Shown here in pieces: positions 1 through 64,000 of a stretch of DNA of 64,000 bases. Location of the stretch: positions 104,115-168,114 of the forward strand of contig JAFGCX010000011.1 in the NCBI GenBank assembly GCA_016932415.1. Reading direction: 5' to 3'. How positions within the stretch are numbered: position 1 is the stretch's first letter; every line of letters starts with the position of its first letter. Below the pieces are notes generated by a model. That model worked only from the letters and a program-made list of their open reading frames with translations. It was not told the origin of the DNA and did not search any database. Made by a program: the position numbers and the translations under genes. The stretch comes from Candidatus Krumholzibacteriota bacterium. GTDB taxonomy: Bacteria > Krumholzibacteriota > Krumholzibacteriia > Krumholzibacteriales > Krumholzibacteriaceae.

Positions 1-969
1 TTTGAATTTTCCTTCGTCAAGATACTTCCCCGCTGCCGCTGTCATATCCGCGGGCGAAGGATCGACGGCGAGATCGAGGTTGTAACCGTATAGTGTCTTC
101 CCCGGCTGTTCGCGTGAGCAGAAGAGACAGCTGTTCGTGCAGCTTGAAGTTGGATTTATATAGAGCCTGTCGCCGATCGAATACGCCACGCTTGCAGGCA
201 GATCTCGCTCTCCATGCATCAGTCTGCGATAGTTCACCTCCGCGGCCCGTTCGATGTCGGAGACCCCCACGCTCCTGAGCCCGGCGAATTTTTCGGCGAT
301 GATCTTTACGTAGGCCGGTTCGTTCCTTTTTCCCCTGTACGGGACGGGCGTAAGGTAGGGACAATCCGTTTCGAGGACGAATCCAGAGGAAGGGAGCCTC
401 TCGACGATATCGGGAAGCTTCGAATTCTTGTACGTCAGCGGTCCGCCTATTCCCACAATAAACCCGAGTTCAAGTATCTTTGCCAGTTCGTCAGGCCCTC
501 CCGAGAACGCGTGGAATATCCCACCCGCTCGCGAAGCGCCCTCTTCCTCAAGTATCCTTACAAGATCCTCGAAAGCGTCCCTGCAATGGATGACTATCGG
601 TTTCGAAAACCGCAGCGCCAGCCCGATCTGCCTTCTCAACACATCCTGCTGGACATCTCTCGGGGAAAGGTCCCTGTAGTAATCGAGGCCGATCTCCCCC
701 ACGGCGAGGACTTTCTTTTTGAGAAGAAGAGGTTTGATCTTTTCCTCGAGAGAGGGAGACCAGTCGGTCGCGTGATGAGGATGTATGCCCGCGGCAGCGT
801 ATATTCCCGGATATTTTTCCGCCAGCGCGATCGTGGCGTCGATAGAGGAAGGATCATATCCAACGTTGAGGATCTCCCCTATCCCGGCCTTCCCGGCTCT
901 TTCCATCACTTCACCGAAGTCGTCCCTGAACTCGGACATATTGAGATGAGCGTGAGAATCAATCAGCAT
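1..969 (-). CDS. TatD-family metal-dependent hydrolase/DNase fused to a C-terminal radical SAM domain (C-terminus runs off the left window edge)
   Basis: Minus-strand frame is open from the ATG at 969 to position 1, checked codon by codon for 1-240. N-terminus MLIDSHAHL matches the TatD start. Translation continues past the TatD domain (~255 aa) into ...SIGDRLYINPTSSCTNSCLFCSRE..., a CxxxCxxC radical-SAM cluster motif. Absent from the ORF track only because there is no in-window stop. Start lies 8 nt after the metG stop. Confidence 0.8.
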   Translation of the reverse strand, partial: MLIDSHAHLNMSEFRDDFGEVMERAGKAGIGEILNVGYDPSSIDATIALAEKYPGIYAAAGIHPHHATDWSPSLEEKIKPLLLKKKVLAVGEIGLDYYRDLSPRDVQQDVLRRQIGLALRFSKPIVIHCRDAFEDLVRILEEEGASRAGGIFHAFSGGPDELAKILELGFIVGIGGPLTYKNSKLPDIVERLPSSGFVLETDCPYLTPVPYRGKRNEPAYVKIIAEKFAGLRSVGVSDIERAAEVNYRRLMHGERDLPASVAYSIGDRLYINPTSSCTNSCLFCSREQPGKTLYGYNLDLAVDPSPADMTAAAGKYLDEGKFK

Positions 970-976
970 ATCTCTG

Positions 977-2515
977 TCAATCCTTGAAAATATCTTCCGG
1001 ATCTTCCTGTATTCTCGGAAAAAGAGGGGAGGGCTGACTTATCTTTACCGCCGCGCAGCTTTTCGGAGGAAGATCGTCCAGCGAAAGGCCATCCTGACCG
1101 AGCTGCCCTGACAGCTCTTTCATGCGCTCCGGCATAAAGGGGGAAAGGACGACGGCCGAGCTCCTGAGCACGGCAAGCAGTTCCCTGAAAACCGCTTTCA
1201 ACTCCTCCTTTTTTGATTCGTCTTTCGCCAGAACCCATGGGCTTTTTTCCTCTATATACCTGTTCGCTCTCTGTATGACAGTCCAGAAAGCCCCTAGCGC
1301 CCTGGAGAATTCAAGGTTTTCCATATTCTCCCGGTATCCATCGAGAGCGGTGGCAAGATCTTCGTAAAGATCGTTGCGCGAATCGAAAGGCGCCTCGTCG
1401 ATATTCCCGCCAAGATATTTCGAGATCATCGCGAGGGTCCTGCTGGAAAGATTCCCGAGTTCGTTCGCCAGGTCGGCATTATATCTGTTTACCAAAATAT
1501 CGACAGATATATCCCCGTCCTTGTCGAACGGGACTTCCCTCATGAGAAGATACCGGAGAGGATCAGCTCCGAAGACTGCCGCCATCTTTGCCGGATCCAG
1601 AATATTTCCCCGCGATTTGCTCATCTTCTCCCCGGCGAGCGATATGAATCCGTGAGCAAAGACGCTTTTCGGCAGTTCTACTCCCGCGGCCATAAGCATC
1701 GAGGGCCATATTACGCAGTGGAACCTTGTTATATCCTTGCCGATCACATGAAAATCGGCGGGCCAGTACTTTTCGAATGCGCCGCTTTCTTCCCCGCCGT
1801 AATCGAGAGCTGAGATATAGTTGGTCAGAGCGTCGAACCATACATAGACGACATGACCGGGATCGATCGGGAGAGGGATCCCCCACGCTACTCCCGCTCT
1901 TGATATCGAGACGTCATGAAGTCCGCTCTTTATCACGTTAAGCACTTCGTTCGCCCTCGTCTTCGGCCTGATGAAACCTGGATTCTTCTCGATATGATCG
2001 AGAAGCGGTTTCTCGAATTTAGACAGGGCGAAGAAATAGTTCTCCTCGCTGATACTTTTCGGCGCCTGCTTGTGGCTGGGGCATAGCCCGTCGACCAGGT
2101 CTTTCTCGCTGATGAATTCCTCGCACGATTCGCAGTAGAGTCCTTCGTATTTTCCCTTATAGATATATCCATTCTCGTGGATCCTGGTGAACAGGCAGCT
2201 GACTGCCTTTTCGTGCCGCTTCTCCGTCGTATGTATGAAATCGTCGTACGAGATATTCAGTTTTTTCCAGGTCCCGGTGAATTCTTCCGACATGATCCTG
2301 CAATAATCGAGCGGTTCCATATCTCTTTTTCGAGCTTCGCGTTCGACATTTGTGCTGTGCTCGTCGTTGCCCATCACAAAATGCGTCTCGAACCCGCAGA
2401 GCCTTTTGTACCTTGCCATACAATCGGCCCCGATCTTTTCATACGCCGTCCCAAGGTGGGGTTTCTGGTTCACGTAGTCGATCGCAGTCGTGATATAGAA
2501 CCTCTTTTTACTCAT
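977..2515 (-). CDS. metG: Methionyl-tRNA synthetase (short form without C-terminal tRNA-binding domain)
   Basis: Class I aaRS with KMSKS and Zn-knuckle cysteines. Start moved to MSKKRFYITTAIDY (ATG at 2515), preceded by GGGAGAAGG. Track ORF extends to 2533. Confidence 0.9.
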   Translation of the reverse strand: MSKKRFYITTAIDYVNQKPHLGTAYEKIGADCMARYKRLCGFETHFVMGNDEHSTNVEREARKRDMEPLDYCRIMSEEFTGTWKKLNISYDDFIHTTEKRHEKAVSCLFTRIHENGYIYKGKYEGLYCESCEEFISEKDLVDGLCPSHKQAPKSISEENYFFALSKFEKPLLDHIEKNPGFIRPKTRANEVLNVIKSGLHDVSISRAGVAWGIPLPIDPGHVVYVWFDALTNYISALDYGGEESGAFEKYWPADFHVIGKDITRFHCVIWPSMLMAAGVELPKSVFAHGFISLAGEKMSKSRGNILDPAKMAAVFGADPLRYLLMREVPFDKDGDISVDILVNRYNADLANELGNLSSRTLAMISKYLGGNIDEAPFDSRNDLYEDLATALDGYRENMENLEFSRALGAFWTVIQRANRYIEEKSPWVLAKDESKKEELKAVFRELLAVLRSSAVVLSPFMPERMKELSGQLGQDGLSLDDLPPKSCAAVKISQPSPLFPRIQEDPEDIFKD

Positions 2516-2529
2516 CCTTCTCCCGATCG

Positions 2530-3414
2530 TCATTCGTCAAGATCTTCATCCTTGAATTTCTTGAGCAGTTCTTCCTCGTCAATGATCTCATCCTCGGGTT
2601 CTTCCTCGATCTCGCATATCCCGAGTTCTTCCCTGAATTTATCAAGAGATATCTCTATCGTATTGGCATCCTCGTCAGTAAGAGAGATCGTCTCGTTGAA
2701 CAGGTTGATCTTGTCCAGCCTGTGTCTCGATCCGAAACATTTTATCTTGCTCCCGACTTTCGGGATGTCCTTCATCAGTTCCATATAATCAGACAGTTCG
2801 TACGCGAGGCAGCACATGAGCCTCCCGCAGGCGCCGGATATCTTTGCCGGTGTCAGCGGCAGGTTCTGATCTTTCGCCATTTTGAGCGTCACCGGTTCGA
2901 AGTCCTTGAGAAAAGTCGAGCAGCACAGCCTGCGGCCGCACATCCCCATGCCGTCGAATCTTCGCGCTTCGTCCCTTACGCCGATCTGCCGCAGATCGAT
3001 CCTCGTCCTGAAAACAGAGGCGAGGTCCTTGACGAGTTCCCTGAAATCGATCCTGCCGTCCGAAGTAAAGTAGAAGGTGATCTTGTTTCCGTCGAACTGG
3101 TACTCAACGTCGACGAGTTTCATGTCGAGTTTATGGCTTTCCGCTTTTTCCTGGCATATCGAGAGAGCTTCCTTTTCCTTCTCCCTCACCTCTTTCATCA
3201 TCTCGAGATCTTTATCGGTAGCGTGCCGGACGACTTCTTTCGCGTTTACCGGGATATCCCTGGCATGTACCTGCGCGAGCGAGATTATAAGACCCATATC
3301 TTCACCGCGGTCAGCCTGAACTATGCAATAGTTACCTTTTCTGAGATAAAGGGCTCTTGAGTTTTTGAAATATTCTTTTCTTTGAGCTTTGAACTGGATC
3401 TCTACGATTTCCAT
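2530..3414 (-). CDS. ricT: PSP1-domain protein RicT/YaaT
   Basis: Very strong similarity to B. subtilis YaaT: DMKLVDVEYQFDGNKITFYFTSDGRIDFRELVKDLASVFRTRIDLRQIGVRDE, plus the conserved Cys cluster CGRRLCC...CGRLMCC. Confidence 0.85.
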   Translation of the reverse strand: MEIVEIQFKAQRKEYFKNSRALYLRKGNYCIVQADRGEDMGLIISLAQVHARDIPVNAKEVVRHATDKDLEMMKEVREKEKEALSICQEKAESHKLDMKLVDVEYQFDGNKITFYFTSDGRIDFRELVKDLASVFRTRIDLRQIGVRDEARRFDGMGMCGRRLCCSTFLKDFEPVTLKMAKDQNLPLTPAKISGACGRLMCCLAYELSDYMELMKDIPKVGSKIKCFGSRHRLDKINLFNETISLTDEDANTIEISLDKFREELGICEIEEEPEDEIIDEEELLKKFKDEDLDE

Positions 3415-3509
3415 GAGAGCATCTCACCCCAGTCGATGTTATTGTTGAAAAGGGCAGCAGCAATCTGCTTTCTGTCCCTTCATCACCTGCTTTACGGTGT
3501 AAAAGGAAT

Positions 3510-4604
3510 CTAATACCACTTCCCTGCCAAATCAAGGAGGAGTTGGTCCCACATAAGTTCGACGTCGATGTTCCTTCTCAATCCCTGCGAGGCCAGATTC
3601 ACTTTTCTGATGTCGGCACTGATATCCCTTCCCGCGGCAATATCGATCAAGTCTTTTCCCAATTCCTTCCCCAGCGCCACTGCTTCGCGCGGCGGAAGAG
3701 CCCCGGCGTTGAAAAGCAGTACCTGCCGCAGAAGGGATGTCATTTCTTTCAGAAGCGCGGCGGTTTCTTCGCGCGTATATTCATCGGCCATGACCTCCGC
3801 CTCGCCAGGAATCTGGCGCGCCTTGCCTTCAATGACGAGCTTCAGCGCCTGGACGGCGTCATTTCGAAGCCTCAGAAACCTTTCGTCAAGAAAATCAGTC
3901 CCCCGGCGAAGATTTCCACCAGCCCGCAGAGCCAGTTCTCCCGCCTCTTTCTTTTCGACAGAATAGAATTTTTCAAGAAACTTCGCCGTCGTGCTCTCCG
4001 GAAGGTGATCGAATCTGATCTCCTGGCACCTGGAAAGGATCGTCGGAAGAAGCCGTTCGGGAAATTCGGTCACCAGAATAAGAACGGCCGACGAAGGAGG
4101 CTCTTCCAGAAGCTTGAGAAAAGCATTTTGCGCCTCGATTGTCGCCATGTGCGCCTCAAAAAGTATTACCGGAGAATATTTTCCCTCGAAAGGATGTTTC
4201 GACAGCGTCTCGACAAGCATCCTTATAATATCGATCCCGATGCTCCTCGCCTTGCTTCCGAACTCTCCCTTTTCGAAAAAATTCTCCCTTCTGCTTTCGA
4301 TGATCACCGGAAGGGTCTTCTCGACCGGTCCGGACGGAAGCGGATAGACAAGATGGAGATCGGGATACTCCAGCCTTCCCGCTTTCAGGCATGCCGGGCA
4401 TCTTTCTGCGGGGCACCTGTCCGGCGCGAGGCAGTTGAGTCTCGACGCGAGGGAAAAGGCGGCAAGTTCTTTTCCGGAACCTTCCGGTCCGGTAAAGAGA
4501 AGCGAAGACGGGATCTTTCCCGTCTCAAGCATCGTTGATATTATCTCCGCCTGCCTTTGCTGACCTTTCGCGATCAGCGAAGCTGCACCAAGGATATCGA
4601 TCAC
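3510..4604 (-). CDS. holB: DNA polymerase III delta-prime subunit
   Basis: AAA+ clamp-loader motifs (LLFTGPEGSGKELAA) and Zn-module CPAERCPACLK. Position upstream of ricT as in Firmicutes. Confidence 0.85.
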   Translation of the reverse strand: MIDILGAASLIAKGQQRQAEIISTMLETGKIPSSLLFTGPEGSGKELAAFSLASRLNCLAPDRCPAERCPACLKAGRLEYPDLHLVYPLPSGPVEKTLPVIIESRRENFFEKGEFGSKARSIGIDIIRMLVETLSKHPFEGKYSPVILFEAHMATIEAQNAFLKLLEEPPSSAVLILVTEFPERLLPTILSRCQEIRFDHLPESTTAKFLEKFYSVEKKEAGELALRAGGNLRRGTDFLDERFLRLRNDAVQALKLVIEGKARQIPGEAEVMADEYTREETAALLKEMTSLLRQVLLFNAGALPPREAVALGKELGKDLIDIAAGRDISADIRKVNLASQGLRRNIDVELMWDQLLLDLAGKWY

Positions 4605-5797
4605 TTTCCCCCTTTCTCAAGCCATTCTCCCGGATCAAGCGCCTTTTTTGATTTTCTTATCTCGAAATGCAGCGCGCTTTTCGCCACATCTCCCGGTCCG
4701 AGAGTCTCGGCGATCAACCCTCCCCTCTCGACCTGCGTCCCCTGTCTGGCGAAGATCTCGGCTATATGCGCGTAAAGAGTATAATAGCCGTCGCCGTGAT
4801 TTAGTATTATGCAGTTTCCATATCCGGGCAGGACACCTGAAAAATCCACACGCCCCCTTCCGACCGCCAGGACCGGCTCACCCGGCCTTGTCTCAATGTC
4901 TATCCCGGTATTATAGGTGACCGTCCCGAATTCAGGATGCTTGAACCTGCCGAACCTCTTTACAATATTTCCCGTTACCGGCCTGCTCAACCTGCCCTTT
5001 AACGAGGCAAAATCCTTTTCCCCGTATTCCCCCCATGCCTGGGCCTGTTCGATCCTTGCCTTTTCAAGTTCCTCTATGAAATTCTGCATCTTCTTCTCGG
5101 CTTCGGCAAGCTCGGCGACTTTTTTCTCGTATCCCTTTTTGTCAGATTGTATTTTCCCGACGATATCTTTCTGTTTTTTCTCATTCTGTCTCAGTTTCCC
5201 GAGTTCTTCCCTTTTTTCTTTGCTGGATATCGAGACTTCAAAAAGGACCTGGGTAATCTGCGATTCCTGCTCCCTGATCTCTTCCCTGCGTTTCCTGACG
5301 TCCTCGACCAGGTCGGCATCCCTTTCGGCGATCAGCGAGATAAATTTATATCTTTGAAGCAGATCGGCAAAATTCTCCGCTTCGAGGATCTCCGCCCACG
5401 TGTGCCTCGGCCCGTTTTTATATATCTCTCTCAACCGCCTGGAAAGGACTTCCCGCCTTTGCCAGTATATCTGTTCGTTCATTTCGAGGTCGACCCTGAG
5501 GCTTTCCGAGCTTTCTTCAAGCATCGCCTTTTTCTCTTCGAGCCCATCGAGGAGCTTACCGGTCAGCGCGGCTTCTTCCCTGAGTTTTTTCAGATATTCC
5601 GATTCGTTTTTTTCCCGTTTCTCAAGATCTTTTATCTTCTTTCTCTGCTGTTCGATCTGGCTGCGAAGGTCCTGCAATTCGTTTTCTTTCTTTGTTATCT
5701 TTCCACTCAGATCGTTTTCCTGGGCGTGCCCCGGCTCCACGAGAAGCGCCGCCGCGAGTGCAAGGTGGCAGATGATTATTTTTGCAAGGTATCTCAT
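4601..5797 (-). CDS. envC: EnvC-like murein hydrolase activator (signal peptide, long coiled coil, degenerate LytM/M23 domain)
   Basis: N-terminal signal peptide, ~250 aa coiled coil rich in E/K/R/Q, and a C-terminal LytM-like domain lacking the HxH pair (ALHFE instead of HLHFE), as in catalytically inactive EnvC. Directly downstream of ftsEX. Confidence 0.75.
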   Translation of the reverse strand: MRYLAKIIICHLALAAALLVEPGHAQENDLSGKITKKENELQDLRSQIEQQRKKIKDLEKREKNESEYLKKLREEAALTGKLLDGLEEKKAMLEESSESLRVDLEMNEQIYWQRREVLSRRLREIYKNGPRHTWAEILEAENFADLLQRYKFISLIAERDADLVEDVRKRREEIREQESQITQVLFEVSISSKEKREELGKLRQNEKKQKDIVGKIQSDKKGYEKKVAELAEAEKKMQNFIEELEKARIEQAQAWGEYGEKDFASLKGRLSRPVTGNIVKRFGRFKHPEFGTVTYNTGIDIETRPGEPVLAVGRGRVDFSGVLPGYGNCIILNHGDGYYTLYAHIAEIFARQGTQVERGGLIAETLGPGDVAKSALHFEIRKSKKALDPGEWLEKGGK

Positions 5798-5813
5798 TAG
5801 ACTATAGAACGGT

Positions 5814-6683
5814 TTATGATCTTAAAAATCTCCTCAGGGCGGCATAACTTCCTACCGCGCCGAGCAGGGCGCAGAGAAAGACGAAGAGCGCTATAGCGTC
5901 CAGTCGAATAAAGACGAGGTCATGGATATATCGACTGGCAAACGCGTGGATGACTCCGAGCAGCCCCACGGCCAGGATCGAAGATACGATTCCCTGCAAA
6001 GCCCCCTCTATTATGAAGGGGATCTCAATATATCTGTTTGTCGCCCCGACGAGCTTGAGGATATCTATCGTTGCCCTGCTGTTGAATATCGTCAACCTGA
6101 CAGTATTCGAAATCACGAATATCACGGAAAGAAAGACTATAAGGCCAAGGACAAGGTCTATTATGTAAAAGCTTCTCACCAGCCTCTCGCCCTTTTCGAA
6201 CCACCGCTTTCCGAACCTTACTTCTTCGACTCCTTCCCAGGCGGCGATCCTTCCGGCAATCGCGTCCATCATACCACTACTTACATACCCTTCCTTCAGC
6301 TTGAGCCTGTATGCGTCAGGCAGCGGGTTGGAGTCAAGGGCATCGAGAAGCTCGTTCCCTTCTCCGAGAGTCTCCCGAAAATCTACGAGCGCTTCCTCCC
6401 TGGAGATAAAGACGACTTCCTCGACGCCTGTCTCCGATAACAATTTCACCTGGATCTCCCTGGACCGTTCTTCGTCAAGACCCTCGTCGAGATAAACGTA
6501 CATCCTCGTCTCTTTGCTTGTTTTGTCTATGAAACCGGCGATATTGAGGGTCACCATCAGAAAAACGACCAGTATCAGCAGAGACAGCCCCATGATGATC
6601 ACTGAGATCAGATTCGCAGTCTTGCGTCTCCAGAGCATGCTGACTGATTCGTCGAGTATGTACCTGAATTCGTTTATCTTCAT
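5814..6683 (-). CDS. ftsX: Cell-division ABC transporter permease FtsX
   Basis: 4-TM FtsX-like architecture with a large periplasmic loop. Follows ftsE with a 4-nt overlap. Confidence 0.8.
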   Translation of the reverse strand: MKINEFRYILDESVSMLWRRKTANLISVIIMGLSLLILVVFLMVTLNIAGFIDKTSKETRMYVYLDEGLDEERSREIQVKLLSETGVEEVVFISREEALVDFRETLGEGNELLDALDSNPLPDAYRLKLKEGYVSSGMMDAIAGRIAAWEGVEEVRFGKRWFEKGERLVRSFYIIDLVLGLIVFLSVIFVISNTVRLTIFNSRATIDILKLVGATNRYIEIPFIIEGALQGIVSSILAVGLLGVIHAFASRYIHDLVFIRLDAIALFVFLCALLGAVGSYAALRRFLRS

Positions 6684-7462
6684 TCTTCGTCCCCGCCGGT
6701 TATTTCATGCCCCGAAAGTCTTTCGGCGCTTTCGCTGACGCTTGATTCGTCTATCCTGTCTCTGATGTCACCTATATAGATTTTTTCGCTGTCCCTTACT
6801 ATCGTGCCGTTTTCAAGATATATGATCCTCTGTCCGAAACTTCTGACAAGGTTTATGTCATGAGTAGCCATCAGGACGGCAGTGCCGCCGGCATTTATTT
6901 TAAACAGAAGCTCAAGTATATTCTTTGTCGCGACAGGATCGAGATTTCCGGTCGGTTCGTCGGCGAGAAGGATCGACGGTCTGTTCGCCACGGCCCTTGC
7001 TATCGCCACTCGCTGCTGTTCTCCACCGGATAGAGTCCGGGGATATTCGTACCGTTTGTGATAAAGTCCTACCCGCGTGAGAATGTCAGTCATCTGGCGC
7101 TTGATCTCACCCATCCGCAGACCTGTCACCTTCATCGCCAGCGCTATATTCTCAAAGACCGTGCGATCGTCCAGGAGCCGGAAATCCTGAAAGATGATCC
7201 CCATTCTTCGTCGAAGGTCCGGGATTGTCTTTCTTTTCATCCTCGATGAGACGTACGGGCCAACGACGACTTCTCCCGAGGCGGGAATATCATCCATATA
7301 CAGCATCTTCAGGAGTGTGCTCTTTCCGGCGCCGCTCGGACCGACAAGAAAGACGATCTCTCCATTCGAGATCTGGAGATTGACGTCTGTCAGGCTGAAA
7401 TGCCTGCCCAGATCCTTTGAAAGGTGATAGACCCCCGCGATTATCCTTTTTTCCTGCGTCAT
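6680..7462 (-). CDS. ftsE: Cell-division ABC transporter ATPase FtsE
   Basis: Walker A GPSGAGKSTLLK, signature LSGGEQQRVAIARA, Walker B ILLADEPTGNLD. Start moved to MTQEKRIIAGVY (7462) to match FtsE N-termini and remove the overlap with pdxA. Track ORF runs to 7516. Confidence 0.9.
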   Translation of the reverse strand: MTQEKRIIAGVYHLSKDLGRHFSLTDVNLQISNGEIVFLVGPSGAGKSTLLKMLYMDDIPASGEVVVGPYVSSRMKRKTIPDLRRRMGIIFQDFRLLDDRTVFENIALAMKVTGLRMGEIKRQMTDILTRVGLYHKRYEYPRTLSGGEQQRVAIARAVANRPSILLADEPTGNLDPVATKNILELLFKINAGGTAVLMATHDINLVRSFGQRIIYLENGTIVRDSEKIYIGDIRDRIDESSVSESAERLSGHEITGGDEE

Positions 7463-7469
7463 CCCGATA

Positions 7470-8483
7470 TCAGACCCCTGTTTTTTCCTTCCTCTTCGAG
7501 AGACACTGCTCGGCAAGAGTGAGAGCCGCTTCGAGGCTTCCGGTCGAGGCGACAGACTTTCCCGCGATATCGTAGGCTGTTCCGTGACAGACCGAAGTCC
7601 TGATAATCGGAAGCCCTATCGTCATATTAACTCCGCCGGTGAATCCGTTGATCTTGAAAGGTATCATGCCCTGATCATGATAAAGGGCGATAAAAGCGTC
7701 TGCTTTTTTATTCTCCCGGGAACAGAAAAGAGTGTCGGCGGGGACGGGGCCGTCCGCGTCTATCCCTTCGGCCCTTAACTTTTCAATGGCAGGCGCTATT
7801 ATATCGATCTCTTCCCTTCCGTTTATCCCTCCATCGCCGGCATGCGGATTGAGCGCGGCGACCCTGATCACGGGGGCCTTAATCCCGAAATCCCTGACAA
7901 GGGAATCCCTCGTGACCCTCACTCCCGTAATTATGAGATCTTCCGTTATCTGAGCGGAGACGCCGGCGAGAGGAATATCTCTCGTCAATATCAGTATCCT
8001 CAGCTTTCCCGAGACCATCAGCATCTGGCAATCGGGCGCGTCCATCAATTCCGACAACATCGCCGTATGGCCGTTATAATGATAGCCCCCGAGATGAAGC
8101 GCTTCTTTCGATGCCGGACCCGTCACTATCCCATCGATGAGTCCCTGTTTCGCCATATTTATCGCCAGTTCGACCGAACGGCCCGAGATCAGGCCGCTTT
8201 CAGCGGAGGGACATCCCTGTTCGACGTCAAGACCCCCGGTAAGATCGATGAACGCGGGAAATGCCACCGGTCTCTTTCCCGAAAGAGCCTCTTCCGCCGT
8301 AACCGCCTCTGCCGCGACCGACACTTCCTCTCCGAGTTCCTTGTTCATCGGCCCGAGACTACCTATGATCCATAGATCCGATCGGTCCAGCCGGCCCCTT
8401 CCGAGTAATGTCGTGACGATCTCGGGACCTATTCCCGCCGGGTCGCCGATCGTGAGCGCGATCCTCCGCCTTGTCTCACGCAT
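7470..8483 (-). CDS. pdxA: 4-hydroxythreonine-4-phosphate dehydrogenase PdxA
   Basis: IALTIGDPAGIGPEI N-terminal motif and PdxA family length. Alternative upstream start at 8507. Confidence 0.85.
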   Translation of the reverse strand: MRETRRRIALTIGDPAGIGPEIVTTLLGRGRLDRSDLWIIGSLGPMNKELGEEVSVAAEAVTAEEALSGKRPVAFPAFIDLTGGLDVEQGCPSAESGLISGRSVELAINMAKQGLIDGIVTGPASKEALHLGGYHYNGHTAMLSELMDAPDCQMLMVSGKLRILILTRDIPLAGVSAQITEDLIITGVRVTRDSLVRDFGIKAPVIRVAALNPHAGDGGINGREEIDIIAPAIEKLRAEGIDADGPVPADTLFCSRENKKADAFIALYHDQGMIPFKINGFTGGVNMTIGLPIIRTSVCHGTAYDIAGKSVASTGSLEAALTLAEQCLSKRKEKTGV

Positions 8484-8760
8484 TCCAGCCTCCACTGTCT
8501 CCTTCAAGAGGAGTCTCCCGGATGACTCTGAAGTATTCCGCTCTGTCCTTCCTTGAAATCTGCCCGGTGGGGATCCGCGTAAGTTCGATCACCGTCAGCC
8601 GTTCAGGAAACCTTATTTCCACTCTGTCTCCGATCGAGACGATGCTGGAAGGTTTTACGGCCCTTCCATTGAGCTTTATGCTCCCCGCTTCGCATCCTTT
8701 TCTCGCAAGGGTGCGCGTCTTGATCAGACATAGCGCTTTGAGCAGCAGGTCGATCCTCAT
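8476..8760 (-). CDS. S4-domain RNA-binding protein (Hsp15/YabO-like)
   Basis: 94 aa with S4-like basic fold (KALCLIKTRTLARKGCEAGSIKLNGRAVKPSSIV). 4-nt stop/start overlap with the upstream surA-like gene. Confidence 0.55.
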   Translation of the reverse strand: MRIDLLLKALCLIKTRTLARKGCEAGSIKLNGRAVKPSSIVSIGDRVEIRFPERLTVIELTRIPTGQISRKDRAEYFRVIRETPLEGDSGGWNA

Positions 8761-10073
8761 CGCTCCTCTTCGCTCTTTATGTCGACGTGATATATTTCCT
8801 TGAGGTTCGCCACGTAATCCTCGAACGTCTTCATAAAGCTCTCTCTCTGGATCAGATCCCTTATCCTTTCTCTCGCTTCATCAAGGTTGAACGGCCTCTC
8901 TTCGGTCCATCCATTGACCTTGATGATCCTGAAACCCTTTTCCTCCTCGACCAGAGGGGCTATCTCCCCCGCTTTCAGCCCCTGGATCGATTCAAGAAAA
9001 AACGCGGGAAGCCTGTTCACGGCGATCTCTCCTATATTTCCGCCGTCTTCTTTCGTACTCCAGTCTTCAGAGTAGAGCCTTGCCATCTCGGCAAAATCGG
9101 CGCCATTGATGATATCCTCCCTGATCTTTTCCGCCATGGCACGCGTCGCGTCGACATCGGTATCTATCTTGATCAGTATATGCCGCAATTTTATTTCATC
9201 GCCGCTGACCTCTTCCAGTTTTATCAGGTGAATTCCATGCTCTGTCATCACGGGACCGCTGACCTCGGAGACTGTCAATTTCCGGACCGCTTCCTCGAAC
9301 CGGGGATTGTCGAGATCCTCGAGTTTTAAAAACCCCAGGCTTCCACCGTATTTGGCGCTTGGCCCCTCGGAAAATGATTTTGCCGTTTCAGCGAAATCGG
9401 CTCCTTCCTCAAGCCTTTTCTGTATTTCCGCGATCTTCGCCATCGCGGCTTCCTCCGCGCTTTTCTCGGCCTTCATATAGATAAGTATCTGGGCAAGAGA
9501 GACCGTTCCGGGGCGCTTCTCGAACTCGTTATAATGCTCCCTGTAATATTTCCGGATGTCATCTTCCGTCACTTTTTCATTCATCAGCCCTTCACGGTAT
9601 TTCAGGCTTTCTATCAACGCATTCGCCCTGATCTTCTCCCTCCACTGGGATTCAAGCTGTTCAAGGGTGATGCCCGCCTTCGCCAGTTCGACATCAAGCG
9701 CGTCTCTGCCGCCTATCGCTCGAATATTCTCGTTAAGTATCCGGTCGACCTCGGACTCAATCCTCTCCTCAGCCACTTCGATCCCCAGCTTTTCGGCGTG
9801 CACGACCAGAAGAAGATGTGACACCAGTCCGTCAAGGATCTCCTCCCTTTTCTGTTTTTCCTCGGAAGCCGGCAGGCTTGTCTTCTGAAGCTGCATGAGC
9901 AGCTGCTGGTATTCCATCTCTATGTCACTTGCAAGCAAAGCCCTGTCCTGGACTATAGCGACGACCCTGTCGATGACTTCCCGATCTTTTTCTTCCCCTT
10001 CGGCCGGCAATGACAACGCGGCTGACAACGCAACGAAAAATGCCGCGAAAACGACTCTCTTCAATCCCTTCAC
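8757..10073 (-). CDS. surA: SurA-like periplasmic chaperone / parvulin-type peptidyl-prolyl isomerase
   Basis: Signal peptide, SurA N-terminal-like domain and two PpiC/parvulin domains (GFLKLEDL..., HGIHLIKLEEV). Adjacent to pdxA as in the E. coli surA-pdxA arrangement. Confidence 0.75.
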   Translation of the reverse strand: MKGLKRVVFAAFFVALSAALSLPAEGEEKDREVIDRVVAIVQDRALLASDIEMEYQQLLMQLQKTSLPASEEKQKREEILDGLVSHLLLVVHAEKLGIEVAEERIESEVDRILNENIRAIGGRDALDVELAKAGITLEQLESQWREKIRANALIESLKYREGLMNEKVTEDDIRKYYREHYNEFEKRPGTVSLAQILIYMKAEKSAEEAAMAKIAEIQKRLEEGADFAETAKSFSEGPSAKYGGSLGFLKLEDLDNPRFEEAVRKLTVSEVSGPVMTEHGIHLIKLEEVSGDEIKLRHILIKIDTDVDATRAMAEKIREDIINGADFAEMARLYSEDWSTKEDGGNIGEIAVNRLPAFFLESIQGLKAGEIAPLVEEEKGFRIIKVNGWTEERPFNLDEARERIRDLIQRESFMKTFEDYVANLKEIYHVDIKSEEER

Positions 10074-10981
10074 AACTGTTCCTCCCTTTCCGGAACCGTG
10101 TCTCCGCTCACCGGATTTTCAGCCGGGACATCTGCCAGCGGCACGTAATTCTTTTCGAAATATTCTATGTCGGTTGAATTTCTCAACGCCCCGGTGAACT
10201 CCTTGAATGCTTTTTCCCGTTTCTCCATGATCAGCCGGCTCATGATCCCTCCCCTGATCTCATCGAGGGAGACTTTCACCCGGGCTTCGCGCATACCGAC
10301 CATCTTTATTATGTGAAATCCGAAGTCAGATTCTACGATCCCGCTGACCTCGTCCGGTTTAAGGTCGAAGATCACAGTCTCGAATTCAGGGATCATATTC
10401 CCTTTTGTCAGATACCCGAGATCTCCCCCGCGTTTGGCGACCGGATCGACAGAATACCTGTTCGCGACCCACGCGAACTGTTTTGTCTTCAGAAGCTCCT
10501 GGACTTCCTCGGCCTCTTCCAGGGTATTTACCAGAATATGCCTGACCCTGTACTCGTATTTATACTCATCTCCATGACGGATGAAGTAATCCTCGATCTC
10601 TTCCTCGCTCACCTGGATCCGTTCTCGCAGTTCGAGAAAGATCAGGTGATCGGCCAGAAATTCTTTTTCAAGCCCCTTTATCCTCGCCCTTACGCGTGGA
10701 TCGTTCTGAAGCCCTCTGCGAAGAGCTTCCCGGTAGAGGATCTCCAATTCTACCCAGTGCTGTATGAACCTGCTTTTTTCCTCGACGGAAAAGGGGATCT
10801 TTTCGCTTTCCGGCAGCAGGTTCTCAAGCTTATCGTCAGTCAGCACGATATCGCCGACTCTTACTATCGCTCCCGCCGGGATCGCGCGCGCGTTATTTTT
10901 TTCCGTTTCCGCGCAGCCGGTTATCGCCGCCACCACCAGAAAAAAAGCGATCGGCAATCCGGCCTGTCTCCCGTTTTTCAA
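10070..10981 (-). CDS. Parvulin-type PPIase lipoprotein (PrsA/SurA-like)
   Basis: Lipobox AITGC and PpiC domain (GGDLGYLTKG...FGFHIIKM). Confidence 0.7.
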   Translation of the reverse strand: MKNGRQAGLPIAFFLVVAAITGCAETEKNNARAIPAGAIVRVGDIVLTDDKLENLLPESEKIPFSVEEKSRFIQHWVELEILYREALRRGLQNDPRVRARIKGLEKEFLADHLIFLELRERIQVSEEEIEDYFIRHGDEYKYEYRVRHILVNTLEEAEEVQELLKTKQFAWVANRYSVDPVAKRGGDLGYLTKGNMIPEFETVIFDLKPDEVSGIVESDFGFHIIKMVGMREARVKVSLDEIRGGIMSRLIMEKREKAFKEFTGALRNSTDIEYFEKNYVPLADVPAENPVSGDTVPEREEQL

Positions 10982-10996
10982 TTAGCCACCAGCCTT

Positions 10997-12727
10997 TTAC
11001 AGTCTGGTCCTGTTCATCTTCGCTTTTTCCAGATTCTTTTCGTAGATCTCTATTACATACGTTTCGCGCCAGTCTTCCATCTTTTTATCAAGAAGCTCCG
11101 ATCCCTTTTTCTCCATCAGTTGTTTTTTGATCGCGGACTCGGCTTCCTCAAAGGTGGGGATCCCGCCCGGCTCTATCTCGAGCACCTTGATGACAGCCCA
11201 CCCTCTTGACATTTCGAAAGGGTCTGATATCGAACCGACCGCCGGGAGGGCAAAAGCGACGCCGTCATACTCGAGATAGTTGCCTGAGGGTATAAGCCCC
11301 GTTTTTCCCATGTTATCCTTGACGGTTGGATCCTTTGAATATTTTCTGGTCAGCAAGTCAAAACTTTCCTTGGCCCTGGCTTTCTGCGCAACCATATTCG
11401 CGGTAGCCTCATCCTCAAGGACTATGATCTGGTAGTTTCTTTTTTCCTTGGTCCTGAACATTTCCCTGCTCTCTTCGTATTCCTCCCTGATCTCTCTTTC
11501 AGTAACGCTGATCTCGTCCTGTATCTGATCCTGGTAGAGCCTGTACACGAGGAACTGTTCGAGGCGCTTTTCATAATTTTCCTTTACTTCCGGCACCTCG
11601 AGGACCTTGGCCACCTCTTCCGCGTACACGGGAAGAATCCTGTCATAAATGACCTTCTTCAGGAGCTGGATAATACTGTATTTGCCGGTCGAATGCCGAG
11701 GCCTGTCCGGCAGAGCCGTCATGGAATAGAGTTCCTCGAAATCGGCAAGGGTATAGATCCCGTCATCGTATTGACAGATAATAAGCTCTCTGTACTTATC
11801 GGGTATCTCGACCCTGGGGGCGTTCTCCCTGGTCACCCTGCCATTGATGAATTCTTCGAACGGGACATCTTCCGGAAGGTGATCATAGGCGATATCGACC
11901 GCGTCGCTGTAGATCTGAAGATGTATATCACGTTCGATCTGTTCCTTCAGGAGGTTGCGGCCCTTGTATTCCTTTATCGCGCGCACCCTTTTCCCCGCGT
12001 ATTCCCTGTCCTTGTCGGGGAGGATCTTGCGTTTCTTCAGTACCTTCAGAAGCCCCCAGCCGTTGTCGGTCATGACCGGAGGAGATACATCCCCCACCTC
12101 CATGTCGAAGAGGACTTCCTCTACCCACCAGTGGATCCTGCCGACCGATTCGCTGCCTACATTTCCGCCATTTTCCCCTTCCGGCCCGAGAGAATATCTC
12201 TTCGCCATCTCGGCGAAATCCTCCCCTTCCTCTACGATCTTCTGCCTTATTTCGAGAGCTTCATTCTCATTGGCGACCAGGATCTGGGCGAGCGTGTATT
12301 CATAATGCATCTGTTCCCAGTAAAAATCGGTCTCTTCTTCCGTCACTTCGACCTTTTTAGTTATCTCCTCGTTCCATAGCGCCGTTATCAGGAAGGGGCC
12401 CTTGAACTGTTCCCAGAAGCTCTGGAACGCATCCTCGCGCTGATAGCCGAGAGCATACGCCTTCAGCGTCATTACTTCCTTGTTGACCATATGCCGGAGA
12501 AGCTCTTTTTTCCCCTCCATATCATTTGTTTCTGGAAGATATTTATTATCAAGAGTTTCCGCGGTCGTCTCAAATTCCCTTACCGTTACCGTCCTCGTGT
12601 CCACCTTCGCGACGACAAGATCTTCTCTTTCAGTCCTGGAGCATCCCATCGCTATCGCGAGGGTGACTCCAACCATTAAAATGATCGTCTTTCTCAACTC
12701 TCTCTCCTTTCCGGGCATTTTTCTCAT
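10997..12727 (-). CDS. Large SurA/PpiD-like lipoprotein with parvulin PPIase domain(s)
   Basis: Lipobox IAMGC, SurA_N-like region, parvulin motifs (GNVGSESVGRI..., SRGWAVIKVLE). Confidence 0.7.
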   Translation of the reverse strand: MRKMPGKERELRKTIILMVGVTLAIAMGCSRTEREDLVVAKVDTRTVTVREFETTAETLDNKYLPETNDMEGKKELLRHMVNKEVMTLKAYALGYQREDAFQSFWEQFKGPFLITALWNEEITKKVEVTEEETDFYWEQMHYEYTLAQILVANENEALEIRQKIVEEGEDFAEMAKRYSLGPEGENGGNVGSESVGRIHWWVEEVLFDMEVGDVSPPVMTDNGWGLLKVLKKRKILPDKDREYAGKRVRAIKEYKGRNLLKEQIERDIHLQIYSDAVDIAYDHLPEDVPFEEFINGRVTRENAPRVEIPDKYRELIICQYDDGIYTLADFEELYSMTALPDRPRHSTGKYSIIQLLKKVIYDRILPVYAEEVAKVLEVPEVKENYEKRLEQFLVYRLYQDQIQDEISVTEREIREEYEESREMFRTKEKRNYQIIVLEDEATANMVAQKARAKESFDLLTRKYSKDPTVKDNMGKTGLIPSGNYLEYDGVAFALPAVGSISDPFEMSRGWAVIKVLEIEPGGIPTFEEAESAIKKQLMEKKGSELLDKKMEDWRETYVIEIYEKNLEKAKMNRTRL

Positions 12728-12770
12728 TCTGTCGGTATGAGCCTGTTCGACCCATAGAGGTTAAACTACC

Positions 12771-15700
12771 TTATTTAGCAGAAAATTCCAATAAATTCAA
12801 TAAACTTTCAAAATCAGCGATACCCGGTGATTCTTTCCCCATGGCCGACCGCCGCGATCTCCCATCAGCGGTATCATCCCGGTATTCCGGTTTGACGGAA
12901 AGGGAAAATCCGACATCGGTATGAAATGTCAGCCTTCCCCCGAACCTGTCGACAATCGCCGCGAGTAGTCTTTTTCCCGGAGTATGCCCCGGTTCAAACC
13001 TCGCGCGTAGCCGGCCTGCAGTATCGATCTCGACCTTATCCAGGCGGACGTTTTGCGCTCTTGTCCTGAGTTCAACGAGCTTTAGCATATTCTCCGCCGG
13101 CGCAGGAAGTGGACCGAACCGGTCCCTCAGTTCCAGGCCGATCTCGAATACTTCCCCGGCCTCACCTGCACGCGCTACCCTTCTGTATATATCCATCCTT
13201 TCCTCTGAGTCGTGGACGAATTCTTCGGGCAGGTATGCTGGCACCGGGATCACCATCTTCGCCTCTCTCTCTTCCTCTATCTCTTCCCCGCTTGACCTGG
13301 CGATCTCCTCCCTGATCATTCTCGCGTACAGATCGAGGCCTACCGAGTTAATCTGTCCGGACTGCTGGTGGCCGAGAAGATTGCCGGCGCCCCTGATCTC
13401 CAGGTCTCTCATCGCTATCCTGTAACCAGCCCCCAGATAATCAAACTCGCTTATCGCCTGGAGCCTTTTAAGCGCCGTAGCGGTAAGGGTCCGTCCTTTT
13501 GGAATAAGCATATAGGCATGAGCTTTTCTGTCGGATCTCCCCACCCGGCCGCGAAGCTGGTAGAGCTGGGCCAGCCCGAACCGGTCCGACCTGTTGATTA
13601 TAATGGTATTGACGTTTGGGAAATCAAGCCCCGCTTCTATTATCATCGTGCAAAGCAGGAGGTCGAACTTTCCTTCCAGGAAATCGACCATGATCCTCTC
13701 CAGCTCCCTTTCTTTCATCTGCCCGTGCGCGTGAGCTATCCTTACCCTGTCGGGCAACAACCTCTGAAGGTATCCTTCCATCACCGTTATCGACTGCACT
13801 CTGTTGTGCACAAAAAAGACCTGCCCTCCGCGGTTTATTTCTCTCATGACCGCTTCCCGTATCCTCTCATCGTCAAAGGGAAGGATCTCCGTATGTATCG
13901 GCAGCCTGTTACGGGGCGCCGTGTCTATGACCGAGATGTCCCTGAGTCCCGATATCGCCATCGAGAGCGTCCTTGGTATCGGCGTCGCCGTCATGCTCAG
14001 CACATCGACGCTCCTTTTAAGTTTTTTGAACGCCTCTTTTTGTTTCACCCCGAACCTGTGTTCTTCATCGACGATCACGAGCCCCAGGTCCCTGAAATGA
14101 ACATCTTTTGATATCAGCCTGTGCGTCCCGATAACAATGTCGACCTTGCCTTCGGCCAAACCTTCCACGATCTTTTTCTGCCGGGCTGAAGGAACGAACC
14201 TGCTCAGCATCTCGATCGATACGGGATACCCCTGGAGCCTCTCGCGAAGAGTGTTGTAATGCTGCAGAGCCAGGACTGTCGTCGGAACGAGAAAGGCTGC
14301 CTGTTTCCCCTCGACCACGACCTTGAACGCGGCTCGAAGCGCTACTTCCGTTTTTCCAAACCCGACGTCGCCGCACAGCAGCCTGTCCATCGGGATGAGA
14401 TTTTCGAGATCCTTCTTGACTTCGGCCGTCGCTTCGAGCTGATGCGGCGTCTCCTCCCATGGAAACGACGCTTCGACCTCTTTCTGCCAGGGCTTGTCCG
14501 GTCCACAGGCGAATCCTTTTGCTACCTTCCTGGCCGCGTATATCTCGAGAAGATCCAGCGCGATATTGCCGGCGCTTTTTCTCGCCCTTTCCTTGGCCTT
14601 TTTCCATGCCTTGCTGCCGAGGCTTGCCAGAGCCGGCGAAGCGCCGTCCGAGGCGATATATTTTTCCACCATCCTCAGATGCGAGACGGGAATAAAAAGC
14701 CTGTCGTCCCCCTCGTAACGAATATCCAGGCATTCCGTCATCCCTCCCTCGATCTCGAGTTTCCGCATCCCCATATAACGGCCTACCCCATGGCTCAGAT
14801 GTACTATGAAATCCCCCGGTTTAAAATGTGAAGGATCGTAAGTAAGGGATCGGCTCCTCGCCCGGGGGGAATGCCAGGGCCTGTGGAACCTCCCGAAGAC
14901 TTCTTCCTCGCTGAGGAAAAGTACTCCGGCGTCCTCCCACCTGAATCCGCCCGACAGGAACCCCAGAGGAAAATCGATCTCGATCGAGACATCCGAAAGA
15001 AGTTCTTCGGCCCTTTCACTCTGCACCATTGTCGAACAGAAGAGAAAGACCTGCAGATCTTTATCAAGAGCTTTCCGGATATCGGTGACAAGCCCGTTCA
15101 TCTTTCTTCTGTAGTCTCCGGCCGGAGTTGTAAAAAAAGTGACTGCTTTGTCGTCAGAGAACGAGATGAATTCGAGCGTACGCATTTTTCCGATATAACC
15201 GGCCAGTTCTTCTTCCGAAATGTATACCTGTTCGGGAGGAGGATAGAAGTTGCCTTCCTTTCTCGACGCGGCGTATCTCTCCACCGTCTCATCGCGGATA
15301 TCTCCGAGCAAAGTCCTCATATCTTCCATGTCATATATCGCGATCACCGGAGGGGAATCAAAATATTCAAAGATCGGCGACAACTCGTGGACGGCAGCGG
15401 CATAATGCTCCATTCCGAAAAAGTGGATCCCTTCTTCGAGCCTGTCAGCGGGAAGAAGCCGCTTGAACCTTTCTTCCCTGCCGAGAGAATCGATATCGGC
15501 GGAGAGGAATTCCCTTAGTCTTTCCAGCCCGCCCGCGTCGGGACACAGATGATGAAAGGGCCTTATCCTTATTGTTTCCTTTTCCGCGCCGGACCTTTGG
15601 GACTCAACGTCGAAATCCCTGACAGTGATGACCGTGTCGCCATCAAACTCGATTCTCACCGGATCATCAGAGCTGACCTCGAATATGTCAAGAATCCCAC

Positions 15701-16232
15701 CCCTTATGGCGAATTGTCCTTTTTCCTCGACTATCGCGTGCCTCTCGTAACCGCGAGCGGTCAGATCGGCGGCGAGGGAAATAAGGTCCATTTCATTTCC
15801 TCGTACGATATCGAGAAGGAGGGAAACGAAAGAATCCCTGCTGTATACCTTTTTAAGAACGGAGCGCAAGGTGCAGACGAGGATCCTGCACTCTCCCTCG
15901 CAGAGCGCTTCGAGCGCCCTCATCTGCATTCCGGTGAGATTCCTATCGGGATCGTGATAATCATACGGCAGGATCTCGTCTTCGGGATACGATACCACTC
16001 CCTCTACCCCGAAACTGACCAGATCTGCCTCTATGTCCCTCGCCTTTACAGGATCGGCCGCCACGATCATGAAGTTGCCTCCGAGCTCTCCCGCTATCGC
16101 CGAGACAAGAAGCGCTCTCGCGCTTCCCGACAATCCTCTCACCGGGACTCTCGCCTTCTCCTGCCTTATCCTTTTCATCAGGCCGACGCCTGCAGGAAGG
16201 CCGAGGATCTTATTCTTCAGGTCATCCCACAT
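12771..16232 (-). CDS. mfd: Transcription-repair coupling factor Mfd
   Basis: 1153 aa with UvrB-homology N-terminus, RNAP-interacting domain and SF2 helicase motifs (GDVGFGKTEVALRAAF, DEEHRFGV). Confidence 0.95.
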   Translation of the reverse strand: MWDDLKNKILGLPAGVGLMKRIRQEKARVPVRGLSGSARALLVSAIAGELGGNFMIVAADPVKARDIEADLVSFGVEGVVSYPEDEILPYDYHDPDRNLTGMQMRALEALCEGECRILVCTLRSVLKKVYSRDSFVSLLLDIVRGNEMDLISLAADLTARGYERHAIVEEKGQFAIRGGILDIFEVSSDDPVRIEFDGDTVITVRDFDVESQRSGAEKETIRIRPFHHLCPDAGGLERLREFLSADIDSLGREERFKRLLPADRLEEGIHFFGMEHYAAAVHELSPIFEYFDSPPVIAIYDMEDMRTLLGDIRDETVERYAASRKEGNFYPPPEQVYISEEELAGYIGKMRTLEFISFSDDKAVTFFTTPAGDYRRKMNGLVTDIRKALDKDLQVFLFCSTMVQSERAEELLSDVSIEIDFPLGFLSGGFRWEDAGVLFLSEEEVFGRFHRPWHSPRARSRSLTYDPSHFKPGDFIVHLSHGVGRYMGMRKLEIEGGMTECLDIRYEGDDRLFIPVSHLRMVEKYIASDGASPALASLGSKAWKKAKERARKSAGNIALDLLEIYAARKVAKGFACGPDKPWQKEVEASFPWEETPHQLEATAEVKKDLENLIPMDRLLCGDVGFGKTEVALRAAFKVVVEGKQAAFLVPTTVLALQHYNTLRERLQGYPVSIEMLSRFVPSARQKKIVEGLAEGKVDIVIGTHRLISKDVHFRDLGLVIVDEEHRFGVKQKEAFKKLKRSVDVLSMTATPIPRTLSMAISGLRDISVIDTAPRNRLPIHTEILPFDDERIREAVMREINRGGQVFFVHNRVQSITVMEGYLQRLLPDRVRIAHAHGQMKERELERIMVDFLEGKFDLLLCTMIIEAGLDFPNVNTIIINRSDRFGLAQLYQLRGRVGRSDRKAHAYMLIPKGRTLTATALKRLQAISEFDYLGAGYRIAMRDLEIRGAGNLLGHQQSGQINSVGLDLYARMIREEIARSSGEEIEEEREAKMVIPVPAYLPEEFVHDSEERMDIYRRVARAGEAGEVFEIGLELRDRFGPLPAPAENMLKLVELRTRAQNVRLDKVEIDTAGRLRARFEPGHTPGKRLLAAIVDRFGGRLTFHTDVGFSLSVKPEYRDDTADGRSRRSAMGKESPGIADFESLLNLLEFSAK

Positions 16233-18348
16233 CCCGATCGCTCCTTGCCGCCGCCATATCCTTCCTCTGGGACACGAGCAGTTCCACGAAAAATATCATC
16301 AGCGCGGCAATAACCAGGGCTCCTGATATTTCCCTTCCCTCCCTCGCCATTTCAAGATGTCCGAGAAGATCCCCGCCTTGGGGTATCAAGACTGAATCGT
16401 CTACTCCGAGCATATCGGCGATGACGGCAGTCTCCACTTTTTCGAGCCGGGACTCGGCAGATGATTCAATATTGACCGGAATAAGTTCTATCGTCGAATC
16501 TGCCGCCTCGATCCTTACAAATCCCGGTTCGTCTCCTGCCGTTATCATGGCGCCTGCGGACAGTTCTTTTTCAACCTTTCCCGGGGCGCCTCCTGAAAGA
16601 TCCGACGGAATATATTCAACGCCGCCGGGAAGGACTGCCCTGATACCCTCCGCCTCTCTCCGCAGAACAAACCGTTCTCCCACCTTTCTTCCCTCCGTCC
16701 CGGCCAAAGCGGGATCGACCGAAAAGAGAAGCTGCCTGACGAGTGGCAGGAAAAGAGGCGAGAGAACAAGGTCTCCGCCCTCTGGCACGGGATCGATCGA
16801 AGCAAAGACGATCCTTCCCTTTTCCACGCTTTCGCTCCACACAAAGGGATGGCCGCTTTCAAACCTCAGGTCGACCTCTCCCGGCGGAATGCCGGTGACG
16901 ACCGGCGGCCCCCTGAATCTTATCCTGAAAAGCGCCTTCATATCCTCTCGATCGAAGGGGGAGAGGAATGGCGGTTTCTCCTGGTCATAATCTATCGTCT
17001 CTTCCCTTCCGTTGAAATCGACTCCCGGCTGGTGGTTTGAAAGTTCTTTTATCATCTTTTCATGACCCCTCGTGACGAGAGCGAAAATCCCTCCCCCGCC
17101 AGAGAGATACTCCTCGAGTATCCCGATCTCCCTTTGTGCCGGCCCGACTCCCGGCCCGGCGATGACGAGATCCGCCCAATCGAGATCCGCGGTCACGAAA
17201 TCATCCCATTTTTTACGCCTCAGTTCGATCTCCTCGTCATTTTCTCCGGGATTCAATGCCTGCCGCAGATAGTACTCTTCGCTGTCGCTGATCAGCAGGA
17301 CTCTGTCTCTTTTTCTCGAATGAAACGAGAAGAACCTCGAGTCATCGGCTTTAAGCCGGTCATTCCGCTTGCTCGCCAAGCCTTCGATCCATCCAGACCT
17401 GTCGATCTGTATCAGCGCTTTTTCTGTCTTCGAGCCTGCCGGAGCTATTTCTATCTCCCTTTCATGCACTATCTTTCCGTCGACCGATATCCTGATCGGA
17501 AATTTCGCCCCCAACCGCTGAGAATGGTTTCTCATCACCACGCTGACCGCCGCCGTTTCCCCCTTGTGCACCACTTTTCCCGGAGTCACGACCTTATCGA
17601 TCGAGACGTTCGCCGGCGCGTCTTCTCCTACCGGGATAAGGAATGTGCGTATCCTTCGTCTCTCTTCCCGTCCCACCCCGCCTGAAGAGTCGGAGATATC
17701 CAGGGCGTTTTCAGGAAGATCCGCGCCGGCGGTGAATCCGCTTTTCTGAAAATCAGAGATTATAAAAAGCTCCCTGATCTCTCTTCTTCCTGAAAGAAGT
17801 CTTTCCCTGCCTGCAGCCACTGCCGCGGCCAGATCTGTCCCGTAAAATGATGTCTCCTGCTTTTTCAGGATCTCCGAAACCTGTGCCGCCCTGAATCTGT
17901 CTGTCTCCAGTATTTTTATCACCCTCGTATCGAAAAGGTAGATAGCGACCTCGTCCTCTTCGCCCAGCATGCCGGTTATTTCAAGAGCCCGGTCTATCCC
18001 TTTCTGGAAAGCGGTCGTTTCTCCTTCCTCGACGGACATGCTGTAGCTCCTGTCTATCAGGATACATACCGCCCCGGATCCTTCGCCTGGAAATATCGCC
18101 GCAAGGCCGCCCCTGATCACCGGCCGCGCGAAAGCCAGAGCGATGAGAGCGACGCCGGCGACCCTGAGCAGGAGCAGAAGAAGACGCCTGAAATCGATCT
18201 TGCGCATACTCCGGCGCTCAGATCCTCTCAGGAAGATCAGAGAGCTGAATACGATCTCGGGGATCTTTCTCCTGCTGAAAAAATGGATGAGGATCGGAAC
18301 TGCCACGGCTCCGAGCATCACCAGAAATAATGGGTTGAGAAAATCCAT
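16222..18348 (-). CDS. BatA-like membrane protein: N-terminal double-TM anchor plus vWA (MIDAS DxSxS) domain
   Basis: N-terminus LNPLFLVMLGAVAVPILIHFFSRRK (double-TM anchor family), vWA MIDAS LIDRSYSM. 11-nt overlap with the mfd start. Confidence 0.7.
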   Translation of the reverse strand: MDFLNPLFLVMLGAVAVPILIHFFSRRKIPEIVFSSLIFLRGSERRSMRKIDFRRLLLLLLRVAGVALIALAFARPVIRGGLAAIFPGEGSGAVCILIDRSYSMSVEEGETTAFQKGIDRALEITGMLGEEDEVAIYLFDTRVIKILETDRFRAAQVSEILKKQETSFYGTDLAAAVAAGRERLLSGRREIRELFIISDFQKSGFTAGADLPENALDISDSSGGVGREERRRIRTFLIPVGEDAPANVSIDKVVTPGKVVHKGETAAVSVVMRNHSQRLGAKFPIRISVDGKIVHEREIEIAPAGSKTEKALIQIDRSGWIEGLASKRNDRLKADDSRFFSFHSRKRDRVLLISDSEEYYLRQALNPGENDEEIELRRKKWDDFVTADLDWADLVIAGPGVGPAQREIGILEEYLSGGGGIFALVTRGHEKMIKELSNHQPGVDFNGREETIDYDQEKPPFLSPFDREDMKALFRIRFRGPPVVTGIPPGEVDLRFESGHPFVWSESVEKGRIVFASIDPVPEGGDLVLSPLFLPLVRQLLFSVDPALAGTEGRKVGERFVLRREAEGIRAVLPGGVEYIPSDLSGGAPGKVEKELSAGAMITAGDEPGFVRIEAADSTIELIPVNIESSAESRLEKVETAVIADMLGVDDSVLIPQGGDLLGHLEMAREGREISGALVIAALMIFFVELLVSQRKDMAAARSDRDVG

Positions 18349-18351
18349 CTC

Positions 18352-19302
18352 CTATCCCATCCTCCGCCTCTTTCCGAGATAAGAGACCAGAGCCTGATCG
18401 AAAGATGTATCGATAGTGACCAGGTTATAGTCTATCGCGTTTTCCTTGCACGATATTTCAAGACCCTTGATCCATTCTTCGATGTCGGCCCGGTATTCCT
18501 TTTTTAAAAACCAGGGTTGTGTCCTGATCTTCTCCCCCGTTTCCCTGTCGACGAACCTCACTTCTCCCCTGTAATCGAGAGAAAGCTCGAGAGGATCGAG
18601 AAGATGAAATACGACTATCTCGTGCCCTCTGTGCCTGAAATGTCTCAACCCGCTCAGGATTTCTCCCGGATCGTCGAACAAATCGCTTACCAGGATGATC
18701 AGCCCGCGCCTTTTCACCTTTTCGGCGATCTGGTGGAGGGTTTCGCTGATCCGGGTCTTCGCTCCGGGAGTGGCCTTTTCGAGAGCGTTCAATATGTGAA
18801 AAAGGTGTTTTCTTACTGACTTGTGAGGTATCATCTCGACTATTTTTTCGTCAAAAAGGGCAAGCCCTACCGCGTCGCGCTGCCTGATCATAAGAAACGC
18901 CAGGGCCGCGCAGAGAAGCGTCCCGTATCTCAGCTTGGTGATCTCCCTGCTGCCGAAATCCATCGAGGCGCTTCTGTCGAGCAGGATGGTCGCGCTCAGG
19001 TTTGTCTCGTCTTCGAATATCTTTGTATAATACCGGTCCGTCTTGGCAAATATCTTCCAGTCGATATTCCTTGTCGATTCTCCGGCGTTGTACTGCCTGT
19101 ATTCCGCGAACTCGACCGAAAACCCGTGATAAGGCGACCTGTGCAGCCCGGCGATGAATCCCTCGACGATCAATCTCGCCCTCAGATCCATCCGCGCGAT
19201 CCTGCTTACTACCTCTGGCTGGAGAAAGCTGCTTAGATCTTTTTTTTCCGGGGGCATGCCGATTCCACCGTTCTCGTCTCCGGGCGATATTCCCCGGGTC
19301 AT
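18352..19302 (-). CDS. DUF58 family protein (vWA-like, MoxR-associated)
   Basis: DUF58 signature region HRSPYHGFSVEFAEYRQYNAGESTRNIDWK and ILLDRSASM. ATGA overlap with the moxR stop. Confidence 0.75.
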   Translation of the reverse strand: MTRGISPGDENGGIGMPPEKKDLSSFLQPEVVSRIARMDLRARLIVEGFIAGLHRSPYHGFSVEFAEYRQYNAGESTRNIDWKIFAKTDRYYTKIFEDETNLSATILLDRSASMDFGSREITKLRYGTLLCAALAFLMIRQRDAVGLALFDEKIVEMIPHKSVRKHLFHILNALEKATPGAKTRISETLHQIAEKVKRRGLIILVSDLFDDPGEILSGLRHFRHRGHEIVVFHLLDPLELSLDYRGEVRFVDRETGEKIRTQPWFLKKEYRADIEEWIKGLEISCKENAIDYNLVTIDTSFDQALVSYLGKRRRMG

Positions 19303-20282
19303 TGCTCGACAGTGTCCAGCAGCCTGCCAACGAGTTCATCGGCAGTGATTCCGTCTGCTTCGGCGTGGAAATTTGCCACAAGCCTGTGACGAAGTACCGG
19401 CCAGGCGACTTCCCGCACATCATCAATGTCCGGTGTCGTCCTGCCAGTCATAACCGCCCTGGTCTTTGCTCCGAGTATAAGATACTGCCCCGCCCTCGGG
19501 CCGGCTCCCCACGAAAGATACTTTCCCACGCCGGGAAAGGTTCCATCTCTGCTAGCCCGCACGAGCCTCACCGCGTAGGAGAGGATCTTTTTCGAGACCG
19601 GGACCTTCATTATCATCTTTTGGATTTCAACGATCTCTTCTCCGCCTATGATTTTCTCCGGTGTTTCGGGAAGAGCAGAGGTAGTAGTGTCGACGATCGC
19701 TAGCTCTTCCTGCTCAGAGGGATAATCGACCCTGATATTGAACATGAACCTGTCCAGCTGCGCCTCGGGCAGAGGATAGGTGCCTTCCAGCTCGATCGGA
19801 TTCTGCGTGGCAAGGACGAAAAACGGCCTTTCAAGCGCGTGCGTCATCCCGCCTACGGTGACATCGTACTCCTGCATCGCCTGCAGAAGGGCCGCCTGTG
19901 TTTTTGGAGGAGTCCTGTTGATCTCGTCGGCAAGGACTATATTCGAGAAGACAGGCCCCCTGATGAACCTGAATACCCTGCCGTGAGTCGATTTGTCTTC
20001 TTCGAGGACCTCGGTCCCCATGATATCGCTTGGCATCAGGTCTGGAGTGAACTGGATCCGGGAAAAGTCAAGGCCGAGACATTCTGCTACCGTCGAAACG
20101 AGAAGTGTCTTCGCAAGGCCGGGGACGCCGACGAGAAGACAGTGCCCGCCGGCGAAAAGCGCGGTGATCAGCTCGTCGACCACCCTGTCCTGCCCTATTA
20201 TTACTTTTGCGATCTCGGCCCTGAGCCTTCCATACGCGTCGGCGAACCGGGCAAGAATGATCTCTTCCTTGTTATGATCCAT
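19299..20282 (-). CDS. moxR: MoxR-family AAA+ ATPase
   Basis: GHCLLVGVPGLAKTLLVSTVAECLGLDFSRIQFTPDLMPSDIMGTEV is diagnostic for MoxR. Confidence 0.9.
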   Translation of the reverse strand: MDHNKEEIILARFADAYGRLRAEIAKVIIGQDRVVDELITALFAGGHCLLVGVPGLAKTLLVSTVAECLGLDFSRIQFTPDLMPSDIMGTEVLEEDKSTHGRVFRFIRGPVFSNIVLADEINRTPPKTQAALLQAMQEYDVTVGGMTHALERPFFVLATQNPIELEGTYPLPEAQLDRFMFNIRVDYPSEQEELAIVDTTTSALPETPEKIIGGEEIVEIQKMIMKVPVSKKILSYAVRLVRASRDGTFPGVGKYLSWGAGPRAGQYLILGAKTRAVMTGRTTPDIDDVREVAWPVLRHRLVANFHAEADGITADELVGRLLDTVEQ

Positions 20283-20307
20283 AGCTCCGGAGATCTCCCT
20301 GGCGACC

Positions 20308-22200
20308 TTAATTTGTCCTGTCGCTGTTTTTAAGGTGTCTGTCGAGAAATTTCAGGACAGCGCCGTACCCGGCCAGCCTGTTCTCCTTTTTAAGGAATCC
20401 GTGCCCTTCATCGTCGAATACCATATATTCTACTACCGCGCCGTTCCTTCTGGCCGCTTCGACGATCTCGTCCGATTCTATCTTGAAGACCCTCGGGTCA
20501 TTCGCGCCCTGCAGGACCATAAGAGGCCTTTTTATATTTTCGGCATGGAAAAGGGGCGAGATACTTTTCAGGTACTCTTCGTCTGTCTCCGGATCTCCGA
20601 TCTCCTTGTACAACGCGTCCCTGTAATTTTCCCACCAGGGTGGTATATTGCTCAAAGTCCTTACCCAGTTTGATATACCGAAGAGATCCACCCCCGCCGC
20701 GAACTCTTCCGGCTGGAACGCGAGAGCGGCAAGCACGATATATCCTCCATAGCTTCCTCCCAGTATCCCTATCCGGCCAGGATCGACATACCCCGTCTTG
20801 ATAAGCCAGTTTTTACCTTCGACGCAGTCTCGAAGGTCTCCGTTGCCATGGCTGTGGTCGTCCAAAGCGGAAAAACGCTTTCCATACCCGGAGCTTCCCC
20901 TGTTGTTCACCGCGAGGACGGCGTATCCATGATTTACAAGATACTGCAGCAGCGCCGAATACCCGACTCGCGCCTGCCCGCCCGGTCCGCCGTGAACGTA
21001 GACTATCGCTGGCACGCTCTCTCCTGGTTTTATCCCTTTCGGCTTGAAGTAAAGGGCAGGTATCACTTCGTCGTCAAACGACCTGTATCTTACGATCTCC
21101 GGTTCTACAAGATCGTTTCTGTTGATCTCCGGATTCATCGAATCTGTCAGCTTCCTGTACTTTCCCGTTTCGAAGTCATAGACGAAAAGGTTGTTCGTCG
21201 ATCTTGGATCGCTCAGATGGAACCTCATGTATCTTTCGCTTTTTGAAAACCCCACGGAAGATATGACGCCGTCTGGAAATGCTGGGAGCTCTACCAGCTC
21301 TCCCGTTTCTGTCCTGTAAATCCTGATCTCTGTCCTTCCGTCATTATTTATTCCCGTCGCCCGGTACGTTCCATTCCACGAGCAGTAGGAGAAGCTGATA
21401 TCCCAGTCGGCTTTTTCAACCGTCTCGCTCTTCCCGGTCGCCAGTTCGTATTTTTTCAGATATGTGAATTCGCTTTCCTCGTCTGTGAGATAATACAGGT
21501 AGTTCGAGTCCTTGCTGAACTCGAGAGGTGTATATATTATATCCCCGGTGTGTTCCGATATATGTCTCATCTCTCCTGTTTCGCGGTCATAGATGTACAT
21601 CTCGGTATCATGCTCTGTCAGCACTCTGGAGAAAGCCATATATCTCATGTCATCTGAGATCCAGGCGAAATTATATCCCGCGTCGTTGAGATATATCATC
21701 TTAGGAGTTAACGTCTCGATATCCATCAGGTAGATATCCATATACTTCGAGTCTCGCTTGTTCGATCCGAAAACGAAGTTATCCTCATTTTTCGTCCATC
21801 CATAGAAAAGCGCCCTCGCTTTTACCTCCGGAGTGAGATCTTCGATTATGCCGTCTTCATCGCGCAGGTATATATGGTATATCTCGTTTCCACCCTTGTC
21901 GCTCAGGTAGAGAAACCTGTTATCTTCCGGAAAATATGAAAGGGCGAAAACGGAATGTTTACGAGAATCCGTAAGCTGGTCGGCGGGGCCTCCACTTATC
22001 GGTATCCTGTAAGCGTTGAAGATCTTCGACTCGTCCATCGTCACCAGCAGGTTTTTCTCGTCATGCGAAAAATATCCGCCCGACACGATCACGTTATCCA
22101 TGAACTGTTCGATCGTGTATTCCCTGACACCTTTTTCCGCGCAGGATGATATCATCGCGGTCAGAACGAGAAGTATCGCAACCGATAGCCTGAATTTCAT
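20308..22200 (-). CDS. S9-family serine peptidase (prolyl oligopeptidase/dipeptidyl aminopeptidase-like) with N-terminal beta-propeller
   Basis: Catalytic GGSYGGY serine motif, C-terminal alpha/beta-hydrolase Asp/His region. Start moved to MKFRLSVAILLVLTAMISSC (signal/lipobox), preceded by GGAGGAGGAAAG. Track ORF runs to 22254. Confidence 0.8.
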   Translation of the reverse strand: MKFRLSVAILLVLTAMISSCAEKGVREYTIEQFMDNVIVSGGYFSHDEKNLLVTMDESKIFNAYRIPISGGPADQLTDSRKHSVFALSYFPEDNRFLYLSDKGGNEIYHIYLRDEDGIIEDLTPEVKARALFYGWTKNEDNFVFGSNKRDSKYMDIYLMDIETLTPKMIYLNDAGYNFAWISDDMRYMAFSRVLTEHDTEMYIYDRETGEMRHISEHTGDIIYTPLEFSKDSNYLYYLTDEESEFTYLKKYELATGKSETVEKADWDISFSYCSWNGTYRATGINNDGRTEIRIYRTETGELVELPAFPDGVISSVGFSKSERYMRFHLSDPRSTNNLFVYDFETGKYRKLTDSMNPEINRNDLVEPEIVRYRSFDDEVIPALYFKPKGIKPGESVPAIVYVHGGPGGQARVGYSALLQYLVNHGYAVLAVNNRGSSGYGKRFSALDDHSHGNGDLRDCVEGKNWLIKTGYVDPGRIGILGGSYGGYIVLAALAFQPEEFAAGVDLFGISNWVRTLSNIPPWWENYRDALYKEIGDPETDEEYLKSISPLFHAENIKRPLMVLQGANDPRVFKIESDEIVEAARRNGAVVEYMVFDDEGHGFLKKENRLAGYGAVLKFLDRHLKNSDRTN

Positions 22201-22337
22201 CTTTCCTCCTCCAGTCGCATTTATCACCTGTCCCCGGATATCTCCCCGCCCCATTATATTTATAAAGTATAATCGGATTATGTACCATTCTTTTTATCGC
22301 TTGCCCCCTGGCTTCTTCCCTTCCCCGCAGCGCAAAG

Positions 22338-24023
22338 CTAATCCCTCGTCAGCGACCTGTACTTGATCCGTTTCGGAATGTCGGCAGCCGAGCCGAGTCT
22401 TTCCCTCTTGTTACTTTCATATTCGGAAAAATTGCCCTCGAACCAGAAGGTCCTGCTGTCTCCCTCGAAAGAAAGTATGTGCGTCGCGATGCGGTCGAGA
22501 AACCACCTGTCGTGGCTTATGACAACGGCGCATCCCCCGAAATTCTCAAGCGCCTCTTCCAGGGCCCGCATCGTGTTGACGTCAAGATCGTTTGTGGGTT
22601 CATCAAGGAGTATGACATTCGCGCCCTCCTTCAGCACCATGGCAAGATTCACCCTGCCGCGTTCTCCGCCGGAGAGCTTGCCGACTTTTTTCGACTGGTC
22701 CGGTCCCGAGAAGTTGAACTTCGCCACGTACGCTCTGGAGTTCACCTCTCTGCCACCAAGCAGAATCGTCTCCTCGCCACCGGAGATCTGCTCCCATATC
22801 GATTTTTCCGGATCGAGAAGATCTCTCGACTGATCCACATACGCGAGCTTTACCGTCTCTCCAAGATGAATCTTCCCCGAGTCGGGAGCTTCCTCTCCCG
22901 TGATAAGCCTGAAAAGCGTCGTCTTTCCCGCTCCGTTGGCACCTATGACCCCCACGATCCCTCCCGGAGGCAGCGAAAAGTCTAGTCCGTCGAATATGAT
23001 CTTTCCGTCGTATGCCTTGCTCACTCCTTCAGCTTTGATCACAACACCTCCAAGCCTCGGACCCGGCGGTATGAAGAGCTCAAGAGATTTTCCCTTTTCA
23101 CTCCCTCCTTCACCCATAAGAGACTCGTACGCGTTGATCCTGGCCTTGGCTTTCGTATGGCGCGCTTTTGGCGTCATCTTTATCCATTCCAGTTCGCGCT
23201 GAAGGGTCTTGCGCCTCTGCGATTCGTGTCTTTCCTCCATCTCGAGACGTTTTTCCTTCTGATCCAGCCATGAAGAGTAATTCCCTTTCCAGGGAATCCC
23301 TTCTCCCCGGTCGAGTTCCAGGATCCATCCGGCGACATTATCAAGAAAATACCTGTCGTGGGTCACCGCGATGACGGTGCCGTCATACCCCTGAAGGTGG
23401 TGTTCGAGCCAAGCGATCGTCTCCGCGTCGAGGTGGTTCGTCGGTTCGTCAAGGAGAAGGATGTCGGGTTTCTGGAGAAGAAGCCTGCAGAGCGCGACTC
23501 TTCTTCTTTCCCCCCCTGAAATATGTTTGATGACCGTGTCCGGCGGCGGGCAGCGCAGGGCATCCATCGCCATTTCCAGCCTGGAATCGAGGTTCCACGC
23601 GTCAAGCGAGTCTATCTTTTCCTGAACAGCCCCCTGTCTTTCCAGAAGGGAGTTCATCTCCTCTTCGTCAAGGGGCTCGGCGAACCGCGCGCTTATTTCA
23701 TTGTACTCTTCGAGAAGCCTGACCGTTTCCCCGACCCCTTCCTGGACAGTCTCGCGGACCGTTTTCGTGTCGTCGAGACGAGGCTCCTGTTCAAGGAATC
23801 CTACTGTGTGCCCGGGGCTGAGGATCGTCTTTCCGTTGAACTCCCTGTCGACGCCGGCAAGTATCCTCAGCAGCGATGACTTGCCAGATCCGTTCAACCC
23901 GAGGACTCCGATCTTCGCTCCGTAAAAATACGAAAGGGAGATATCCTTCAATACCTGCCTGTTGTTATAGAATTTGCTTACTCCGATCATCGAATAAATG
24001 ATCTTGTTCGGTTCCGCGCTCAT
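22338..24023 (-). CDS. ettA: ABC-F translational throttle ATPase EttA
   Basis: Near-collinear with E. coli EttA: N-terminus NKIIYSMIGVSKFY, ISLSYFYGAKIGVLGLNGSGKSSLLRILAG, PtIM linker, second ABC domain, C-terminus KRIKYRSLTR. Start moved to MSAEPNK (ATG 24023) with an AGGGGAG SD. The track ORF includes a 78-aa upstream extension. Confidence 0.9.
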   Translation of the reverse strand: MSAEPNKIIYSMIGVSKFYNNRQVLKDISLSYFYGAKIGVLGLNGSGKSSLLRILAGVDREFNGKTILSPGHTVGFLEQEPRLDDTKTVRETVQEGVGETVRLLEEYNEISARFAEPLDEEEMNSLLERQGAVQEKIDSLDAWNLDSRLEMAMDALRCPPPDTVIKHISGGERRRVALCRLLLQKPDILLLDEPTNHLDAETIAWLEHHLQGYDGTVIAVTHDRYFLDNVAGWILELDRGEGIPWKGNYSSWLDQKEKRLEMEERHESQRRKTLQRELEWIKMTPKARHTKAKARINAYESLMGEGGSEKGKSLELFIPPGPRLGGVVIKAEGVSKAYDGKIIFDGLDFSLPPGGIVGVIGANGAGKTTLFRLITGEEAPDSGKIHLGETVKLAYVDQSRDLLDPEKSIWEQISGGEETILLGGREVNSRAYVAKFNFSGPDQSKKVGKLSGGERGRVNLAMVLKEGANVILLDEPTNDLDVNTMRALEEALENFGGCAVVISHDRWFLDRIATHILSFEGDSRTFWFEGNFSEYESNKRERLGSAADIPKRIKYRSLTRD

Positions 24024-24148
24024 ATTACTCCCCTGCCGCTGCCCGCGCAGCTTCTGAAAAAGAACGATATGTAAAGGGAGAGTAAACGCTTTCCCGCAAT
24101 AGTTCAATTCAAGAATTGAAACGGGTTCCGACAGGCAGGAAACTGTCT

Positions 24149-27100
24149 TTATCTGAGGAGGATCATCTTGCGCGACACTGCCTTTCCTTCCACCGAGAGT
24201 CTGCAGAAATACACCCCCGCGCTCGCGAGTCTGCGGCTTCCGTCTTTTCCGTCCCACCTTATCTCGTGAGGCCCGGCCTGGCAGCCGCGGTCGAGGAGCG
24301 ATCGGACAAGCCTTCCACCCGCGTCATATATATCGATCGTCACGGGAGCCTCGCTTGAAAGTTCAAAACAGATCGTCACAGAGGGATTGAAGGGATTTGG
24401 AAAAAGCCGCGAAATGACCGGGGCTGGAAGAGTTCCCGGATCATTCGCTCCTTGAAGCGAGATCACCATATCCGTTGAATTCGTGTTGACCGAGACGATC
24501 GACTTCCCACCGTGATGAAAGACAGGTGATATATTGCCTCCCGAATCATTTCTCCACTCCGGGATCAGCTCGCGCAAGCCCTCTGGATTTTCCATTCCGA
24601 AAATCTCGATCCTTCCTTCAGCTCCCGGACAGTATATCCTGCCTTCCGAGATCGACACGCCTGAATATCCATATCCTTCCATCGCCTTCCTCGAGAGGAT
24701 CCTTCCCCCGGTCATCTCCGCGGCGTACAGCGCGGCCGCAGGTGGCGCCGTGGCCATGAAAAAGATGACTCCTTTTTCTATATCAACGCAAGCCGGGCCT
24801 GACAAGGCTCCATCAAAATCACTTCTCCAGATCGAAGATCCATCTTCAAGCGCCAGCACCTGCAGGATACCTGTAGAAGATATCGTCACCAGCCGGCCAG
24901 CGTGACAGATCATCGGAGCGGCCAGCGCCCCCCCGGAGGATGCCATCCATTCGATGGCGCCTGTCGAGGCGTGGATCCCTTTCAGTATGCCGGCCTGTGT
25001 CGAATAAACGAGGAGGTCGCCGCTTCCCGCCGGGGGAAAAGGACTGACAGCATCGCCTTCGCCAGGACGATCCTCCCAGAGTTTCCTGCCAGTAAATGGA
25101 TCGAAGGCGCAGACCCTGTCAATTCCACCAGTCGCCCTGTCGTGAAAAGCGACAAAGACTTTATTGCCGTGGACGACCGGGTCTTTAGCCACGCTGGTCT
25201 GATTGCCGGCCTCTTCCTCCACCCCGGCCGACCAGACGATCTCCGAAGAGGCCTGGTCGATCGCGTGCAGATACCTCCCGCATGAAGCGAACAGGACTCC
25301 CTTGAACCACGCCAGATACCGGGCTCCCGATTCAGAGATCCCGGGGAGTTCTCTTTTCCAAACGATAGAACCGTCAGCGAGAGAAATAGAGTAGACCGAG
25401 TTATGTTCCCCTTCTCTTCTTGAAACAAAGACCCTCGTTCCGGCAACAAGTGGCTGGCAGAGAAGCGATCCTTCTCCATCGAGTCCGCTCTCCCACTCTT
25501 TTTCCAGAGGAGGCTCTGCCGATCCGTAAAAAAATCCTGTGTGTCCCGTTCCACCCTGGCAAGATATTCCCTCTCCTTCCATCCCGGGATCTCCCGCGTA
25601 GGAGATCCAGAGTGGTATGCTGCTGTTCAGTCTTAATCCGGGCCCTTCCACTTCAAGCCGAAGACGCGACAGGGGCGCCTCGGCAATCTCTCCGATCTCA
25701 AACTCGAATCTCAGCGTCGCCTCGGAATTGACGGAGTCGAACACGGCGTATTCCCATTCAGTAGCCGTCTCCCCGCCAAGAGTTGAAATATCGAGGGATC
25801 CCCGGATTACCGATAGCTCGCCGGAGTGGTCTTTGAGACCGACCAGGCAGGCGATCCTTTCTCCCCTCCCCGCTCCACCGTCTCCATCCCCCGAAAGCTC
25901 CCTGATACCGATGACTGTCCGCTCGAGAGTTATTTTTCCAGTGATGGGGATCATAAATTCGATCGACGTCTCTCCCTGGTCGCAGTCGAGGCTCAGGTTC
26001 ACGCTCACTGCCTGCCCGGCCAGGGCCTCTTCAGCGACTGCCATACGGAGATCTATCGCTGTCTCATCAGAAGAAGTCATATCCCCGATGAAAAATTCCT
26101 TTTCCGACACGATAGAAATATACGGATCCCCGGTATCGACAGTAAGCGAAGCGGAAGTGATCTCCCGCCAGACATTCTTGACTGTCAGGGTAACCATGGC
26201 TGTCTCTCCCCCCTCGACCACTCCGTCTCCGTCCCCCGAATATTCCGCGCATAGATACCCGGCGACAGAGACCTTTATGCCCGGTTCCCTTTCAAGCGCG
26301 AGATCTGCCCTTACAAGCCCCGCTCCGGTGAATTCTTCCAGCCCCGGAGTGGAGATATTTTCCGCTGTATTGAGGATCTGGTTTTTTATCAACTCCGAAG
26401 TCTCGTATAATCCCGAGCTTTTCAGGAGAGCGGCAGTCCCGCTTACGAAAGGAGCGGCTACTGAAGTGCCGCTTCTATATCCGAACAGGCCTCCGGGTTC
26501 GGTCGACAAGATCGAGATCCCAGGCGCCGCGCAATCGGTCCAGCCACCATATCCCGAGAAGATCGCCGGCAGATCATTCCTGTCAACCGCGCCAACGGCG
26601 AGGCACTCGTCAAAAGCTCCCGGGTATACCGGCTCGTCGCTCCCGTTATTGCCTGAAGAAGCTATGATTATGACTCCGGCGTCGCTCGCATCTTTCACGG
26701 CCAGGTAAAGAGGCCCGGAATAACTTCCGCCAAAAGACATATTTATTATGTCCGCTCCGTTTTCAACGGCATAATCGAGCGCTTCGCAAATATCGCTCTC
26801 TTTAAGTTCTCCCGCGCCATCCCGGCGTTTATACCCCGCCCTGAGTATCATAAGCCTGCAACGGGGCGCGATCCCCTCAGTGCCGATACCATTACCTGCC
26901 CGGGAAGAGATTATTCCACTTATGTGTGTCCCATGGCCATGGATATCATCGGGGATAGGATCAGGCGGCCCGGGATCCTCTCCCGCCGCTACTTCTTCCT
27001 CCGTCGCGCTCACGAAATCATATCCATGCAGATCGTCGACATATCCATTACCATCGTCATCGATTCCGGAAAGGCCAGCGGCTTCAGCGATATTTATCCA

Positions 27101-27499
27101 GAGATTCTCCATCAGATCGGGATGATCGAGATCGCACCCCGTATCTATTACGGCAACGACGACACTGCTGTCACCTTCAGTTATAGCCCGAGCCTTCTCT
27201 ACCCCGATCCGGATCTTTCCCCAGGAATAAGGCCACAACGGATCGTGAGTTTCCAGGCAGAGCGATGTCTTGTTTATTTTTTCCATTTCATCGGACCCCG
27301 CGGCAGAATTCCCGCCCTCCTCGATGAACCCGTACCTGATATCTTTCTCGCAGATAAAAAATCTATTTTCTCCGGTGTCGCCGGACCTTTCGAGCCTGGC
27401 CCGGTCTGAGTATCGAGGGCTCCCTCCCGCGGGAGGGATGCAAATGATTACCGCGGCAAGAAAAAAACAGTTTCTCGCAGGTCTTTTGATTATTTTCAA
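24149..27499 (-). CDS. Secreted multidomain protein: S8 subtilisin-like protease, PQQ-like beta-propeller repeats and a C-terminal T9SS/Por-secretion-tail-like sorting domain
   Basis: Subtilase triad motifs VAVIDTGCD, HGTHISGI, GTSVAAPFVSG. Repeated xGxxxWxxx beta-propeller blades. C-terminus FPNPFNPSVTI...IYDAGGRLVR...WDGKDGSRRLASAGVYFCRL...SRKMILLR. Confidence 0.85.
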   Translation of the reverse strand: MKIIKRPARNCFFLAAVIICIPPAGGSPRYSDRARLERSGDTGENRFFICEKDIRYGFIEEGGNSAAGSDEMEKINKTSLCLETHDPLWPYSWGKIRIGVEKARAITEGDSSVVVAVIDTGCDLDHPDLMENLWINIAEAAGLSGIDDDGNGYVDDLHGYDFVSATEEEVAAGEDPGPPDPIPDDIHGHGTHISGIISSRAGNGIGTEGIAPRCRLMILRAGYKRRDGAGELKESDICEALDYAVENGADIINMSFGGSYSGPLYLAVKDASDAGVIIIASSGNNGSDEPVYPGAFDECLAVGAVDRNDLPAIFSGYGGWTDCAAPGISILSTEPGGLFGYRSGTSVAAPFVSGTAALLKSSGLYETSELIKNQILNTAENISTPGLEEFTGAGLVRADLALEREPGIKVSVAGYLCAEYSGDGDGVVEGGETAMVTLTVKNVWREITSASLTVDTGDPYISIVSEKEFFIGDMTSSDETAIDLRMAVAEEALAGQAVSVNLSLDCDQGETSIEFMIPITGKITLERTVIGIRELSGDGDGGAGRGERIACLVGLKDHSGELSVIRGSLDISTLGGETATEWEYAVFDSVNSEATLRFEFEIGEIAEAPLSRLRLEVEGPGLRLNSSIPLWISYAGDPGMEGEGISCQGGTGHTGFFYGSAEPPLEKEWESGLDGEGSLLCQPLVAGTRVFVSRREGEHNSVYSISLADGSIVWKRELPGISESGARYLAWFKGVLFASCGRYLHAIDQASSEIVWSAGVEEEAGNQTSVAKDPVVHGNKVFVAFHDRATGGIDRVCAFDPFTGRKLWEDRPGEGDAVSPFPPAGSGDLLVYSTQAGILKGIHASTGAIEWMASSGGALAAPMICHAGRLVTISSTGILQVLALEDGSSIWRSDFDGALSGPACVDIEKGVIFFMATAPPAAALYAAEMTGGRILSRKAMEGYGYSGVSISEGRIYCPGAEGRIEIFGMENPEGLRELIPEWRNDSGGNISPVFHHGGKSIVSVNTNSTDMVISLQGANDPGTLPAPVISRLFPNPFNPSVTICFELSSEAPVTIDIYDAGGRLVRSLLDRGCQAGPHEIRWDGKDGSRRLASAGVYFCRLSVEGKAVSRKMILLR

Positions 27500-27792
27500 T
27501 TCGATCCTGACCGAAAATTAAGGAAATCTTTTTTTCTTACCTTTTTTCGTCCGAATCTGCCGATACTTGACTTTTTTCCTCCCCTTCCTTATGCAAACCA
27601 TCTCTCTCGGCAGCGCTGCCATTCGGCCAACGCGCGGCCTGCCATAATGGCGGTGTCGTCTTGTCAAAATGTGCCTTGTTGGCAGTGTTTTCGGGCGCCG
27701 CGGCAGCGCACGGAAAGGCCAAGCCCGGCCAGCCGCATGGATAACCGTCGTTACTCTTTGTTATTGATGCAATTAGGGTCTTCATTCTATTC

Positions 27793-27807
27793 TGGCACGC
27801 ATGATGC
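27793..27807 (+). promoter_or_regulatory. Candidate sigma54 (-24/-12) promoter TGGCACGcatgATGC upstream of hsp20
   Basis: Matches TGGCAC-N5-TTGC with the GG and GC dinucleotides correctly spaced and one mismatch in the -12 element. About 68 nt upstream of the hsp20 ATG, with a strong SD AAAGGAGGAAGAAG. Confidence 0.4.
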
Positions 27808-27874
27808 CATATACAGGAATGAAACTGCGGAACGTAAAAAGGTTATTTAGAGGTTTTTTAAAAGGAGGAAGAAG

Positions 27875-28321
27875 ATGAAACTCGTAAGATGGATGCCGAC
27901 ATCGAACCTCAACAGGTTTGAAGATGAAGTAAACGATATTTTCAGCAGTTTTTTCCCGGCCAGACTCGATTACGCGCAGGGTGGCGGGAGAAATTGGGTT
28001 CCAAGGGTCAACGTCAGGGAACTCGATGAAAAATTCGAACTCAGCGCCGAGATTCCGGGGATGGAAAAGGACGAACTTTCCATTGAAGTCCAGGAAAACA
28101 CCCTTACTATAAGGGGAGAGAAGAAGACGGAAGAGAAGATCGAGAACGAGAAAATGCATATAAAAGAGATCTTTCGGGGAAAATTCGAAAGGTCTTTCAA
28201 GCTTCCCGAAAACATCAAGGCAGACGATGTAGACGCGGAATACAAAAACGGCATGCTGATCGTCTCGATCCCAAAAACTGAACCGGCAAAACCCAAAGAG
28301 ATCAATGTAAAGATCAAGTAA
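27875..28321 (+). CDS. Small heat-shock protein, Hsp20/alpha-crystallin family
   Basis: Alpha-crystallin domain (WVPRVNVRELDEKFELSAEIPGMEKDELSIEVQENTLTIRGEK...FERSFKLPENIKADDVDAEYKNGMLIVSIPK). Confidence 0.9.
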   Translation: MKLVRWMPTSNLNRFEDEVNDIFSSFFPARLDYAQGGGRNWVPRVNVRELDEKFELSAEIPGMEKDELSIEVQENTLTIRGEKKTEEKIENEKMHIKEIFRGKFERSFKLPENIKADDVDAEYKNGMLIVSIPKTEPAKPKEINVKIK

Positions 28322-28340
28322 GCCGGCGAAGCCCAGCGAT

Positions 28341-28372
28341 GAAAAGGGCCGCTTTCCAGCGGCCCTTTTTTT
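28341..28372. terminator. Bidirectional Rho-independent terminator between convergent hsp20 and bactofilin genes
   Basis: GAAAA-GGGCCGCT-ttcc-AGCGGCCC-TTTTTTT: perfect 8-bp GC-rich stem, A-tract on one side and T-tract on the other. Confidence 0.7.
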
Positions 28373-28428
28373 ATCCCTGCCAAAGCTTGTTTCCGCTCTG
28401 GCCCTTCACAGACTCGTCCCGAAGTATC

Positions 28429-28905
28429 TTACTTCGCCCAGGCGTTAGCTGTATCTTTCTTTTCCTTTTCGTCTTTTTCGATCTTCGGCGCGGCAGAAGA
28501 GGACCTTCCATCAGGGCTCATCTTGCAGGAACCTTCAAAGAAGACACCTTCGTCAATAACGAGACGTGTCGTTTTAATATCACCTTCAAGCCTTGAGCCC
28601 GCCTGAAGTTCTATTTTTTCTCTCGCGTCGATATTGCCTGTCATCTCTCCGCCGATAACCGCGCTTGCGACTTTAACGTCGGCTTTTACCTTGCCGCCCT
28701 TACCGACAACCAGAGTACCAGGACAATTAACAGTCCCCTCGAACTCTCCATCGATCCTCAAAGTGCCATCCTTGACCTCTATCGTACCTTTTATGGTGCA
28801 CCCCTGCCCGATTATCGAGTTCATCTTTCCTTCAGTCACCATGATCTCACCTTCTTTCCCGAACTTTGAAAACCCCATCACTGGATTCTTTTTTTTCATT
28901 ATCAT
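28429..28905 (-). CDS. Bactofilin (DUF583, CcmA/BacA family cytoskeletal protein)
   Basis: Beta-helical repeat core typical of bactofilins (TIKGTIEVKDGTLRIDGEFEGTVNCPGTLVVGKGGKVKADVKV...) with a K/E-rich disordered C-tail. Confidence 0.85.
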   Translation of the reverse strand: MIMKKKNPVMGFSKFGKEGEIMVTEGKMNSIIGQGCTIKGTIEVKDGTLRIDGEFEGTVNCPGTLVVGKGGKVKADVKVASAVIGGEMTGNIDAREKIELQAGSRLEGDIKTTRLVIDEGVFFEGSCKMSPDGRSSSAAPKIEKDEKEKKDTANAWAK

Positions 28906-28907
28906 CC

Positions 28908-29705
28908 TTATTGCAAAAGGTATTTCAGGGGATCGACATGAAGGTTGTTCTGCGTTACCTCAAAATGCAGGTGTGGCGCGGAACTTCTTCCGGTATTCCC
29001 CGAATAGGCTATCGTCTGCCCCCTGCCGATCCGGTCTCCCTTAATTACTACCAGTCTTTCATTGTGTCCGTAAAGTGTTTTTATTCCATATCCGTGGTCT
29101 ATTTTGACAAAATACCCGTACGTGTCGTCCCATGCAGCCTCTATCACATACCCTGCCGCGGCTGCCCTCACGGGCACTCCCTTTTCTACCCCTATATCTA
29201 TACCGGGATGGTAGTCCTTGTCCTTCTCCCCTCCGGCAATATTATACCCCTTGGTGATATACCCCCTTACCGGCCAGAAGCTCGGTATCGCGCTCATCAT
29301 GCTTGATTTTTCGTTGTCGGTCTCGCCTGCCATATCCAGGTCTCCCGCGCTGGCATGCTTCAGGGCGACACTGTCTCGAGAGCTCAATCCGAGCCCGAGC
29401 AGATTCCTCACCTTTAATTCCATCGCGTGCATCTCTGAAAGGTCCCGCATAAGCTCTCCGATCTTTTCATTCTTTTTCGTCAGCTCGGCGACCTGCCTTT
29501 CGAGTCTTACAGTCTCTCTTGTCTTTACAAGCAACCTCCCGTATGTCAGAACGAAAATCGATACGGTCAGCGCTCCAGCGGCCAATATGACCATGAAAAA
29601 ATAAAAAAGCCTGTATGGGATCTTGTATGTCCTGGTTTTTTTCAGATCGTGAGGAACGATTATCACCGAAAATGTCTCTTTTTCCATTTCTTTTCCCACG
29701 ACCAC
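28908..29705 (-). CDS. Membrane-anchored M23 (LytM) endopeptidase with coiled coil, LmdC/Csd-like
   Basis: Single TM (FYFFMVILAAGALTVSIFVLTY), coiled coil, intact M23 motifs HPGIDIG...D and GNTGRSSAPHLHFEV. Immediately upstream of the bactofilin with a 2-nt gap. Confidence 0.8.
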   Translation of the reverse strand: MVVGKEMEKETFSVIIVPHDLKKTRTYKIPYRLFYFFMVILAAGALTVSIFVLTYGRLLVKTRETVRLERQVAELTKKNEKIGELMRDLSEMHAMELKVRNLLGLGLSSRDSVALKHASAGDLDMAGETDNEKSSMMSAIPSFWPVRGYITKGYNIAGGEKDKDYHPGIDIGVEKGVPVRAAAAGYVIEAAWDDTYGYFVKIDHGYGIKTLYGHNERLVVIKGDRIGRGQTIAYSGNTGRSSAPHLHFEVTQNNLHVDPLKYLLQ

Positions 29706-29722
29706 CCCGAGTGGGCCAGCCT

Positions 29723-30580
29723 TTATATCGCCGTCTCTATCCCCATTATTTTCAGAACTGCCTCAAGATCATCGTCTGAATAGTAATCTACGGTTATCGT
29801 CCCGCCCTTTTTGCCCGGCGTGATCCTCACCCTCGTGCCAAGATGCTTTTCCGCTCTTTCCTCAAGGGCTGTTATCGCCGCGTCTACCTTCCTTGCCGTT
29901 CTTCGTCTTTTTTTCCTTTTCCCGGGCGCTACCTCTATCTCGACTTCCCTTACCGATATCCCTTTCTCAACTACTTTCAGCGCCATCTCGATCCGTTTTT
30001 CATCCCCCTCGACAGCAAGTATCGCCCTGGCATGTCCGGCCTTGAGGCTTCCCTTTTCTATCAGTTCAAGCACCTTGTCAGGCAGGGACAGGAGCCTTAT
30101 CGTATTCGATACCGTCGTCCTGTCCTTACCGAGCAGCTGGGATATCTCTTTGACTGACAGGCCGAATTCATCTCTGAGCGCCTTGTATCCTCTTCCTTCC
30201 TCTACCGGATTAAGATCTTCTCTCTGAAGATTTTCAAGCAGGGCGAAATTCAAAGACTCCCTGTCCTTTATATCCCTGATAATAGCGGGGATCGTCGTTT
30301 TTCCCGCGATCTTCGAACTCCGGAGTCTTCTTTCCCCCATAATGAGCTGGTAGCGGTCGCCTTTTCTTCTTACGACGATCGGTTGGATCACTCCGTTTTT
30401 CCTGATTGATTCTGCGAGGTCCCCGAGCTGCTTCTCGTCGAAATAAGCCCGTGGCTGATACGGGTTCGGCTCGATTGAATCTATTTCCAGCTCCTTTACT
30501 CTTTCCGTTTCCGAGACGCTTTCTTTAAGGTCTTGTGATATAAGCGCTTCGAGCCCCCTGCCAAGCACAGTCCTTTTCAT
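29723..30580 (-). CDS. parB: Chromosome partitioning protein ParB (Spo0J)
   Basis: ParB box GERRLRSSKIAGKTTIPAIIRD and HTH region. 4-nt overlap with the parA stop. Confidence 0.9.
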   Translation of the reverse strand: MKRTVLGRGLEALISQDLKESVSETERVKELEIDSIEPNPYQPRAYFDEKQLGDLAESIRKNGVIQPIVVRRKGDRYQLIMGERRLRSSKIAGKTTIPAIIRDIKDRESLNFALLENLQREDLNPVEEGRGYKALRDEFGLSVKEISQLLGKDRTTVSNTIRLLSLPDKVLELIEKGSLKAGHARAILAVEGDEKRIEMALKVVEKGISVREVEIEVAPGKRKKRRRTARKVDAAITALEERAEKHLGTRVRITPGKKGGTITVDYYSDDDLEAVLKIMGIETAI

Positions 30581-31377
30581 GGGGATCCTCCCCTTTCTTT
30601 TTTCGCCGCGGGGTTCGTCCGCTTCTGTTTCTCTAAAATCTCTCTGGCAAGCATCAGGTAGCTTTTTGCGCCGCTACTCTGAACGTCATAAAGGATAACC
30701 GGTTTTCCAAAACTCGGCGATTCGCTCAGGCGCACATTTCTCGGGATTATACTGTCATAAACCTTTTCCCCAAAATAAGATATCGCTTCATCGGCAACCT
30801 GGCCCGACAACCTCAACCGTTTGTCAAACATCGTAAGCAGCACTCCCTCTATCGTCAGATCGGGATTGAGATGTTTCTGGACCATCCTGATTGTGCTTAG
30901 AAGCTGGCTCAACCCTTCAAGCGCGTAATATTCACACTGGATCGGTATCAACACTGAATCCGCCGCGGTCAACGTGTTCAACGTCAGGAGTCCCAGGCTC
31001 GGCGGACAATCTATTATTATAAAATCATATCTGTCCACAAGCGGCGCGAGAGCGGTTTTCAGTTTTCTTTCCCTCGCAAGCTGTGATACCAGCTCGATCT
31101 CCGCCCCGTTAAGCCTTGGATGGGAAGGGACAAGGTCGAGAAGCCCCGTCTTCTCAATTATATCCTCGACCCTCGTCTTTCCTATAAGCGCCTCATAAAT
31201 AGTCGGTTGTCCATTATCTATCCTTACGCCGAGCCCACTGCTCGCATTTGCCTGGGGATCGGCATCTACAAGAAGGACCTTTTCCTCTATCGCCCCGAGG
31301 CTTGCTCCGAGATTGACCGATGTCGTCGTCTTTCCGACACCACCCTTCTGATTCGCTACTGCTATTATTTTTCCCAT
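30577..31377 (-). CDS. parA: Chromosome partitioning ATPase ParA (Soj)
   Basis: Deviant Walker A KGGVGKTTTSVNLGASLG, ParA family length. Confidence 0.9.
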   Translation of the reverse strand: MGKIIAVANQKGGVGKTTTSVNLGASLGAIEEKVLLVDADPQANASSGLGVRIDNGQPTIYEALIGKTRVEDIIEKTGLLDLVPSHPRLNGAEIELVSQLARERKLKTALAPLVDRYDFIIIDCPPSLGLLTLNTLTAADSVLIPIQCEYYALEGLSQLLSTIRMVQKHLNPDLTIEGVLLTMFDKRLRLSGQVADEAISYFGEKVYDSIIPRNVRLSESPSFGKPVILYDVQSSGAKSYLMLAREILEKQKRTNPAAKKERGGSP

Positions 31378-31413
31378 TGTCTCTCTATCAACCCTTTTTA
31401 TAAAGAGTCTTGC

Positions 31414-32637
31414 TTACGGCTGGCTCATAAGCCATCCCGAATAATCTACATAGATATCCGGTTGCGGTGGCAGGAAGTCAAAGCCGTCATAAATCCTCTC
31501 CTGGATATCACTCTCATTTGTGACTCCCCAGAAGTTATATCTCGCGTCAATACCCGAATCGTTGAAATACTGAAAAAGCATAATGTCGTATCCGCCCGAC
31601 GCCTTATCGTTAAGATATATCGAATTATAGTTTATGACCGGTAGCGCGTAATATGAGATCTTTATCCCGTCGCCGACGTTCGTCGCGATCGTGCACCCTT
31701 CGATTGCCACATCATATATATCTCCCGATCCGTCTTCATCTATTTCGATCCAGATTCCGTATCCCGAGTTATCTCTTATCTCGCAATTGGTTATCTCTGC
31801 GTCAGCATCGAGGATATGTATGCCCCCGGCATTGTCCGAGACCCTGCAGTCTTCGACGGAAATCTCGGATTCTTCAACGTTTACGCCGATCCCTACTCCG
31901 TCATGGACAAATATCGAGTCAAGAACGACATTAGCTCCATCTTCAACGCTGATCCCCCTGACAGCCATCGTTATGTTGGCGTTTAATATGCTGCCCGACG
32001 CATCCGGCCCATCAAAGAGGATCCCTCTCCACACCCCGTCCTCCCCCGGACAGATATTCGGCTTGAAGATGACGGGCGATCCTGCCGTCCCGACAACCTC
32101 AAGCCTCCCAAAGACATTCAACCCTCCTTCTTCCTGATCGATCACAACCGTCACTCCCGCATGTATGCGGAGAGTGGCAGAGGAGCCGACGAAGACCGGT
32201 TGTGGCGAATCTATCATATAAAACGACCCGTTATCTGACAGCTCGGTAATCCCCGAAATGACAGGGAGAGCTTCTCCCACCTCTATCTCCGCGCTGCTTG
32301 TGCTTTCGTCCAACCGGTCTGTGGCCGTCACTTTAACCGTATATATTCCAGGCTCATCCGGCGCTATCCAGACAACCGAAAACCCCTCGCCTGATTCCGG
32401 GTAAAACTCTCCGTATTCAGCCTCCCATAGGACCGTGACCGGATCATCGTCAGGATCAGGGGCGGAACAGTAAAGCTCCACATCCCCCCCAGCCCCGACA
32501 AAACACTTCCCTATCGATATTTTGGGATCGTCAGGTGGCTTGTTATGGAATCCCAGGGACTGGTCGCAGCTTGAAAAGGTAGCCACTGAAAGGGTAAATA
32601 CCCCTAACACAATGAAACAATATGACTTGACCTGCAT
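31414..32637 (-). CDS. Lipoprotein with Ig-like domain and right-handed parallel beta-helix (PbH1) repeats
   Basis: Signal plus lipobox (TFSSC). Repeated GxxVxxNxIxDNxGxGI-type beta-helix rungs (CRVSDNAGGIHILDADAEITNCEIRDNSGYGIWIE...). Lies between rsmG and parA. Confidence 0.55.
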   Translation of the reverse strand: MQVKSYCFIVLGVFTLSVATFSSCDQSLGFHNKPPDDPKISIGKCFVGAGGDVELYCSAPDPDDDPVTVLWEAEYGEFYPESGEGFSVVWIAPDEPGIYTVKVTATDRLDESTSSAEIEVGEALPVISGITELSDNGSFYMIDSPQPVFVGSSATLRIHAGVTVVIDQEEGGLNVFGRLEVVGTAGSPVIFKPNICPGEDGVWRGILFDGPDASGSILNANITMAVRGISVEDGANVVLDSIFVHDGVGIGVNVEESEISVEDCRVSDNAGGIHILDADAEITNCEIRDNSGYGIWIEIDEDGSGDIYDVAIEGCTIATNVGDGIKISYYALPVINYNSIYLNDKASGGYDIMLFQYFNDSGIDARYNFWGVTNESDIQERIYDGFDFLPPQPDIYVDYSGWLMSQP

Positions 32638-32735
32638 TTCCTTCTCCCTGTCAATCAGATGGGGTCCAGATGATTATAGGGTCGCTTTTATGATAAATCA
32701 ATGGAAATCTCTCCCGGGCGGGCGGAAAGGGATGA

Positions 32736-32751
32736 CGTTTCACGTGAAACG
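32736..32751. promoter_or_regulatory. parS site (CGTTTCACGTGAAACG)
   Basis: Perfect 16-bp palindrome whose inner 14 bp equal the parS consensus tGTTTCACGTGAAACa. Upstream of the parAB-containing operon near oriC. Confidence 0.75.
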
Positions 32752-32829
32752 CTGATGATGGAAGCCGGCCCCCCTCCCGGCACCTGTCCGGGCCGTCCCC
32801 GCATTCTTTTCTTCGTCTGTCGGCTCCTC

Positions 32830-32845
32830 CGTTTCACGTGAAACG
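32830..32845. promoter_or_regulatory. parS site (CGTTTCACGTGAAACG), second copy
   Basis: Identical 16-mer 94 bp from the first copy, just downstream of the rsmG stop. Confidence 0.75.
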
Positions 32846-32851
32846 TTGCGG

Positions 32852-33523
32852 TCAGTCCTTTTCTCTTCTGAAGAGCAGCAACGATCCCCTCTCTCCTTCT
32901 GCCGGCTCTGAAAAATCGAGGGTCATCTTCCCAGAATATCCCTCCAGCTCCCATTCCCACTCGCTTCCCTTTATCGTCAGGTACTTTCCGCCCGCGCCGA
33001 GAAGCGATTCAGCAAGAGGGAGGATCGCCGGCAGCCTCCCGGCCGCCTTGGAGATAACAAGGTCGTAAACGGCCTTTCCGCTGTCAAGCGCCGCATCCCC
33101 GCGGGTCCTGGTCCCCTCGAGGCTCATAAGAACGGCCAGCCTTTCAAGAAAGAGAGCTGCTTTTTCCTTCCTTTCATAGAAAGTGATCTCGGTCCCCGGA
33201 GATAGAATCTTCCATATTATCCCCGGAAAACCGTACCCACTCCCTATGTCGGCGACCCTGATTGCCTCCTGATCCTTTTCCTGCTTTCTGGCCAGCGCTC
33301 CCGTCCTTTCGGCGAAATAAAGCATCAGCAGAGAATCGACCACCTGCCTTTCCAGGGATTCACCGAAGCTGCCCCTGGCGACAAGGTGCATCTTTTCACC
33401 CCATTCGATCTGCTCCCTGGCGAAGAGTTTTATTCTTTCGATCCCGGCATCGTCGAGCCTTCCGGGAAAAAGTCCTTCCGCCCTCTCGATGATCTTCTCT
33501 GCTATCTTTGTCTTTTCTGTCAT
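32852..33523 (-). CDS. rsmG: 16S rRNA (guanine527-N7)-methyltransferase RsmG (GidB)
   Basis: SAM-binding motif DIGSGYGFPGI. 4-nt overlap with the mnmG stop. Canonical position. Confidence 0.85.
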   Translation of the reverse strand: MTEKTKIAEKIIERAEGLFPGRLDDAGIERIKLFAREQIEWGEKMHLVARGSFGESLERQVVDSLLMLYFAERTGALARKQEKDQEAIRVADIGSGYGFPGIIWKILSPGTEITFYERKEKAALFLERLAVLMSLEGTRTRGDAALDSGKAVYDLVISKAAGRLPAILPLAESLLGAGGKYLTIKGSEWEWELEGYSGKMTLDFSEPAEGERGSLLLFRREKD

Positions 33524-35433
33524 TTTCCGGTTTTCCCCGTCTCCGGGCCGTTTTCCACTCGTTTTCTGCTTTTTTCCAGAAAGATCATCAGTATCGACAG
33601 GTCGGAATTTCTCACCCCGGTGATCCTCGATGCCTGGCCAAGGGTATGAGGCTTGAATCTCGCGAGCTTTTCCCTCGCCTCGGTGCTCAGCGCTTCCAAT
33701 TCGAACGAAAAGCCTTCCGGTATTACCATCTTGTCCATTTTCAACAACTTGTGCGCTATCCTCTTCTGCCTCGATATATACCCGTCATACTTGACCTCTA
33801 TCGCCAGCATCCCGAGTTCCCTCTCGGAGAGCCCCAGTCCCCTGTCGCCGAGCACTTTTTCTATTTTTTCCGCTCCTATCCCCGGGTGTCTCGCCAGCTG
33901 GATCGCCGGCCTTGCTTCTTTCACCTCAGGGATCTCCACCCCGCCAAAGACCTTGTTTATCTTCGCCGCCGGGATGATCTCCCTTTCCAGCCTTCTTTTT
34001 GCCTTCAGGACCTTTTTCTTCCTCGAGATCATCTCGAGCCACAAGCCTTTGTCGAGAAGCCCGAACTTTACTCCGTACCGGAAAAGCCTTTCGTCGGCAT
34101 TGTCCTGCCTGAGCAGCAGCCTGTGTTCCGCCCTCGAGGTAAACATCCTGTATGGTTCATCGATCTCTTTTGTTATCAGATCATCGACCATGACTCCGGC
34201 GTATGCCATCTGGCGTCCCGGGATAAAAGGCGCCTCACCCCTGAGGGACAGCGAAGCGTTGATTCCAGCCAGGATTCCCTGGGCTGCCGCCTCTTCATAT
34301 CCCGATGTCCCGTTTACCTGCCCGGCAAAGTAGAGGCCTTCGATCCTCTCCGATTCGAGGGACGCGCTGATCTGGTGGGGGGGGAAAAAGTCGTACTCTA
34401 TCGCGTATCCATATCTTACTATTTCCGCCTGCTCAAGCCCTTCTATGGTTCTTATCATCTTTTCCTGGATCTCCGCCGGAAGGCTTGTCGAGAGACCGTT
34501 GATATAGATCTCTTCGGAATCCCTGCCCTCCGGTTCGAGAAATATCTGATGTCTCGGACGATCTGAGAACCTGACGACTTTGTCTTCGATCGAAGGGCAG
34601 TATCTCGGCCCCACTCCCTTTATCTGCCCCGAAAAGAGGGGGGCCCGGCTTATATTGTCCTTGATGATCTCGTGGGTCCTCGCGTTTGTATATGTTATGT
34701 GGCATGAGATCTGGTCGACTTCAAGGGATTTTGTCCTGAAAGAAAAGGGGCTTGGGAATATATCGCCCGGCTGTTCTTCGCATCTTGAAAAATCTATGCT
34801 TTCTCTCCTCAGCCTCGCCGGAGTCCCCGTCTTAAGCCGCCCTCTCTCTATTCCCTTTCTCGCAAGATCGTCGGAGAGGCGGCATGATGGCGGCTCTCCT
34901 TCCCTTCCCCCTGGTATTTTCCTTTCTCCTATATGCATCAACCCGTTAGGAAAAGTCCCGAGCGCCATTATTACCTTCCGCCCCGCTATCCTCTCCCCCG
35001 AAACCGCAACTCCTACGACCTTTCCACTTTCCACGATTATTTCTTCGACCTCCGCCTCTGCCAGATCGAGCTGTTCGGCCAGGACGAGCGCCTCAAGCAT
35101 CCTTTTGTGATATACTTTCTTGTCGGCCTGCGCCCTTGGAGACCAGACCGCCGGCCCTTTGGCCCTGTTCAGCATCCTGAACTGTATCCCCGCCGCGTCG
35201 ATGCAAAGCCCCATCTCCCCTCCGAGGGCGTCGACCTCTCTTACAAGCTGACCTTTTGCCAGGCCGCCGATGGCGGGGTTGCATGGCATCCTAGCTATGT
35301 CGCCCGTATTGATAGTCGCCAGCAGAGTATCGTTTCCCATCCGAGCCGCCGCGAGAGCTGCTTCGCAACCGGCGTGTCCAGCACCAACGACTATAATGTC
35401 ATATCTTTTATCAAGGGTTTTAGTAATAATCAT
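33520..35433 (-). CDS. mnmG: tRNA uridine-5-carboxymethylaminomethyl modification enzyme MnmG (GidA)
   Basis: FAD-binding N-terminus YDIIVVGAGHAGCEAALAAARMG, full-length GidA homology. Confidence 0.95.
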   Translation of the reverse strand: MIITKTLDKRYDIIVVGAGHAGCEAALAAARMGNDTLLATINTGDIARMPCNPAIGGLAKGQLVREVDALGGEMGLCIDAAGIQFRMLNRAKGPAVWSPRAQADKKVYHKRMLEALVLAEQLDLAEAEVEEIIVESGKVVGVAVSGERIAGRKVIMALGTFPNGLMHIGERKIPGGREGEPPSCRLSDDLARKGIERGRLKTGTPARLRRESIDFSRCEEQPGDIFPSPFSFRTKSLEVDQISCHITYTNARTHEIIKDNISRAPLFSGQIKGVGPRYCPSIEDKVVRFSDRPRHQIFLEPEGRDSEEIYINGLSTSLPAEIQEKMIRTIEGLEQAEIVRYGYAIEYDFFPPHQISASLESERIEGLYFAGQVNGTSGYEEAAAQGILAGINASLSLRGEAPFIPGRQMAYAGVMVDDLITKEIDEPYRMFTSRAEHRLLLRQDNADERLFRYGVKFGLLDKGLWLEMISRKKKVLKAKRRLEREIIPAAKINKVFGGVEIPEVKEARPAIQLARHPGIGAEKIEKVLGDRGLGLSERELGMLAIEVKYDGYISRQKRIAHKLLKMDKMVIPEGFSFELEALSTEAREKLARFKPHTLGQASRITGVRNSDLSILMIFLEKSRKRVENGPETGKTGK

Positions 35434-35469
35434 TATTAATATCTGTCTAACAGCTTGTATTACAGGTGG

Positions 35470-36828
35470 TTATTTTCCTATACAAAACCGGCTGAAGATC
35501 GTTTCGAGCAGTTCTCCCGCTATCGACCGCCCCGTGATCTTCCCGAGCGCTTCTGCCGCTTCCCTGATCTCGAGGCTCATTATCTCCGCCCTGCCCTTCC
35601 CTTCGAGTTCTTCGAGCATCCTTTTCAGGCCTCGCGAGCACTCTTTCAGGGCCGCGGCGTGCCTCGAGCTTACCGCGCCATTTTCCCTGACTCTTTCGGC
35701 TATATCTTTCCTTATCGTGCCGGTGTGGATCATATCCCTGAGCCTGGAGATGTTCTCCCCCGTCTTTGCCGACACCTCTATCTCCGGCCCGCTTAGGCCA
35801 CGGTCCTCCGAAGCGATCACTACCCCCAGATCGCGCTTGTTGAAGACTATTATATGGTTCTTCTTCTCTATCCTGGCTATTTCCCTTTTCGTTTCCTCGT
35901 CAAGCCCGGCGCTGCCATCTACAACGAAGAGTATCAGGTCCGATCCTTCGGCAGCCTTCCTTCCGATCGATATTCCCCTCGCTTCGATCTCGCACCCCGT
36001 TTCCGCGATCCCCGCCGTATCTTCGAGAAAATATGTGAATCCGCCGATATGGATCCTTTCCCTGAGAAGGTCCCTCGTAGTCCCCGGAATAGCAGATACT
36101 ATAGCCCTTTCCTCACCCAGTAGCGCGTTGTAGATGCTGCTTTTTCCCGCGTTTCTCGGCCCCAGCACTGTCACCCTGATGCCCTGCCTGAGTTTTTTCC
36201 CGGCGATCTCAGACTCTATCATTCCTTCTATCTCGCCGATCGCTCCGTCGATATTCTCGCGAAGAATCTCACTGTCGTATGTCTCGATATCTTCTTCCGA
36301 AAAATCGATTGAAAGCTCGATCAGGGCAAGCTGCCGCAGGAGAATCGCCTCTATGTCTCCTATCTTTCTTGACAGCGACCCTTCAAGCTGTTCGAGCGCG
36401 ACGCGTCCCTGGAGCTTTGTCTCCGCCGATATAAGATCAACGACCGCTTCGGCCTGTGCCAGGTCGAGCTTTCCTTTCAGGTAGGCTCTTTTCGTGAATT
36501 CTCCCGGGCCGGCGATCTCCGCGCCAAGCCTGACCGCTTCTTCTATGATCGAGGAGTAGACGTAGATGCTTCCATGGCAGGATATCTCTATGACATCCTC
36601 TCCCGTATATGAATTCGGCGCAAACATCGCCGTGACGAGGACCTCGTCGATCTGTTCGCCGGTGGAATTTTTTATGATCCTTTTGTATACCCTGTGTGAT
36701 TCCCGGCGGCCAGCCGGATCCGCCATCGAATCGAGGATTCCGAGCGCGTCGGGTCCCGAGATCCTGATCACGGCTATTCCCGAGACTCCAGGCGGAGTAC
36801 TCAGGGCAACGACAGTGGTTCCGTCCAT
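35470..36828 (-). CDS. mnmE: tRNA modification GTPase MnmE (TrmE)
   Basis: G-domain motifs (GPRNAGKSS, DTAG), C-terminal CIGK motif. Confidence 0.95.
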   Translation of the reverse strand: MDGTTVVALSTPPGVSGIAVIRISGPDALGILDSMADPAGRRESHRVYKRIIKNSTGEQIDEVLVTAMFAPNSYTGEDVIEISCHGSIYVYSSIIEEAVRLGAEIAGPGEFTKRAYLKGKLDLAQAEAVVDLISAETKLQGRVALEQLEGSLSRKIGDIEAILLRQLALIELSIDFSEEDIETYDSEILRENIDGAIGEIEGMIESEIAGKKLRQGIRVTVLGPRNAGKSSIYNALLGEERAIVSAIPGTTRDLLRERIHIGGFTYFLEDTAGIAETGCEIEARGISIGRKAAEGSDLILFVVDGSAGLDEETKREIARIEKKNHIIVFNKRDLGVVIASEDRGLSGPEIEVSAKTGENISRLRDMIHTGTIRKDIAERVRENGAVSSRHAAALKECSRGLKRMLEELEGKGRAEIMSLEIREAAEALGKITGRSIAGELLETIFSRFCIGK

Positions 36829-36831
36829 ATT

Positions 36832-37533
36832 CTATTTTCTGCCAGACCGGTTCGATTTTCTCTCCCGGCCCTTGTCCGCGGAGACAAAGACCTTTCTCAT
36901 CTCCCCGTTCCCGACGGTATAAGTCGTTATCCCTTCCATCCCGGCGAGTGTCATATGGATGATACGCCTCTCGGACGCTTTCATCGGTTCGATTCCGACT
37001 TCCCTCTGCGTCTTTTTAGCTCTTTCGGCCGCTTTCTCAGCTTTCTGCCTGAGGATCTCCTGCCTGTTCTTCAGGTATCCGCCAACATCGACAGTCAACC
37101 TCTGGTATCCGCCCATCTTCCTCGACACGATCCTCCCGATCAGGTGCTGAAGCGAGTTCAGCGTGTCTCCCTTCCTGCCGATGAGCAGCCCGTCGACACC
37201 AGCCGTTTCTATATTTATATATGTCGAATCGTCTATCGTGTCAGAAAATATCCTGTACCCGACATCCAGCCCTTTCATTATAAGCCCGGTGACTTCGTCG
37301 GCTACCTCCTCTATCCCCTTCGATCCATTTTTCATCGACACCTTGACTCTCGCGCTCCTGGCGCCGAAGATCCCCAGGACCCCCTTCTGTCCGGGATCTA
37401 TTATCTCAATATCTACATCTTCTATTTTCGAACCAAGGTCTTTCAGCGCCTTCTCCAGCGCTTTCTCTACAGTCTTTCCCTCTACCTCTACCGGTCTGCT
37501 ATTTATTCTTTCCTGTCTCCCGTGCTTTTCCAT
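36832..37533 (-). CDS. jag: Jag/KhpB RNA-binding protein (Jag_N, KH, R3H)
   Basis: KH and R3H domain signatures. Canonical position between yidC and mnmE. Confidence 0.8.
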   Translation of the reverse strand: MEKHGRQERINSRPVEVEGKTVEKALEKALKDLGSKIEDVDIEIIDPGQKGVLGIFGARSARVKVSMKNGSKGIEEVADEVTGLIMKGLDVGYRIFSDTIDDSTYINIETAGVDGLLIGRKGDTLNSLQHLIGRIVSRKMGGYQRLTVDVGGYLKNRQEILRQKAEKAAERAKKTQREVGIEPMKASERRIIHMTLAGMEGITTYTVGNGEMRKVFVSADKGRERKSNRSGRK

Positions 37534-37657
37534 ATCTGTCTCTCCTGCATCTTTCTTTTATATCCCCGGCCCATCTTTTCCCGTCCGGCGCCGCTCTCGG
37601 GCGCTTCGCGCTGAGCCGTTATCGATATTTCCCCGGGGCTTTTTATCCGCCCCATTG

Positions 37658-39457
37658 CTATGCGGTTACTTCGCCTTCCGCCGCTTCGGTCTCTATCGCC
37701 TTATGTACATAATACTGCTGGACGATCGACAGTATGTTGTTGATCAGCCAGTAAAGCACCAGGCCCGAAGGCATTCCGTAAAAAATAAACGTAAATACCA
37801 CCGGCATCATCGTTGTCATCATCTTGGTCTGCGCTGCCGGCCCCGCGTCTCCAGTCGGAGAGCCACCCATCTTTGACTGGACGAACATCGCCACGCCCAT
37901 CAGAAGAGGAAGCAGGTGGAACTCGCTTCCGATGACAGGCAGGCTGAAACCAAACCCGAACAGGACGTCCGGCGATGAAAGATCATTGATCCACAACCCA
38001 AGGGGGGCGTCTCTGAGTTCAATCGTGTTTCTGAGAACGTTAAAAAGAGCTATGAAAACAGGCATCTGAAAAAGAAGAGGCAGGCATCCGCCAAGGGGAT
38101 TGACCCCCGCCTCCTTGTACATCTTCATCGTTTCCTGGTTCAGTTTTTCTTTTTCGTTCTTGTACTTCTCCTGCAGGGCTTTGAGTTTTGGCTGGAGCCG
38201 CTGCATATCTTTCATCGATTTGAAGCTCTTGTGCGTGAGCCTGTAGAACAGGACTTTCGTCAGGATCGAGAGTATTATTATTATCAGCCCGTAGTTGGGA
38301 ATGAACCCTTTCATCCACATCATCAGGCGAAGGACAAAAACGCTGAAAAATCGCATCTTGCCAAGCTCTATTGTCCTTTCCAGCCCTACTCCGTAATCCT
38401 TCAGCCCGTTCATGTCAAGAGGCCCGAAATAACATTTGAACGAATCTTCGACTTTTCTCGGGTCTCCCCGGAATGGATAAAATATCGAATACCCGGACAT
38501 GCTGCTGTCCTTGTCTCCGAGCATCTCCAGGACTCCCGAGCGCTGCTCGTCCACTATTACCGCGCTGAGGAAGTATTTGCTTCTCGCGCCGGCCCAAACG
38601 ACCATGCCTTCCTGGACTTTCCTGTCCGTTTTGCCGAATTTGCCCGAGCCCTCCTTATAATATTCATCCCCCACGCGCCCGAGCGAGGCCATCTGCCTTA
38701 TCTCCCATTTTCTGTCTTTCTCGTTCAGCGCCAGGCCGCTCTCCCACGCGATCGCGTACCCACTGGCCCCTTTCATCTCTCCCTCTCTTACCAGGGAGAT
38801 CGCCACGCCTACTTCGTAGCCCTCTCGCGAGAACCGGAACCTTTTTTCGACAGTCCCTCCCGAAGCCCCTCTCCATCTGAAGAGGACTGTCGCCTCGATG
38901 CTTTCTCCGGTCAGGTCGATCTCCTCACCGTCATAGATCTCTCTGCCGTTGACAAGAGCGTCAAACCGGGCGCCGGAAAAGCCGGTCCTCTCCATGTCTT
39001 TCTCAACGTAGAGGGAAAGAGCCCCCTTCGCCCCTTCGGGAACGAGCTCAACATCCCCTCCGTCGCTCCTGGCGAATTCCCTCAGCTTAATACTCGTGAT
39101 CTCCCCGCCGAGACTGCTCAGCGCGACTCTCATCTTCTCCGTAGCGACGGTAAAATTCCTTGTCTCCGCCGGATCATCAGGGGAAAAGAGCCTCCCCGTT
39201 CCCTCCCGCGCCTTGCTTTCGAAAAACTCCCCCTCCGCCTTTTCTCCGCCCGCCGGCAGATCCTCATCCGCGCCCTCCCTCGCGCTGTATTCCGATCCGG
39301 CCTCGAGGGAAGCGAGTGAATCGGCTACGGCCTGCTCGCGCAGTTCCACGGCTCTTCTGAGCGCCGCCTCTTTCTGCCTGGGCGCCACATAGAGCATCTG
39401 CCATCCGAGCAATATCGCAAAGGTCACTGCTATAGCCAGAATAGAGCGCTTATCCAT
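37658..39457 (-). CDS. yidC: Membrane protein insertase YidC
   Basis: Large periplasmic P1 domain followed by the conserved 5-TM core (LLTKVLFYRL...GVNPLGGCLPLLFQMPVFIALFNVL). Confidence 0.9.
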   Translation of the reverse strand: MDKRSILAIAVTFAILLGWQMLYVAPRQKEAALRRAVELREQAVADSLASLEAGSEYSAREGADEDLPAGGEKAEGEFFESKAREGTGRLFSPDDPAETRNFTVATEKMRVALSSLGGEITSIKLREFARSDGGDVELVPEGAKGALSLYVEKDMERTGFSGARFDALVNGREIYDGEEIDLTGESIEATVLFRWRGASGGTVEKRFRFSREGYEVGVAISLVREGEMKGASGYAIAWESGLALNEKDRKWEIRQMASLGRVGDEYYKEGSGKFGKTDRKVQEGMVVWAGARSKYFLSAVIVDEQRSGVLEMLGDKDSSMSGYSIFYPFRGDPRKVEDSFKCYFGPLDMNGLKDYGVGLERTIELGKMRFFSVFVLRLMMWMKGFIPNYGLIIIILSILTKVLFYRLTHKSFKSMKDMQRLQPKLKALQEKYKNEKEKLNQETMKMYKEAGVNPLGGCLPLLFQMPVFIALFNVLRNTIELRDAPLGLWINDLSSPDVLFGFGFSLPVIGSEFHLLPLLMGVAMFVQSKMGGSPTGDAGPAAQTKMMTTMMPVVFTFIFYGMPSGLVLYWLINNILSIVQQYYVHKAIETEAAEGEVTA

Positions 39458-39504
39458 CCCTGTATTTCCCTTCTATAAGAAGATGATAGGTTTATCGGGC
39501 TTTT

Positions 39505-39735
39505 TCAGCGAACAGGATCATATCCGCCACGGGAGAACGGGTTGCATTTCAGAAGCCGGACAACGGCCTTGCCGCTTCCCTTGAAGAAACCATATTTCTT
39601 CAGAGATTCTTCCGCGTATGCCGAACAGGAAGGTGTAAACCTGCAGACCGGTGCGTGGTACGGGGAAATCGATATTCTGTATATCCTGACGGCCGCCAGA
39701 CCGGCTTTAGTCAGAATCCTGGATATCATCCGCAA
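39505..39735 (-). CDS. yidD: Membrane protein insertion efficiency factor YidD
   Basis: YRISISPYHAPVCRFTPSCSAYAEESL signature. Overlaps the rnpA stop by 10 nt. Confidence 0.85.
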   Translation of the reverse strand: MRMISRILTKAGLAAVRIYRISISPYHAPVCRFTPSCSAYAEESLKKYGFFKGSGKAVVRLLKCNPFSRGGYDPVR

Positions 39736-40094
39736 CTTGATATCAGTCCGGCTCTCTTGAGAGAGCTCACTACATCTTCCGTGAGTTCCTGAAATGATGT
39801 CTCCTCAGGACGAAATGAGGCTATAAATACTATCCAGATATTTTTCTCGTTAATTCGGTCCTTGACTGTTCTGAATATTTCCCTCATCAGCCTTTTCGCC
39901 CTGTTACGCTGATAAGCCTTTCCAACGTTCTTTTTGCTGGCCACGAATCCCGGCAGAAGGCCCCTGTTCTCATCATCCCCCTCACCGTTTCTTCCCAGGT
40001 ACAGTATCGTGATCTTTTGCCCCGCCTCCCTTTTCCCTTCACTGTAGACGAGCCTGAACTGCCTGCTATTCTTTAGTCCTTTCATCGATACCAT
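39726..40094 (-). CDS. rnpA: RNase P protein component RnpA
   Basis: Basic 122-aa protein with an RNR-like motif region (AYQRNRAKRLMRE). Sits 21 nt downstream of rpmH. Confidence 0.85.
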   Translation of the reverse strand: MVSMKGLKNSRQFRLVYSEGKREAGQKITILYLGRNGEGDDENRGLLPGFVASKKNVGKAYQRNRAKRLMREIFRTVKDRINEKNIWIVFIASFRPEETSFQELTEDVVSSLKRAGLISSCG

Positions 40095-40115
40095 CGCCCG
40101 GGCTCATCCCGGAGG

Positions 40116-40250
40116 TCATACGGCCAGCCTCTTTCTTCCTTTTTCTCTTCTTCGCCTGAGCACTTCCCTGCCGTTCTTCGTGCTCATTCTTTTTCTGAAT
40201 CCGTGAGTTCTTTTTCTTCTCTTGTTATGAGGCTGAAATGTGCGTTTCAT
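40116..40250 (-). CDS. rpmH: 50S ribosomal protein L34
   Basis: Not in the ORF track (<60 aa). Reverse-strand translation [44 protein letters not shown] is a near-perfect L34. Confidence 0.9.
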
Positions 40251-40627
40251 TTTCTATCCTTTTCCATTCATTTCCATGCAGATAGAGGCCTTTGAATATA
40301 TATAAACAACTTACAATAGAAGTCCTCATCTTTTTTGTCAAGCATTTTATCTCTATCTTTTTTAACTTGTTTGTTTATCATTCTTTTCAGATCTTATCCC
40401 CGCCGGTAATCTTTCCATTTTTTCGTCTTCTCCGCCCTTAAGGTATCCCGCAAGCTTTATCTCCTTGCATTTCCATCAGTTAGAATTTATTCCACATTTT
40501 ATGTAAATAATTCTTGATATCGATTTTTCCGTATGATACATTTCCGCCTGCGGGATCAGGGGAGGGTTCGTTTTTAAGGGCTTCGCAGCCCGTTTCTTTT
40601 CTTTTTTGCTTCCCCGGTTTTTTTGAT

Positions 40628-40636
40628 TGTGGATAA
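40628..40636 (-). promoter_or_regulatory. DnaA box TGTGGATAA (perfect consensus, reverse orientation)
   Basis: Exact reverse complement of TTATCCACA. Confidence 0.7.
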
Positions 40637-40695
40637 CGTCATGACATCATATTGAAAACCCCGCCGCTAATGTTGTTATTATTAAAGTTATAGAG

Positions 40696-40715
40696 TTTTC
40701 CACATTTGTGGAAAA
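40696..40715. promoter_or_regulatory. Palindromic pair of near-consensus DnaA boxes TTTTCCACA-tt-TGTGGAAAA overlapping the TTG at 40706
   Basis: Two 8/9 matches to the DnaA box arranged as a 20-bp inverted repeat immediately upstream of dnaA. A likely autoregulatory site. Confidence 0.5.
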
Positions 40716-40774
40716 CAAGAAAGATTTTGAAAGCTGCCGGCCTTTCCGACGGACCGGTATCTTCGGTCATTGCT

Positions 40775-42130
40775 ATGAGACTAGAACAAGACCCTGGCAT
40801 CGACATATGGGAAACGATCCTCGACAAGCTTAAAAAGGTCGTAAACGCGCAGAGCTTTCAGACCTGGTTTGCCCCCACCAGGCTGGCCGGATATGAAAGG
40901 GGCGTCCTGCTGGTCGAAGGACCAAATTCGTTTTTCATCGACTGGCTCGCCGAACACCACATCGACAAGATAACCGAGGCCGCCTCGGAAGTCCTTGGCG
41001 AAAAAGTAGTTATAGAGTTTTCGTCTCCCTCTCCGCGCAGGACTGTCCGCGCGGAGAAGCCTGTTGAGCGCTCCGTACTTGTCAGAGAGCCGGTCATCCT
41101 TCCCAACAGCGTTCAACTCAACAGCCGATACACGTTCCAGGAGTTTGTAGTGGGAAACGAAAACCTCCTGGCTCACGCGGCGGCCCTCGCAGTAGCTGAA
41201 AAACCGGCCCAGACCTACAACCCCCTTTTCATCTACGGCGGCCCCGGCCTGGGAAAGACTCATCTTCTGCAGGCTATTGGCCATTTTGTCCTCGAGGAAC
41301 ATCCCGGAATGAGGATCTCGTATGTCTCGACCGAGAGTTTCATGAACGAGCTTATCCGTTCGATCAGAAACGGCGAGACCTTCGAGTTCAAGGAACGCTA
41401 CCGCAATATAGATATTCTCCTGATAGACGACATCCACTTTCTCGCCGGCAAGGAAAGGACGCAGGAAGAGTTTTTCTATACTTTCAACGCTCTCCACAAC
41501 GCCAGCAAACAGATCGTCTGTACGAGCGACCGGCCCCCGAAAGAGATCCCGTCACTTCAGGACAGGCTTACTTCACGTTTCGAGTGGGGTCTTATAACCG
41601 ACATCCAGCCTCCAGACCTCGAGACCAGGGTCGCGATCCTGCGCAAAAAGGTCGAAAAGGAGATAATGCCTATCCCTGAAAGCGTCATCTTTCTTATAGC
41701 GGAGAACGTAAGGGGAAATACGAGGGAGCTGGAGGGGTCGCTCGTCAAGATCCTCGCCTGCGCCAGCCTGACAAACCAGGATATCAATGTCGATATGGCC
41801 GGTGAGGTACTGAAAGTCTTTATCTCGGGAGCTGAGAAGAAAAAGATCTCTATAAAGTCGATACAGCGTGCTGTCGCGGCGGAATTCGACATCCCCGTAC
41901 ACACGCTTTCCGCCAAGACGAGGATGAGCCGCGTCGTTGCGGCGCGCCAGGTCGCCATTTTTCTTTCCCGCGAACTTACCTCTCTTTCGCTGGTGCAGAT
42001 AGGAAAAGGTTTCGGGGGCAGGGACCACAGCACGGTCCTGCATTCGATCAAAAAGATAGAAACATCCATTTCCGTCGACCCGTCGCTTGAAAGGCAGATA
42101 TCCGCTCTCAGAAAAGATCTTGAGACCTGA
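40775..42130 (+). CDS. dnaA: Chromosomal replication initiator DnaA
   Basis: Domain I (IWETILDKL...FQTWF), AAA+ Walker A GGPGLGKTHLL, sensor motifs, C-terminal HTH (KTRMSRVVAARQVAIFLSREL). ATG at 40775 preferred. The track's TTG start at 40706 overlaps the DnaA-box palindrome. Confidence 0.95.
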   Translation: MRLEQDPGIDIWETILDKLKKVVNAQSFQTWFAPTRLAGYERGVLLVEGPNSFFIDWLAEHHIDKITEAASEVLGEKVVIEFSSPSPRRTVRAEKPVERSVLVREPVILPNSVQLNSRYTFQEFVVGNENLLAHAAALAVAEKPAQTYNPLFIYGGPGLGKTHLLQAIGHFVLEEHPGMRISYVSTESFMNELIRSIRNGETFEFKERYRNIDILLIDDIHFLAGKERTQEEFFYTFNALHNASKQIVCTSDRPPKEIPSLQDRLTSRFEWGLITDIQPPDLETRVAILRKKVEKEIMPIPESVIFLIAENVRGNTRELEGSLVKILACASLTNQDINVDMAGEVLKVFISGAEKKKISIKSIQRAVAAEFDIPVHTLSAKTRMSRVVAARQVAIFLSRELTSLSLVQIGKGFGGRDHSTVLHSIKKIETSISVDPSLERQISALRKDLET

Positions 42131-42145
42131 TCTCTTACCGCCTCG

Positions 42146-42154
42146 TTATCCACA
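42146..42154 (+). promoter_or_regulatory. DnaA box TTATCCACA (perfect)
   Basis: Exact consensus 16 nt after the dnaA stop. Confidence 0.7.
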
Positions 42155-42294
42155 TCCTCGCTGTTTATAAAATGTTGATTCCTGTTGGTATCTTTTCCCA
42201 TGGGCATAATTGTTGAGATTTTCCACTTGTTCACACAAATGCCAACACCGCTTCGCCTCCTGCCGCTCGAGCCTGTTCTTGAACACTTGGGTGA

Positions 42295-42311
42295 TTATCC
42301 ACATATCCACA
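42295..42311 (+). promoter_or_regulatory. Tandem DnaA boxes TTATCCACA + TATCCACA
   Basis: One exact box and an adjacent 8/9 box in direct orientation. Confidence 0.7.
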
Positions 42312-42480
42312 CGCTCTACTCCTACTACTGATTCTATTAATTACACAATGTCTGTATAATACCTCCTGTTTATATTTTCCCTTTATTTTGTCTTGTACGC
42401 GTGTATAAATTCCCTTATGATTCACTTTCCTGAAGAATGAAAAATTAATACGATTCAGAAAGCCTGGAGGAGGTAGCGGA

Positions 42481-43590
42481 GTGAAGGTAGTTATCCCGCT
42501 TGAAGAACTGAGCAAGAAAATGAACGCCATATCAGGCGTTGTCCCCGCGAAAACAACGATGCCGATACTCTCCATGACCCTTATCAAGGCCGACACTTCG
42601 GGGATCTCCTTTTCAGCCACAGACCTCGATATCTCAGTGACTTCAAAGGTGAACGGGAAGGTCGATGAAGAAGGATTGATTTCCGTACCGGCAAAAAAAA
42701 TAGCCGAGATCGTGAAATCGCTCTCCCAGGGAGAGGTAACGCTTTCGTCGAACGAAGAGAACAAACTCACTATCAAATGCGGGAAAAGCAGGTTTTCGGT
42801 AAATGGAAGAAGCGCGGAGGATTTTCCAAAACTACCCAAACAGGAAAGCAAGGCTGAATTCTCGATCGATTCCGCGCTTCTCGGAAAACTCGTCCAGAAG
42901 ACACTCTACGCGGTTTCGACCGACCTTACCCGGCCCGCGCTATGCGGCGTGAAGTGGGAAATCGACAAGGGTGGAGTCCTGATGGTTTCTACAGACGGAC
43001 ACAGGCTCGCGAAGGCCGAAGTGAAACTGGCGCTCGGAGAGATAAAGAAATCGGAAGTGATCGTGCCTCCAAAAGCCCTTTCGACATTCAAGGCATACGC
43101 CCAGAAAGACGAGATGATCAGGGTCAACATCGGAGATAACAGCATATCGTTCGAGATGGACGAGGTGTCGATTTATTCGCGCCTTCTCGAAGGACCCTTC
43201 CCGAATTATCAGAAAGTGATCCCGGCAAACAACACAAGAGAGATGCTTGTATCGAAGGAAGCTTTGTCGATGGCAACGAAACGCGTATCGATTCTTTCCG
43301 ACGCGCTGACGCATCAGGTGATCTTTTCTCTCGGTAAAGACAATCTGAGGCTCCATGTGACGACGCAGGATCTTGGAGAAGCGACAGAGGATATCGACGC
43401 GACATACTCTGATGAAGAGATGGAGATAGGTTACAACGCCGCGTATATTCAGGATATTCTCAGAACTTTCGATACTGACGATATCGCATTCAATCTCGAC
43501 AGACCGGACAATGCCGGAATAATAAAACCGGTCGAACAAAGCGGGGAAATCAAACAGCTCTGTATCGTCATGCCTCTGAGAATTCTGTGA
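42481..43590 (+). CDS. dnaN: DNA polymerase III beta sliding clamp DnaN
   Basis: GTG start with GGAGGAGG SD 7 nt upstream, three-domain clamp homology, C-terminus MPLRI. Confidence 0.9.
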   Translation: MKVVIPLEELSKKMNAISGVVPAKTTMPILSMTLIKADTSGISFSATDLDISVTSKVNGKVDEEGLISVPAKKIAEIVKSLSQGEVTLSSNEENKLTIKCGKSRFSVNGRSAEDFPKLPKQESKAEFSIDSALLGKLVQKTLYAVSTDLTRPALCGVKWEIDKGGVLMVSTDGHRLAKAEVKLALGEIKKSEVIVPPKALSTFKAYAQKDEMIRVNIGDNSISFEMDEVSIYSRLLEGPFPNYQKVIPANNTREMLVSKEALSMATKRVSILSDALTHQVIFSLGKDNLRLHVTTQDLGEATEDIDATYSDEEMEIGYNAAYIQDILRTFDTDDIAFNLDRPDNAGIIKPVEQSGEIKQLCIVMPLRIL

Positions 43591-43620
43591 TATTATCAGA
43601 GGGAAGTGTGGTGAGCAGGG

Positions 43621-44730
43621 TTGATCATTAAAGATATAGAGTGTGTCAATTTCCGGAATATCGAAAAAGCCAGCCTGGAATTCTCCGACACTTTCAATAT
43701 CATCGAGGGAGCGAACGCTCAGGGGAAGACGAATCTTCTTGAGGCTGCGCATGTTTTTTCCCTTGGAAGGGGTTTCAGGACAAGAAGGACAGACGAACTG
43801 GTAAGGTTCGGTGAGGAATATTTTTTCCTTAAGCTTGCCGGAAAAAGCGATAACGACGTGGATTTCACGATCGAGTTCGGATATGAACGGGGGGGCAAAC
43901 CAAGAGTCTCGGCTAACGGAAACAGGCTTTCATCCCTGTCGGGGATGATCGGTATAATGCCGACAGTAATATTCACGCCGGGAGATGTCGAGCTTGCCTC
44001 GGGACCTCCGTCGCAAAGAAGATTATTCATCGATTATACCGCCGCGCAAATATCTCCGGCTTTCCTCTCGGACCTGGGTGAGTTCAGGAGGGTCTTGAGG
44101 CACCGGAACACCCTGCTCAGAAAGATTTCAAGCGGAAACGGGGAAAAGGAAGAGCTTGGCGCCTGGGACGAGATTTTTATAAGAAAGGGCGCTGCCCTGA
44201 CAAGAGGAAGGATCGAGGTTCTCAGGCAGATCGAGGAAGCAGCGAGGGAGATATTCGAGAGGATCAGGCCGGCAGGGGAAAAGCTCGGAGCCAGATACCG
44301 GGCGTCTTCCCGCGTCGGGAAGGATTCGATCGAGGAAGATCTCAGAGAAGCGCTTGGCAGGAACGCGGGGACTGAACAGAAACGCGGGTTTACGCTGACA
44401 GGGCCGCAGTATGACGATGTCGACCTGTTGCTTGACGAGGTGCCGCTGAGGAGGTTCGGTTCCCAGGGAAGAAAAAGACTTGTCGCGGTCGTTCTTAAAC
44501 TTTCCCAGGCGGTTGTGATCATGGAGAGGCGAGGAGAGAGGCCCGTAGTCCTTCTCGATGATATTTTCTCCGAACTGGACGCCGAAATATCGGGAAAAGT
44601 AAGAGACCTCCTGTCGGACAGGTACCAGAGCCTTATAACTTCACCCCGCAGCGGCGCTTTTTCGCCTCTGCCGGAGGGAGCGGCTGTCTTCTCTGTCGAA
44701 AAAGGCTCTTTCAGGCGCCTGAAGCAGTAG
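43621..44730 (+). CDS. recF: DNA replication and repair protein RecF
   Basis: TTG start (an in-frame TGA lies 3 codons upstream), N-terminus IKDIECVNFRNI, Walker A GANAQGKTNLLEA, SMC-like signature region. Confidence 0.9.
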   Translation: MIIKDIECVNFRNIEKASLEFSDTFNIIEGANAQGKTNLLEAAHVFSLGRGFRTRRTDELVRFGEEYFFLKLAGKSDNDVDFTIEFGYERGGKPRVSANGNRLSSLSGMIGIMPTVIFTPGDVELASGPPSQRRLFIDYTAAQISPAFLSDLGEFRRVLRHRNTLLRKISSGNGEKEELGAWDEIFIRKGAALTRGRIEVLRQIEEAAREIFERIRPAGEKLGARYRASSRVGKDSIEEDLREALGRNAGTEQKRGFTLTGPQYDDVDLLLDEVPLRRFGSQGRKRLVAVVLKLSQAVVIMERRGERPVVLLDDIFSELDAEISGKVRDLLSDRYQSLITSPRSGAFSPLPEGAAVFSVEKGSFRRLKQ

Positions 44731-44802
44731 TTACATGACCCTTTTTTGGGGGAGATTTTTGTTTATTTTTGAGGGCGGACGTAATAGAATGAAACCGCCC
44801 CG

Positions 44803-47054
<2,252 letters not shown>

Positions 47055-47151
47055 GAAAGAGATAATATTGCAAGGGGCTCTTTTTGCAGCTTTCCCTAAA
47101 GAGTGGCGGAAAGGGGTCTTCCCGAGCGGGACGCAGAGGAGGCGCTGATAG

Positions 47152-49671
47152 ATGGATTTAAGCAGGCAACGGGTCATACCGGTCTACATAGAAGACAAGA
47201 TGAAAAGCAGCTATCTCGATTACTCGATGAGCGTGATCGTTTCGAGAGCCCTTCCCGATGTCAGGGACGGGCTCAAACCGGTACACCGGCGCATACTGCT
47301 AGCGATGAACGACCTGAACCTCGCTCATAACAAGCAGTATAGAAAATCGGCAAAACTTACTGGAGATGTCTCGGGTAACTATCATCCGCACGGGACCGCG
47401 TCGGTCTATGGAGCGGTCGTGAGACTGGCCCAGGATTTTTCGATGAGGTATCCCCTGATCGACGGGCAGGGGAACTTCGGGTCTATCGACGGAGACGCCG
47501 CCGCGGCGGAAAGGTACACGGAAGTCCGTATGGAAGCGATCGCCGAGGAACTGCTCGCTGATATAGACAAGGAAACGGTCGAATTCGGTCCGAACTATGA
47601 CGAGACACGGCAGATGGCCCTGGTGCTTCCGTCGAGAGTCCCCAATCTTCTGATAAACGGAGCCTCGGGGATCGCCGTCGGGATGGCGACGAACATCCCG
47701 CCCCACAACCTGACGGAGATAACGAACGCTCTTAAAGCCCTGCTCGACGATCCCGAGATCAGTGACAACAAGCTTTACCGCCATGTTCAGGGGCCGGATT
47801 TTCCGACCGGCGGAATAATATACGGAAGATCGGGAATCAGTGACGCTTACAGGACCGGGCGCGGACTTATTACTTTGAGAGCCAGGGCGAATATAGAGAC
47901 ACAGAAGGGCGGAAAGACAAGTATTGTCATATCGGAGATCCCCTACCAGACGAACAAGTCGGCGATAATCGAAAAAGTCGCCGAGCTGGTAAGGGCGGGA
48001 AAACTTTCCGGGATATCGGATATCAGGGATGAATCGGACAAAGAAGGGCTGAGGATCGTAGTCGATCTGAAAAGGGACGCTTACCCGAAGGTAGTGCTGA
48101 GCCACCTCTTCAAGCATACCGGGCTGCAGGTGACGTTCGGTATAATCATGCTGGCTCTCAACAGGCTGCGCCCCGAGGTGATGAGCCTCAGGCAGATGAT
48201 GGCTTATTACCTCGAGCACAGGGAAGAAGTCATCACCAGGAGAACGAGGTTCGATCTCGCCCGGGCAGAAGAAAGGGCGCATATACTGGAAGGGTACAAG
48301 ATCGCCCTCGATAATATAGACGAAATAATCAAGCTGATCAAAAAGAGCGCTTCTCCGGCCGAAGCAAAAAACGCGATGATGAAAAAGTTCGCGTTGAGCG
48401 ACCTGCAGGCGCAGGCGATCCTGGATATGAAGCTGCAGAGGCTGACCGGGCTCGAACGGAAAAAGATTGAGGATGAGTACCTTGCCCTGATACAGAAGAT
48501 CGCCTATTTCAAATCGATCCTTGAGAACCGGAACATGCTTCTGGAGCTGATAAGGGAAGAGCTTGAAGAGTTGAAAGAGAAGTATGGCGACGGAAGGCGC
48601 ACGGAGATACTCGATGCCGACGGGGAAGTCAACCTCGAAGACCTTATCGCCGAAGAGGAGATGATCATCACCGTGACGCATTCGGGGTATATCAAGAGGA
48701 TCCCGGTCGGAACGTACAAGCGCCAGAAAAGAGGGGGGAAGGGGATCACCGGCATGGGGATGAAAGACGAGGATTTCGTCGAACAGATGTTCATCGCCTC
48801 CACCCACAGTTATATCCTTTTCTTCACCAATACCGGAAAATGCTTCAGATTGAAAGTACACGAGATCCCCCAGGGCGGCCGGCTTGCCAGGGGAAAGGCG
48901 ATGGTCAATTTCTTCCCGATGAGCCAGGACGAAAACATTACCGAACTTATACCGGTAAGCGATTTCGACAACGGTGACTATCTTGTAATGGTGACAAGGC
49001 AGGGGATAGTCAAAAAGACGGAGCTTTCAGCCTATTCAAAGGTCCACAGCGGCGGACTTATAGCTATCAAACTGCGCGAAGGAGACAACCTCGTAAGAGC
49101 CAAGCTGACTTCCGGGAACGACGATCTGATAATCGCCAAAAAGAGGGGAAAGCTTGTCAGGTTCAACGAGACCCAGATAAGGGCTGTCAATAGAGCGTCG
49201 ATAGGGGTAAAGGGAGTGACTCTTGAGAAAGATGACGAAGTCGTCGAAATGGTGATCGTCAAGAGAGAGTCAGACCTCTTCTTCATAACGGAAAACGGTT
49301 ATGGGAAACGTACCCGGATCAGCGAGTTCCGAAACACCAACAGGGGCGGCAAGGGCGTCATATGCATACAGACGGGAGAACGCAACGGCAATCTCGTGAC
49401 CTCGAGAGAAGTAGTGGAATCGGATGAAGTTATGATCATAACAAAGAGTGGGATGATAATCAGATCGCCGGTGACAGGAGTCAGGGTCGTTGGAAGGGCG
49501 ACGAAAGGAGTCAGGATAATCAACCTGAAAGACGGAGATAAAGTCGTCGACGTAGCCCTCGTCGCCGGAGGAAAAGTCGACGATGATGACGAACCTGAAG
49601 ATGATGTCACGGCGGCAGAAACAGAGGCAGAGGGCGAGGAAGAGGAAGCCGGCCTCGATCCGGAAGAATAG
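47152..49671 (+). CDS. gyrA: DNA gyrase subunit A
   Basis: Active-site region and QRDR (HPHGTASVYGAVVRLAQDFS), six-bladed C-terminal beta-pinwheel with GyrA box, acidic tail. Confidence 0.97.
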   Translation: MDLSRQRVIPVYIEDKMKSSYLDYSMSVIVSRALPDVRDGLKPVHRRILLAMNDLNLAHNKQYRKSAKLTGDVSGNYHPHGTASVYGAVVRLAQDFSMRYPLIDGQGNFGSIDGDAAAAERYTEVRMEAIAEELLADIDKETVEFGPNYDETRQMALVLPSRVPNLLINGASGIAVGMATNIPPHNLTEITNALKALLDDPEISDNKLYRHVQGPDFPTGGIIYGRSGISDAYRTGRGLITLRARANIETQKGGKTSIVISEIPYQTNKSAIIEKVAELVRAGKLSGISDIRDESDKEGLRIVVDLKRDAYPKVVLSHLFKHTGLQVTFGIIMLALNRLRPEVMSLRQMMAYYLEHREEVITRRTRFDLARAEERAHILEGYKIALDNIDEIIKLIKKSASPAEAKNAMMKKFALSDLQAQAILDMKLQRLTGLERKKIEDEYLALIQKIAYFKSILENRNMLLELIREELEELKEKYGDGRRTEILDADGEVNLEDLIAEEEMIITVTHSGYIKRIPVGTYKRQKRGGKGITGMGMKDEDFVEQMFIASTHSYILFFTNTGKCFRLKVHEIPQGGRLARGKAMVNFFPMSQDENITELIPVSDFDNGDYLVMVTRQGIVKKTELSAYSKVHSGGLIAIKLREGDNLVRAKLTSGNDDLIIAKKRGKLVRFNETQIRAVNRASIGVKGVTLEKDDEVVEMVIVKRESDLFFITENGYGKRTRISEFRNTNRGGKGVICIQTGERNGNLVTSREVVESDEVMIITKSGMIIRSPVTGVRVVGRATKGVRIINLKDGDKVVDVALVAGGKVDDDDEPEDDVTAAETEAEGEEEEAGLDPEE

Positions 49672-49685
49672 AGAACCCAGGCGTC

Positions 49686-51542
49686 ATGAAGAGTAGAACC
49701 GGAATAAAAAGAGCCTTGGTGGTCGTCGCGATGCTGGTGACCGGCGTGGCCGTATCTTCCTGGGGCGCCGGCAGGCAGCCGGAAAAGACCGGGCTGGCTC
49801 ATCGCACGGGAAGAGTCGCCGCGAATCTTCCAGAGAACGGAAGCCTCGGCAAGCGCATCTTCGGGGGCGAAGAATTCGCCATAAGATGGCCCGGGGAGGG
49901 GGGGAAGGAGTATGTCGAGGAAGGCGGATTCATGATCAGGCTGAGAGTGGAGGGCGAAGAGCGGCCCTTCGTATTCGGCCCGGCGGCGTTCAGGGGGGTC
50001 AACTCTCGTATCGAAGCTAACGTTTTCCACGAGGGGGATGAAGGAGGGATAAGATATCCACTGCCGGGATGTGATGATGATGGTGACGGCAGGGATGATG
50101 AAGACCCTCTTGACTATCTGGACAATGACCAGGATGGAGCGATCGACGAGGATTTCGGGATCACCGGAAACGAGATGGCTGTTGCCCTCGGGGTCGAACC
50201 TGTGACGGGGATCACGCTGACACAGTCGAGCTATACATGGTCTTACGGGCACGTCAGGGATTTTATAGGATTTACATCAGAGTTCAGATATCCGGAGAGC
50301 GGGGAGAAGCAAAGCCCCGATATCATCGACCTTCAGGCCGCGCTGTACGCAAGATTCGCCATTGGACGAGGCGAAACAGTCGGCCGCGCCGATGATGACG
50401 AGACTTTTCTCATAAGAAAAAAAGAGGGCGGAGAGCAGGAAAGAGAAGACTCCTTCCTGCATTACCCGTGCGTATGCGACGGTGGCGGTAAAGGTTGCTG
50501 CGCGCTGGTCGTCTTCAATTTCGAAGGGCCGGGAGCGCAAGGTTCTCCGGACTATCCGGTCATAGCAGGAAGACGCTCTTCTCCCGATTCTCTGATGTGT
50601 GCCGCCGGACAAGAAAGAGAAGAGGGTAGAGACAAAGAGGAAACTCTCCGCCACGAAAACGCGATCTATAAAGAACTGGCAGGCGCCTTTGAGGTCTCGA
50701 CGAAAGAAACAGGAGAAAAAACGGTTGTAAGCAAAATAGGGGCGATACCGAGGCTTTGTCCGGGAGAGAAGTTCACGATAGAGTGGGCTCTCGTATTCGG
50801 AGGTTCTGAAGAAAGGCTTGCCAGGAATATAGACAGAGCGATTGAGACGTATAAGGGCGTAGCGGAAAAAGATGGAAAAGAAAACCGCTGGATAGTACCG
50901 GCCAGAAAAGCTTCCCATATCACCCTCCCGGGCCGGCTGGCGCCCATATGGGTGCGTGGCGGGAGAAGGCCGGCAGCATCGATAATAGTCCCGGAAGGGA
51001 TTGACGAGGAGATCGAATGGCTTAAGGTCGCTGGAGAGACGAGCGAGACTTTCGAACAGATCGGACAGAGAGTGATGATAACGATCGAGGACAGGGTAAT
51101 AGAAAAGAGCGAGGCCTTCCTAATAGAGGGCCAGCTTTCTGACGGGACTTTATTTGCCGCCAGGATAAGCGAAAATGATATCGCGGGATTCGCCGCCGAT
51201 GAACCGGTGTCACCGGGACGCCTGCCCGAAGAATGCATGTCGGTATTCCCAAATCCGTTCGCGTCGTCTCTTAACGTAAGCCTGAGGATAAGCGATGCTC
51301 CCGTGGCAGGTGGGGCTGCGAAGGCCGAACAGATCCAGGGGATCAGCTCGGTGAAGATATACGATGTAAAGGGCCGTCTTGTCAGAACGGTCATGCCCGA
51401 AGAATATCTTCACCCGGGCGATTACAACCTCGGCTGGGACGGGAACGACGAAAACGGCATGCCGGTATCTGCCGGGGTCTATTACTGCAAGTTGCAGATC
51501 GACGATCGGACCCTTACCAAAAGGATAATTCTACTCAGATAA
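49686..51542 (+). CDS. Secreted protein of unknown function with Asp-rich Ca-binding-like repeats and a T9SS/Por-secretion-tail-like C-terminal domain
   Basis: Signal peptide. DDDGDGRDDEDPLDYLDNDQDGAIDED. C-terminus FPNPFASSLNVSL...IYDVKGRLVRTV...WDGNDENGMPVSAGVYYCKL...TKRIILLR, homologous to the subtilase C-terminus. Confidence 0.6.
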   Translation: MKSRTGIKRALVVVAMLVTGVAVSSWGAGRQPEKTGLAHRTGRVAANLPENGSLGKRIFGGEEFAIRWPGEGGKEYVEEGGFMIRLRVEGEERPFVFGPAAFRGVNSRIEANVFHEGDEGGIRYPLPGCDDDGDGRDDEDPLDYLDNDQDGAIDEDFGITGNEMAVALGVEPVTGITLTQSSYTWSYGHVRDFIGFTSEFRYPESGEKQSPDIIDLQAALYARFAIGRGETVGRADDDETFLIRKKEGGEQEREDSFLHYPCVCDGGGKGCCALVVFNFEGPGAQGSPDYPVIAGRRSSPDSLMCAAGQEREEGRDKEETLRHENAIYKELAGAFEVSTKETGEKTVVSKIGAIPRLCPGEKFTIEWALVFGGSEERLARNIDRAIETYKGVAEKDGKENRWIVPARKASHITLPGRLAPIWVRGGRRPAASIIVPEGIDEEIEWLKVAGETSETFEQIGQRVMITIEDRVIEKSEAFLIEGQLSDGTLFAARISENDIAGFAADEPVSPGRLPEECMSVFPNPFASSLNVSLRISDAPVAGGAAKAEQIQGISSVKIYDVKGRLVRTVMPEEYLHPGDYNLGWDGNDENGMPVSAGVYYCKLQIDDRTLTKRIILLR

Positions 51543-51544
51543 TA

Positions 51545-52876
51545 ATGTCACTCTATAACCCATCATCAGACATTCCCGAAGAAAGAGCGATCCTGATCGG
51601 CGTAAAACTTCCCGGCGCGACAGTCCAGCGGGAACGCGAAAATCTCGAAGAGCTGAGCCAGCTTGCGTCAACGGCAGGGGCGCAGGTGATCGAGACGCGT
51701 TTGCAACAGAGGGCGGGGGTCGACGGAGCCACATATATCGGAAAAGGAAAGATGGAAGAGATAGGGAAAATCGTTGAAGAAAAAGGACTCAACCTGGTGA
51801 TCTTTGACGACGACCTTTCGCCGGCGCAGGCACGAAATCTGGAGGACCGGATCGGAATAAACGTGATCGACAGGACGGAACTCATACTTGATATTTTTTC
51901 GCGCAGAGCAAGGACAAGACAGGCAAAACTTCAGGTAGAGATAGCTCAGCTGACCTACGCGCTCCCACGGCTGAAAAGACTCTGGGACCATCTGTCCAGG
52001 CAGGACGGCGGTATAGGCACGCGAGGCCCGGGAGAGACCCAGCTGGAGGTCGACAGGCGACGGGTGCGAGAGAGGATCTCCTTTCTCAAGAAAGAACTGA
52101 TCAAGATAAGCCAGAGGACCGGGGAAAGAAGGAAAAAGAGAAAAGACACTTTTAACGTGACGATCGTAGGATATACCAACGCTGGCAAATCGACTCTTCT
52201 GAACCGGCTCTCCGGAGCGGGGGTCCTTGAGAGCGGGATGCTTTTCTCAACGCTGGATTCGATTTCGCGAAAGATCGTCATCGAAGAAGGAGTCGAATTC
52301 GTCCTGACCGATACGGTGGGGTTCATAAGAAAATTACCGGCGCACCTTGTCGCCAGTTTCAGGGCGACACTGATCGATGTTGAAGAGGCCGACCTGCTGC
52401 TCCACCTTGTCGATTTCTCGTCCCCCCTGTTCGAAGAAAGAATAGATATTGTAAACCAGGTCCTCGAAAGAGTACTGACCGGAAGAGGAGAGAGTCGGGA
52501 CGGATCAAGAAAGATCCCGACGATAACGGTTTTCAACAAGACGGATCTCGGGGCCACGGGAGAAGAGATCGCGGCGGCATGCAGAAAATACGAAGTGGCT
52601 ACAGCTATAAGCGCGGCAAGAGGAACAGGGACAGAGCAGCTTCTCCTGATGATAAAAGACCGGATCGACAGCAAAAAGGTAAAGGCAAGAGTCAGCCTGA
52701 ATGTCTCCGACGGAAGGACGCTGGCATTTATAGAGGCGTCGGCGAGGATCCTCGAACGGACGATCGAAGGAGAGATGATCGAACTTACCCTGCTCATTGA
52801 CAAAAAAGATCTTGGAAGGATCGAAAAAGCGGGGAAGGCGCAGATCAGCATCCTCAGGCAGGGCATCGACAGGTAA
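51545..52876 (+). CDS. hflX: GTPase HflX
   Basis: HflX N-terminal domain (ILIGV...ELILDIFSRRARTRQAKLQVEIAQLTYALPRL) and G domain (GYTNAGKSTLLN, DTVGF, NKTD). Confidence 0.9.
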   Translation: MSLYNPSSDIPEERAILIGVKLPGATVQRERENLEELSQLASTAGAQVIETRLQQRAGVDGATYIGKGKMEEIGKIVEEKGLNLVIFDDDLSPAQARNLEDRIGINVIDRTELILDIFSRRARTRQAKLQVEIAQLTYALPRLKRLWDHLSRQDGGIGTRGPGETQLEVDRRRVRERISFLKKELIKISQRTGERRKKRKDTFNVTIVGYTNAGKSTLLNRLSGAGVLESGMLFSTLDSISRKIVIEEGVEFVLTDTVGFIRKLPAHLVASFRATLIDVEEADLLLHLVDFSSPLFEERIDIVNQVLERVLTGRGESRDGSRKIPTITVFNKTDLGATGEEIAAACRKYEVATAISAARGTGTEQLLLMIKDRIDSKKVKARVSLNVSDGRTLAFIEASARILERTIEGEMIELTLLIDKKDLGRIEKAGKAQISILRQGIDR

Positions 52877-52891
52877 GAAACCCTACCTGTC
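52866..52891. terminator. Inverted repeat CGACAGGTA-N8-TACCTGTCG spanning the stop codons of convergent hflX and the membrane-protein gene
   Basis: Perfect 9-bp arms. The intergenic gap is only 6 nt, so the hairpin overlaps both coding ends. Confidence 0.45.
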
Positions 52892-54163
52892 GATCTCCAG
52901 CTTCCCATCTTTCATGTAAACACCTGGAAATTTTTCCGCGAAGTCAACCTTGCTGGCCAGGGTAGCCTTGTTTGCCGCCTTTGCTTCGTAGCTCCGGTCG
53001 AGCTGGACTACTATGAAACGGGAGAGGAAGATGAATATCAGGGGAACTACGAAAGGCACGAACTTCTTCCATCTGGTCGATGAAATAAGCCTCGAACAAT
53101 AGACAGCTCCGGCGGCTATCACGGAGACGAACCCGACCGAAACGAGATAGAGATGGCGGATATTCAGCCAGTCGTAGGGGAATTGGAAAAAGGCGAAGGG
53201 AAGGACCATAATATATGTCCATGCTATAAGAAATCTGATCGTGCGGTTCCCGAAGATAAATCCGAAGAATGAGTACGAGAGCACGGTAAGGGCGAAGAAG
53301 ATCCGGATCGCTGTCGCGAACCTGTAAATAAACCGTACTGCGCTGCCGCTTTCAGTGACAAGATGGGAAGTATGGATAGGAAAGATCATCCTCACAAGGT
53401 AGTTGATGACGTTTTTCCCGGCGAGAAGAAGAAAAGAGAATATCCCGGGATTCTTCGTGTAGAGCGACGGGCTGTAATGGAAAACGGAATATTTTATCAC
53501 GAGAGACGCCGCTGCGATCAAAAGGAGAACGATAAAATTCGCCCTGAAGACGCGTTTGCCCGTCTCGTTGCGGAAGAAAAAATTAAAAGCGAGGAAAGCT
53601 CCAAGGATCGAAAAGCTCGTACTTCGCGTAAACATCGAGGCTATGAAAAAGAGAAGGGTGAAAAAATACCTGAAAGAAGCGATCTTTCCCTTCCCGTCCA
53701 ATTCGTTTTTAAAGTAAAAGATCATAGTCAGCAGGGTTATCGACGTGATGATAAGGTCTTCAAGCCCCGAAGCGATCATTACCGCCTTGCCATAGCTGCC
53801 GACGGTGAAGACGAAAAGAAGTCCCGAAAGAAACGAGACGGCCCTGTCTTTCAGAAGGGTGTTCACGAGGAGGTAGACAAGAAACGAATTGAAGGCATGC
53901 AGGAGAATGTTGAAAATAAAGTATGCCCTGGAATCGAAAAAGAAATTATTAAAAAGCAGGAAATGAACTCCATAGACAAGGGGTTGAAATTTGAACGGAG
54001 CCGTGCTGTCAAAGAGGGCCGACTTGTCTTCGAGCATCCTCATGCTGTTTTCCAGGGAGACGAAATCGTAGCTGCTCCAGAATCCGTTGTCGATCGACAT
54101 CCCGAAAAAGAGGAACGCGAACGAGACAAAGACTGCCATTATCAATAAGTCGATCCATCTCAT
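52883..54163 (-). CDS. Polytopic integral membrane protein (possible GT-C-type glycosyltransferase or O-antigen-ligase-like), function unknown
   Basis: About 11 predicted TM segments, F/I/L/N-rich, noticeably more AT-rich than its surroundings. Confidence 0.45.
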   Translation of the reverse strand: MRWIDLLIMAVFVSFAFLFFGMSIDNGFWSSYDFVSLENSMRMLEDKSALFDSTAPFKFQPLVYGVHFLLFNNFFFDSRAYFIFNILLHAFNSFLVYLLVNTLLKDRAVSFLSGLLFVFTVGSYGKAVMIASGLEDLIITSITLLTMIFYFKNELDGKGKIASFRYFFTLLFFIASMFTRSTSFSILGAFLAFNFFFRNETGKRVFRANFIVLLLIAAASLVIKYSVFHYSPSLYTKNPGIFSFLLLAGKNVINYLVRMIFPIHTSHLVTESGSAVRFIYRFATAIRIFFALTVLSYSFFGFIFGNRTIRFLIAWTYIMVLPFAFFQFPYDWLNIRHLYLVSVGFVSVIAAGAVYCSRLISSTRWKKFVPFVVPLIFIFLSRFIVVQLDRSYEAKAANKATLASKVDFAEKFPGVYMKDGKLEIDR

Positions 54164-54349
54164 TTATTCATGACCCCCGGGGAAACGGATTGCTGCATGA
54201 CGAGGGAGAGTGTAACATATAAAGGGGATAAAAGTGAACCGCAAATAAACCTGGGAGGCGGGTCAGGCCGGGATGCGATAATCGGGGGTAAAGTCCGTGC
54301 GCGAAAGACATCCGGCAATCAGCGGAGATTAAGCGGGAGGGCAGGCGCG

Positions 54350-55762
54350 ATGGAAAAATACTGTTATGTCGGAGGGGAATGGACGCAAAAGGGAGAACTT
54401 TTCGAAGTGACGACTCCCGGCGGAAGGTCGGTGGTGGGTCAGGCACTCAGGCCCGACGAAGGGGAGATCGAAAGGGCTCTGGAAGCGGCGGTGATGAGGT
54501 TTCCATTACAGAAAGGAATGCCGGCGCACGAAAAGGAGGATATCCTCCTCGGGGCGGCGGCCGGCATAAGGGAAAGAAGCGATGAATTCACCAGGACTAT
54601 AATAGCGGAAACGGGAAAGCCGATCCGTTACGCCGCTGGCGAGGTCGAACGAGCGATCCGGACATTCACCGAGGCGGCCCAGGAATGCAGCAGACTCTGC
54701 GGGGAGATGATACCGCTCGACGTGACACGTCCTGGGGAGGGAAGATTCGGGATAACCGGGTGGTTTCCCGCCGGACCGGTTCTGGCGATCACGCCTTTTA
54801 ATTTTCCGTTGAATCTTGTAGCGCACAAGGTAGCGCCCGCAATCGCGGCCGGAGCGCCGGTGATCGTCAAACCTTCGAGCGAGGCGCCCCTGGCAGCGCT
54901 ACTGCTGGCCGAGGTGCTTGAAGAAGCGGGGCTGCCGCCCGGAGGGTTGAGCGTTCTTCCGATGACGGGAGAACAGGCCGGAAGACTGGCGGCGAGAAAA
55001 GAGATAAAGAAAGTCACCTTTACGGGCAGCGCCGATGTGGGGTGGAACCTATGGTCTTCCTGCGCAGGAAAGAAAATAACCCTTGAGCTGGGAGGGAACG
55101 CCGCCGTAGTGCTGCATGAAGACTGGGATGATATCGATTCTGCCGTCGAGAGGATAGTGGTCGGGGCTTACGCCTTTTCGGGGCAGGTCTGCATTTCGGT
55201 GCAGAGAATACTCGTATCCCGATCGATCCTGGGACTTTTTATCGATAAGTTCGTCAAAAGGACGGCATCGCTGAAAAGAGGGGATCTTTTCGAACGGGAG
55301 ACAGAAACGGGGCCGATGATAACCGTCGAGGAGGCCGAAAGGGTTGAAAGCTGGATAGCAGAAGCGGCTGGCGCTGGCGCGCGGATCCTGGCCGGAGGAG
55401 AGCGCGAAGGGGCTTTTTACCCTCCAACGGTCATTAACGGAGCGGCGAAGGGATTGAAGGTCGTCGACGAAGAACTCTTCGGGCCGGCAGCTGTCGTGAC
55501 CGGGTACGACGATTTCGATGAAGCGATAGAAATGGTCAACGATTCGAGGTTCGGCCTGCAGGCCGGAGTCTATACGAAAGATATCGGAAGGATCAGGAGC
55601 GCCTTCAGCCGGATAGAGACGGGAGGGGTCATTATCGGGGATGTCCCCACCTTCCGTGTAGACAGGATGCCGTACGGGGGAGTAAAGGATTCGGGAACGG
55701 GAAAAGAGGGCCTCAGGTACGCGATAAGGGAGATGTGCGACATGAGGCTTCTCGTGATATGA
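54350..55762 (+). CDS. NAD(P)-dependent aldehyde dehydrogenase
   Basis: ALDH family architecture. Start moved to MEKYCYVGGEW (ATG 54350) with SD GGGAGGG. The track ORF begins at 54170 with a non-homologous extension. Confidence 0.85.
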   Translation: MEKYCYVGGEWTQKGELFEVTTPGGRSVVGQALRPDEGEIERALEAAVMRFPLQKGMPAHEKEDILLGAAAGIRERSDEFTRTIIAETGKPIRYAAGEVERAIRTFTEAAQECSRLCGEMIPLDVTRPGEGRFGITGWFPAGPVLAITPFNFPLNLVAHKVAPAIAAGAPVIVKPSSEAPLAALLLAEVLEEAGLPPGGLSVLPMTGEQAGRLAARKEIKKVTFTGSADVGWNLWSSCAGKKITLELGGNAAVVLHEDWDDIDSAVERIVVGAYAFSGQVCISVQRILVSRSILGLFIDKFVKRTASLKRGDLFERETETGPMITVEEAERVESWIAEAAGAGARILAGGEREGAFYPPTVINGAAKGLKVVDEELFGPAAVVTGYDDFDEAIEMVNDSRFGLQAGVYTKDIGRIRSAFSRIETGGVIIGDVPTFRVDRMPYGGVKDSGTGKEGLRYAIREMCDMRLLVI

Positions 55763-55770
55763 CCGGCAGG

Positions 55771-55797
55771 CGGGGGAGGCTGCCGGCTCCCCCGTTT
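55771..55797 (+). terminator. GC-rich hairpin CGGGGGAG-N8-CTCCCCCG followed by TTTG after the ALDH stop
   Basis: 8-bp perfect stem followed by a T-run. An overlapping alternative stem (CCGGCAG/CTGCCGG) is described in the findings. Confidence 0.45.
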
Positions 55798-55824
55798 GCC
55801 CGAAAACCGGAAAGCGCTGACCGG

Positions 55825-57063
55825 CTACTCCTGAAGGAATAGATTCGCGAAGATCTTCGCGTCTCCCTTCATCCCCGCAAGGGTCGTATATTCATTCGGC
55901 TGATGGCAGGTATCCTCTATTTTCGACCAGACAACCGCGTTGAACCCGTTTCTTCTGAAGACTGCCGCGACCGTTCCTCCGCCGATACCCATCGGCTTCG
56001 CTTCTATCTGGTAGACATCACCGATCGCGCGCGCAAGGGCCCTGACTACCGGCGCGTCGACAGGGGTCGCCGGAGCGGCCTCTTCCTTCTGTACGGAAGA
56101 AGTGGTTATTTTGACGTTGAATTCTTTCTCAACTCCATCGGCGATAGAACGGATCTCTCTGTCCACTTCCGCGAGGTCGATTCCCGGGAGGACGCGCATA
56201 TCGAGGTAGAAGACGTCATCTCCCGGTATCGTGTTGATGTTGGGGACATTGGCGTCTTTTTTTGTCGCTTCGAAGGTGCTTGTCGGCGGATCGAAGACCT
56301 CGTCTTTCCTGTCGAATATCTCATAGAGGGAATGAAGCCTTGTTATCAGGTGCGCGCCGGCGTAATGAGCGTTGACGCCCGCCGCGGGAGTCGAAGCGTG
56401 GCATTGTTTGCCTTTCGTCTCGACCTTGAGCCAGTAGATCGATTTTTCAGCGACCTCTATCATCGCTCCGTCGGGTTCGCCCGCGTCGGGAACGATTATG
56501 TAATCGTTCTTTCCGAACATGTCGCATTTGTCGAGCATATATCCTATTCCGTACTCGCTACCCGTTTCCTCGTCCGAAACGAGAGCGATGCAGACGTCAT
56601 ATGGAAGCTTCGCTCCGAGCTCTTTGATCGCCTTGAGAGCAAAGAGGGGAGTCACTATTCCGTGCTGGTTATCCTCCGTTCCCCGGCCGTAGATATTGCC
56701 ATCTTTCAGGACGACCTTGTAAGGATCAGTATCCCATTTTTTAAGATCTCCCGGGGGGACTATATCCATATGCGCCATGACCCATATTCTTCTTGCCGTC
56801 GAGGCGCCTTTCATGACGGCGGCGATATTGGGCCTGACACCGGATGGGACGCGTTTGTCAGGGGCGTCGAAATGATGGACCTCGTCGAACCCGATCTCGC
56901 TGGAAAGCCACTCTTCTATAAAAGCCGCTTTTTTGGATTCACCCTCTCCGTCGTTATCCGGGCCGAGGGCGGGGATGGCGGTCATTTTCGTCTGAAACTC
57001 GACCATCGAATCGGAATAGCTTTCGATCCTGTCATATATTTTTTTAATGATATCTGAATCCAT
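55825..57063 (-). CDS. M20-family metallopeptidase (ArgE/DapE/dipeptidase-like)
   Basis: Metal-binding motifs (MAHMDIVP, DNQHG, LVSDEETGS). Start moved to MDSDIIKKIY (57063). Track ORF runs to 57105. Confidence 0.8.
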   Translation of the reverse strand: MDSDIIKKIYDRIESYSDSMVEFQTKMTAIPALGPDNDGEGESKKAAFIEEWLSSEIGFDEVHHFDAPDKRVPSGVRPNIAAVMKGASTARRIWVMAHMDIVPPGDLKKWDTDPYKVVLKDGNIYGRGTEDNQHGIVTPLFALKAIKELGAKLPYDVCIALVSDEETGSEYGIGYMLDKCDMFGKNDYIIVPDAGEPDGAMIEVAEKSIYWLKVETKGKQCHASTPAAGVNAHYAGAHLITRLHSLYEIFDRKDEVFDPPTSTFEATKKDANVPNINTIPGDDVFYLDMRVLPGIDLAEVDREIRSIADGVEKEFNVKITTSSVQKEEAAPATPVDAPVVRALARAIGDVYQIEAKPMGIGGGTVAAVFRRNGFNAVVWSKIEDTCHQPNEYTTLAGMKGDAKIFANLFLQE

Positions 57064-57297
57064 GACAACTCCCGTCAATCTGTTGCTTCTGGCCTGCGCC
57101 GGCACAGCCGGCAGGATTTCATGAAATAATCATTACACCGGGTCTCGCGAGGGTCAAGGGCTTTCTTGAAAAAGAGATGCCAGCAGGTCCGGAAAGAGGG
57201 AACAGATTTCACTGTTGACTTTCAAAGAGTAAAAATGGTTCAATGAAAAACGATCGGCTACTGGCTTTTATGATTTATCACAAAGAAAACAGCAGAA

Positions 57298-59463
57298 ATG
57301 AAAGATATCAATCAAAAGCTGGAAAAAGGAGACGCAGGAAAAAGCCCGAAGCCGGAACGGAAGAAGACAATATCCGAGAATTCAAATGGCAGGCTGCTCG
57401 GCCTTGAGAGCAGCCTGTTCATTTTCAGGGAACTGTGCGGCAACAGCAGCCTTGACAAATCGATTCAGAATATAACCGATTATCTCCTTGAACTTATCGA
57501 CCTTTCTTTCGTGATGTTCATCACCGAAGACCTTTCCGGAAGCAGCCTGAACACAAAAGCGATATCGGCAAGAGAGGGAGTCTATCATTATATCCAGGGG
57601 ATCAAATACCGGTACGGAGCCTCTGGATACATGGATAAATGGATCGGCGAGATCTTCGACGCTCAGGGGGCGACAAAACTCGATTCGGAAATGCTGGGAG
57701 GTTTTCTTGCCAAGATCTCCAGCGAGGGAATAATCTCGGAAGAGACCTTCCTGGCGATCATCGATTCGATGAAAACGAAAGAGAATCTCGAAACGCTGTT
57801 TATTGGAAGAAAAAGAGGAAACGGACAACCGCTTTTTATTATAGCCCTGTCGAGCAGCCGGAAAATAACCAAGACGGAACTCGGGCTTATATATTCGCTG
57901 TCTGACTCGATCGCGGCAGCCCTTGAACGAAGGGTGGAGATCGAAAGAGCATCGAGAGAGCTTACAAGATACAAAGCTCTTGTCGACAGCAAGGAACACG
58001 CGTTTTTCCTTTTGATCGATGGAAAGCTCGAATTTTTCAGCGAGAAACTCCCCGAAATACTTGGAACCGTTAAAAAAAATCTTTTCGGAAAAAGAATAGA
58101 GACTTTTTTTGATGAGGAAAGCGCCCGGGATCTTGTCAAAATGATCTGTAACTTCAACGAGATGGAAGGACCCGCTTCAAAAAAATATTATCATATATAC
58201 AGACTCGCCGATAGCGCCGAGGAAGTCGAACTGCAGATCCATTCGATCGATTTCAGGGGCAAAAGGGCGATCAGGGGGACAGTCGAGAATGTCAGCCAGA
58301 AGAGCATGCTGGAAAAGACCGCCATGGAGTCGATCCATCTTGAATCGATGGCGAAACTCGCCGGTGGCGTGGCGCATGATTTCAACAATCTCATCGGCGC
58401 GATGATAGGGTTTTCATCTCTGGTAAGAAATTCACTTCCGGAAAACGACCACCGGGTGGTCCAGCTCGAGAAAATAGAGGAAGCGGGGGCAAAGGCGAAC
58501 AAATTGACTCACCAGCTTCTGTCGATGTCGAGAAAAGGGAATTATGTCTGCGAGATCGTCGATATAAGCGAAGTGGTCGACCGGGCGGCCAAAAGCTGTC
58601 TTCTCTCGCAGGCGAACATCTCCCTCGCCAAGGAGTTCAGAGCCGATCTCTGCAATGTGAAGGGAGACCCGTCACAGCTGCACGAAGCGTTTTTCAATAT
58701 ACTTATGAACTCGCGTGAAGCTATGCCTGATGGAGGCAACATAAAGATAGCGACAGAAAAGGTATTCATAGACAGTACGAACGAGATCTTTTCCAATGGA
58801 ATGACAACAGGGGATTATATCCGGATAACTATCTCGGATGACGGGATCGGGATGGCGCCCAGCGTGTTCAGGCGGGCGGCCGAACCGTTCTTCACAACGA
58901 GAAAAGAGATGGGAAACAAGGGGCTTGGCCTTCCGGCGGCGATCGGTATAATCGAGGGGCACCAGGGGAAGATGGACGTCAGGAGCCGGGAAAACACCGG
59001 AACAGAAGTGATGATCTTTCTGCCGCTGACGGCGATGGATCAGAAGAACCAGGGCGGAGGGAGCTGGAATTCGAAAGAAACGAAAAAAATCCTTATAATA
59101 GATGACGAAGAGATCATACTTGACCTGGCGGCAGCGATGCTCGCAATGCTCGGATATGAAGCGGTAAGGGCTGAATCAGGGCAAAAGGGTCTGGAGATAT
59201 TGAAGTCGCAGAGGATCGATCTCGTTTTTCTTGACCTTGTCATGCCGGAGATGTCGGGAGACGAGGTCTTCACGAGAATAAAGGAGTTTAAACCTGACCT
59301 GCCGATAATCATAGCAAGCGGATACAGCGAAGATTTCGTTATACAGCAGCTGCTTGACAGGGGAGCAGTCTCATTTCTGAAAAAACCCTACAGGCTTAAG
59401 GATATGGCCGCGGTAATGCAGGGTGCGATGGGGGTGTTGTTGCAAGCCGAGAGGAAGGGGTGA
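57298..59463 (+). CDS. Cytoplasmic hybrid sensor histidine kinase (GAF/PAS-like, HisKA, HATPase_c, receiver)
   Basis: H-box GGVAHDFNNLIGAM, N/G boxes, C-terminal REC (ILIIDDEEIIL...DLVFLDLVMPEMSG). No TM segments. Confidence 0.85.
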   Translation: MKDINQKLEKGDAGKSPKPERKKTISENSNGRLLGLESSLFIFRELCGNSSLDKSIQNITDYLLELIDLSFVMFITEDLSGSSLNTKAISAREGVYHYIQGIKYRYGASGYMDKWIGEIFDAQGATKLDSEMLGGFLAKISSEGIISEETFLAIIDSMKTKENLETLFIGRKRGNGQPLFIIALSSSRKITKTELGLIYSLSDSIAAALERRVEIERASRELTRYKALVDSKEHAFFLLIDGKLEFFSEKLPEILGTVKKNLFGKRIETFFDEESARDLVKMICNFNEMEGPASKKYYHIYRLADSAEEVELQIHSIDFRGKRAIRGTVENVSQKSMLEKTAMESIHLESMAKLAGGVAHDFNNLIGAMIGFSSLVRNSLPENDHRVVQLEKIEEAGAKANKLTHQLLSMSRKGNYVCEIVDISEVVDRAAKSCLLSQANISLAKEFRADLCNVKGDPSQLHEAFFNILMNSREAMPDGGNIKIATEKVFIDSTNEIFSNGMTTGDYIRITISDDGIGMAPSVFRRAAEPFFTTRKEMGNKGLGLPAAIGIIEGHQGKMDVRSRENTGTEVMIFLPLTAMDQKNQGGGSWNSKETKKILIIDDEEIILDLAAAMLAMLGYEAVRAESGQKGLEILKSQRIDLVFLDLVMPEMSGDEVFTRIKEFKPDLPIIIASGYSEDFVIQQLLDRGAVSFLKKPYRLKDMAAVMQGAMGVLLQAERKG

Positions 59464-61046
59464 TGGAGGAAAAAGTGATGGATGATTTCCGCGAACTGTT
59501 TGCAAAAATACAGAAAAGCGGGAACAGCCGGGATTATCTCGATATCATGGAGGCTATACTCGAGAACGATCTCGTAGGTTTTGCTGTAATCGACCTTGAT
59601 GGAGAATACAAGGCTTTCAACCGGGGCGCCGAAAAGCTGACGGGGTTCAGCAAGTCGGAACTTCTCGGTTCCAAGCTCGATTCCGCGCTGTATTCTGAAG
59701 AAGACTATGAATCGATAAGGAACGCCCTCTCCGGCGATATAGATATACGGAACAGGGAAATCAAGATAAGGCGGAGCGACGGTCGCGAGAAGGAACTGAT
59801 CTTCTCCATGTCGCCCCAGAGAAACAGTGACGGCGCGATCACCTGCTACCTTCAGATACTGATAGACAACAGCCAGAAAAAGCACCTGCAGGACCTGCTT
59901 CTGCATTCGCAGAAAATGGAGACGATCGGAGAGATGGCGGGGGGGATCGCTCACGATTTCAACAACCTTCTCGAAGGAATCCTCGGCTACACCTCTTTTA
60001 TGATGGACCTTATCGAGCCGGGCCATGAACTCTGGACATATCTCGAGATCGTCGAAAGATCGGCAAGAAAAGCCTCTGAGCTCACGGAGAGGCTGCTGAC
60101 GCTATCCAGCAACCGGACAGCGGAAAAGAGCATCTTAAACTGCAACGCTCTTATTCGTGAAGTGATCAAACTTTTTGAAAAGACGATAGACAAGAAGATC
60201 GTCCTCGAAACGAATCTGTTCAGAAACCTCAAGGCGATCAGCGGATCAGCCACGCAACTGGAGCAGGCCCTGCTCAACATCTGTCTTAACGCGAAAGACG
60301 CGATGCCGGACGGAGGAAAGCTCGTCGTGACTTCGGCCAATATCGAAGTCGACGATTCATATCCGAAAATAAGCCTGTCGATGGCGTATGGAAGTTATGT
60401 GCGGATATCGATATCCGACACGGGGATCGGGATGGATGAGAGAACAGTCGAAAAGATCTTCGAGCCTTTCTTCACTACCAAGGCGAGGGGTGAGGGGACG
60501 GGGCTCGGTTTGAACATGGTGTATGGGATCGTCCATAACCACGGCGGATTCATCGATGTCTACAGCGAGGTCGGCAAAGGTACGACGTTCAATATATACC
60601 TGCGTGCGGAGAAGGACGACCTGCCGGAAGAGAGCGATGAGAGGGAAAGGATAGCGTACAAGCCGGGCGAAGGTCAGACAGTCCTGATCATCGACGATGA
60701 ACCGATGATCCTTGATATCGGAAGCGAGATGCTCGAAAAGCTCGGATACAAAGCACTCACCGCTGTAAATTCCGAGAAGGGGATGAAATATTTCAACGAC
60801 AGGATAGACGAGATATCACTTATTATTCTGGACATCATCATGCCGGGAGAGAATGGCAAGGAAGTGCTGGATAAAATAAGGGAGATCAGGAAGGAGATCC
60901 CGGTGATCCTTTCGAGCGGATACGACAGATCGATACTCGACCGGAAGATCCTCGATGACGCCAATATCCATTTTATGCAGAAGCCCTATTCGATAGGCGA
61001 CCTGGGGCTGATGCTTAACAGAATATTCCTCGATCCCGAAGAATGA
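59463..61046 (+). CDS. Cytoplasmic hybrid sensor histidine kinase (PAS, HisKA, HATPase_c, receiver), paralog of the upstream kinase
   Basis: H-box GGIAHDFNNLLEGI, REC (VLIIDDEPMILD...LIILDIIMPGENG). ATG overlaps the upstream TGA (TGATG). The track starts at GTG 59460. Confidence 0.85.
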   Translation: MEEKVMDDFRELFAKIQKSGNSRDYLDIMEAILENDLVGFAVIDLDGEYKAFNRGAEKLTGFSKSELLGSKLDSALYSEEDYESIRNALSGDIDIRNREIKIRRSDGREKELIFSMSPQRNSDGAITCYLQILIDNSQKKHLQDLLLHSQKMETIGEMAGGIAHDFNNLLEGILGYTSFMMDLIEPGHELWTYLEIVERSARKASELTERLLTLSSNRTAEKSILNCNALIREVIKLFEKTIDKKIVLETNLFRNLKAISGSATQLEQALLNICLNAKDAMPDGGKLVVTSANIEVDDSYPKISLSMAYGSYVRISISDTGIGMDERTVEKIFEPFFTTKARGEGTGLGLNMVYGIVHNHGGFIDVYSEVGKGTTFNIYLRAEKDDLPEESDERERIAYKPGEGQTVLIIDDEPMILDIGSEMLEKLGYKALTAVNSEKGMKYFNDRIDEISLIILDIIMPGENGKEVLDKIREIRKEIPVILSSGYDRSILDRKILDDANIHFMQKPYSIGDLGLMLNRIFLDPEE

Positions 61047-61261
61047 AAGGAGCGCGCAGGAACCAAGGGATCTTCAGGAAGGACCGATACCCCACCAGGA
61101 AAGATATTTTGAGGCGGGAGAGCATCCGCTCGAACGGCCCAGATGATTTTAATGCAATCGGCCCTCGATGCCGGCAGGATACCCCGCCCGGGGGGCGGTG
61201 GGAAGCCCCTTTCGAGGCGCCCGAAAGGCAGGCCGGGCAAGGAAACGATAAGGAGAGAGTG

Positions 61262-62938
61262 ATGGTAAAGAGAAGAGCATTGATGTTGGCCGGCAGTTCT
61301 CTGCTGGTCTTTATTCTCGCCGTGGCGGCCCGCGGAGGTGAGACTGTGAAAGGGAAAAGCATCGAAGAAAGAATGGCCCCGTACGCCCCGGTGGAGTTGA
61401 AAGTCCCGTGGGACCTTCTTGGCGGGAACGAGACGGCTGTCCTTGAGAAGCTTTATCGCGCGTCTAAGGTAATGGACGATATTTTTCTGACGCAGGTGTC
61501 GAAGGATAACGCAGATCTGAGGAAAAAACTTGTGGCTGAGGGCGATGGAAAGAAGCTCAGATTTTTCGACCTGAATTTCGGGCCCTGGGACAGGCTGGAA
61601 GAGCATGAACCTTTTGTCCCGGGCAAGGAAAAACCAGCCGGCGCGAATTTCTATCCCGAGGACATTACAAAGGAAGAATTGGGGAGCTGGCTTGAAGCGC
61701 ATCCGGAAGATGCTGAAAAATTCGAAAGCAACTTCACCGTGATCAGGCGCGGCGAGGACGGAAGCCTGAAAGCGGTTCCGTATTCGGTGGAATACAGGGG
61801 AAAACTCGAGGAAGCGGCAAGATACATGAATGAAGCGGCCGATCTGACCACAAACGTTTCTCTGGCCAGATTTCTAAGATCAAGAGTAGCGGCCTTTTTC
61901 AGTGACGATTATTACCAGTCCGACATGGACTGGATGGATATCACGGACAACCTGATAGATATCACGATAGGGCCGTACGAGGTATACGAGGACAACCTGT
62001 TCAACTACAAGGCGGCATTCGAGTCCTTTTTGTGCATACGCGATCCGGAAGAAAGCAAAAAACTCGACGGGTTGAAACACTATCTCCAGAAAATGGAATT
62101 GAACCTTCCCGTGGAGGACAGGTACAAGAACCTTGACAGGGGAAGCGACTCGCCGATCGCCGTCGTCGACGAGATATTCTCCGCGGGGGATACAAAGGCC
62201 GGAGTACAGACGCTTGCGTTCAATCTTCCGAACGACGAAAGGGTGCGCGAGGCGAAAGGCTGCAAAAAAGTGATGCTACGGAACATGTGCCAGGCGAAGT
62301 TCGAGAAGATCCTCGTTCCGATAGCGGAAAAGGTGATCGATCGGGAGCAGTTGAAATATCTTACTTTCGACGCTTATTTCAACCACATCCTGCTGCATGA
62401 ATTCTCTCATGGACTCGGCCCGGGGATCATAACTCTTGAGGACGGCACGGAAACTACCGTGAATAAGATGTTGAGCAATACGTACTCCGCGATAGAAGAA
62501 GCAAAAGCAGATATTGTGGGAGAGTATAATTTTTATTATCTTATTGATGAAGGGTTCTATGACGACAGGCTGGAAAAAGAGACGGCCGTCTCTTTTCTGG
62601 CAGGGTTCTTCCGCTCGGTCCGATTCGGTGTTGAAGAAGCTCACGGCAGGGCGAACATGATTATCTTCAATTTCATGAAAGAAAAAGGGGCTTACAGCCA
62701 GGATCCGGCAACCGGGCTCTGGTCTGTGGATTTTGCCGCCGCAAAGGACGCGGTCAAAGCGCTGTCGCATGAGATCCTCATGATACAGGCCCGTGGGGAC
62801 TACGAAGAAGCGGCACGATATATAGAAAAATATGGAGAAATGGGCGAGGATGTCACGGCATCGTTGAAGAAGCTCGAAGGCGTCCCCGTCGACATAATAC
62901 CGTCTTTCGAGATAGAAAAGAGGTATGCGGTCAACTGA
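61262..62938 (+). CDS. Secreted DPP III-like (M49-related) zinc metallopeptidase with HExxH and EEAKAD motifs
   Basis: Start moved to MVKRRALMLAGSSLLVFILAVAA (signal peptide) with SD AAGGAGAGAG. Contains HEFSHG and IEEAKAD, resembling the two zinc-binding motifs of DPP III (HExxGH / EExxAE/D) in the pentapeptide HExxH form. Confidence 0.55.
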   Translation: MVKRRALMLAGSSLLVFILAVAARGGETVKGKSIEERMAPYAPVELKVPWDLLGGNETAVLEKLYRASKVMDDIFLTQVSKDNADLRKKLVAEGDGKKLRFFDLNFGPWDRLEEHEPFVPGKEKPAGANFYPEDITKEELGSWLEAHPEDAEKFESNFTVIRRGEDGSLKAVPYSVEYRGKLEEAARYMNEAADLTTNVSLARFLRSRVAAFFSDDYYQSDMDWMDITDNLIDITIGPYEVYEDNLFNYKAAFESFLCIRDPEESKKLDGLKHYLQKMELNLPVEDRYKNLDRGSDSPIAVVDEIFSAGDTKAGVQTLAFNLPNDERVREAKGCKKVMLRNMCQAKFEKILVPIAEKVIDREQLKYLTFDAYFNHILLHEFSHGLGPGIITLEDGTETTVNKMLSNTYSAIEEAKADIVGEYNFYYLIDEGFYDDRLEKETAVSFLAGFFRSVRFGVEEAHGRANMIIFNFMKEKGAYSQDPATGLWSVDFAAAKDAVKALSHEILMIQARGDYEEAARYIEKYGEMGEDVTASLKKLEGVPVDIIPSFEIEKRYAVN

Positions 62939-63138
62939 AGACTAGGCCGGAGATGACCTCCGAAAAGCTGGTCGGCCTTCCGGGGGATTAATGTTGAGAT
63001 ACCGCGTGTCCGGCCACCCCTGTTCAGTTAACTGCAGAGAAGCCCCCAGAGTAGTCACTGGGGGCTTCGAACTGAAAGGGCCGATACGCCCGCGCCGTAA
63101 GCGGCGTAATAAACGCGGGCAAGGAAAGGAGGCTTCAG

Positions 63139-63831
63139 GTGTACAGATCAGGGTTTCTGATGGTGTTTTCTGCCGCGATCCTCGCTGCTTCTTCCCTCGC
63201 TTTTGCCGCTGGAGCGGAGATATCCGTTTCGGGGCAGGGAGAGGCGGCGGTAGTGCCTGACATAGCGAAAATACACTTTTCGATCACGGCCAGAGCGGAT
63301 AAATCTGAAGAAGCGGCGAGGGAAAGCGCCAGGCTTCACGCTGAAGTAGTGAGCGCCCTCAACGCGGCGGGATTTTCGGAAAAAGAGATATTTACTACCC
63401 TGTTCAGGGTCGAACCGGAATATCAGTATTCCGAACAGACAAGGCAGAGAGAACGGAAAGGTTATTCTTCGAGGCAGATGCTCTGGGTGAAGACCGAGGA
63501 CTTCTCGAAGATCGGGAATATCATAGATGCTATTCTTACCTCGGGAGCCGCCGAGATCAATGATATCCAGTATTCATCTTCGAGGATCGATTTTATGAGG
63601 AAGAGAGCCCTGTCCGACGCGATAAGACGGGTCAGGGAGGACGCCGAGACGCTGGCGAGAGAGGCGGGGGGAAGCCTGGGAGAATTGATAGAGATATCGA
63701 CACCCTGCCAGGATGGTCCCGGGATCATCGAAGCAGTGCGGTTTGGCGGGGCGCAGGTACAGGCGCAGCAGGTCCCGGAGGAGATAATAGTAAGGGTCAG
63801 CGTAAGTTGCCGCTGGCGGTTCGTAAAATAA
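63139..63831 (+). CDS. SIMPL-domain (DUF541, YggE-like) periplasmic protein
   Basis: GTG start with SD AAGGAAAGGAGG, signal peptide, SIMPL pattern (VVPDIAKIHFSITARADKSEEAA...). Confidence 0.75.
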   Translation: MYRSGFLMVFSAAILAASSLAFAAGAEISVSGQGEAAVVPDIAKIHFSITARADKSEEAARESARLHAEVVSALNAAGFSEKEIFTTLFRVEPEYQYSEQTRQRERKGYSSRQMLWVKTEDFSKIGNIIDAILTSGAAEINDIQYSSSRIDFMRKRALSDAIRRVREDAETLAREAGGSLGELIEISTPCQDGPGIIEAVRFGGAQVQAQQVPEEIIVRVSVSCRWRFVK

Positions 63832-64000
63832 AGCACTTCCCGGGAGCTAACCGATTCGGAGGACCCCAGCGCCTGATATCCGGCTTTCCCTTATCATCAG
63901 GAGGGCCTCATTCGCCGCCTCAAGGGGAAAAAGAGTCGTATCGGTCCTTATCGGTATCGAAGCGGCAAGAACAAGAAGCTCTTGACCGTCACGCCGGGTC

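Follow-up and report, generated by a model that had tools for sequence, protein, structure and literature searches.

The 64-kb window analyzed here, a stretch of 64,000 nucleotides from a Candidatus Krumholzibacteriota bacterium, carries four genes that lie contiguously on the minus strand in the order parA, parB, M23 peptidase gene, and bactofilin gene. The first gene, parA (positions 30577 to 31377), encodes a Soj-type partition ATPase (Pfam AAA_31, 2.9e-66; CbiA, 7.3e-29) whose translation contains the deviant Walker A motif of ParA-type ATPases, KGGVGKTT. It overlaps by 4 nt with parB (29723 to 30580), which codes for a centromere-binding protein with the domains ParB_N (3.5e-33), HTH_ParB (5.6e-31), and ParB_C (5.8e-10) and the motif GERRLR. 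This protein scored 190 bits against the NCBIfam model TIGR00180 (cut-off 58); the score with the Noc model was below its cut-off. The third gene (28908 to 29687) encodes a candidate LmdC-like M23 DD-endopeptidase of 259 amino acids (Peptidase_M23, 3.5e-32), delimited with the help of its homologues' start codon, AlphaFold2, and hydropathy, and the fourth (28429 to 28905) encodes a bactofilin (PF04519, 9e-30; 103 bits with a cut-off of 27.9). All four gene products exceeded the curated Pfam cut-offs. A sequence-only reading had assigned the same four identities, and these hold in Pfam, including the M23 and bactofilin calls. Rfam and tRNA scans of the 64-kb window gave no matches.

The spacing of the genes had been read as a 4-nt overlap followed by gaps of 17 nt and 2 nt. 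The ORF list confirmed the contiguity on one strand, the overlap, and the 2-nt gap, whereas the 17-nt gap had to be corrected. The longest ORF of the M23 gene (28908 to 29705) begins with a GTG codon at 29705, but the ATG at 29687 (MEKETFS) is the start both in an identical protein at NCBI and in some 120 homologues, all of 259 amino acids, so that the distance between parB and the M23 gene is 35 nt. The 2-nt gap in front of the bactofilin gene applies to the ORF as listed and becomes 29 nt if translation starts at an alternative ATG at 28878. This codon, Met10 of the ORF, opens the sequence MGFSKFGKEGE, with which the conserved MFGKEGE motif of relatives aligns, and judged from these alignments the choice between the ORF start and Met10 appears ambiguous.

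The M23 protein and the bactofilin

An AlphaFold2 model of the M23 protein, calculated with an alignment of 55 sequences that took in distant representatives, reached a pLDDT of 90.7; an earlier run with a 22-sequence alignment (pLDDT 58.6) was set aside except for the N-terminus. In the model, a hairpin is followed by the transmembrane and long helices and by the M23 domain. The predicted cytoplasmic beta-hairpin comprises residues 5 to 24 (FSVIIVPHDLKKTRTYKIP), with strands at residues 5 to 10 and 19 to 24 (pLDDT 79 to 89), and its pattern of a hydrophobic strand, Pro12, a turn, and a second strand is conserved over the 55-sequence family, Pro12 being present in 93%. A hydropathy peak at residues 28 to 48 marks the predicted transmembrane helix (approximately residues 28 to 48) within a modelled helix that spans residues 25 to 97, and predicted periplasmic helices run to residue 133. 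The M23 domain occupies residues 143 to 251 in the model, and the Pfam match covers residues 165 to 259. The zinc and catalytic residues H160/D164, H208, and H239/H241 are intact; H160-x3-D164 and H239-L-H241 do not vary among the 55 homologues, in which H208 is at least 90% conserved. Of the architecture read from the sequence (transmembrane segment, coiled coil, and catalytically intact LytM domain), the model, the hydropathy profile, and the invariant residues support the transmembrane helix, an extended helical region, and the intact LytM domain, to which the predicted hairpin is added. As modelled, the protein carries the defining architecture of bactofilin-associated LmdC-type endopeptidases. 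We infer that it has DD-endopeptidase specificity and that its hairpin binds bactofilin.

The best PDB sequence match of the M23 protein was Csd1 of Helicobacter pylori (5j1l_A, 2.7e-21), an M23 protein whose gene neighbors that of the bactofilin CcmA. A Foldseek search of the PDB retrieved generic LytM domains, headed by the LytM domains of EnvC and by full-length EnvC with its coiled coil. These structural matches and a weak NCBIfam similarity to DipM and EnvC would suit a protein of the divisome or of cell separation, comparable to EnvC, NlpD, or DipM, that acts as an amidase activator or septal hydrolase independently of bactofilin. EnvC-type amidase activators have degenerate active sites, however, whereas the metal ligands are conserved here, and EnvC is secreted into the periplasm, whereas the protein studied here is predicted to carry a transmembrane helix of its own, preceded by a conserved hairpin in the cytoplasm. 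In addition, a bactofilin gene follows the M23 gene in nearly every relative examined. The NCBIfam scores stayed far below the cut-offs for DipM (85 versus 740), MepM (83 versus 341), EnvC (69 versus 270), and Pgp3 (83 versus 300), and membership in these families was rejected; the last score also shows that the protein is not a Pgp3 orthologue. We therefore consider a divisome function of this kind very unlikely. An alphaproteobacterial LmdC was not recognizable by inspection among the longer M23 representatives (330 to 500 amino acids).

In the bactofilin, the beta-helical polymer-forming domain extends from residue 30 to residue 128 and is followed by a C-terminal tail of only about 30 residues. 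Its PDB sequence matches included BacA (2n3d, 5.4e-9) and the Thermus bactofilin (6ria, 1.6e-7). The sequence MGFSKFGK at the putative start Met10 resembles the N-terminal membrane-targeting consensus of bactofilins, MFSKKKK (PMC12448750), and is less basic than this consensus because an acidic residue follows the retained Lys4. Acidic residues at position 4 have been described for bactofilins of Bacteroidota (PMC12448750).

Chromosomal context and transcription signals

The block had been placed next to the replication origin, and in agreement with this, dnaA (40706 to 42130, plus strand), which is flanked by DnaA boxes, begins 9.3 kb from the start of parA, and the turning point of the GC skew is near 42 kb in the window; dnaA, the DnaA boxes, and the skew minimum all lie 9 to 11 kb away. 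Two parS-like sites were found, at 32736 to 32751 (CGTTTCACGTGAAACG, a 14/16 palindrome) and at 32830 to 32845 (CGTTTCACGTGAAACG, matching the palindrome TGTTTCACGTGAAACA at 14 of 16 positions). They are the only such matches in the 64-kb window, where 0.10 would be expected by chance, and where other Krumholzibacteriota loci cover this rsmG-proximal spacer, such a pair is nearly always located in it. With ParA, a three-domain ParB, and origin-proximal parS palindromes, the chromosomal ParABS system is canonical.

Between the parS-like sites and parA, 36 nt upstream of the latter, lies a gene for a predicted lipoprotein (31414 to 32637, minus strand) with PKD (1.3e-6) and right-handed beta-helix (Beta_helix, 3e-15) domains and a lipobox-like N-terminus. 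Most Krumholzibacteriota loci have this gene between rsmG and parA, and it is missing from L027, L040 to L042, and other phyla. The best promoter-like match of the region, TTGATT-17-TATAAT (32673 to 32701, minus strand), agrees with the sigma-70 consensus at 10 of 12 positions and is found upstream of the lipoprotein gene, its -35 hexamer 35 nt downstream of the first parS-like site. The region contains 8 promoter-like matches compared to 5.0 ± 2.5 in shuffled sequence, which is not above expectation, and the site at 32673 to 32701 is a possible operon promoter on the basis of its consensus match. In this lineage the transcription unit probably begins upstream at the lipoprotein gene, behind the two parS sites.

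Folding of the spacer between parB and the M23 gene revealed neither a terminator nor significant structure (z = -0.68, no T-run). Past the bactofilin gene, a bidirectional intrinsic-terminator hairpin with an A-run, a 12-bp GC-rich stem, and a T-run is predicted at 28339 to 28369 (-29.5 kcal/mol, z = -4.47, equalled by 0 of 200 shuffles), which the operon would share with the convergent gene hsp20 (27875 to 28321, plus strand). The operon-like arrangement proposed earlier agrees with the lack of a terminator among the four genes and the strong hairpin at their end, and these features suggest that the four genes are co-transcribed.

Alternatively, the M23 and bactofilin genes could form a bicistron with its own promoter in the 3′-end of parB, and their adjacency to parAB would then be inherited origin synteny with no regulatory meaning. 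Since promoters of the FCB group may not conform to a sigma-70 scan, an internal promoter within parB is possible, which counts against a single operon. Weak promoter-like hexamers are present at 29686 to 29659 and 28839 to 28811, but they match at only 9 of 12 positions each, fall inside the coding regions for the M23 protein and the bactofilin, and do not outnumber those of shuffled sequence, and parB has no terminator downstream. We rate separate expression as quite unlikely, a judgment that also takes into account the comparison of genomes described below.

Conservation of the gene order and its interpretation

An exact-sequence look-up with the 265- and 259-residue forms of the M23 protein led to no recorded contig, and the genomic contexts of relatives were taken from a genome scan, in which loci long enough to show four genes were considered informative. 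The order parA-parB-M23-bactofilin was present in all 41 of the 41 informative Krumholzibacteriota loci. Over 44 loci of this phylum, the gap between parB and the M23 gene had a median of 30 nt (range 1 to 106) and that between the M23 and bactofilin genes a median of 9 nt (range -4 to 43). Among 10 distant homologues whose context was retrieved, 8 showed the four-gene order (three Gemmatimonadota, one Zixibacteria, and four untyped MAGs); the seven distant homologues that were scored directly are 33 to 38% identical to the M23 protein of the window. The co-conservation that the sequence-only reading had proposed as a test is therefore found within Krumholzibacteriota and extends to Gemmatimonadota, Zixibacteria, and others. 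The adjacency is not due to chance, because it recurs in every informative related locus and in other phyla. As the flanking genes differ among phyla, with mnmG and rsmG no longer upstream of the block in the Zixibacteria MAG (L083), the four-gene block itself is the conserved unit. The search for Gemmatimonadota homologues returned MAGs only and no cultured carrier of the block, and a literature search combining bactofilin with Gemmatimonadota, Krumholzibacteriota, Zixibacteria, or Fibrobacter found no description of it among the papers listed.

The region jag-mnmE-mnmG-rsmG-parA-parB represents an ancient synteny of functionally unrelated genes, which suits separate expression of the M23-bactofilin pair, and because rsmG-parA-parB is likewise deeply syntenic without a functional link, conservation alone proves neither reading. 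Separate expression is also favored by two distant loci with room for a promoter, one with a 269-nt gap between parB and the M23 gene (L084) and one with a 202-nt gap between the M23 and bactofilin genes (L086), and by Hyphomonas neptunium, in which lmdC-bacA stands alone as a bicistron (PMC10945521). It is harder to reconcile with the gaps of 1 to 2 nt or overlaps in several lineages and with the Zixibacteria block, which has outlived the surrounding synteny. Linkage across at least three phyla despite lost neighbors exceeds what hitchhiking would produce and could reflect a functional dependency, an interpretation that we ranked second.

Such a dependency might be physical: a bactofilin polymer bound to the membrane and associated with the M23 protein as its client would also tether ParB-parS or ParA at a defined position in the cell, as BacNOP-PadC, PopZ, and DivIVA do, and thereby couple segregation and wall remodelling in space. 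The persistent linkage in Krumholzibacteriota, Gemmatimonadota, and Zixibacteria, even where the flanks break, would fit this idea, as would the overlap of 1 to 4 nt between parB and the M23 gene in three Gemmatimonadota MAGs and the presence, in some Bacillota MAGs, of M23-bactofilin genes that follow parAB on its strand at a distance of 1.9 kb. Against it, two distant relatives have only part of the block, one (L085) M23-bactofilin without parAB and the other (L087) parAB and, further along, the M23 gene without bactofilin. Taken together with the Myxococcus data discussed below, these observations make a physical coupling unlikely in our view.

The reading that we favor, and consider reasonably probable, is that a single operon close to the origin expresses both ParABS and a pair for local peptidoglycan remodelling as separable modules, the link being transcriptional and a physical complex improbable. 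According to this model, ParB would load at the pair of parS palindromes that lies shortly before the operon, and the ATPase ParA would power origin segregation. Bactofilin would polymerize along the cytoplasmic side of the membrane and capture the bitopic M23 protein by its short beta-hairpin, and the periplasmic, catalytically intact LytM domain of the M23 protein would cut peptidoglycan cross-links locally and so shape growth; the cellular site at which the pair acts we infer as well. The modules would be coupled by a shared promoter and by origin-proximal gene dosage and timing, and spreading of ParB from parS over the operon may be a further link.

Comparison with known systems

A bactofilin gene downstream of chromosomal parAB near oriC is also found in Myxococcus xanthus, in the arrangement parA-parB-bacM-MXAN_7474 (Iniesta 2014; Lin 2017). 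In contrast to the block described here, no M23 gene lies between parB and the bactofilin gene, and the fourth gene encodes a lipoprotein of unknown function. The genes parA, parB, and bacM are co-transcribed, and BacM is dispensable for segregation and for ParAB localization (PMC3899335, PMC5703909), serving only cell-shape maintenance. As BacM has no part in segregation despite its position beside parAB, this precedent argues against functional coupling here. ParA and ParB of M. xanthus are instead positioned by BacNOP-PadC, which combines bactofilins with ParABS in one organism, as here, but is encoded away from parAB. This route requires the adapter PadC and the long C-terminal tail of BacP, and BacP bound neither ParA nor ParB directly (PMC5703909). 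BacP, PadC, and ParA have also been co-expressed heterologously in E. coli. A Pfam search of the annotated neighboring genes for a PadC-like gene (with a second ParB-like domain) found none, and the short tail of the bactofilin here differs from that of BacP. Of the parallel drawn earlier with Myxococcus, it stands that bactofilins can organize ParABS (PMC5703909), which is also the precedent for a physical coupling, but the bactofilins in question depend on PadC and are not encoded with parAB. A single combined segregation and morphogenesis module, as first proposed, is not supported, given the dispensability of the parAB-adjacent BacM, the lack of a PadC-like gene among the annotated neighbors and of a BacP-type tail, and the probable start of the transcription unit further upstream.

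A far-reaching variant of the anchoring idea would have the ParABS systems of a deep FCB branch (Krumholzibacteriota, Gemmatimonadota, Zixibacteria, and allies) rely on bactofilin-M23 as their obligatory partner, one membrane-bound platform anchoring ParB-parS or ParA and directing peptidoglycan cleavage without a PadC-type adapter; we regard this as rather improbable. If it were true, origin capture and remodelling at the pole or bud site would be one machine from one operon. The Myxococcus precedent points to a purely transcriptional link, in which case the block would be a useful comparative-genomics note rather than a new mechanism. ParABS and bactofilin-M23 pairs have each been studied in depth, but whether wall remodelling is tied to chromosome segregation has been settled in a few model bacteria only. 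A block retained while at least three phyla, most of their members uncultured, diverged offers a testable hypothesis of cell cycle coordination. The compact LmdC-type protein with its sharply conserved 24-residue tail is suited to binding studies.

For the M23-bactofilin pair, the relevant comparison is with LmdC-BacA of H. neptunium and Rhodospirillum rubrum, which shares with the block here an M23 gene placed right before a bactofilin gene in the same orientation. LmdC is a DD-endopeptidase that binds BacA via an N-terminal cytoplasmic hairpin, and adjacent M23 and bactofilin genes occur in 226 species (Pöhl 2024, eLife, PMC10945521); the source data of that study include the pairs of Fibrobacter succinogenes S85 and Ignavibacterium album. 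As predicted for the protein described here, LmdC is bitopic, with a short cytoplasmic tail containing a beta-hairpin, a transmembrane helix, periplasmic helices, and, at the C-terminus, an M23 domain that retains every metal ligand. The two differ in size, R. rubrum LmdC having about 460 amino acids (from the gene coordinates in the source data of PMC10945521) compared to 259 here, and in their helices, three coiled-coil regions in LmdC versus one long and two short helices here. The LmdC-BacA pair is a stand-alone bicistron, whereas the pair here is embedded in a parAB operon. Csd1/Csd2-CcmA of H. pylori and Pgp3 of Campylobacter jejuni likewise represent M23 endopeptidases beside or tied to a bactofilin and controlling cell shape, but unlike the block here they have no linkage to parAB. 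Every part of the block is of a known kind, the M23-bactofilin pairing (Pöhl 2024) and the parAB-bactofilin operon (Myxococcus) having already been published.

Gene layout and signals of the origin region

The genes parA (30577-31377), parB (29723-30580), the M23 peptidase gene (start codon ATG at 29687), and the bactofilin gene (28429-28905) follow each other on the minus strand. All four family assignments of the sequence-only reading passed the HMM check, with scores far above the curated Pfam thresholds, and ParB also scored above the cutoff of the NCBIfam ParB model and below that of the Noc model. The coordinates and spacings of that reading, including the 4-nt overlap of parA and parB, agreed with the ORF list, but its 17-nt gap between parB and the M23 gene had to be revised to 35 nt, as the 259-residue M23 protein starts with MEKETFS (ATG 29687) in ~120 relatives. 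The sequence MFGKEGE is kept in the bactofilin relatives and lines up with Met10 in the longest ORF; judged by this alignment, the real bactofilin start may be 28878.

The proposed location next to the origin was confirmed. The three perfect DnaA boxes of the window (TTATCCACA at 40628, 42146, and 42295), with near-perfect neighbors beside them, all flank dnaA (40706-42130), and the box clusters on its two sides (40095-40705 and 42131-42480) likely mark oriC. The cumulative GC skew turns at a minimum at ~42 kb. The classical string rnpA (39726-40094), yidC (37658-39457), jag (36832-37533), mnmE (35470-36828), mnmG (33520-35433), and rsmG (32852-33523) heads away from dnaA on the minus strand, in the direction opposite to dnaA, dnaN, recF, gyrB, and gyrA.

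The 214-nt spacer 3′ of rsmG contains two parS-like palindromes (CGTTTCACGTGAAACG at both 32736-32751 and 32830-32845), the only such matches in 64 kb (0.1 expected by chance), located shortly before the region's best sigma-70-like promoter match, which falls in the spacer as well. The pair is kept in this spacer across the Krumholzibacteriota loci and is also present close to parA in loci from Gemmatimonadota and elsewhere. Given this conserved place upstream of the promoter-like site, ParB may load right at the 5′ end of the operon, which makes autoregulation possible. Between the parS sites and parA, with a 36-nt gap to the latter, lies a minus-strand gene (31414-32637) for a predicted lipoprotein carrying PKD as well as right-handed beta-helix (NosD-like) domains. 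It occurs in most Krumholzibacteriota loci, is missing from four loci of that type (L027 and L040-L042) and from other phyla, and is probably the first operon gene in the Krumholzibacteriota lineage.

We consider separate transcription of parAB and the M23-bactofilin pair improbable: the parB-M23 spacer showed no significant structure and no T-run, and the promoter-like hexamers present within the M23 and bactofilin genes were weak (9/12) and not more frequent than in shuffled sequence. The bactofilin gene is followed by a GC-rich 12-bp hairpin with A and T runs at its sides (-29.5 kcal/mol, z = -4.5), which doubles as terminator of the convergent hsp20 gene.

Conservation of the four-gene block

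An M23 alignment, run against one genome per GTDB species, yielded 44 Krumholzibacteriota-type loci (49-77% identity), whose ORFs were labeled by comparison with the window proteins. The order parA-parB-M23-bactofilin was found in all 41 loci long enough to display it; in the other three, truncated at contig ends, the visible portion agrees. No counterexample occurred among the 44. The median gap was 30 nt between parB and M23 (range, 1 to 106) and 9 nt between M23 and bactofilin (range, -4 to 43). Because the rest of the region is syntenic too, conservation within the phylum alone is weak evidence. For this reason, 1.8 billion cluster representatives were searched for distant relatives, and the contexts of ten full-length M23 homologues were retrieved; the seven scored directly against the window M23 protein showed 33-38% identity. 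The contiguous block was present in eight of these ten contexts, namely, in three Gemmatimonadota MAGs (parB/M23 overlap of 1-4 nt), four untyped MAGs, and one Zixibacteria MAG, where mnmG no longer precedes the block and the parS pair has another position. In the ninth context, M23-bactofilin stands without parAB; in the tenth, three M42 peptidase genes separate parAB from M23, and a bactofilin gene is missing. As the flanking genes vary between phyla, what is conserved is the block itself. A looser form of the linkage is found in a distant phylum: in three Bacillota MAGs (L051, L052, and L064), M23-bactofilin shares the strand of parAB and lies 1.9 kb downstream of it, after one or two unrelated genes (DUF554 and alanine racemase, or a C39-like peptidase); the M23 protein carries the N-terminal tail, and parS is present with parA-parB.

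Further genes lie downstream on the minus strand. A MoxR AAA+/DUF58/BatA-VWA cluster resembling an aerotolerance operon (16222-20282) is ~8 kb away from the bactofilin gene in the window and almost directly downstream of it in the Zixibacteria MAG (L083) and two untyped MAGs (L086 and L088), suggesting an older extended synteny. A secreted 1116-residue subtilase (Peptidase_S8; 24149-27499) is fused to a BamB/PQQ-like beta-propeller and ends in a FlgD-Ig-like domain similar to a sorting signal for type IX secretion; in several relatives, homologues are likewise encoded downstream of the block. Three successive SurA/PpiC-type peptidyl-prolyl isomerase genes (8757-12727) follow mfd (12771-16232). 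Many Krumholzibacteriota bactofilins (L001-L044) end in a conserved K-rich stretch with (A/S/G)-W-(A/S/N)-K after it, another subgroup in P-V-G-A-(K/R); the C terminus of the window bactofilin is encoded at 28429-28470. To our knowledge, such a motif has no assigned function; it could be a client-binding site.

Architecture of the M23 protein

The window M23 protein is 100% identical to an NCBI protein of Candidatus Krumholzibacteriota. Its AlphaFold2 model (55-sequence alignment, pLDDT 90.7) shows a beta-hairpin with strands at 5-10 and 19-24, one unbroken helix (25-97), two short helices, and the M23 domain (143-251). Residues 28-48, in the first part of the long helix, form the sole strongly hydrophobic segment. 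Together with the family alignment, this bears out the membrane-anchored architecture with intact catalytic residues read from the sequence: H160-x3-D164 and H239-x-H241 show no variation and H208 almost none, and the protein is therefore expected, from its residues, to be an enzyme rather than a degenerate LytM activator. An EnvC-like divisome role is accordingly very unlikely, the score against the EnvC model also being far below the cutoff, as were those for DipM, MepM, Pgp3, and other NCBIfam equivalogs. The fold search returned generic LytM domains; among solved structures, H. pylori Csd1 (5j1l_A, 2.7e-21), whose gene adjoins that of the bactofilin CcmA, matched best in sequence.

The most sharply conserved noncatalytic stretch is the 24-residue N-terminal tail (hydrophobic-S/T-four hydrophobic-Pro12 [93%]-turn-T-x-T-hydrophobic-basic-hydrophobic). 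The tail-TM-helix-M23 layout is common among M23 proteins of 250-360 residues in other phyla. Some Nitrospirota proteins share it (KKKEYFTIMIVPGPNSRVRTIRIS...; loci L045-L049, L053, L055, and L056) although neither a bactofilin gene nor parAB lies within 6 kb, so a bactofilin does not always accompany the tail in cis. LmdC is a bitopic M23 DD-endopeptidase whose cytoplasmic beta-hairpin binds the bactofilin BacA and whose gene lies next to a bactofilin gene (PMC10945521). By description, the window protein agrees with it in predicted bitopic layout, tail hairpin, and neighboring bactofilin gene.

Interpretation and comparison with known systems

The most economical reading, which we favor with some confidence, is a single origin-proximal operon that would co-express two separable modules: a canonical ParABS system including the parS sites, and a bactofilin/candidate LmdC-type endopeptidase pair for local peptidoglycan remodeling. 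The depth and tightness of the linkage suggest selection for co-expression. Of the combined segregation and morphogenesis module proposed earlier, the gene order thus stood, whereas the sequence offers no argument for a ParAB-bactofilin complex. Such physical coupling appears unlikely, since no adapter gene was found among the annotated genes around the operon and the window bactofilin has no extended tail. The parallel drawn with Myxococcus gives no support either: there, the ParABS scaffold consists of the bactofilins BacNOP acting via the adapter PadC, encoded elsewhere (PMC5703909). The sole experimentally studied parAB-adjacent bactofilin is M. xanthus BacM, encoded immediately downstream of parAB; bacM is co-transcribed with parA, parB, and a lipoprotein gene, and its product is dispensable for segregation (PMC3899335) and leaves ParA/ParB localization unaffected (Lin et al., PMC5703909).

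Our literature search found no paper on a parAB-M23-bactofilin operon or on bactofilins in these phyla. The component families are already known, and the novelty lies in their arrangement, which has been kept in several poorly known phyla and poses a clean, testable question. M23-bactofilin adjacency itself has been cataloged in 226 species, including members of the FCB group (e.g., Fibrobacter and Ignavibacterium), in a survey that makes no mention of parAB (PMC10945521).

Follow-up and report, generated by a model that had tools for sequence, protein, structure and literature searches.

The gap between rsmG and a gene string including parA and parB on a contig of Krumholzibacteriota holds two identical short palindromes. 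Which function do they serve? An earlier note on this DNA had taken them for nucleation sites of the partition protein ParB, i.e. for parS. Besides such a centromere-like role, the palindromes could represent operators of the neighboring promoter, elements that act at the RNA level, or binding sites of a protein other than ParB. The term window denotes the whole stretch of DNA that was analyzed, 64,000 nucleotides in length, and positions are given in its numbering unless another accession is named.

Sequence of the palindrome pair

The 16-mer CGTTTCACGTGAAACG is found twice in the 64-kb window, as a proximal site (32736..32751), situated 34 nt 5' of the -35 hexamer of the downstream operon, and as a distal site (32830..32845), which starts 6 nt past the rsmG stop codon. 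Both sites are exact matches without strand assignment and lie within one intergenic gap; their starts are 94 bp apart, with 78 bp in between. Positions and spacing are thus as the earlier note had described them, and each of the two 16-mers shows perfect dyad symmetry. Neither a third copy of CGTTTCACGTGAAACG with up to three mismatches nor an additional match to the degenerate core GTTNCACGTGNAAC with up to two mismatches is present in the 64-kb window. No exact copy of CGTTTCACGTGAAACG appeared in 100 dinucleotide-preserving shuffles, and on these grounds (two copies versus 0/100) chance and a dispersed repeat were rejected as explanations at the scale of the window. Beyond the 16-mer, the two copies agree at just two of the next three bases. 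Since their similarity ceases 3 bases past the palindrome, a more extended duplication was discarded, and what is repeated is the palindrome as such.

The inner 14 bp of both copies had been equated with the parS core, and they are indeed identical to the published consensus sequences GTTTCACGTGAAAC of M. smegmatis and TGTTNCACGTGAAACA of B. subtilis and C. glutamicum (PMC7022226 Table 1). Compared with the parS consensus tGTTtCAcGTGAAAca (14-bp core GTTTCACGTGAAAC), both copies match at all core positions (14/14), and the outer pair is C/G where this consensus has T/A.

Conservation in Krumholzibacteriota

The comparison within the phylum comprised ten lineages, namely the window and nine relatives, whose contigs were fetched by exact-protein look-up and whose ParB proteins are 60-80% identical. 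All nine relatives (9/9) share the gene order rsmG, beta-helix/PKD, parA, parB, M23, bactofilin, followed by an HSP20 gene in opposed orientation. Two to three parS cores are located at the 3' end of rsmG or in the gap between rsmG and the beta-helix gene in each of the ten lineages (10/10). An alignment of five orthologous gaps has a mean column identity of about 59%, and the 14-bp core of the distal site is invariant in it. The islands of invariance are formed by both cores, by a TTT..TTGATTT and a TATAaT block, and by a GGAG ribosome-binding site. The proximal site is kept in the relatives with zero to two mismatches in the core.

The outer base pair takes the forms C..G, T..A, A..C, T..G, C..A, and C..T across the lineages. 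Since this pair of the 16-mer varies among the relatives, the functional unit is most likely the 14-bp core. The perfect 16-bp palindrome put forward in the earlier note is therefore true of the window, but the unit conserved among relatives is the 14-bp core alone. The four closest lineages have their sites 93-95 bp apart, whereas the distance amounts to 24, 24, 57/58, 70, 89, and 256 bp elsewhere; a fixed spacing of 94 bp was rejected as a functional feature, because values near it are restricted to the four closest lineages. The footprint left in the lineages represents the strongest computational evidence for a function of the putative parS pair.

Beyond the pair, the 5-8 kb flanks examined in the nine relatives contain one parS with one mismatch, in lineage L168. 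There (GCA_964599375.1; 10174-10189 and 5839), the one-mismatch palindrome CGTTTCACGGGAAACG is located directly 3' of the bactofilin gene. The annotated start codon of the L168 beta-helix gene adjoins the parS pair and is probably placed about 31 codons too far 5'; from MRGNISYI onward, the protein matches the N-terminus of its counterpart in L174.

Gene context and position relative to the replication origin

The gap harboring the pair extends from the rsmG stop codon to the start of the beta-helix/PKD open reading frame (32637) and covers positions 32638-32851. Its location between rsmG and the beta-helix lipoprotein and parA genes is as proposed earlier, whereas its length was measured as 214 bp and not 213 bp. 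All genes left of about 40 kb are encoded on the minus strand. The string 5' of the parS pair is composed of yidC (37658-39457), jag (36832-37533), mnmE (35470-36828), mnmG (33520-35433), and, as its last member, rsmG (gidB; 32852-33523; Pfam GidB, E = 5.5e-22), all on the minus strand, and this synteny is kept in the relatives. On the other side of this string, yidD, rnpA, and rpmH are followed by the plus-strand genes dnaA, dnaN, recF, and gyrB. The palindromes are positioned 5' of the string containing parA and parB, as had been claimed. This string runs from beta-helix/PKD via parA, parB, and M23 to bactofilin, entirely on the minus strand and with intergenic distances of 36, -4, 17, and 2 nt, and is closed by the convergent HSP20 gene (27875-28321, plus strand). 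Pfam and NCBIfam searches corroborated these gene identities.

The replication-origin region (40628..42311, no strand assigned) encompasses dnaA (40706-42130, plus strand; TIGR00362 DnaA, E = 2.5e-162) between two clusters of DnaA boxes at 40628-40715 and 42146-42311. The window contains three perfect DnaA boxes TTATCCACA, all in the gaps flanking dnaA, where three one-mismatch boxes are located as well. One perfect and two near-perfect boxes make up the cluster 5' of dnaA, two perfect boxes and one near-perfect box that in the dnaA-dnaN gap. The presence of DnaA-box clusters on both sides of dnaA suggests a bipartite oriC. Gene orientation switches at the origin region, and the GC skew changes its sign at 40-44 kb, with negative values as far as about 42 kb and positive ones starting at about 42-44 kb. 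The palindrome pair is 7.86-7.97 kb away from the dnaA start (40706) and about 9.3-9.6 kb away from the DnaA boxes between dnaA and dnaN, in agreement with the 8-9 kb from dnaA estimated before. Based on the distance to dnaA, the flip in GC skew, and the DnaA boxes, the parS pair thus belongs to the origin region and sits on the left replichore.

ParA and ParB encoded downstream

A spacer of 36 nt separates the parA gene (30577..31377, minus strand) from the preceding beta-helix gene, and the reading frames of parA and parB share 4 nt. The product of parA is a Soj-type Walker ATPase (Pfam AAA_31, E = 2.9e-66, and CbiA), and the translation carries the Walker A motif KGGVGKT. The parB gene (29723..30580, minus strand), about 2.2 kb downstream of the palindrome pair, codes for a chromosomal CTPase-type ParB of 285 aa with the Pfam domains ParB_N, HTH_ParB, and ParB_C. 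Thermus Spo0J (1vz0) is the top PDB match of this protein (E = 1.5e-56), followed by the ParB proteins of Myxococcus, Bacillus, Caulobacter, and Helicobacter, some of them bound to parS or to a CTP analog. ParB displays the N-terminal motif LGRGLEAL and the CTP-pocket motifs GERRLR and ENLQRED. A second ParB-like gene was not found in the 64-kb window.

ParB was aligned directly to the DNA-binding domain of Caulobacter ParB from the parS co-crystal 6s6h. In this alignment, R154, N159-T160, S165, G182, and R185 correspond to Caulobacter R173, N178-T179, A184, G201, and R204. R173 and G201 are residues of the parS type, whereas Noc has Q and R at these positions and also carries a permissive Lys at 179 or 184 (PMC7383237). 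None of the specificity residues varies among 13 lineage ParBs. With R and G at the specificity positions instead of the Q and R of Noc, ParB is therefore classified as parS-type, and it is the protein expected to bind both palindromes. Caulobacter Q162 is reported to contact parS and to be conserved in ParB and Noc (PMC7383237); its counterpart in the ParB of the window is Val143, and V, I, S, A, or D is found at this position across the 13 lineage ParBs. The S172 equivalent (residue 153) is D, N, or E in the lineage, with the parS core unchanged.

Distribution and resemblance to known systems

The survey across phyla covered 160 diverse parB loci from species-representative genomes and JGI metagenomes, among the matches listed. 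The ParBs among the listed matches in these two sets are at most 47% identical to the ParB of the window. A parS core with up to one mismatch is present in the fetched DNA of 87 of the 160 loci (among the matches listed). Adjacent parA and sufficient upstream sequence were available for 96 loci among the matches listed; 43 of these have a parS within 350 bp 5' of parA, at a median distance of 125 bp, and at least two sites are found in 10. Since parS lies shortly upstream of parA in 43/96 loci, this placement is commonplace. The earlier note had spoken of a textbook placement for ParB nucleation, with which both these diverse parAB loci and the model systems agree. In the first 80 loci of the survey, the outer pair is T..A in 79 of 94 sites and C..G in none (0/94), i.e. 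the C..G pair is a habit of the lineage rather than a rule.

Mycobacteria use the same 14-bp core GTTTCACGTGAAAC in few sites, all of which lie in the ori domain (PMC7022226 Table 1); M. smegmatis has three such ori-proximal sites (PMC7022226). In Krumholzibacteriota, by contrast, parA is separated from the sites by a gene for a beta-helix lipoprotein, and genes for an M23 peptidase and a bactofilin come after parB. Binding of ParB to parS is experimentally established in mycobacteria, whereas the site in Krumholzibacteriota is known from its sequence. Caulobacter ParB and the ParB of the window share the same fold and the parS-type residues R and G, but differ at Q162, which is Val in the latter. 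The parS clusters of Caulobacter lie about 8 kb from ori, and the DNA around them is occupied by ParB over about 10 kb (PMC5815017); at least five parS sites are present in this organism, compared to two within the 64 kb of the window. The parS/Spo0J system of B. subtilis (consensus TGTTNCACGTGAAACA) belongs to the same palindrome family and follows the same CTP-dependent clamp model. It differs in having 10 parS sites, of which the ori domain contains 8, and in its outer bases, T...A versus C...G in the window.

Proposed function and mechanism

The palindromes are very probably chromosomal parS, that is, centromere-like sequences at which the ParB from the gene 2.2 kb downstream is loaded. 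This reading is supported by the identity of the core, the proximity to the origin, the conservation in the lineage, and the adjacent ParB and ParA. Two counterpoints have to be considered. The C...G outer pair is unusual when set against the 94 sites from elsewhere, but it is free to vary within the lineage and falls outside the positions discussed as specificity-determining. In addition, the equivalent of Q162 is a Val that is itself variable in the lineage.

The steps by which such a parS pair would act follow the established model of Bacillus, Caulobacter, and Myxococcus, with the CTP clamp as described in PMC8367383. A ParB dimer would read each 14-bp core via its HTH, with R154 and G182 as the equivalents of the parS-reading R173 and G201. 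Binding to parS would lead to the CTP-dependent closing of the N-terminal gate of ParB, whereupon the closed clamp would escape from parS and slide onto the flanking DNA (PMC8367383). Repeated loading at the two sites would build up a partition complex over several kb beside oriC, and two sites instead of one may provide redundancy and faster loading. The LGRGLEAL peptide of ParB would stimulate nucleoid-bound ParA-ATP, and the duplicated origin regions would thereby move apart. The partition complex probably loads SMC as well. As no smc gene is present in the 64-kb window, in which the 1153-aa ORF at 12771-16232 encodes Mfd/TRCF, we infer this loading step purely from the model systems. ParB clamps would also pass over the promoter of the parA/parB operon, because the proximal site is located 34 nt 5' of its -35.

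The operon promoter and the question of autoregulation

A sigma-70-type promoter (TTGATT-17-TATAAT, 10/12 consensus match) is predicted at 32673..32701 on the minus strand for the beta-helix-parA-parB-M23-bactofilin string; it is the sole promoter-like site in 32300-33100, and transcription is predicted to start near 32666. In the alignment of five gaps, the TTGATTT and TATAaT blocks of the promoter show no variation, and a similar motif is found in 9/10 lineages. A T-rich tract just 5' of the -35 is also conserved in the lineages. Another promoter-like site, at 31391-31364 immediately 5' of parA, was discounted as the promoter of this gene, since its -10 falls 3' of the parA start codon.

The palindromes could be chiefly operators at which ParB or its clamps tune this promoter, with segregation being secondary or relying on sites elsewhere. 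The 34 nt between the proximal site and the predicted -35 would suit such a role, and the distance is fairly steady: it measures 28-37 nt in seven of the ten lineages (the window, L162, L164, L166, L170, L174, and L175), while their inter-parS spacing varies between 24 and 95 bp. However, it amounts to 87 and 125 nt in L172 and L173, respectively (L168 is not scorable), and the proximal parS adjoins the promoter without overlapping the -35 and -10 hexamers, which are missed by the distal site, too. The steady distance is suggestive only, as it fits a functional coupling but also simple inheritance in a compact gap among kin genomes.

ParB represses the genes adjacent to parS3 and parS4 of P. 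aeruginosa, which are intergenic and 5' of genes like the pair in the window, and KorB-type ParBs are true regulators (PMC7022226). The repressed genes of P. aeruginosa are, however, PA0011 and PA0013 and not the par operon, and these sites are among the exceptions to the rule that chromosomal ParB mostly has little effect on neighboring genes (PMC7022226). Loss of Spo0J leaves the expression of parS-adjacent genes unchanged in B. subtilis, effects are small in V. cholerae and S. pneumoniae, and chromosomal ParA is devoid of the DNA-binding N-terminal domain that serves plasmid par autoregulation (PMC7022226). Regulation would, moreover, add to the centromere role and not replace it. A primarily regulatory function of the palindromes is accordingly judged very unlikely. 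A measurable, modest feedback of ParB on the operon promoter, secondary and additional to the centromere role, is conceivable, although rather unlikely; the earlier note had raised such autoregulation as a possibility.

It is still far less credible that the palindromes operate at the RNA level, either as a terminator or stabilizing hairpin at the 3' end of rsmG or as a structure in the 5' leader. The distal copy does start 6 nt past the rsmG stop, and folding of the gap RNA pairs both copies into a long stem (z-score -2.2), but two identical palindromes pair automatically, which makes this fold uninformative. Neither copy is followed by a U-tract, the terminator scan of the gap was empty, and the stem of the palindrome is AT-rich and not GC-rich as in an intrinsic terminator. 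No Rfam family was matched, the sole hit being a spurious, sub-threshold eukaryotic lncRNA inside rsmG (17.7 bits vs a gathering score of 60). In L162, L164, and L168 the distal site is situated within the rsmG coding sequence or across its stop. Among the relatives, the spacing varies from 24 to 256 bp, and the exact DNA is kept without covariation. The proximal copy is located 5' of the predicted promoter and would therefore be absent from the downstream transcript. With no terminator, U-tract, or Rfam match, and with a fold that reflects the mutual pairing of the palindromes, the terminator/RNA-structure reading was discarded.

That a protein other than the adjacent ParB binds the palindromes, e.g. 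a Noc-like factor or a bHLH-like CACGTG binder, has a probability close to nil: Noc and ParB are close kin, and the Noc model TIGR04285 ranks first among NCBIfam models for ParB, yet it stays below threshold (222.8 bits vs a cut-off of 315), the genes of the window include no further ParB-like one, and an identity as NBS, a palindrome that differs from parS at two positions per half-site (PMC7383237), is dismissed by the specificity positions of both partners, the DNA carrying parS bases instead of NBS bases at both discriminating positions and ParB having R and G, not Q and R, as well as T and S, not Lys, at 179 and 184.

Partners of parA and parB in the operon

A PKD and right-handed beta-helix protein (31414..32637, minus strand; Pfam Beta_helix, NosD, PKD), a probable lipoprotein, is encoded by the gene that comes first behind the parS pair and the promoter. 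Its N-terminus comprises a signal peptide followed by a Cys-Asp/Glu lipobox, which is kept in the orthologs; searches of PDB and NCBIfam returned no sequence relative and no match, respectively. The gene is found 5' of parA in all ten lineage loci (10/10), at a distance of 2-71 nt, and in 0/160 of the diverse parB loci among the matches listed. A gene for an exported protein is presumably co-transcribed with parAB in the lineage.

An LmdC-like M23 peptidase (28908..29705, minus strand; Pfam Peptidase_M23, E = 3.5e-32) is encoded 17 nt after parB. It is bitopic, with an N-terminal cytoplasmic tail and a transmembrane helix, and its PDB relatives include TagE, EnvC, and ShyA. The string ends 2 nt further with the bactofilin gene (28429..28905, minus strand; Pfam Bactofilin, E = 9e-30). 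M23 peptidase and bactofilin follow parB in 10/10 lineage loci; among the matches listed, a bactofilin is located downstream of parB in 20/160 and an M23 peptidase in 9/160 of the diverse loci. M23 peptidases and bactofilins are known to be paired in a conserved module, LmdC/BacA (PMC10945521). In Myxococcus, bacM, coding for a cell-shape factor, lies directly 3' of parAB, and ParABS relies on other bactofilins as scaffolds (PMC5703909).

The parS pair and the promoter might jointly confer ParB-responsive control on a lineage-specific segregation-envelope operon, or the bactofilin might anchor the ParB-parS complex, comparable to Myxococcus BacNOP/PadC. Such an arrangement appears unlikely. 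The gene order, shared by 10/10 lineages, and the parS-promoter distance of 28-37 nt in 7/10 are compatible with a ParB-responsive operon. If it existed, ParB loading at the newly replicated origin would tune both the segregation and the morphogenesis modules.

Significance and further features of the window

The parS pair is a new instance, from an uncultured phylum, of a thoroughly known element, and the understanding of ParABS is unchanged by it. Its sequence, pairing, adjacency to parAB, and distance to oriC agree with the findings in model bacteria and are what a standard parS scan would predict. It marks the origin-proximal centromere of an uncultured candidate phylum and aids in orienting and quality-checking MAG contigs near oriC. 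It also adds one further deep-branching lineage with an unchanged 14-bp parS core, and it offers a clean, conserved parS-promoter-operon cassette suited to heterologous tests.

Several other genes of the window deserve mention. An S8 subtilase of 1116 aa (24149-27499, minus strand) combines a PQQ/beta-propeller region with FlgD-Ig and Por_Secre_tail domains, the latter being a C-terminal sorting signal of the T9SS; type IX secretion is thus implied for the Krumholzibacteriota source organism. The subtilase gene is missing from the equivalent position in the relatives examined. An ABC-F ATPase is encoded at 22338-24257 in the window and is also present in L162. Downstream of the par string, a MoxR AAA+/DUF58/BatA-VWA cluster (Bat aerotolerance-like; 16222-20282, minus strand), preceded by an S9 peptidase, is kept in most relatives.

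Follow-up and report, generated by a model that had tools for sequence, protein, structure and literature searches.

A probable dnaA-linked chromosomal replication origin with a predicted unwinding module between dnaA and dnaN in an uncultured Krumholzibacteriota bacterium

Judged by its sequence, the region around dnaA in an uncultured Candidatus Krumholzibacteriota bacterium is the chromosomal replication origin, an ordinary and well-defined dnaA-linked oriC. Its layout resembles that of Bacillus subtilis, and by this analogy the opening site is predicted to lie between dnaA and dnaN. We consider it highly probable that the dnaA-dnaN spacer forms the working origin core, that the rpmH-dnaA spacer is mainly a promoter, and that dnaA is translated from the ATG at 40775. 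Coordinates refer to the window, the 64-kb stretch of DNA that was analysed, and the features of the locus are collected in Table 1.

The gene order is the ancestral one (parB-parA-...-rsmG-mnmG-mnmE-jag-yidC-yidD-rnpA-rpmH, then dnaA-dnaN-recF-dciA-gyrB-gyrA), and the conserved rpmH-dnaA-dnaN-recF-gyrB context that marks an origin neighbourhood is present at the locus. Spacers of 524 bp (rpmH-dnaA) and 350 bp (dnaA-dnaN) flank dnaA, and the position of dciA is identical in a relative with a complete 4.1-Mb genome (L031). A switch in gene strand near 40.3 kb, pointed out in the preliminary description, is borne out: long open reading frames from about 1 kb to 40.25 kb lie on the minus strand and those to the right mostly on the plus strand, the plus-strand exceptions on the left being 214-987 (+) and hsp20 at 27875-28321 (+). 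Across the locus, GC skew rises from about -0.18 to around +0.15, a sign change in the sense that an origin should show. The cumulative G-C minimum lies at 42635, that of purines at 42431; these values cover 64 kb only and are confounded by gene-strand bias, so that the replicon may have a deeper minimum at another place. In L031, where 21 kb were covered, the local skew minimum is likewise within the dnaA-dnaN spacer. An Rfam scan of positions 40000-42700 returned a single match, AsdA within the dnaA coding sequence, which is below threshold (30.7 bits; gathering score 52) and is treated as conservation of that coding sequence. A scan of metagenome contigs returned relatives only, at identities of 55% or less.

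Table 1 Features of the dnaA locus (positions in the window).
Feature	Position	Strand	Description
Promoter-like site for rpmH, TTGACA-17-TATTGT	40313..40341	-	10/12 matches
Putative dnaA promoter, TTGATA-17-TACATT, TG before second hexamer	40514..40542	+	Consensus match
Conserved motif CCGCCTGCGGGATCAGGGGAGGG	40544..40566	+	Just 3' of putative dnaA promoter
Terminator-like hairpin GGGCTTCGCAGCCC, then T-run	40578..40600	+	Closest relatives only
Perfect DnaA box (TGTGGATAA on + strand)	40628..40636	-	Exact match
Weak, semi-conserved box-like site TGTTGTTAT	40671..40679	-	Offset +43; mean 2.8 mismatches to TTDTCMACA, 10 loci
Head-to-head DnaA box pair TTTTCCACA tt TGTGGAAAA	40696..40715	.	Non-coding; candidate DnaA operator
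dnaA coding sequence	40775..42130	+	451 aa, ATG start; Pfam DnaA_N, Bac_DnaA, Bac_DnaA_C
Distal perfect DnaA box	42146..42154	+	170 nt before first trio
Degenerate box cluster	42162-70 (-), 42173-81 (-), 42211-19 (-), 42219-27 (+), 42227-35 (+)		Spans 42162..42235
Tandem DnaA boxes TTATCCACA + (A)TATCCACA	42295..42311	+	8-nt step; predicted unwinding platform
G+C-rich 4-nt spacer CGCT	42312..42315	.	Sequence
Nine DnaA-trios	42316..42342	-	Top strand CTA CTC CTA CTA CTG ATT CTA TTA ATT
AT-rich low-stability DNA, predicted unwinding element	42322..42422	.	z = 3.9; 72-73% A+T
Degenerate right-hand box TGTTTATAT	42367..42375	-	3 mismatches
Promoter-like site for dnaN, TTGTAC-17-TATGAT	42393..42421	+	Read from sequence; not in consensus scan
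dnaN	42481..43590	+	GTG start; Shine-Dalgarno GGAGGAGG at 42466-42473
dciA, helicase-loading factor of non-DnaC/DnaI type	44803..45144	+	Pfam PF05258, E = 4e-21

The decisive element, which the preliminary description had missed, spans 42295-42422 and consists of tandem DnaA boxes, a short spacer, DnaA-trios and AT-rich DNA; it is this combination that puts the predicted opening site between dnaA and dnaN. The second tandem box (ATATCCACA, 42303-42311), reported earlier as a near-perfect neighbour, is present and has one base in common with the perfect box at 42295-42303. The trios are 3'-GAT-5'-type repeats on the bottom strand; read on the top strand, four of the nine are exact CTA and two more are CTN. 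This box-trio module was the top-scoring candidate in the 64 kb, with the first trio 12 nt from the perfect box and 4 nt from the 8/9 box. The published search for basal unwinding systems asks for a run of three or more 3'-NAN-5' triplets (consensus 3'-GAT-5') whose first member is no more than 16 bp from a box with at most two mismatches (PMC8287927). Both the box proximity and the triplet run are found at 42295-42342, the trio criterion being a permissive one that also gave a 9-triplet run beside a weak box in one of 30 window shuffles. The 12-nt spacer from the better box falls within the published peak of 10-13 nt (PMC8287927). CTACTA is 24-fold enriched in the spacers; over 10 loci, it, TCCACA and TCAACA belong to the 6-mers with the strongest enrichment there.

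All 13 related lineages examined, with DnaA identities of 60-84%, have the module in this architecture, as does Sporolactobacillus; automated anchoring succeeded for 8 of 10 loci and the remainder were read by eye. Box positions are kept relative to the first trio, at -170, -154/-144, -104, -89, -21, -13 and +51. The tandem boxes at -21 and -13 are found in 10 loci and additionally in L034-L036, and all 10 loci have a plus-oriented box near -170 (-167 to -171). Where the window has its degenerate cluster, at about -154/-144, -104 and -89, the boxes of relatives are better (TGTTGATAA and similar). The 4-nt spacer is equal in length in relatives (CCCC, GGCC, GGGC, CCCT and others). The right-hand site is weak in the window because of its three mismatches; relatives carry TGTTGATAT, CGTGGATAA or GTTGATAAC at +51/+52. 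In the promoter-like site for dnaN, TCTTGTA and TTATG are invariant in a five-way alignment.

We infer the opening mechanism of the dnaA-dnaN spacer from that of B. subtilis. DnaA would bind the tandem boxes, aided by the distal perfect box at 42146 and several degenerate boxes, and from this platform would oligomerise onto the bottom strand of the nine trios. The adjacent AT-rich DNA would then open, and the helicase would be loaded there with DciA.

The basal unwinding system of B. subtilis incC comprises DnaA-boxes #6/#7, DnaA-trios and AT-rich DNA (PMC6669920, PMC8287927). Like it, the Krumholzibacteriota module lies between dnaA and dnaN and has some seven box positions. In each, the upstream one of two tandem boxes is the better match, a G+C-rich spacer of 4 nt separates the pair from triplets of the CTA type (3'-GAT-5' on the bottom strand), AT-rich DNA comes next, and a distal box is located well over 44 bp upstream. 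The order and orientation are also those of Sporolactobacillus (TTACTAACATATTCACAggccCTACTATTATGATTACTA), a member of the Bacillales. Unlike in B. subtilis, nine triplets stand in register, TCAACA-core boxes are also used in the lineage, and relatives carry a conserved reverse box about 51 nt beyond the first trio. The host also differs, being an uncultured Krumholzibacteriota bacterium with DciA encoded next to the origin. B. subtilis has helicase loaders of the DnaD/DnaB/DnaI type.

The three perfect boxes (TTATCCACA) listed in the preliminary description are found where it had placed them, at 40628-40636 (-), 42146-42154 (+) and 42295-42303 (+). They are the only ones in the 64 kb, where 0.29 are expected, and all lie within the two spacers flanking dnaA; three were reached in none of 100 dinucleotide shuffles. 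Weaker boxes with at most two mismatches had been proposed as well, and these number six in the rpmH-dnaA spacer and nine in the dnaA-dnaN spacer, compared with 2.9 per kb in the window. The core TC[C/A]ACA has four and five matches in the two spacers, respectively, whereas its density in the rest of the window is 0.73 per kb (Poisson P = 6.5e-4 and 7e-6), and the densest 400-bp cluster of this core in the window is in the dnaA-dnaN spacer. Boxes thus occur on both sides of dnaA, as had been claimed, the upstream cluster being small, with three conserved boxes. AT-rich low-stability tracts are likewise present in both spacers: the least stable 100-mer of the window is 40297-40397, in the upstream spacer and not beside the trios, and 42322-42422 ranks third.

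The 20-bp palindrome TTTTCCACAttTGTGGAAAA noted previously is confirmed as two 8/9 boxes, 40696-40704 (+) and 40707-40715 (-), and contains the TTG at 40706; the ATG at 40775 is in the same frame, 69 nt downstream. Translation from this TTG, with a coding palindrome whose resemblance to DnaA boxes is incidental, is extremely improbable. The TTG does open the longest open reading frame, and gene callers took equivalent upstream starts in several relatives (e.g. P0004, P0005, P0007, P0102). However, the 23 extra residues are unconserved, most homologues start at or after the ATG column, and in the long form the DnaA_N domain does not begin until residue 34. The palindrome-start distances (79, 79, 81, 84, 80, 121, 90, 52, 137 and 125 nt) differ by non-multiples of three. 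The preliminary description favoured the ATG, which is correct, but called the TTG the annotated start; the TTG is the start of the longest frame, and the identical public protein has 451 aa, which corresponds to the ATG. The predicted N-terminus is MRLEQDPGIDIW..., and the palindrome is non-coding.

In the rpmH-dnaA spacer, where promoter assignments are consensus matches, as throughout the locus, both hexamers of the rpmH promoter-like site are invariant in the five-way alignment. The putative dnaA promoter retains its first hexamer and spacing in relatives, has a column identity of 0.82 against 0.68 for the whole spacer, and would give a leader of about 225 nt. In the motif that follows it, the core CGCGGGAT(G)AGGGG is found in 13 of 13 lineages; the motif could be a GC-rich discriminator, an initial transcribed region or a protein-binding site, and no conserved RNA structure was detected at it across 10 sequences. 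The terminator-like hairpin shows compensatory changes among five sequences and is not kept in more distant relatives. At the position of the upstream box, every one of the 13 lineages has TGTGGAWAA, and its distance to the palindrome is always exactly 68 bp. The head-to-head pair with its 2-nt gap is equally constant (13 of 13), its arms varying only within known box variants, and in one relative (L028) the palindrome consists of two perfect boxes, TTATCCACAatTGTGGATAA.

Several further candidates in this spacer were rejected. A structured leader RNA or attenuator, for which five close relatives gave a three-helix consensus with three compensatory pairs, collapsed to three pairs with 10 sequences, and the fold of a 233-nt leader was no better than shuffles (z = -1.3). 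An upstream open reading frame from the ATG of GGGATGAGGGG is not conserved, the ATG being absent in the window and in L027 and L001, and the lengths and peptides of the frames differ. The stretch from the upstream box to the palindrome might have been a phased array of low-affinity boxes, but only offsets 0, 43 (weak), 68 and 79 are conserved. An exact 15-nt repeat (40686-40700 and 41008-41022) is probably due to chance, since its coding-region copy is absent from relatives.

The placement of a box 68 bp before the palindrome and 3' of a conserved promoter-like site fits the autoregulation of dnaA that the preliminary description proposed. The box at 40628-40636 and the head-to-head pair, at fixed spacing 3' of that site, are most likely sites through which DnaA represses transcription of its own gene, and the upstream boxes may also contact the downstream half by looping. 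DnaA is known to control its own gene by way of boxes at the dnaA promoter in several phyla, with E. coli, B. subtilis, Streptomyces and mycobacteria as examples (PMC8203912). Consensus or near-consensus boxes in the dnaA promoter and leader region are common to those systems and this one. In contrast to them, the boxes here are found some 80-165 nt past the predicted promoter (about +80 to +165), not between or over the hexamers, a placement that is unusual for simple promoter occlusion; a head-to-head pair separated by 2 nt and a fixed spacing characterise this lineage.

The label "bipartite", which the preliminary description gave to the origin, is unproven, and a true second half is possible. 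We see an even chance that the origin is a single part in the dnaA-dnaN spacer and that the upstream boxes only autoregulate dnaA transcription. The complete unwinding module and most of the conserved box positions are downstream, a conserved promoter-like site precedes the upstream boxes, and autoregulation of this kind has precedent in several phyla (PMC8203912). The 68-bp spacing and the fixed promoter-box distance, kept at 60-84% DnaA identity, are nevertheless stricter than simple repression needs, and the upstream half is essential in both experimentally studied dnaA-flanking origins (PMC6669920, PMC3479198). A truly bipartite origin, with the 40628-40715 module and the downstream cluster both needed in vivo and dnaA looped out by DnaA, is in our estimate rather unlikely. 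Box clusters do stand on both flanks of dnaA, and the spacing is invariant and the promoter-motif distance nearly constant while the intervening sequence diverges, which suggests a fixed nucleoprotein geometry. B. subtilis (incAB and incC) and H. pylori (oriC1 and oriC2) likewise have flanking clusters and need both halves, of which only the downstream one unwinds (PMC6669920, PMC3479198). As in those origins, the upstream cluster here coincides with the dnaA promoter region. The predicted unwinding element may likewise be confined to the downstream half, where the box-trio module is, but low-stability DNA occurs in both spacers. Unlike in those origins, the upstream part is three conserved boxes in a rigid arrangement of box, 68 bp and head-to-head pair. 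Against this second half, the upstream spacer has just these three boxes and one weak site, compared with seven or so conserved positions downstream. Reading of the sequence found no trios beside the upstream boxes, the box-trio module occurring only downstream. All of the upstream boxes also fall within the leader predicted for dnaA, which means that control of transcription would by itself account for them. We regard it as doubtful that promoter, CGCGGGATGAGGGG motif, box, 68 bp and head-to-head pair form a dedicated second orisome half that positions DnaA for looping.

DnaA boxes near dnaA also occur in organisms whose origin lies elsewhere. In E. coli, for instance, oriC is separated from dnaA (mentioned in PMC8287927). 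It is accordingly conceivable that the boxes here serve transcriptional control of dnaA and dnaN only and that replication begins at a distant site, the window covering 64 kb of the replicon. We judge this very improbable, as a strong change of skew sign and the gene-strand switch fall exactly at the locus and are repeated in a relative, the full box-trio-AT-rich module is position-conserved in 13 lineages, and the neighbourhood is the ancestral origin context.

The locus leaves the current understanding of origins unchanged and gives a base-resolution origin position for an uncultured phylum, which is useful for genome orientation, coverage-based growth rates (peak-to-trough ratio) and completeness checks of assemblies. 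It also exposes a recurrent annotation error, in which the dnaA start is called inside a DnaA-box palindrome. The predicted box-trio module adds an independent case, conserved in position, from a DciA-encoding lineage that belongs to none of the phyla tested to date. If the upstream elements were indeed a second orisome half, they would couple dnaA transcription to origin firing and would make this a phylum-wide bipartite origin in a DciA-using, non-Firmicute lineage.

The locus exhibits the sequence features of a textbook dnaA-linked origin; its host belongs to an uncultured phylum. GC skew in the window lies between about -0.1 and -0.2 left of the locus and between about +0.1 and +0.2 on its right side; origins show such a switch from minus to plus, termini the opposite. 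Within the 64 kb, the cumulative G-C curve reaches its minimum at 42635 and the purine curve at 42431. The local skew minimum (21 kb) of L031, a relative with a complete 4.1-Mb genome, also falls within the dnaA-dnaN spacer. The perfect DnaA box TTATCCACA occurs three times in the window against 0.29 expected, a count of at least three being reached in 0/100 dinucleotide shuffles. Boxes with at most two mismatches number six in the 524-bp upstream spacer (rpmH-dnaA) and nine in the 350-bp downstream spacer (dnaA-dnaN), compared with 2.9 per kb over the window. Re-reading of the sequence confirmed all coordinates of boxes, palindrome and start codons in the preliminary description, and its assignment of a replication origin is borne out by the boxes, the skew change, the gene context and a conserved unwinding module.

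Features of the origin region and their positions in the window
Feature	Position	Strand	Remarks
parB, parA, beta-helix protein, rsmG, mnmG, mnmE, jag, yidC, yidD, rnpA, rpmH		-	Pfam
dnaA, dnaN, recF, dciA, gyrB, gyrA		+	Pfam
hsp20	27875-28321	+	left-arm exception to minus-strand orientation
least stable 50-mer of whole window	35392-35442		mnmG/mnmE junction; without DnaA boxes
promoter-like site for rpmH	40313-40341	-	
promoter-like site TTGATA-17-TACATT	40514-40542	+	
motif C-CGCGGGAT(G)AGGGG	40544-40566		directly 3' of plus-strand promoter-like site; kept in all lineages examined
perfect box TTATCCACA	40628-40636	-	sequence search of window
12-mer TGACATCATATT	40642-40653		just past reverse box; invariant, five closest relatives only
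one-mismatch box TTTTCCACA	40696-40704	+	palindrome arm
one-mismatch box TTTTCCACA	40707-40715	-	palindrome arm
inverted repeat GAAAG-N8-CTTTC	40729-40746		leader; arms invariant, centre variable; five closest relatives only
perfect box TTATCCACA	42146-42154	+	sequence search of window
perfect box TTATCCACA	42295-42303	+	sequence search of window
one-mismatch box ATATCCACA	42303-42311		shares one base with preceding box
Shine-Dalgarno GGAGGAGG of dnaN	42466-42473		strong

The unwinding module in the dnaA-dnaN spacer is unusually clean in its sequence. The tandem boxes (42295-42311) are directly followed by CGCT and nine triplets with a middle T (CTA CTC CTA CTA CTG ATT CTA TTA ATT; 42316-42342), the bottom strand of which carries 3'-GAT-5'-type repeats, i.e. 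the DnaA-trio motif. The preliminary description had recognized the origin and the start codon correctly and overlooked these trios. The DNA 3' of the trios is A+T-rich (72-73%), and only two 100-mers of the window are less stable than 42322-42422. We re-implemented a published search (box with at most two mismatches, spacer of at most 16 nt, at least three NAN triplets; PMC8287927), which returned the 42295-42342 module as the best candidate on either strand of the window. Its 12-nt spacer between the better box and the first trio falls inside the 10-13 nt peak of reported box-trio spacer lengths (PMC8287927). Such long triplet runs are rare in shuffled windows; nine were reached in 1/30, beside a weak box.

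The module is conserved across the 12 related lineages compared (DnaA identity 60-84%). All 12 dnaA-dnaN spacers contain a pair of box-like 9-mers offset by 8 nt, a G+C-rich spacer of 4 nt (longer in one), CTA-type triplets and AT-rich DNA, and a Sporolactobacillus (Bacillales) locus shows the elements in identical order and orientation. With the first trio as reference, recurrent boxes lie near -170 (+), -154/-144 (-), -104 (-), -89 (+), -21 (+), -13 (+) and +51 (-). These are roughly seven positions, as many as reported for B. subtilis incC (PMC6669920). In the spacers of ten loci, the top enriched 6-mers include CTACTA (24-fold), TCCACA (20-fold) and TCAACA (14-fold); the latter two indicate that the box cores CCACA and CAACA are both used in the lineage.

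Origins of B. subtilis and H. pylori require their upstream half (PMC6669920, PMC3479198). Here, the upstream spacer, with no trios adjoining its boxes, looks like a promoter plus a putative DnaA operator; it may also serve as such a half, which would make the origin bipartite as the preliminary description holds. Five-way alignment and ten-way inspection reveal the order rpmH promoter-like site, plus-strand promoter-like site, CGCGGGAT motif, reverse box and palindrome TTTTCCACAttTGTGGAAAA, the last formed by the two TTTTCCACA sites. A position-wise scan places the conserved boxes at offsets 0 (-), 68 (+) and 79 (-) and nowhere else, apart from a weak site at 43. The reverse box lies exactly 68 bp from the palindrome start in 13/13 lineages (DnaA identity 60-84%), although the intervening sequence diverges, and a nearly constant 70-81 nt separate it from the promoter motif. 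The palindrome arms vary solely among the known box variants TTATCCACA, TTTTCCACA and TTGTCCACA. In one relative both are perfect boxes, which argues for a DnaA site rather than an unrelated operator. The CGCGGGAT motif corresponds to no ORF and no RNA structure conserved in the lineages compared; it could be a discriminator/initial transcribed region or could bind some factor. An exact 15-nt direct repeat, AGTTATAGAGTTTTC, abuts the palindrome (40686-40700) and recurs within dnaA (41008-41022); the internal copy is not conserved in relatives, and the repeat is probably due to chance.

A conserved leader RNA structure was suggested by five sequences and lost with ten, and the leader folds no better than shuffles. 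A conserved upstream ORF is excluded, since neither the window nor the two relatives closest to it have the ATG. The sole Rfam match in 40000-42700, sub-threshold AsdA (antisense RNA of dnaA mRNA; 41234-41285 (-), 30.7 bits vs a gathering score of 52), overlies the dnaA Walker A region and most likely reflects coding-sequence conservation. A terminator-like hairpin with T-run (40578-40617) inside the predicted leader may be an attenuator; GGGGAGG...CTTCCCC pairing around it is confined to the five closest relatives.

The TTG at 40706 lies within the palindrome, in frame with the ATG at 40775. Across 60 aligned homologues, conservation starts at the ATG column, where the closest relatives begin (MRAEH..., MSAEK...); longer predicted homologues have unrelated extensions and an internal M there. 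Palindrome-to-start distances in ten lineages (79, 79, 81, 84, 80, 121, 90, 52, 137 and 125 nt) do not preserve a reading frame. DnaA_N begins at residue 34 of the long (TTG) form, and a DnaA identical over 451 aa is annotated in a metagenome-assembled Candidatus Krumholzibacteriota genome. With homologue conservation, frame, domain position and public protein in agreement, the previously proposed ATG start is well supported. Gene callers repeatedly begin dnaA at TTG or GTG inside the palindrome (window 40696-40715; related loci L001 2920-2939 and L036 1489-1508), with false N-terminal extensions of 23-40 residues in DnaA proteins predicted in relatives (P0004, 474 aa; P0005, 475 aa; P0007, 477 aa; P0102, 486 aa). 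The ATG lacks a Shine-Dalgarno sequence (40750-40774), here and in close relatives.

By analogy with B. subtilis (PMC6669920, PMC8287927), DnaA on the tandem boxes, assisted by the distal boxes, would nucleate an oligomer on the bottom-strand trios, which would stretch and open the AT-rich DNA at about 42322-42422; DciA would then take part in helicase loading. The upstream boxes most likely mediate dnaA autoregulation, as first proposed and with precedents elsewhere (PMC8203912), and may have a looping role. We infer these opening steps, DciA involvement, autoregulation and looping; anatomy, statistics and conservation of the sequence are direct observations. The dciA gene (44803-45144) lies between recF and gyrB, with an equivalent place in L031. 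This position points to a DciA route of helicase loading in the lineage, not DnaC/DnaI. The origin at dnaA is a known type of system, found here in an uncultured phylum.
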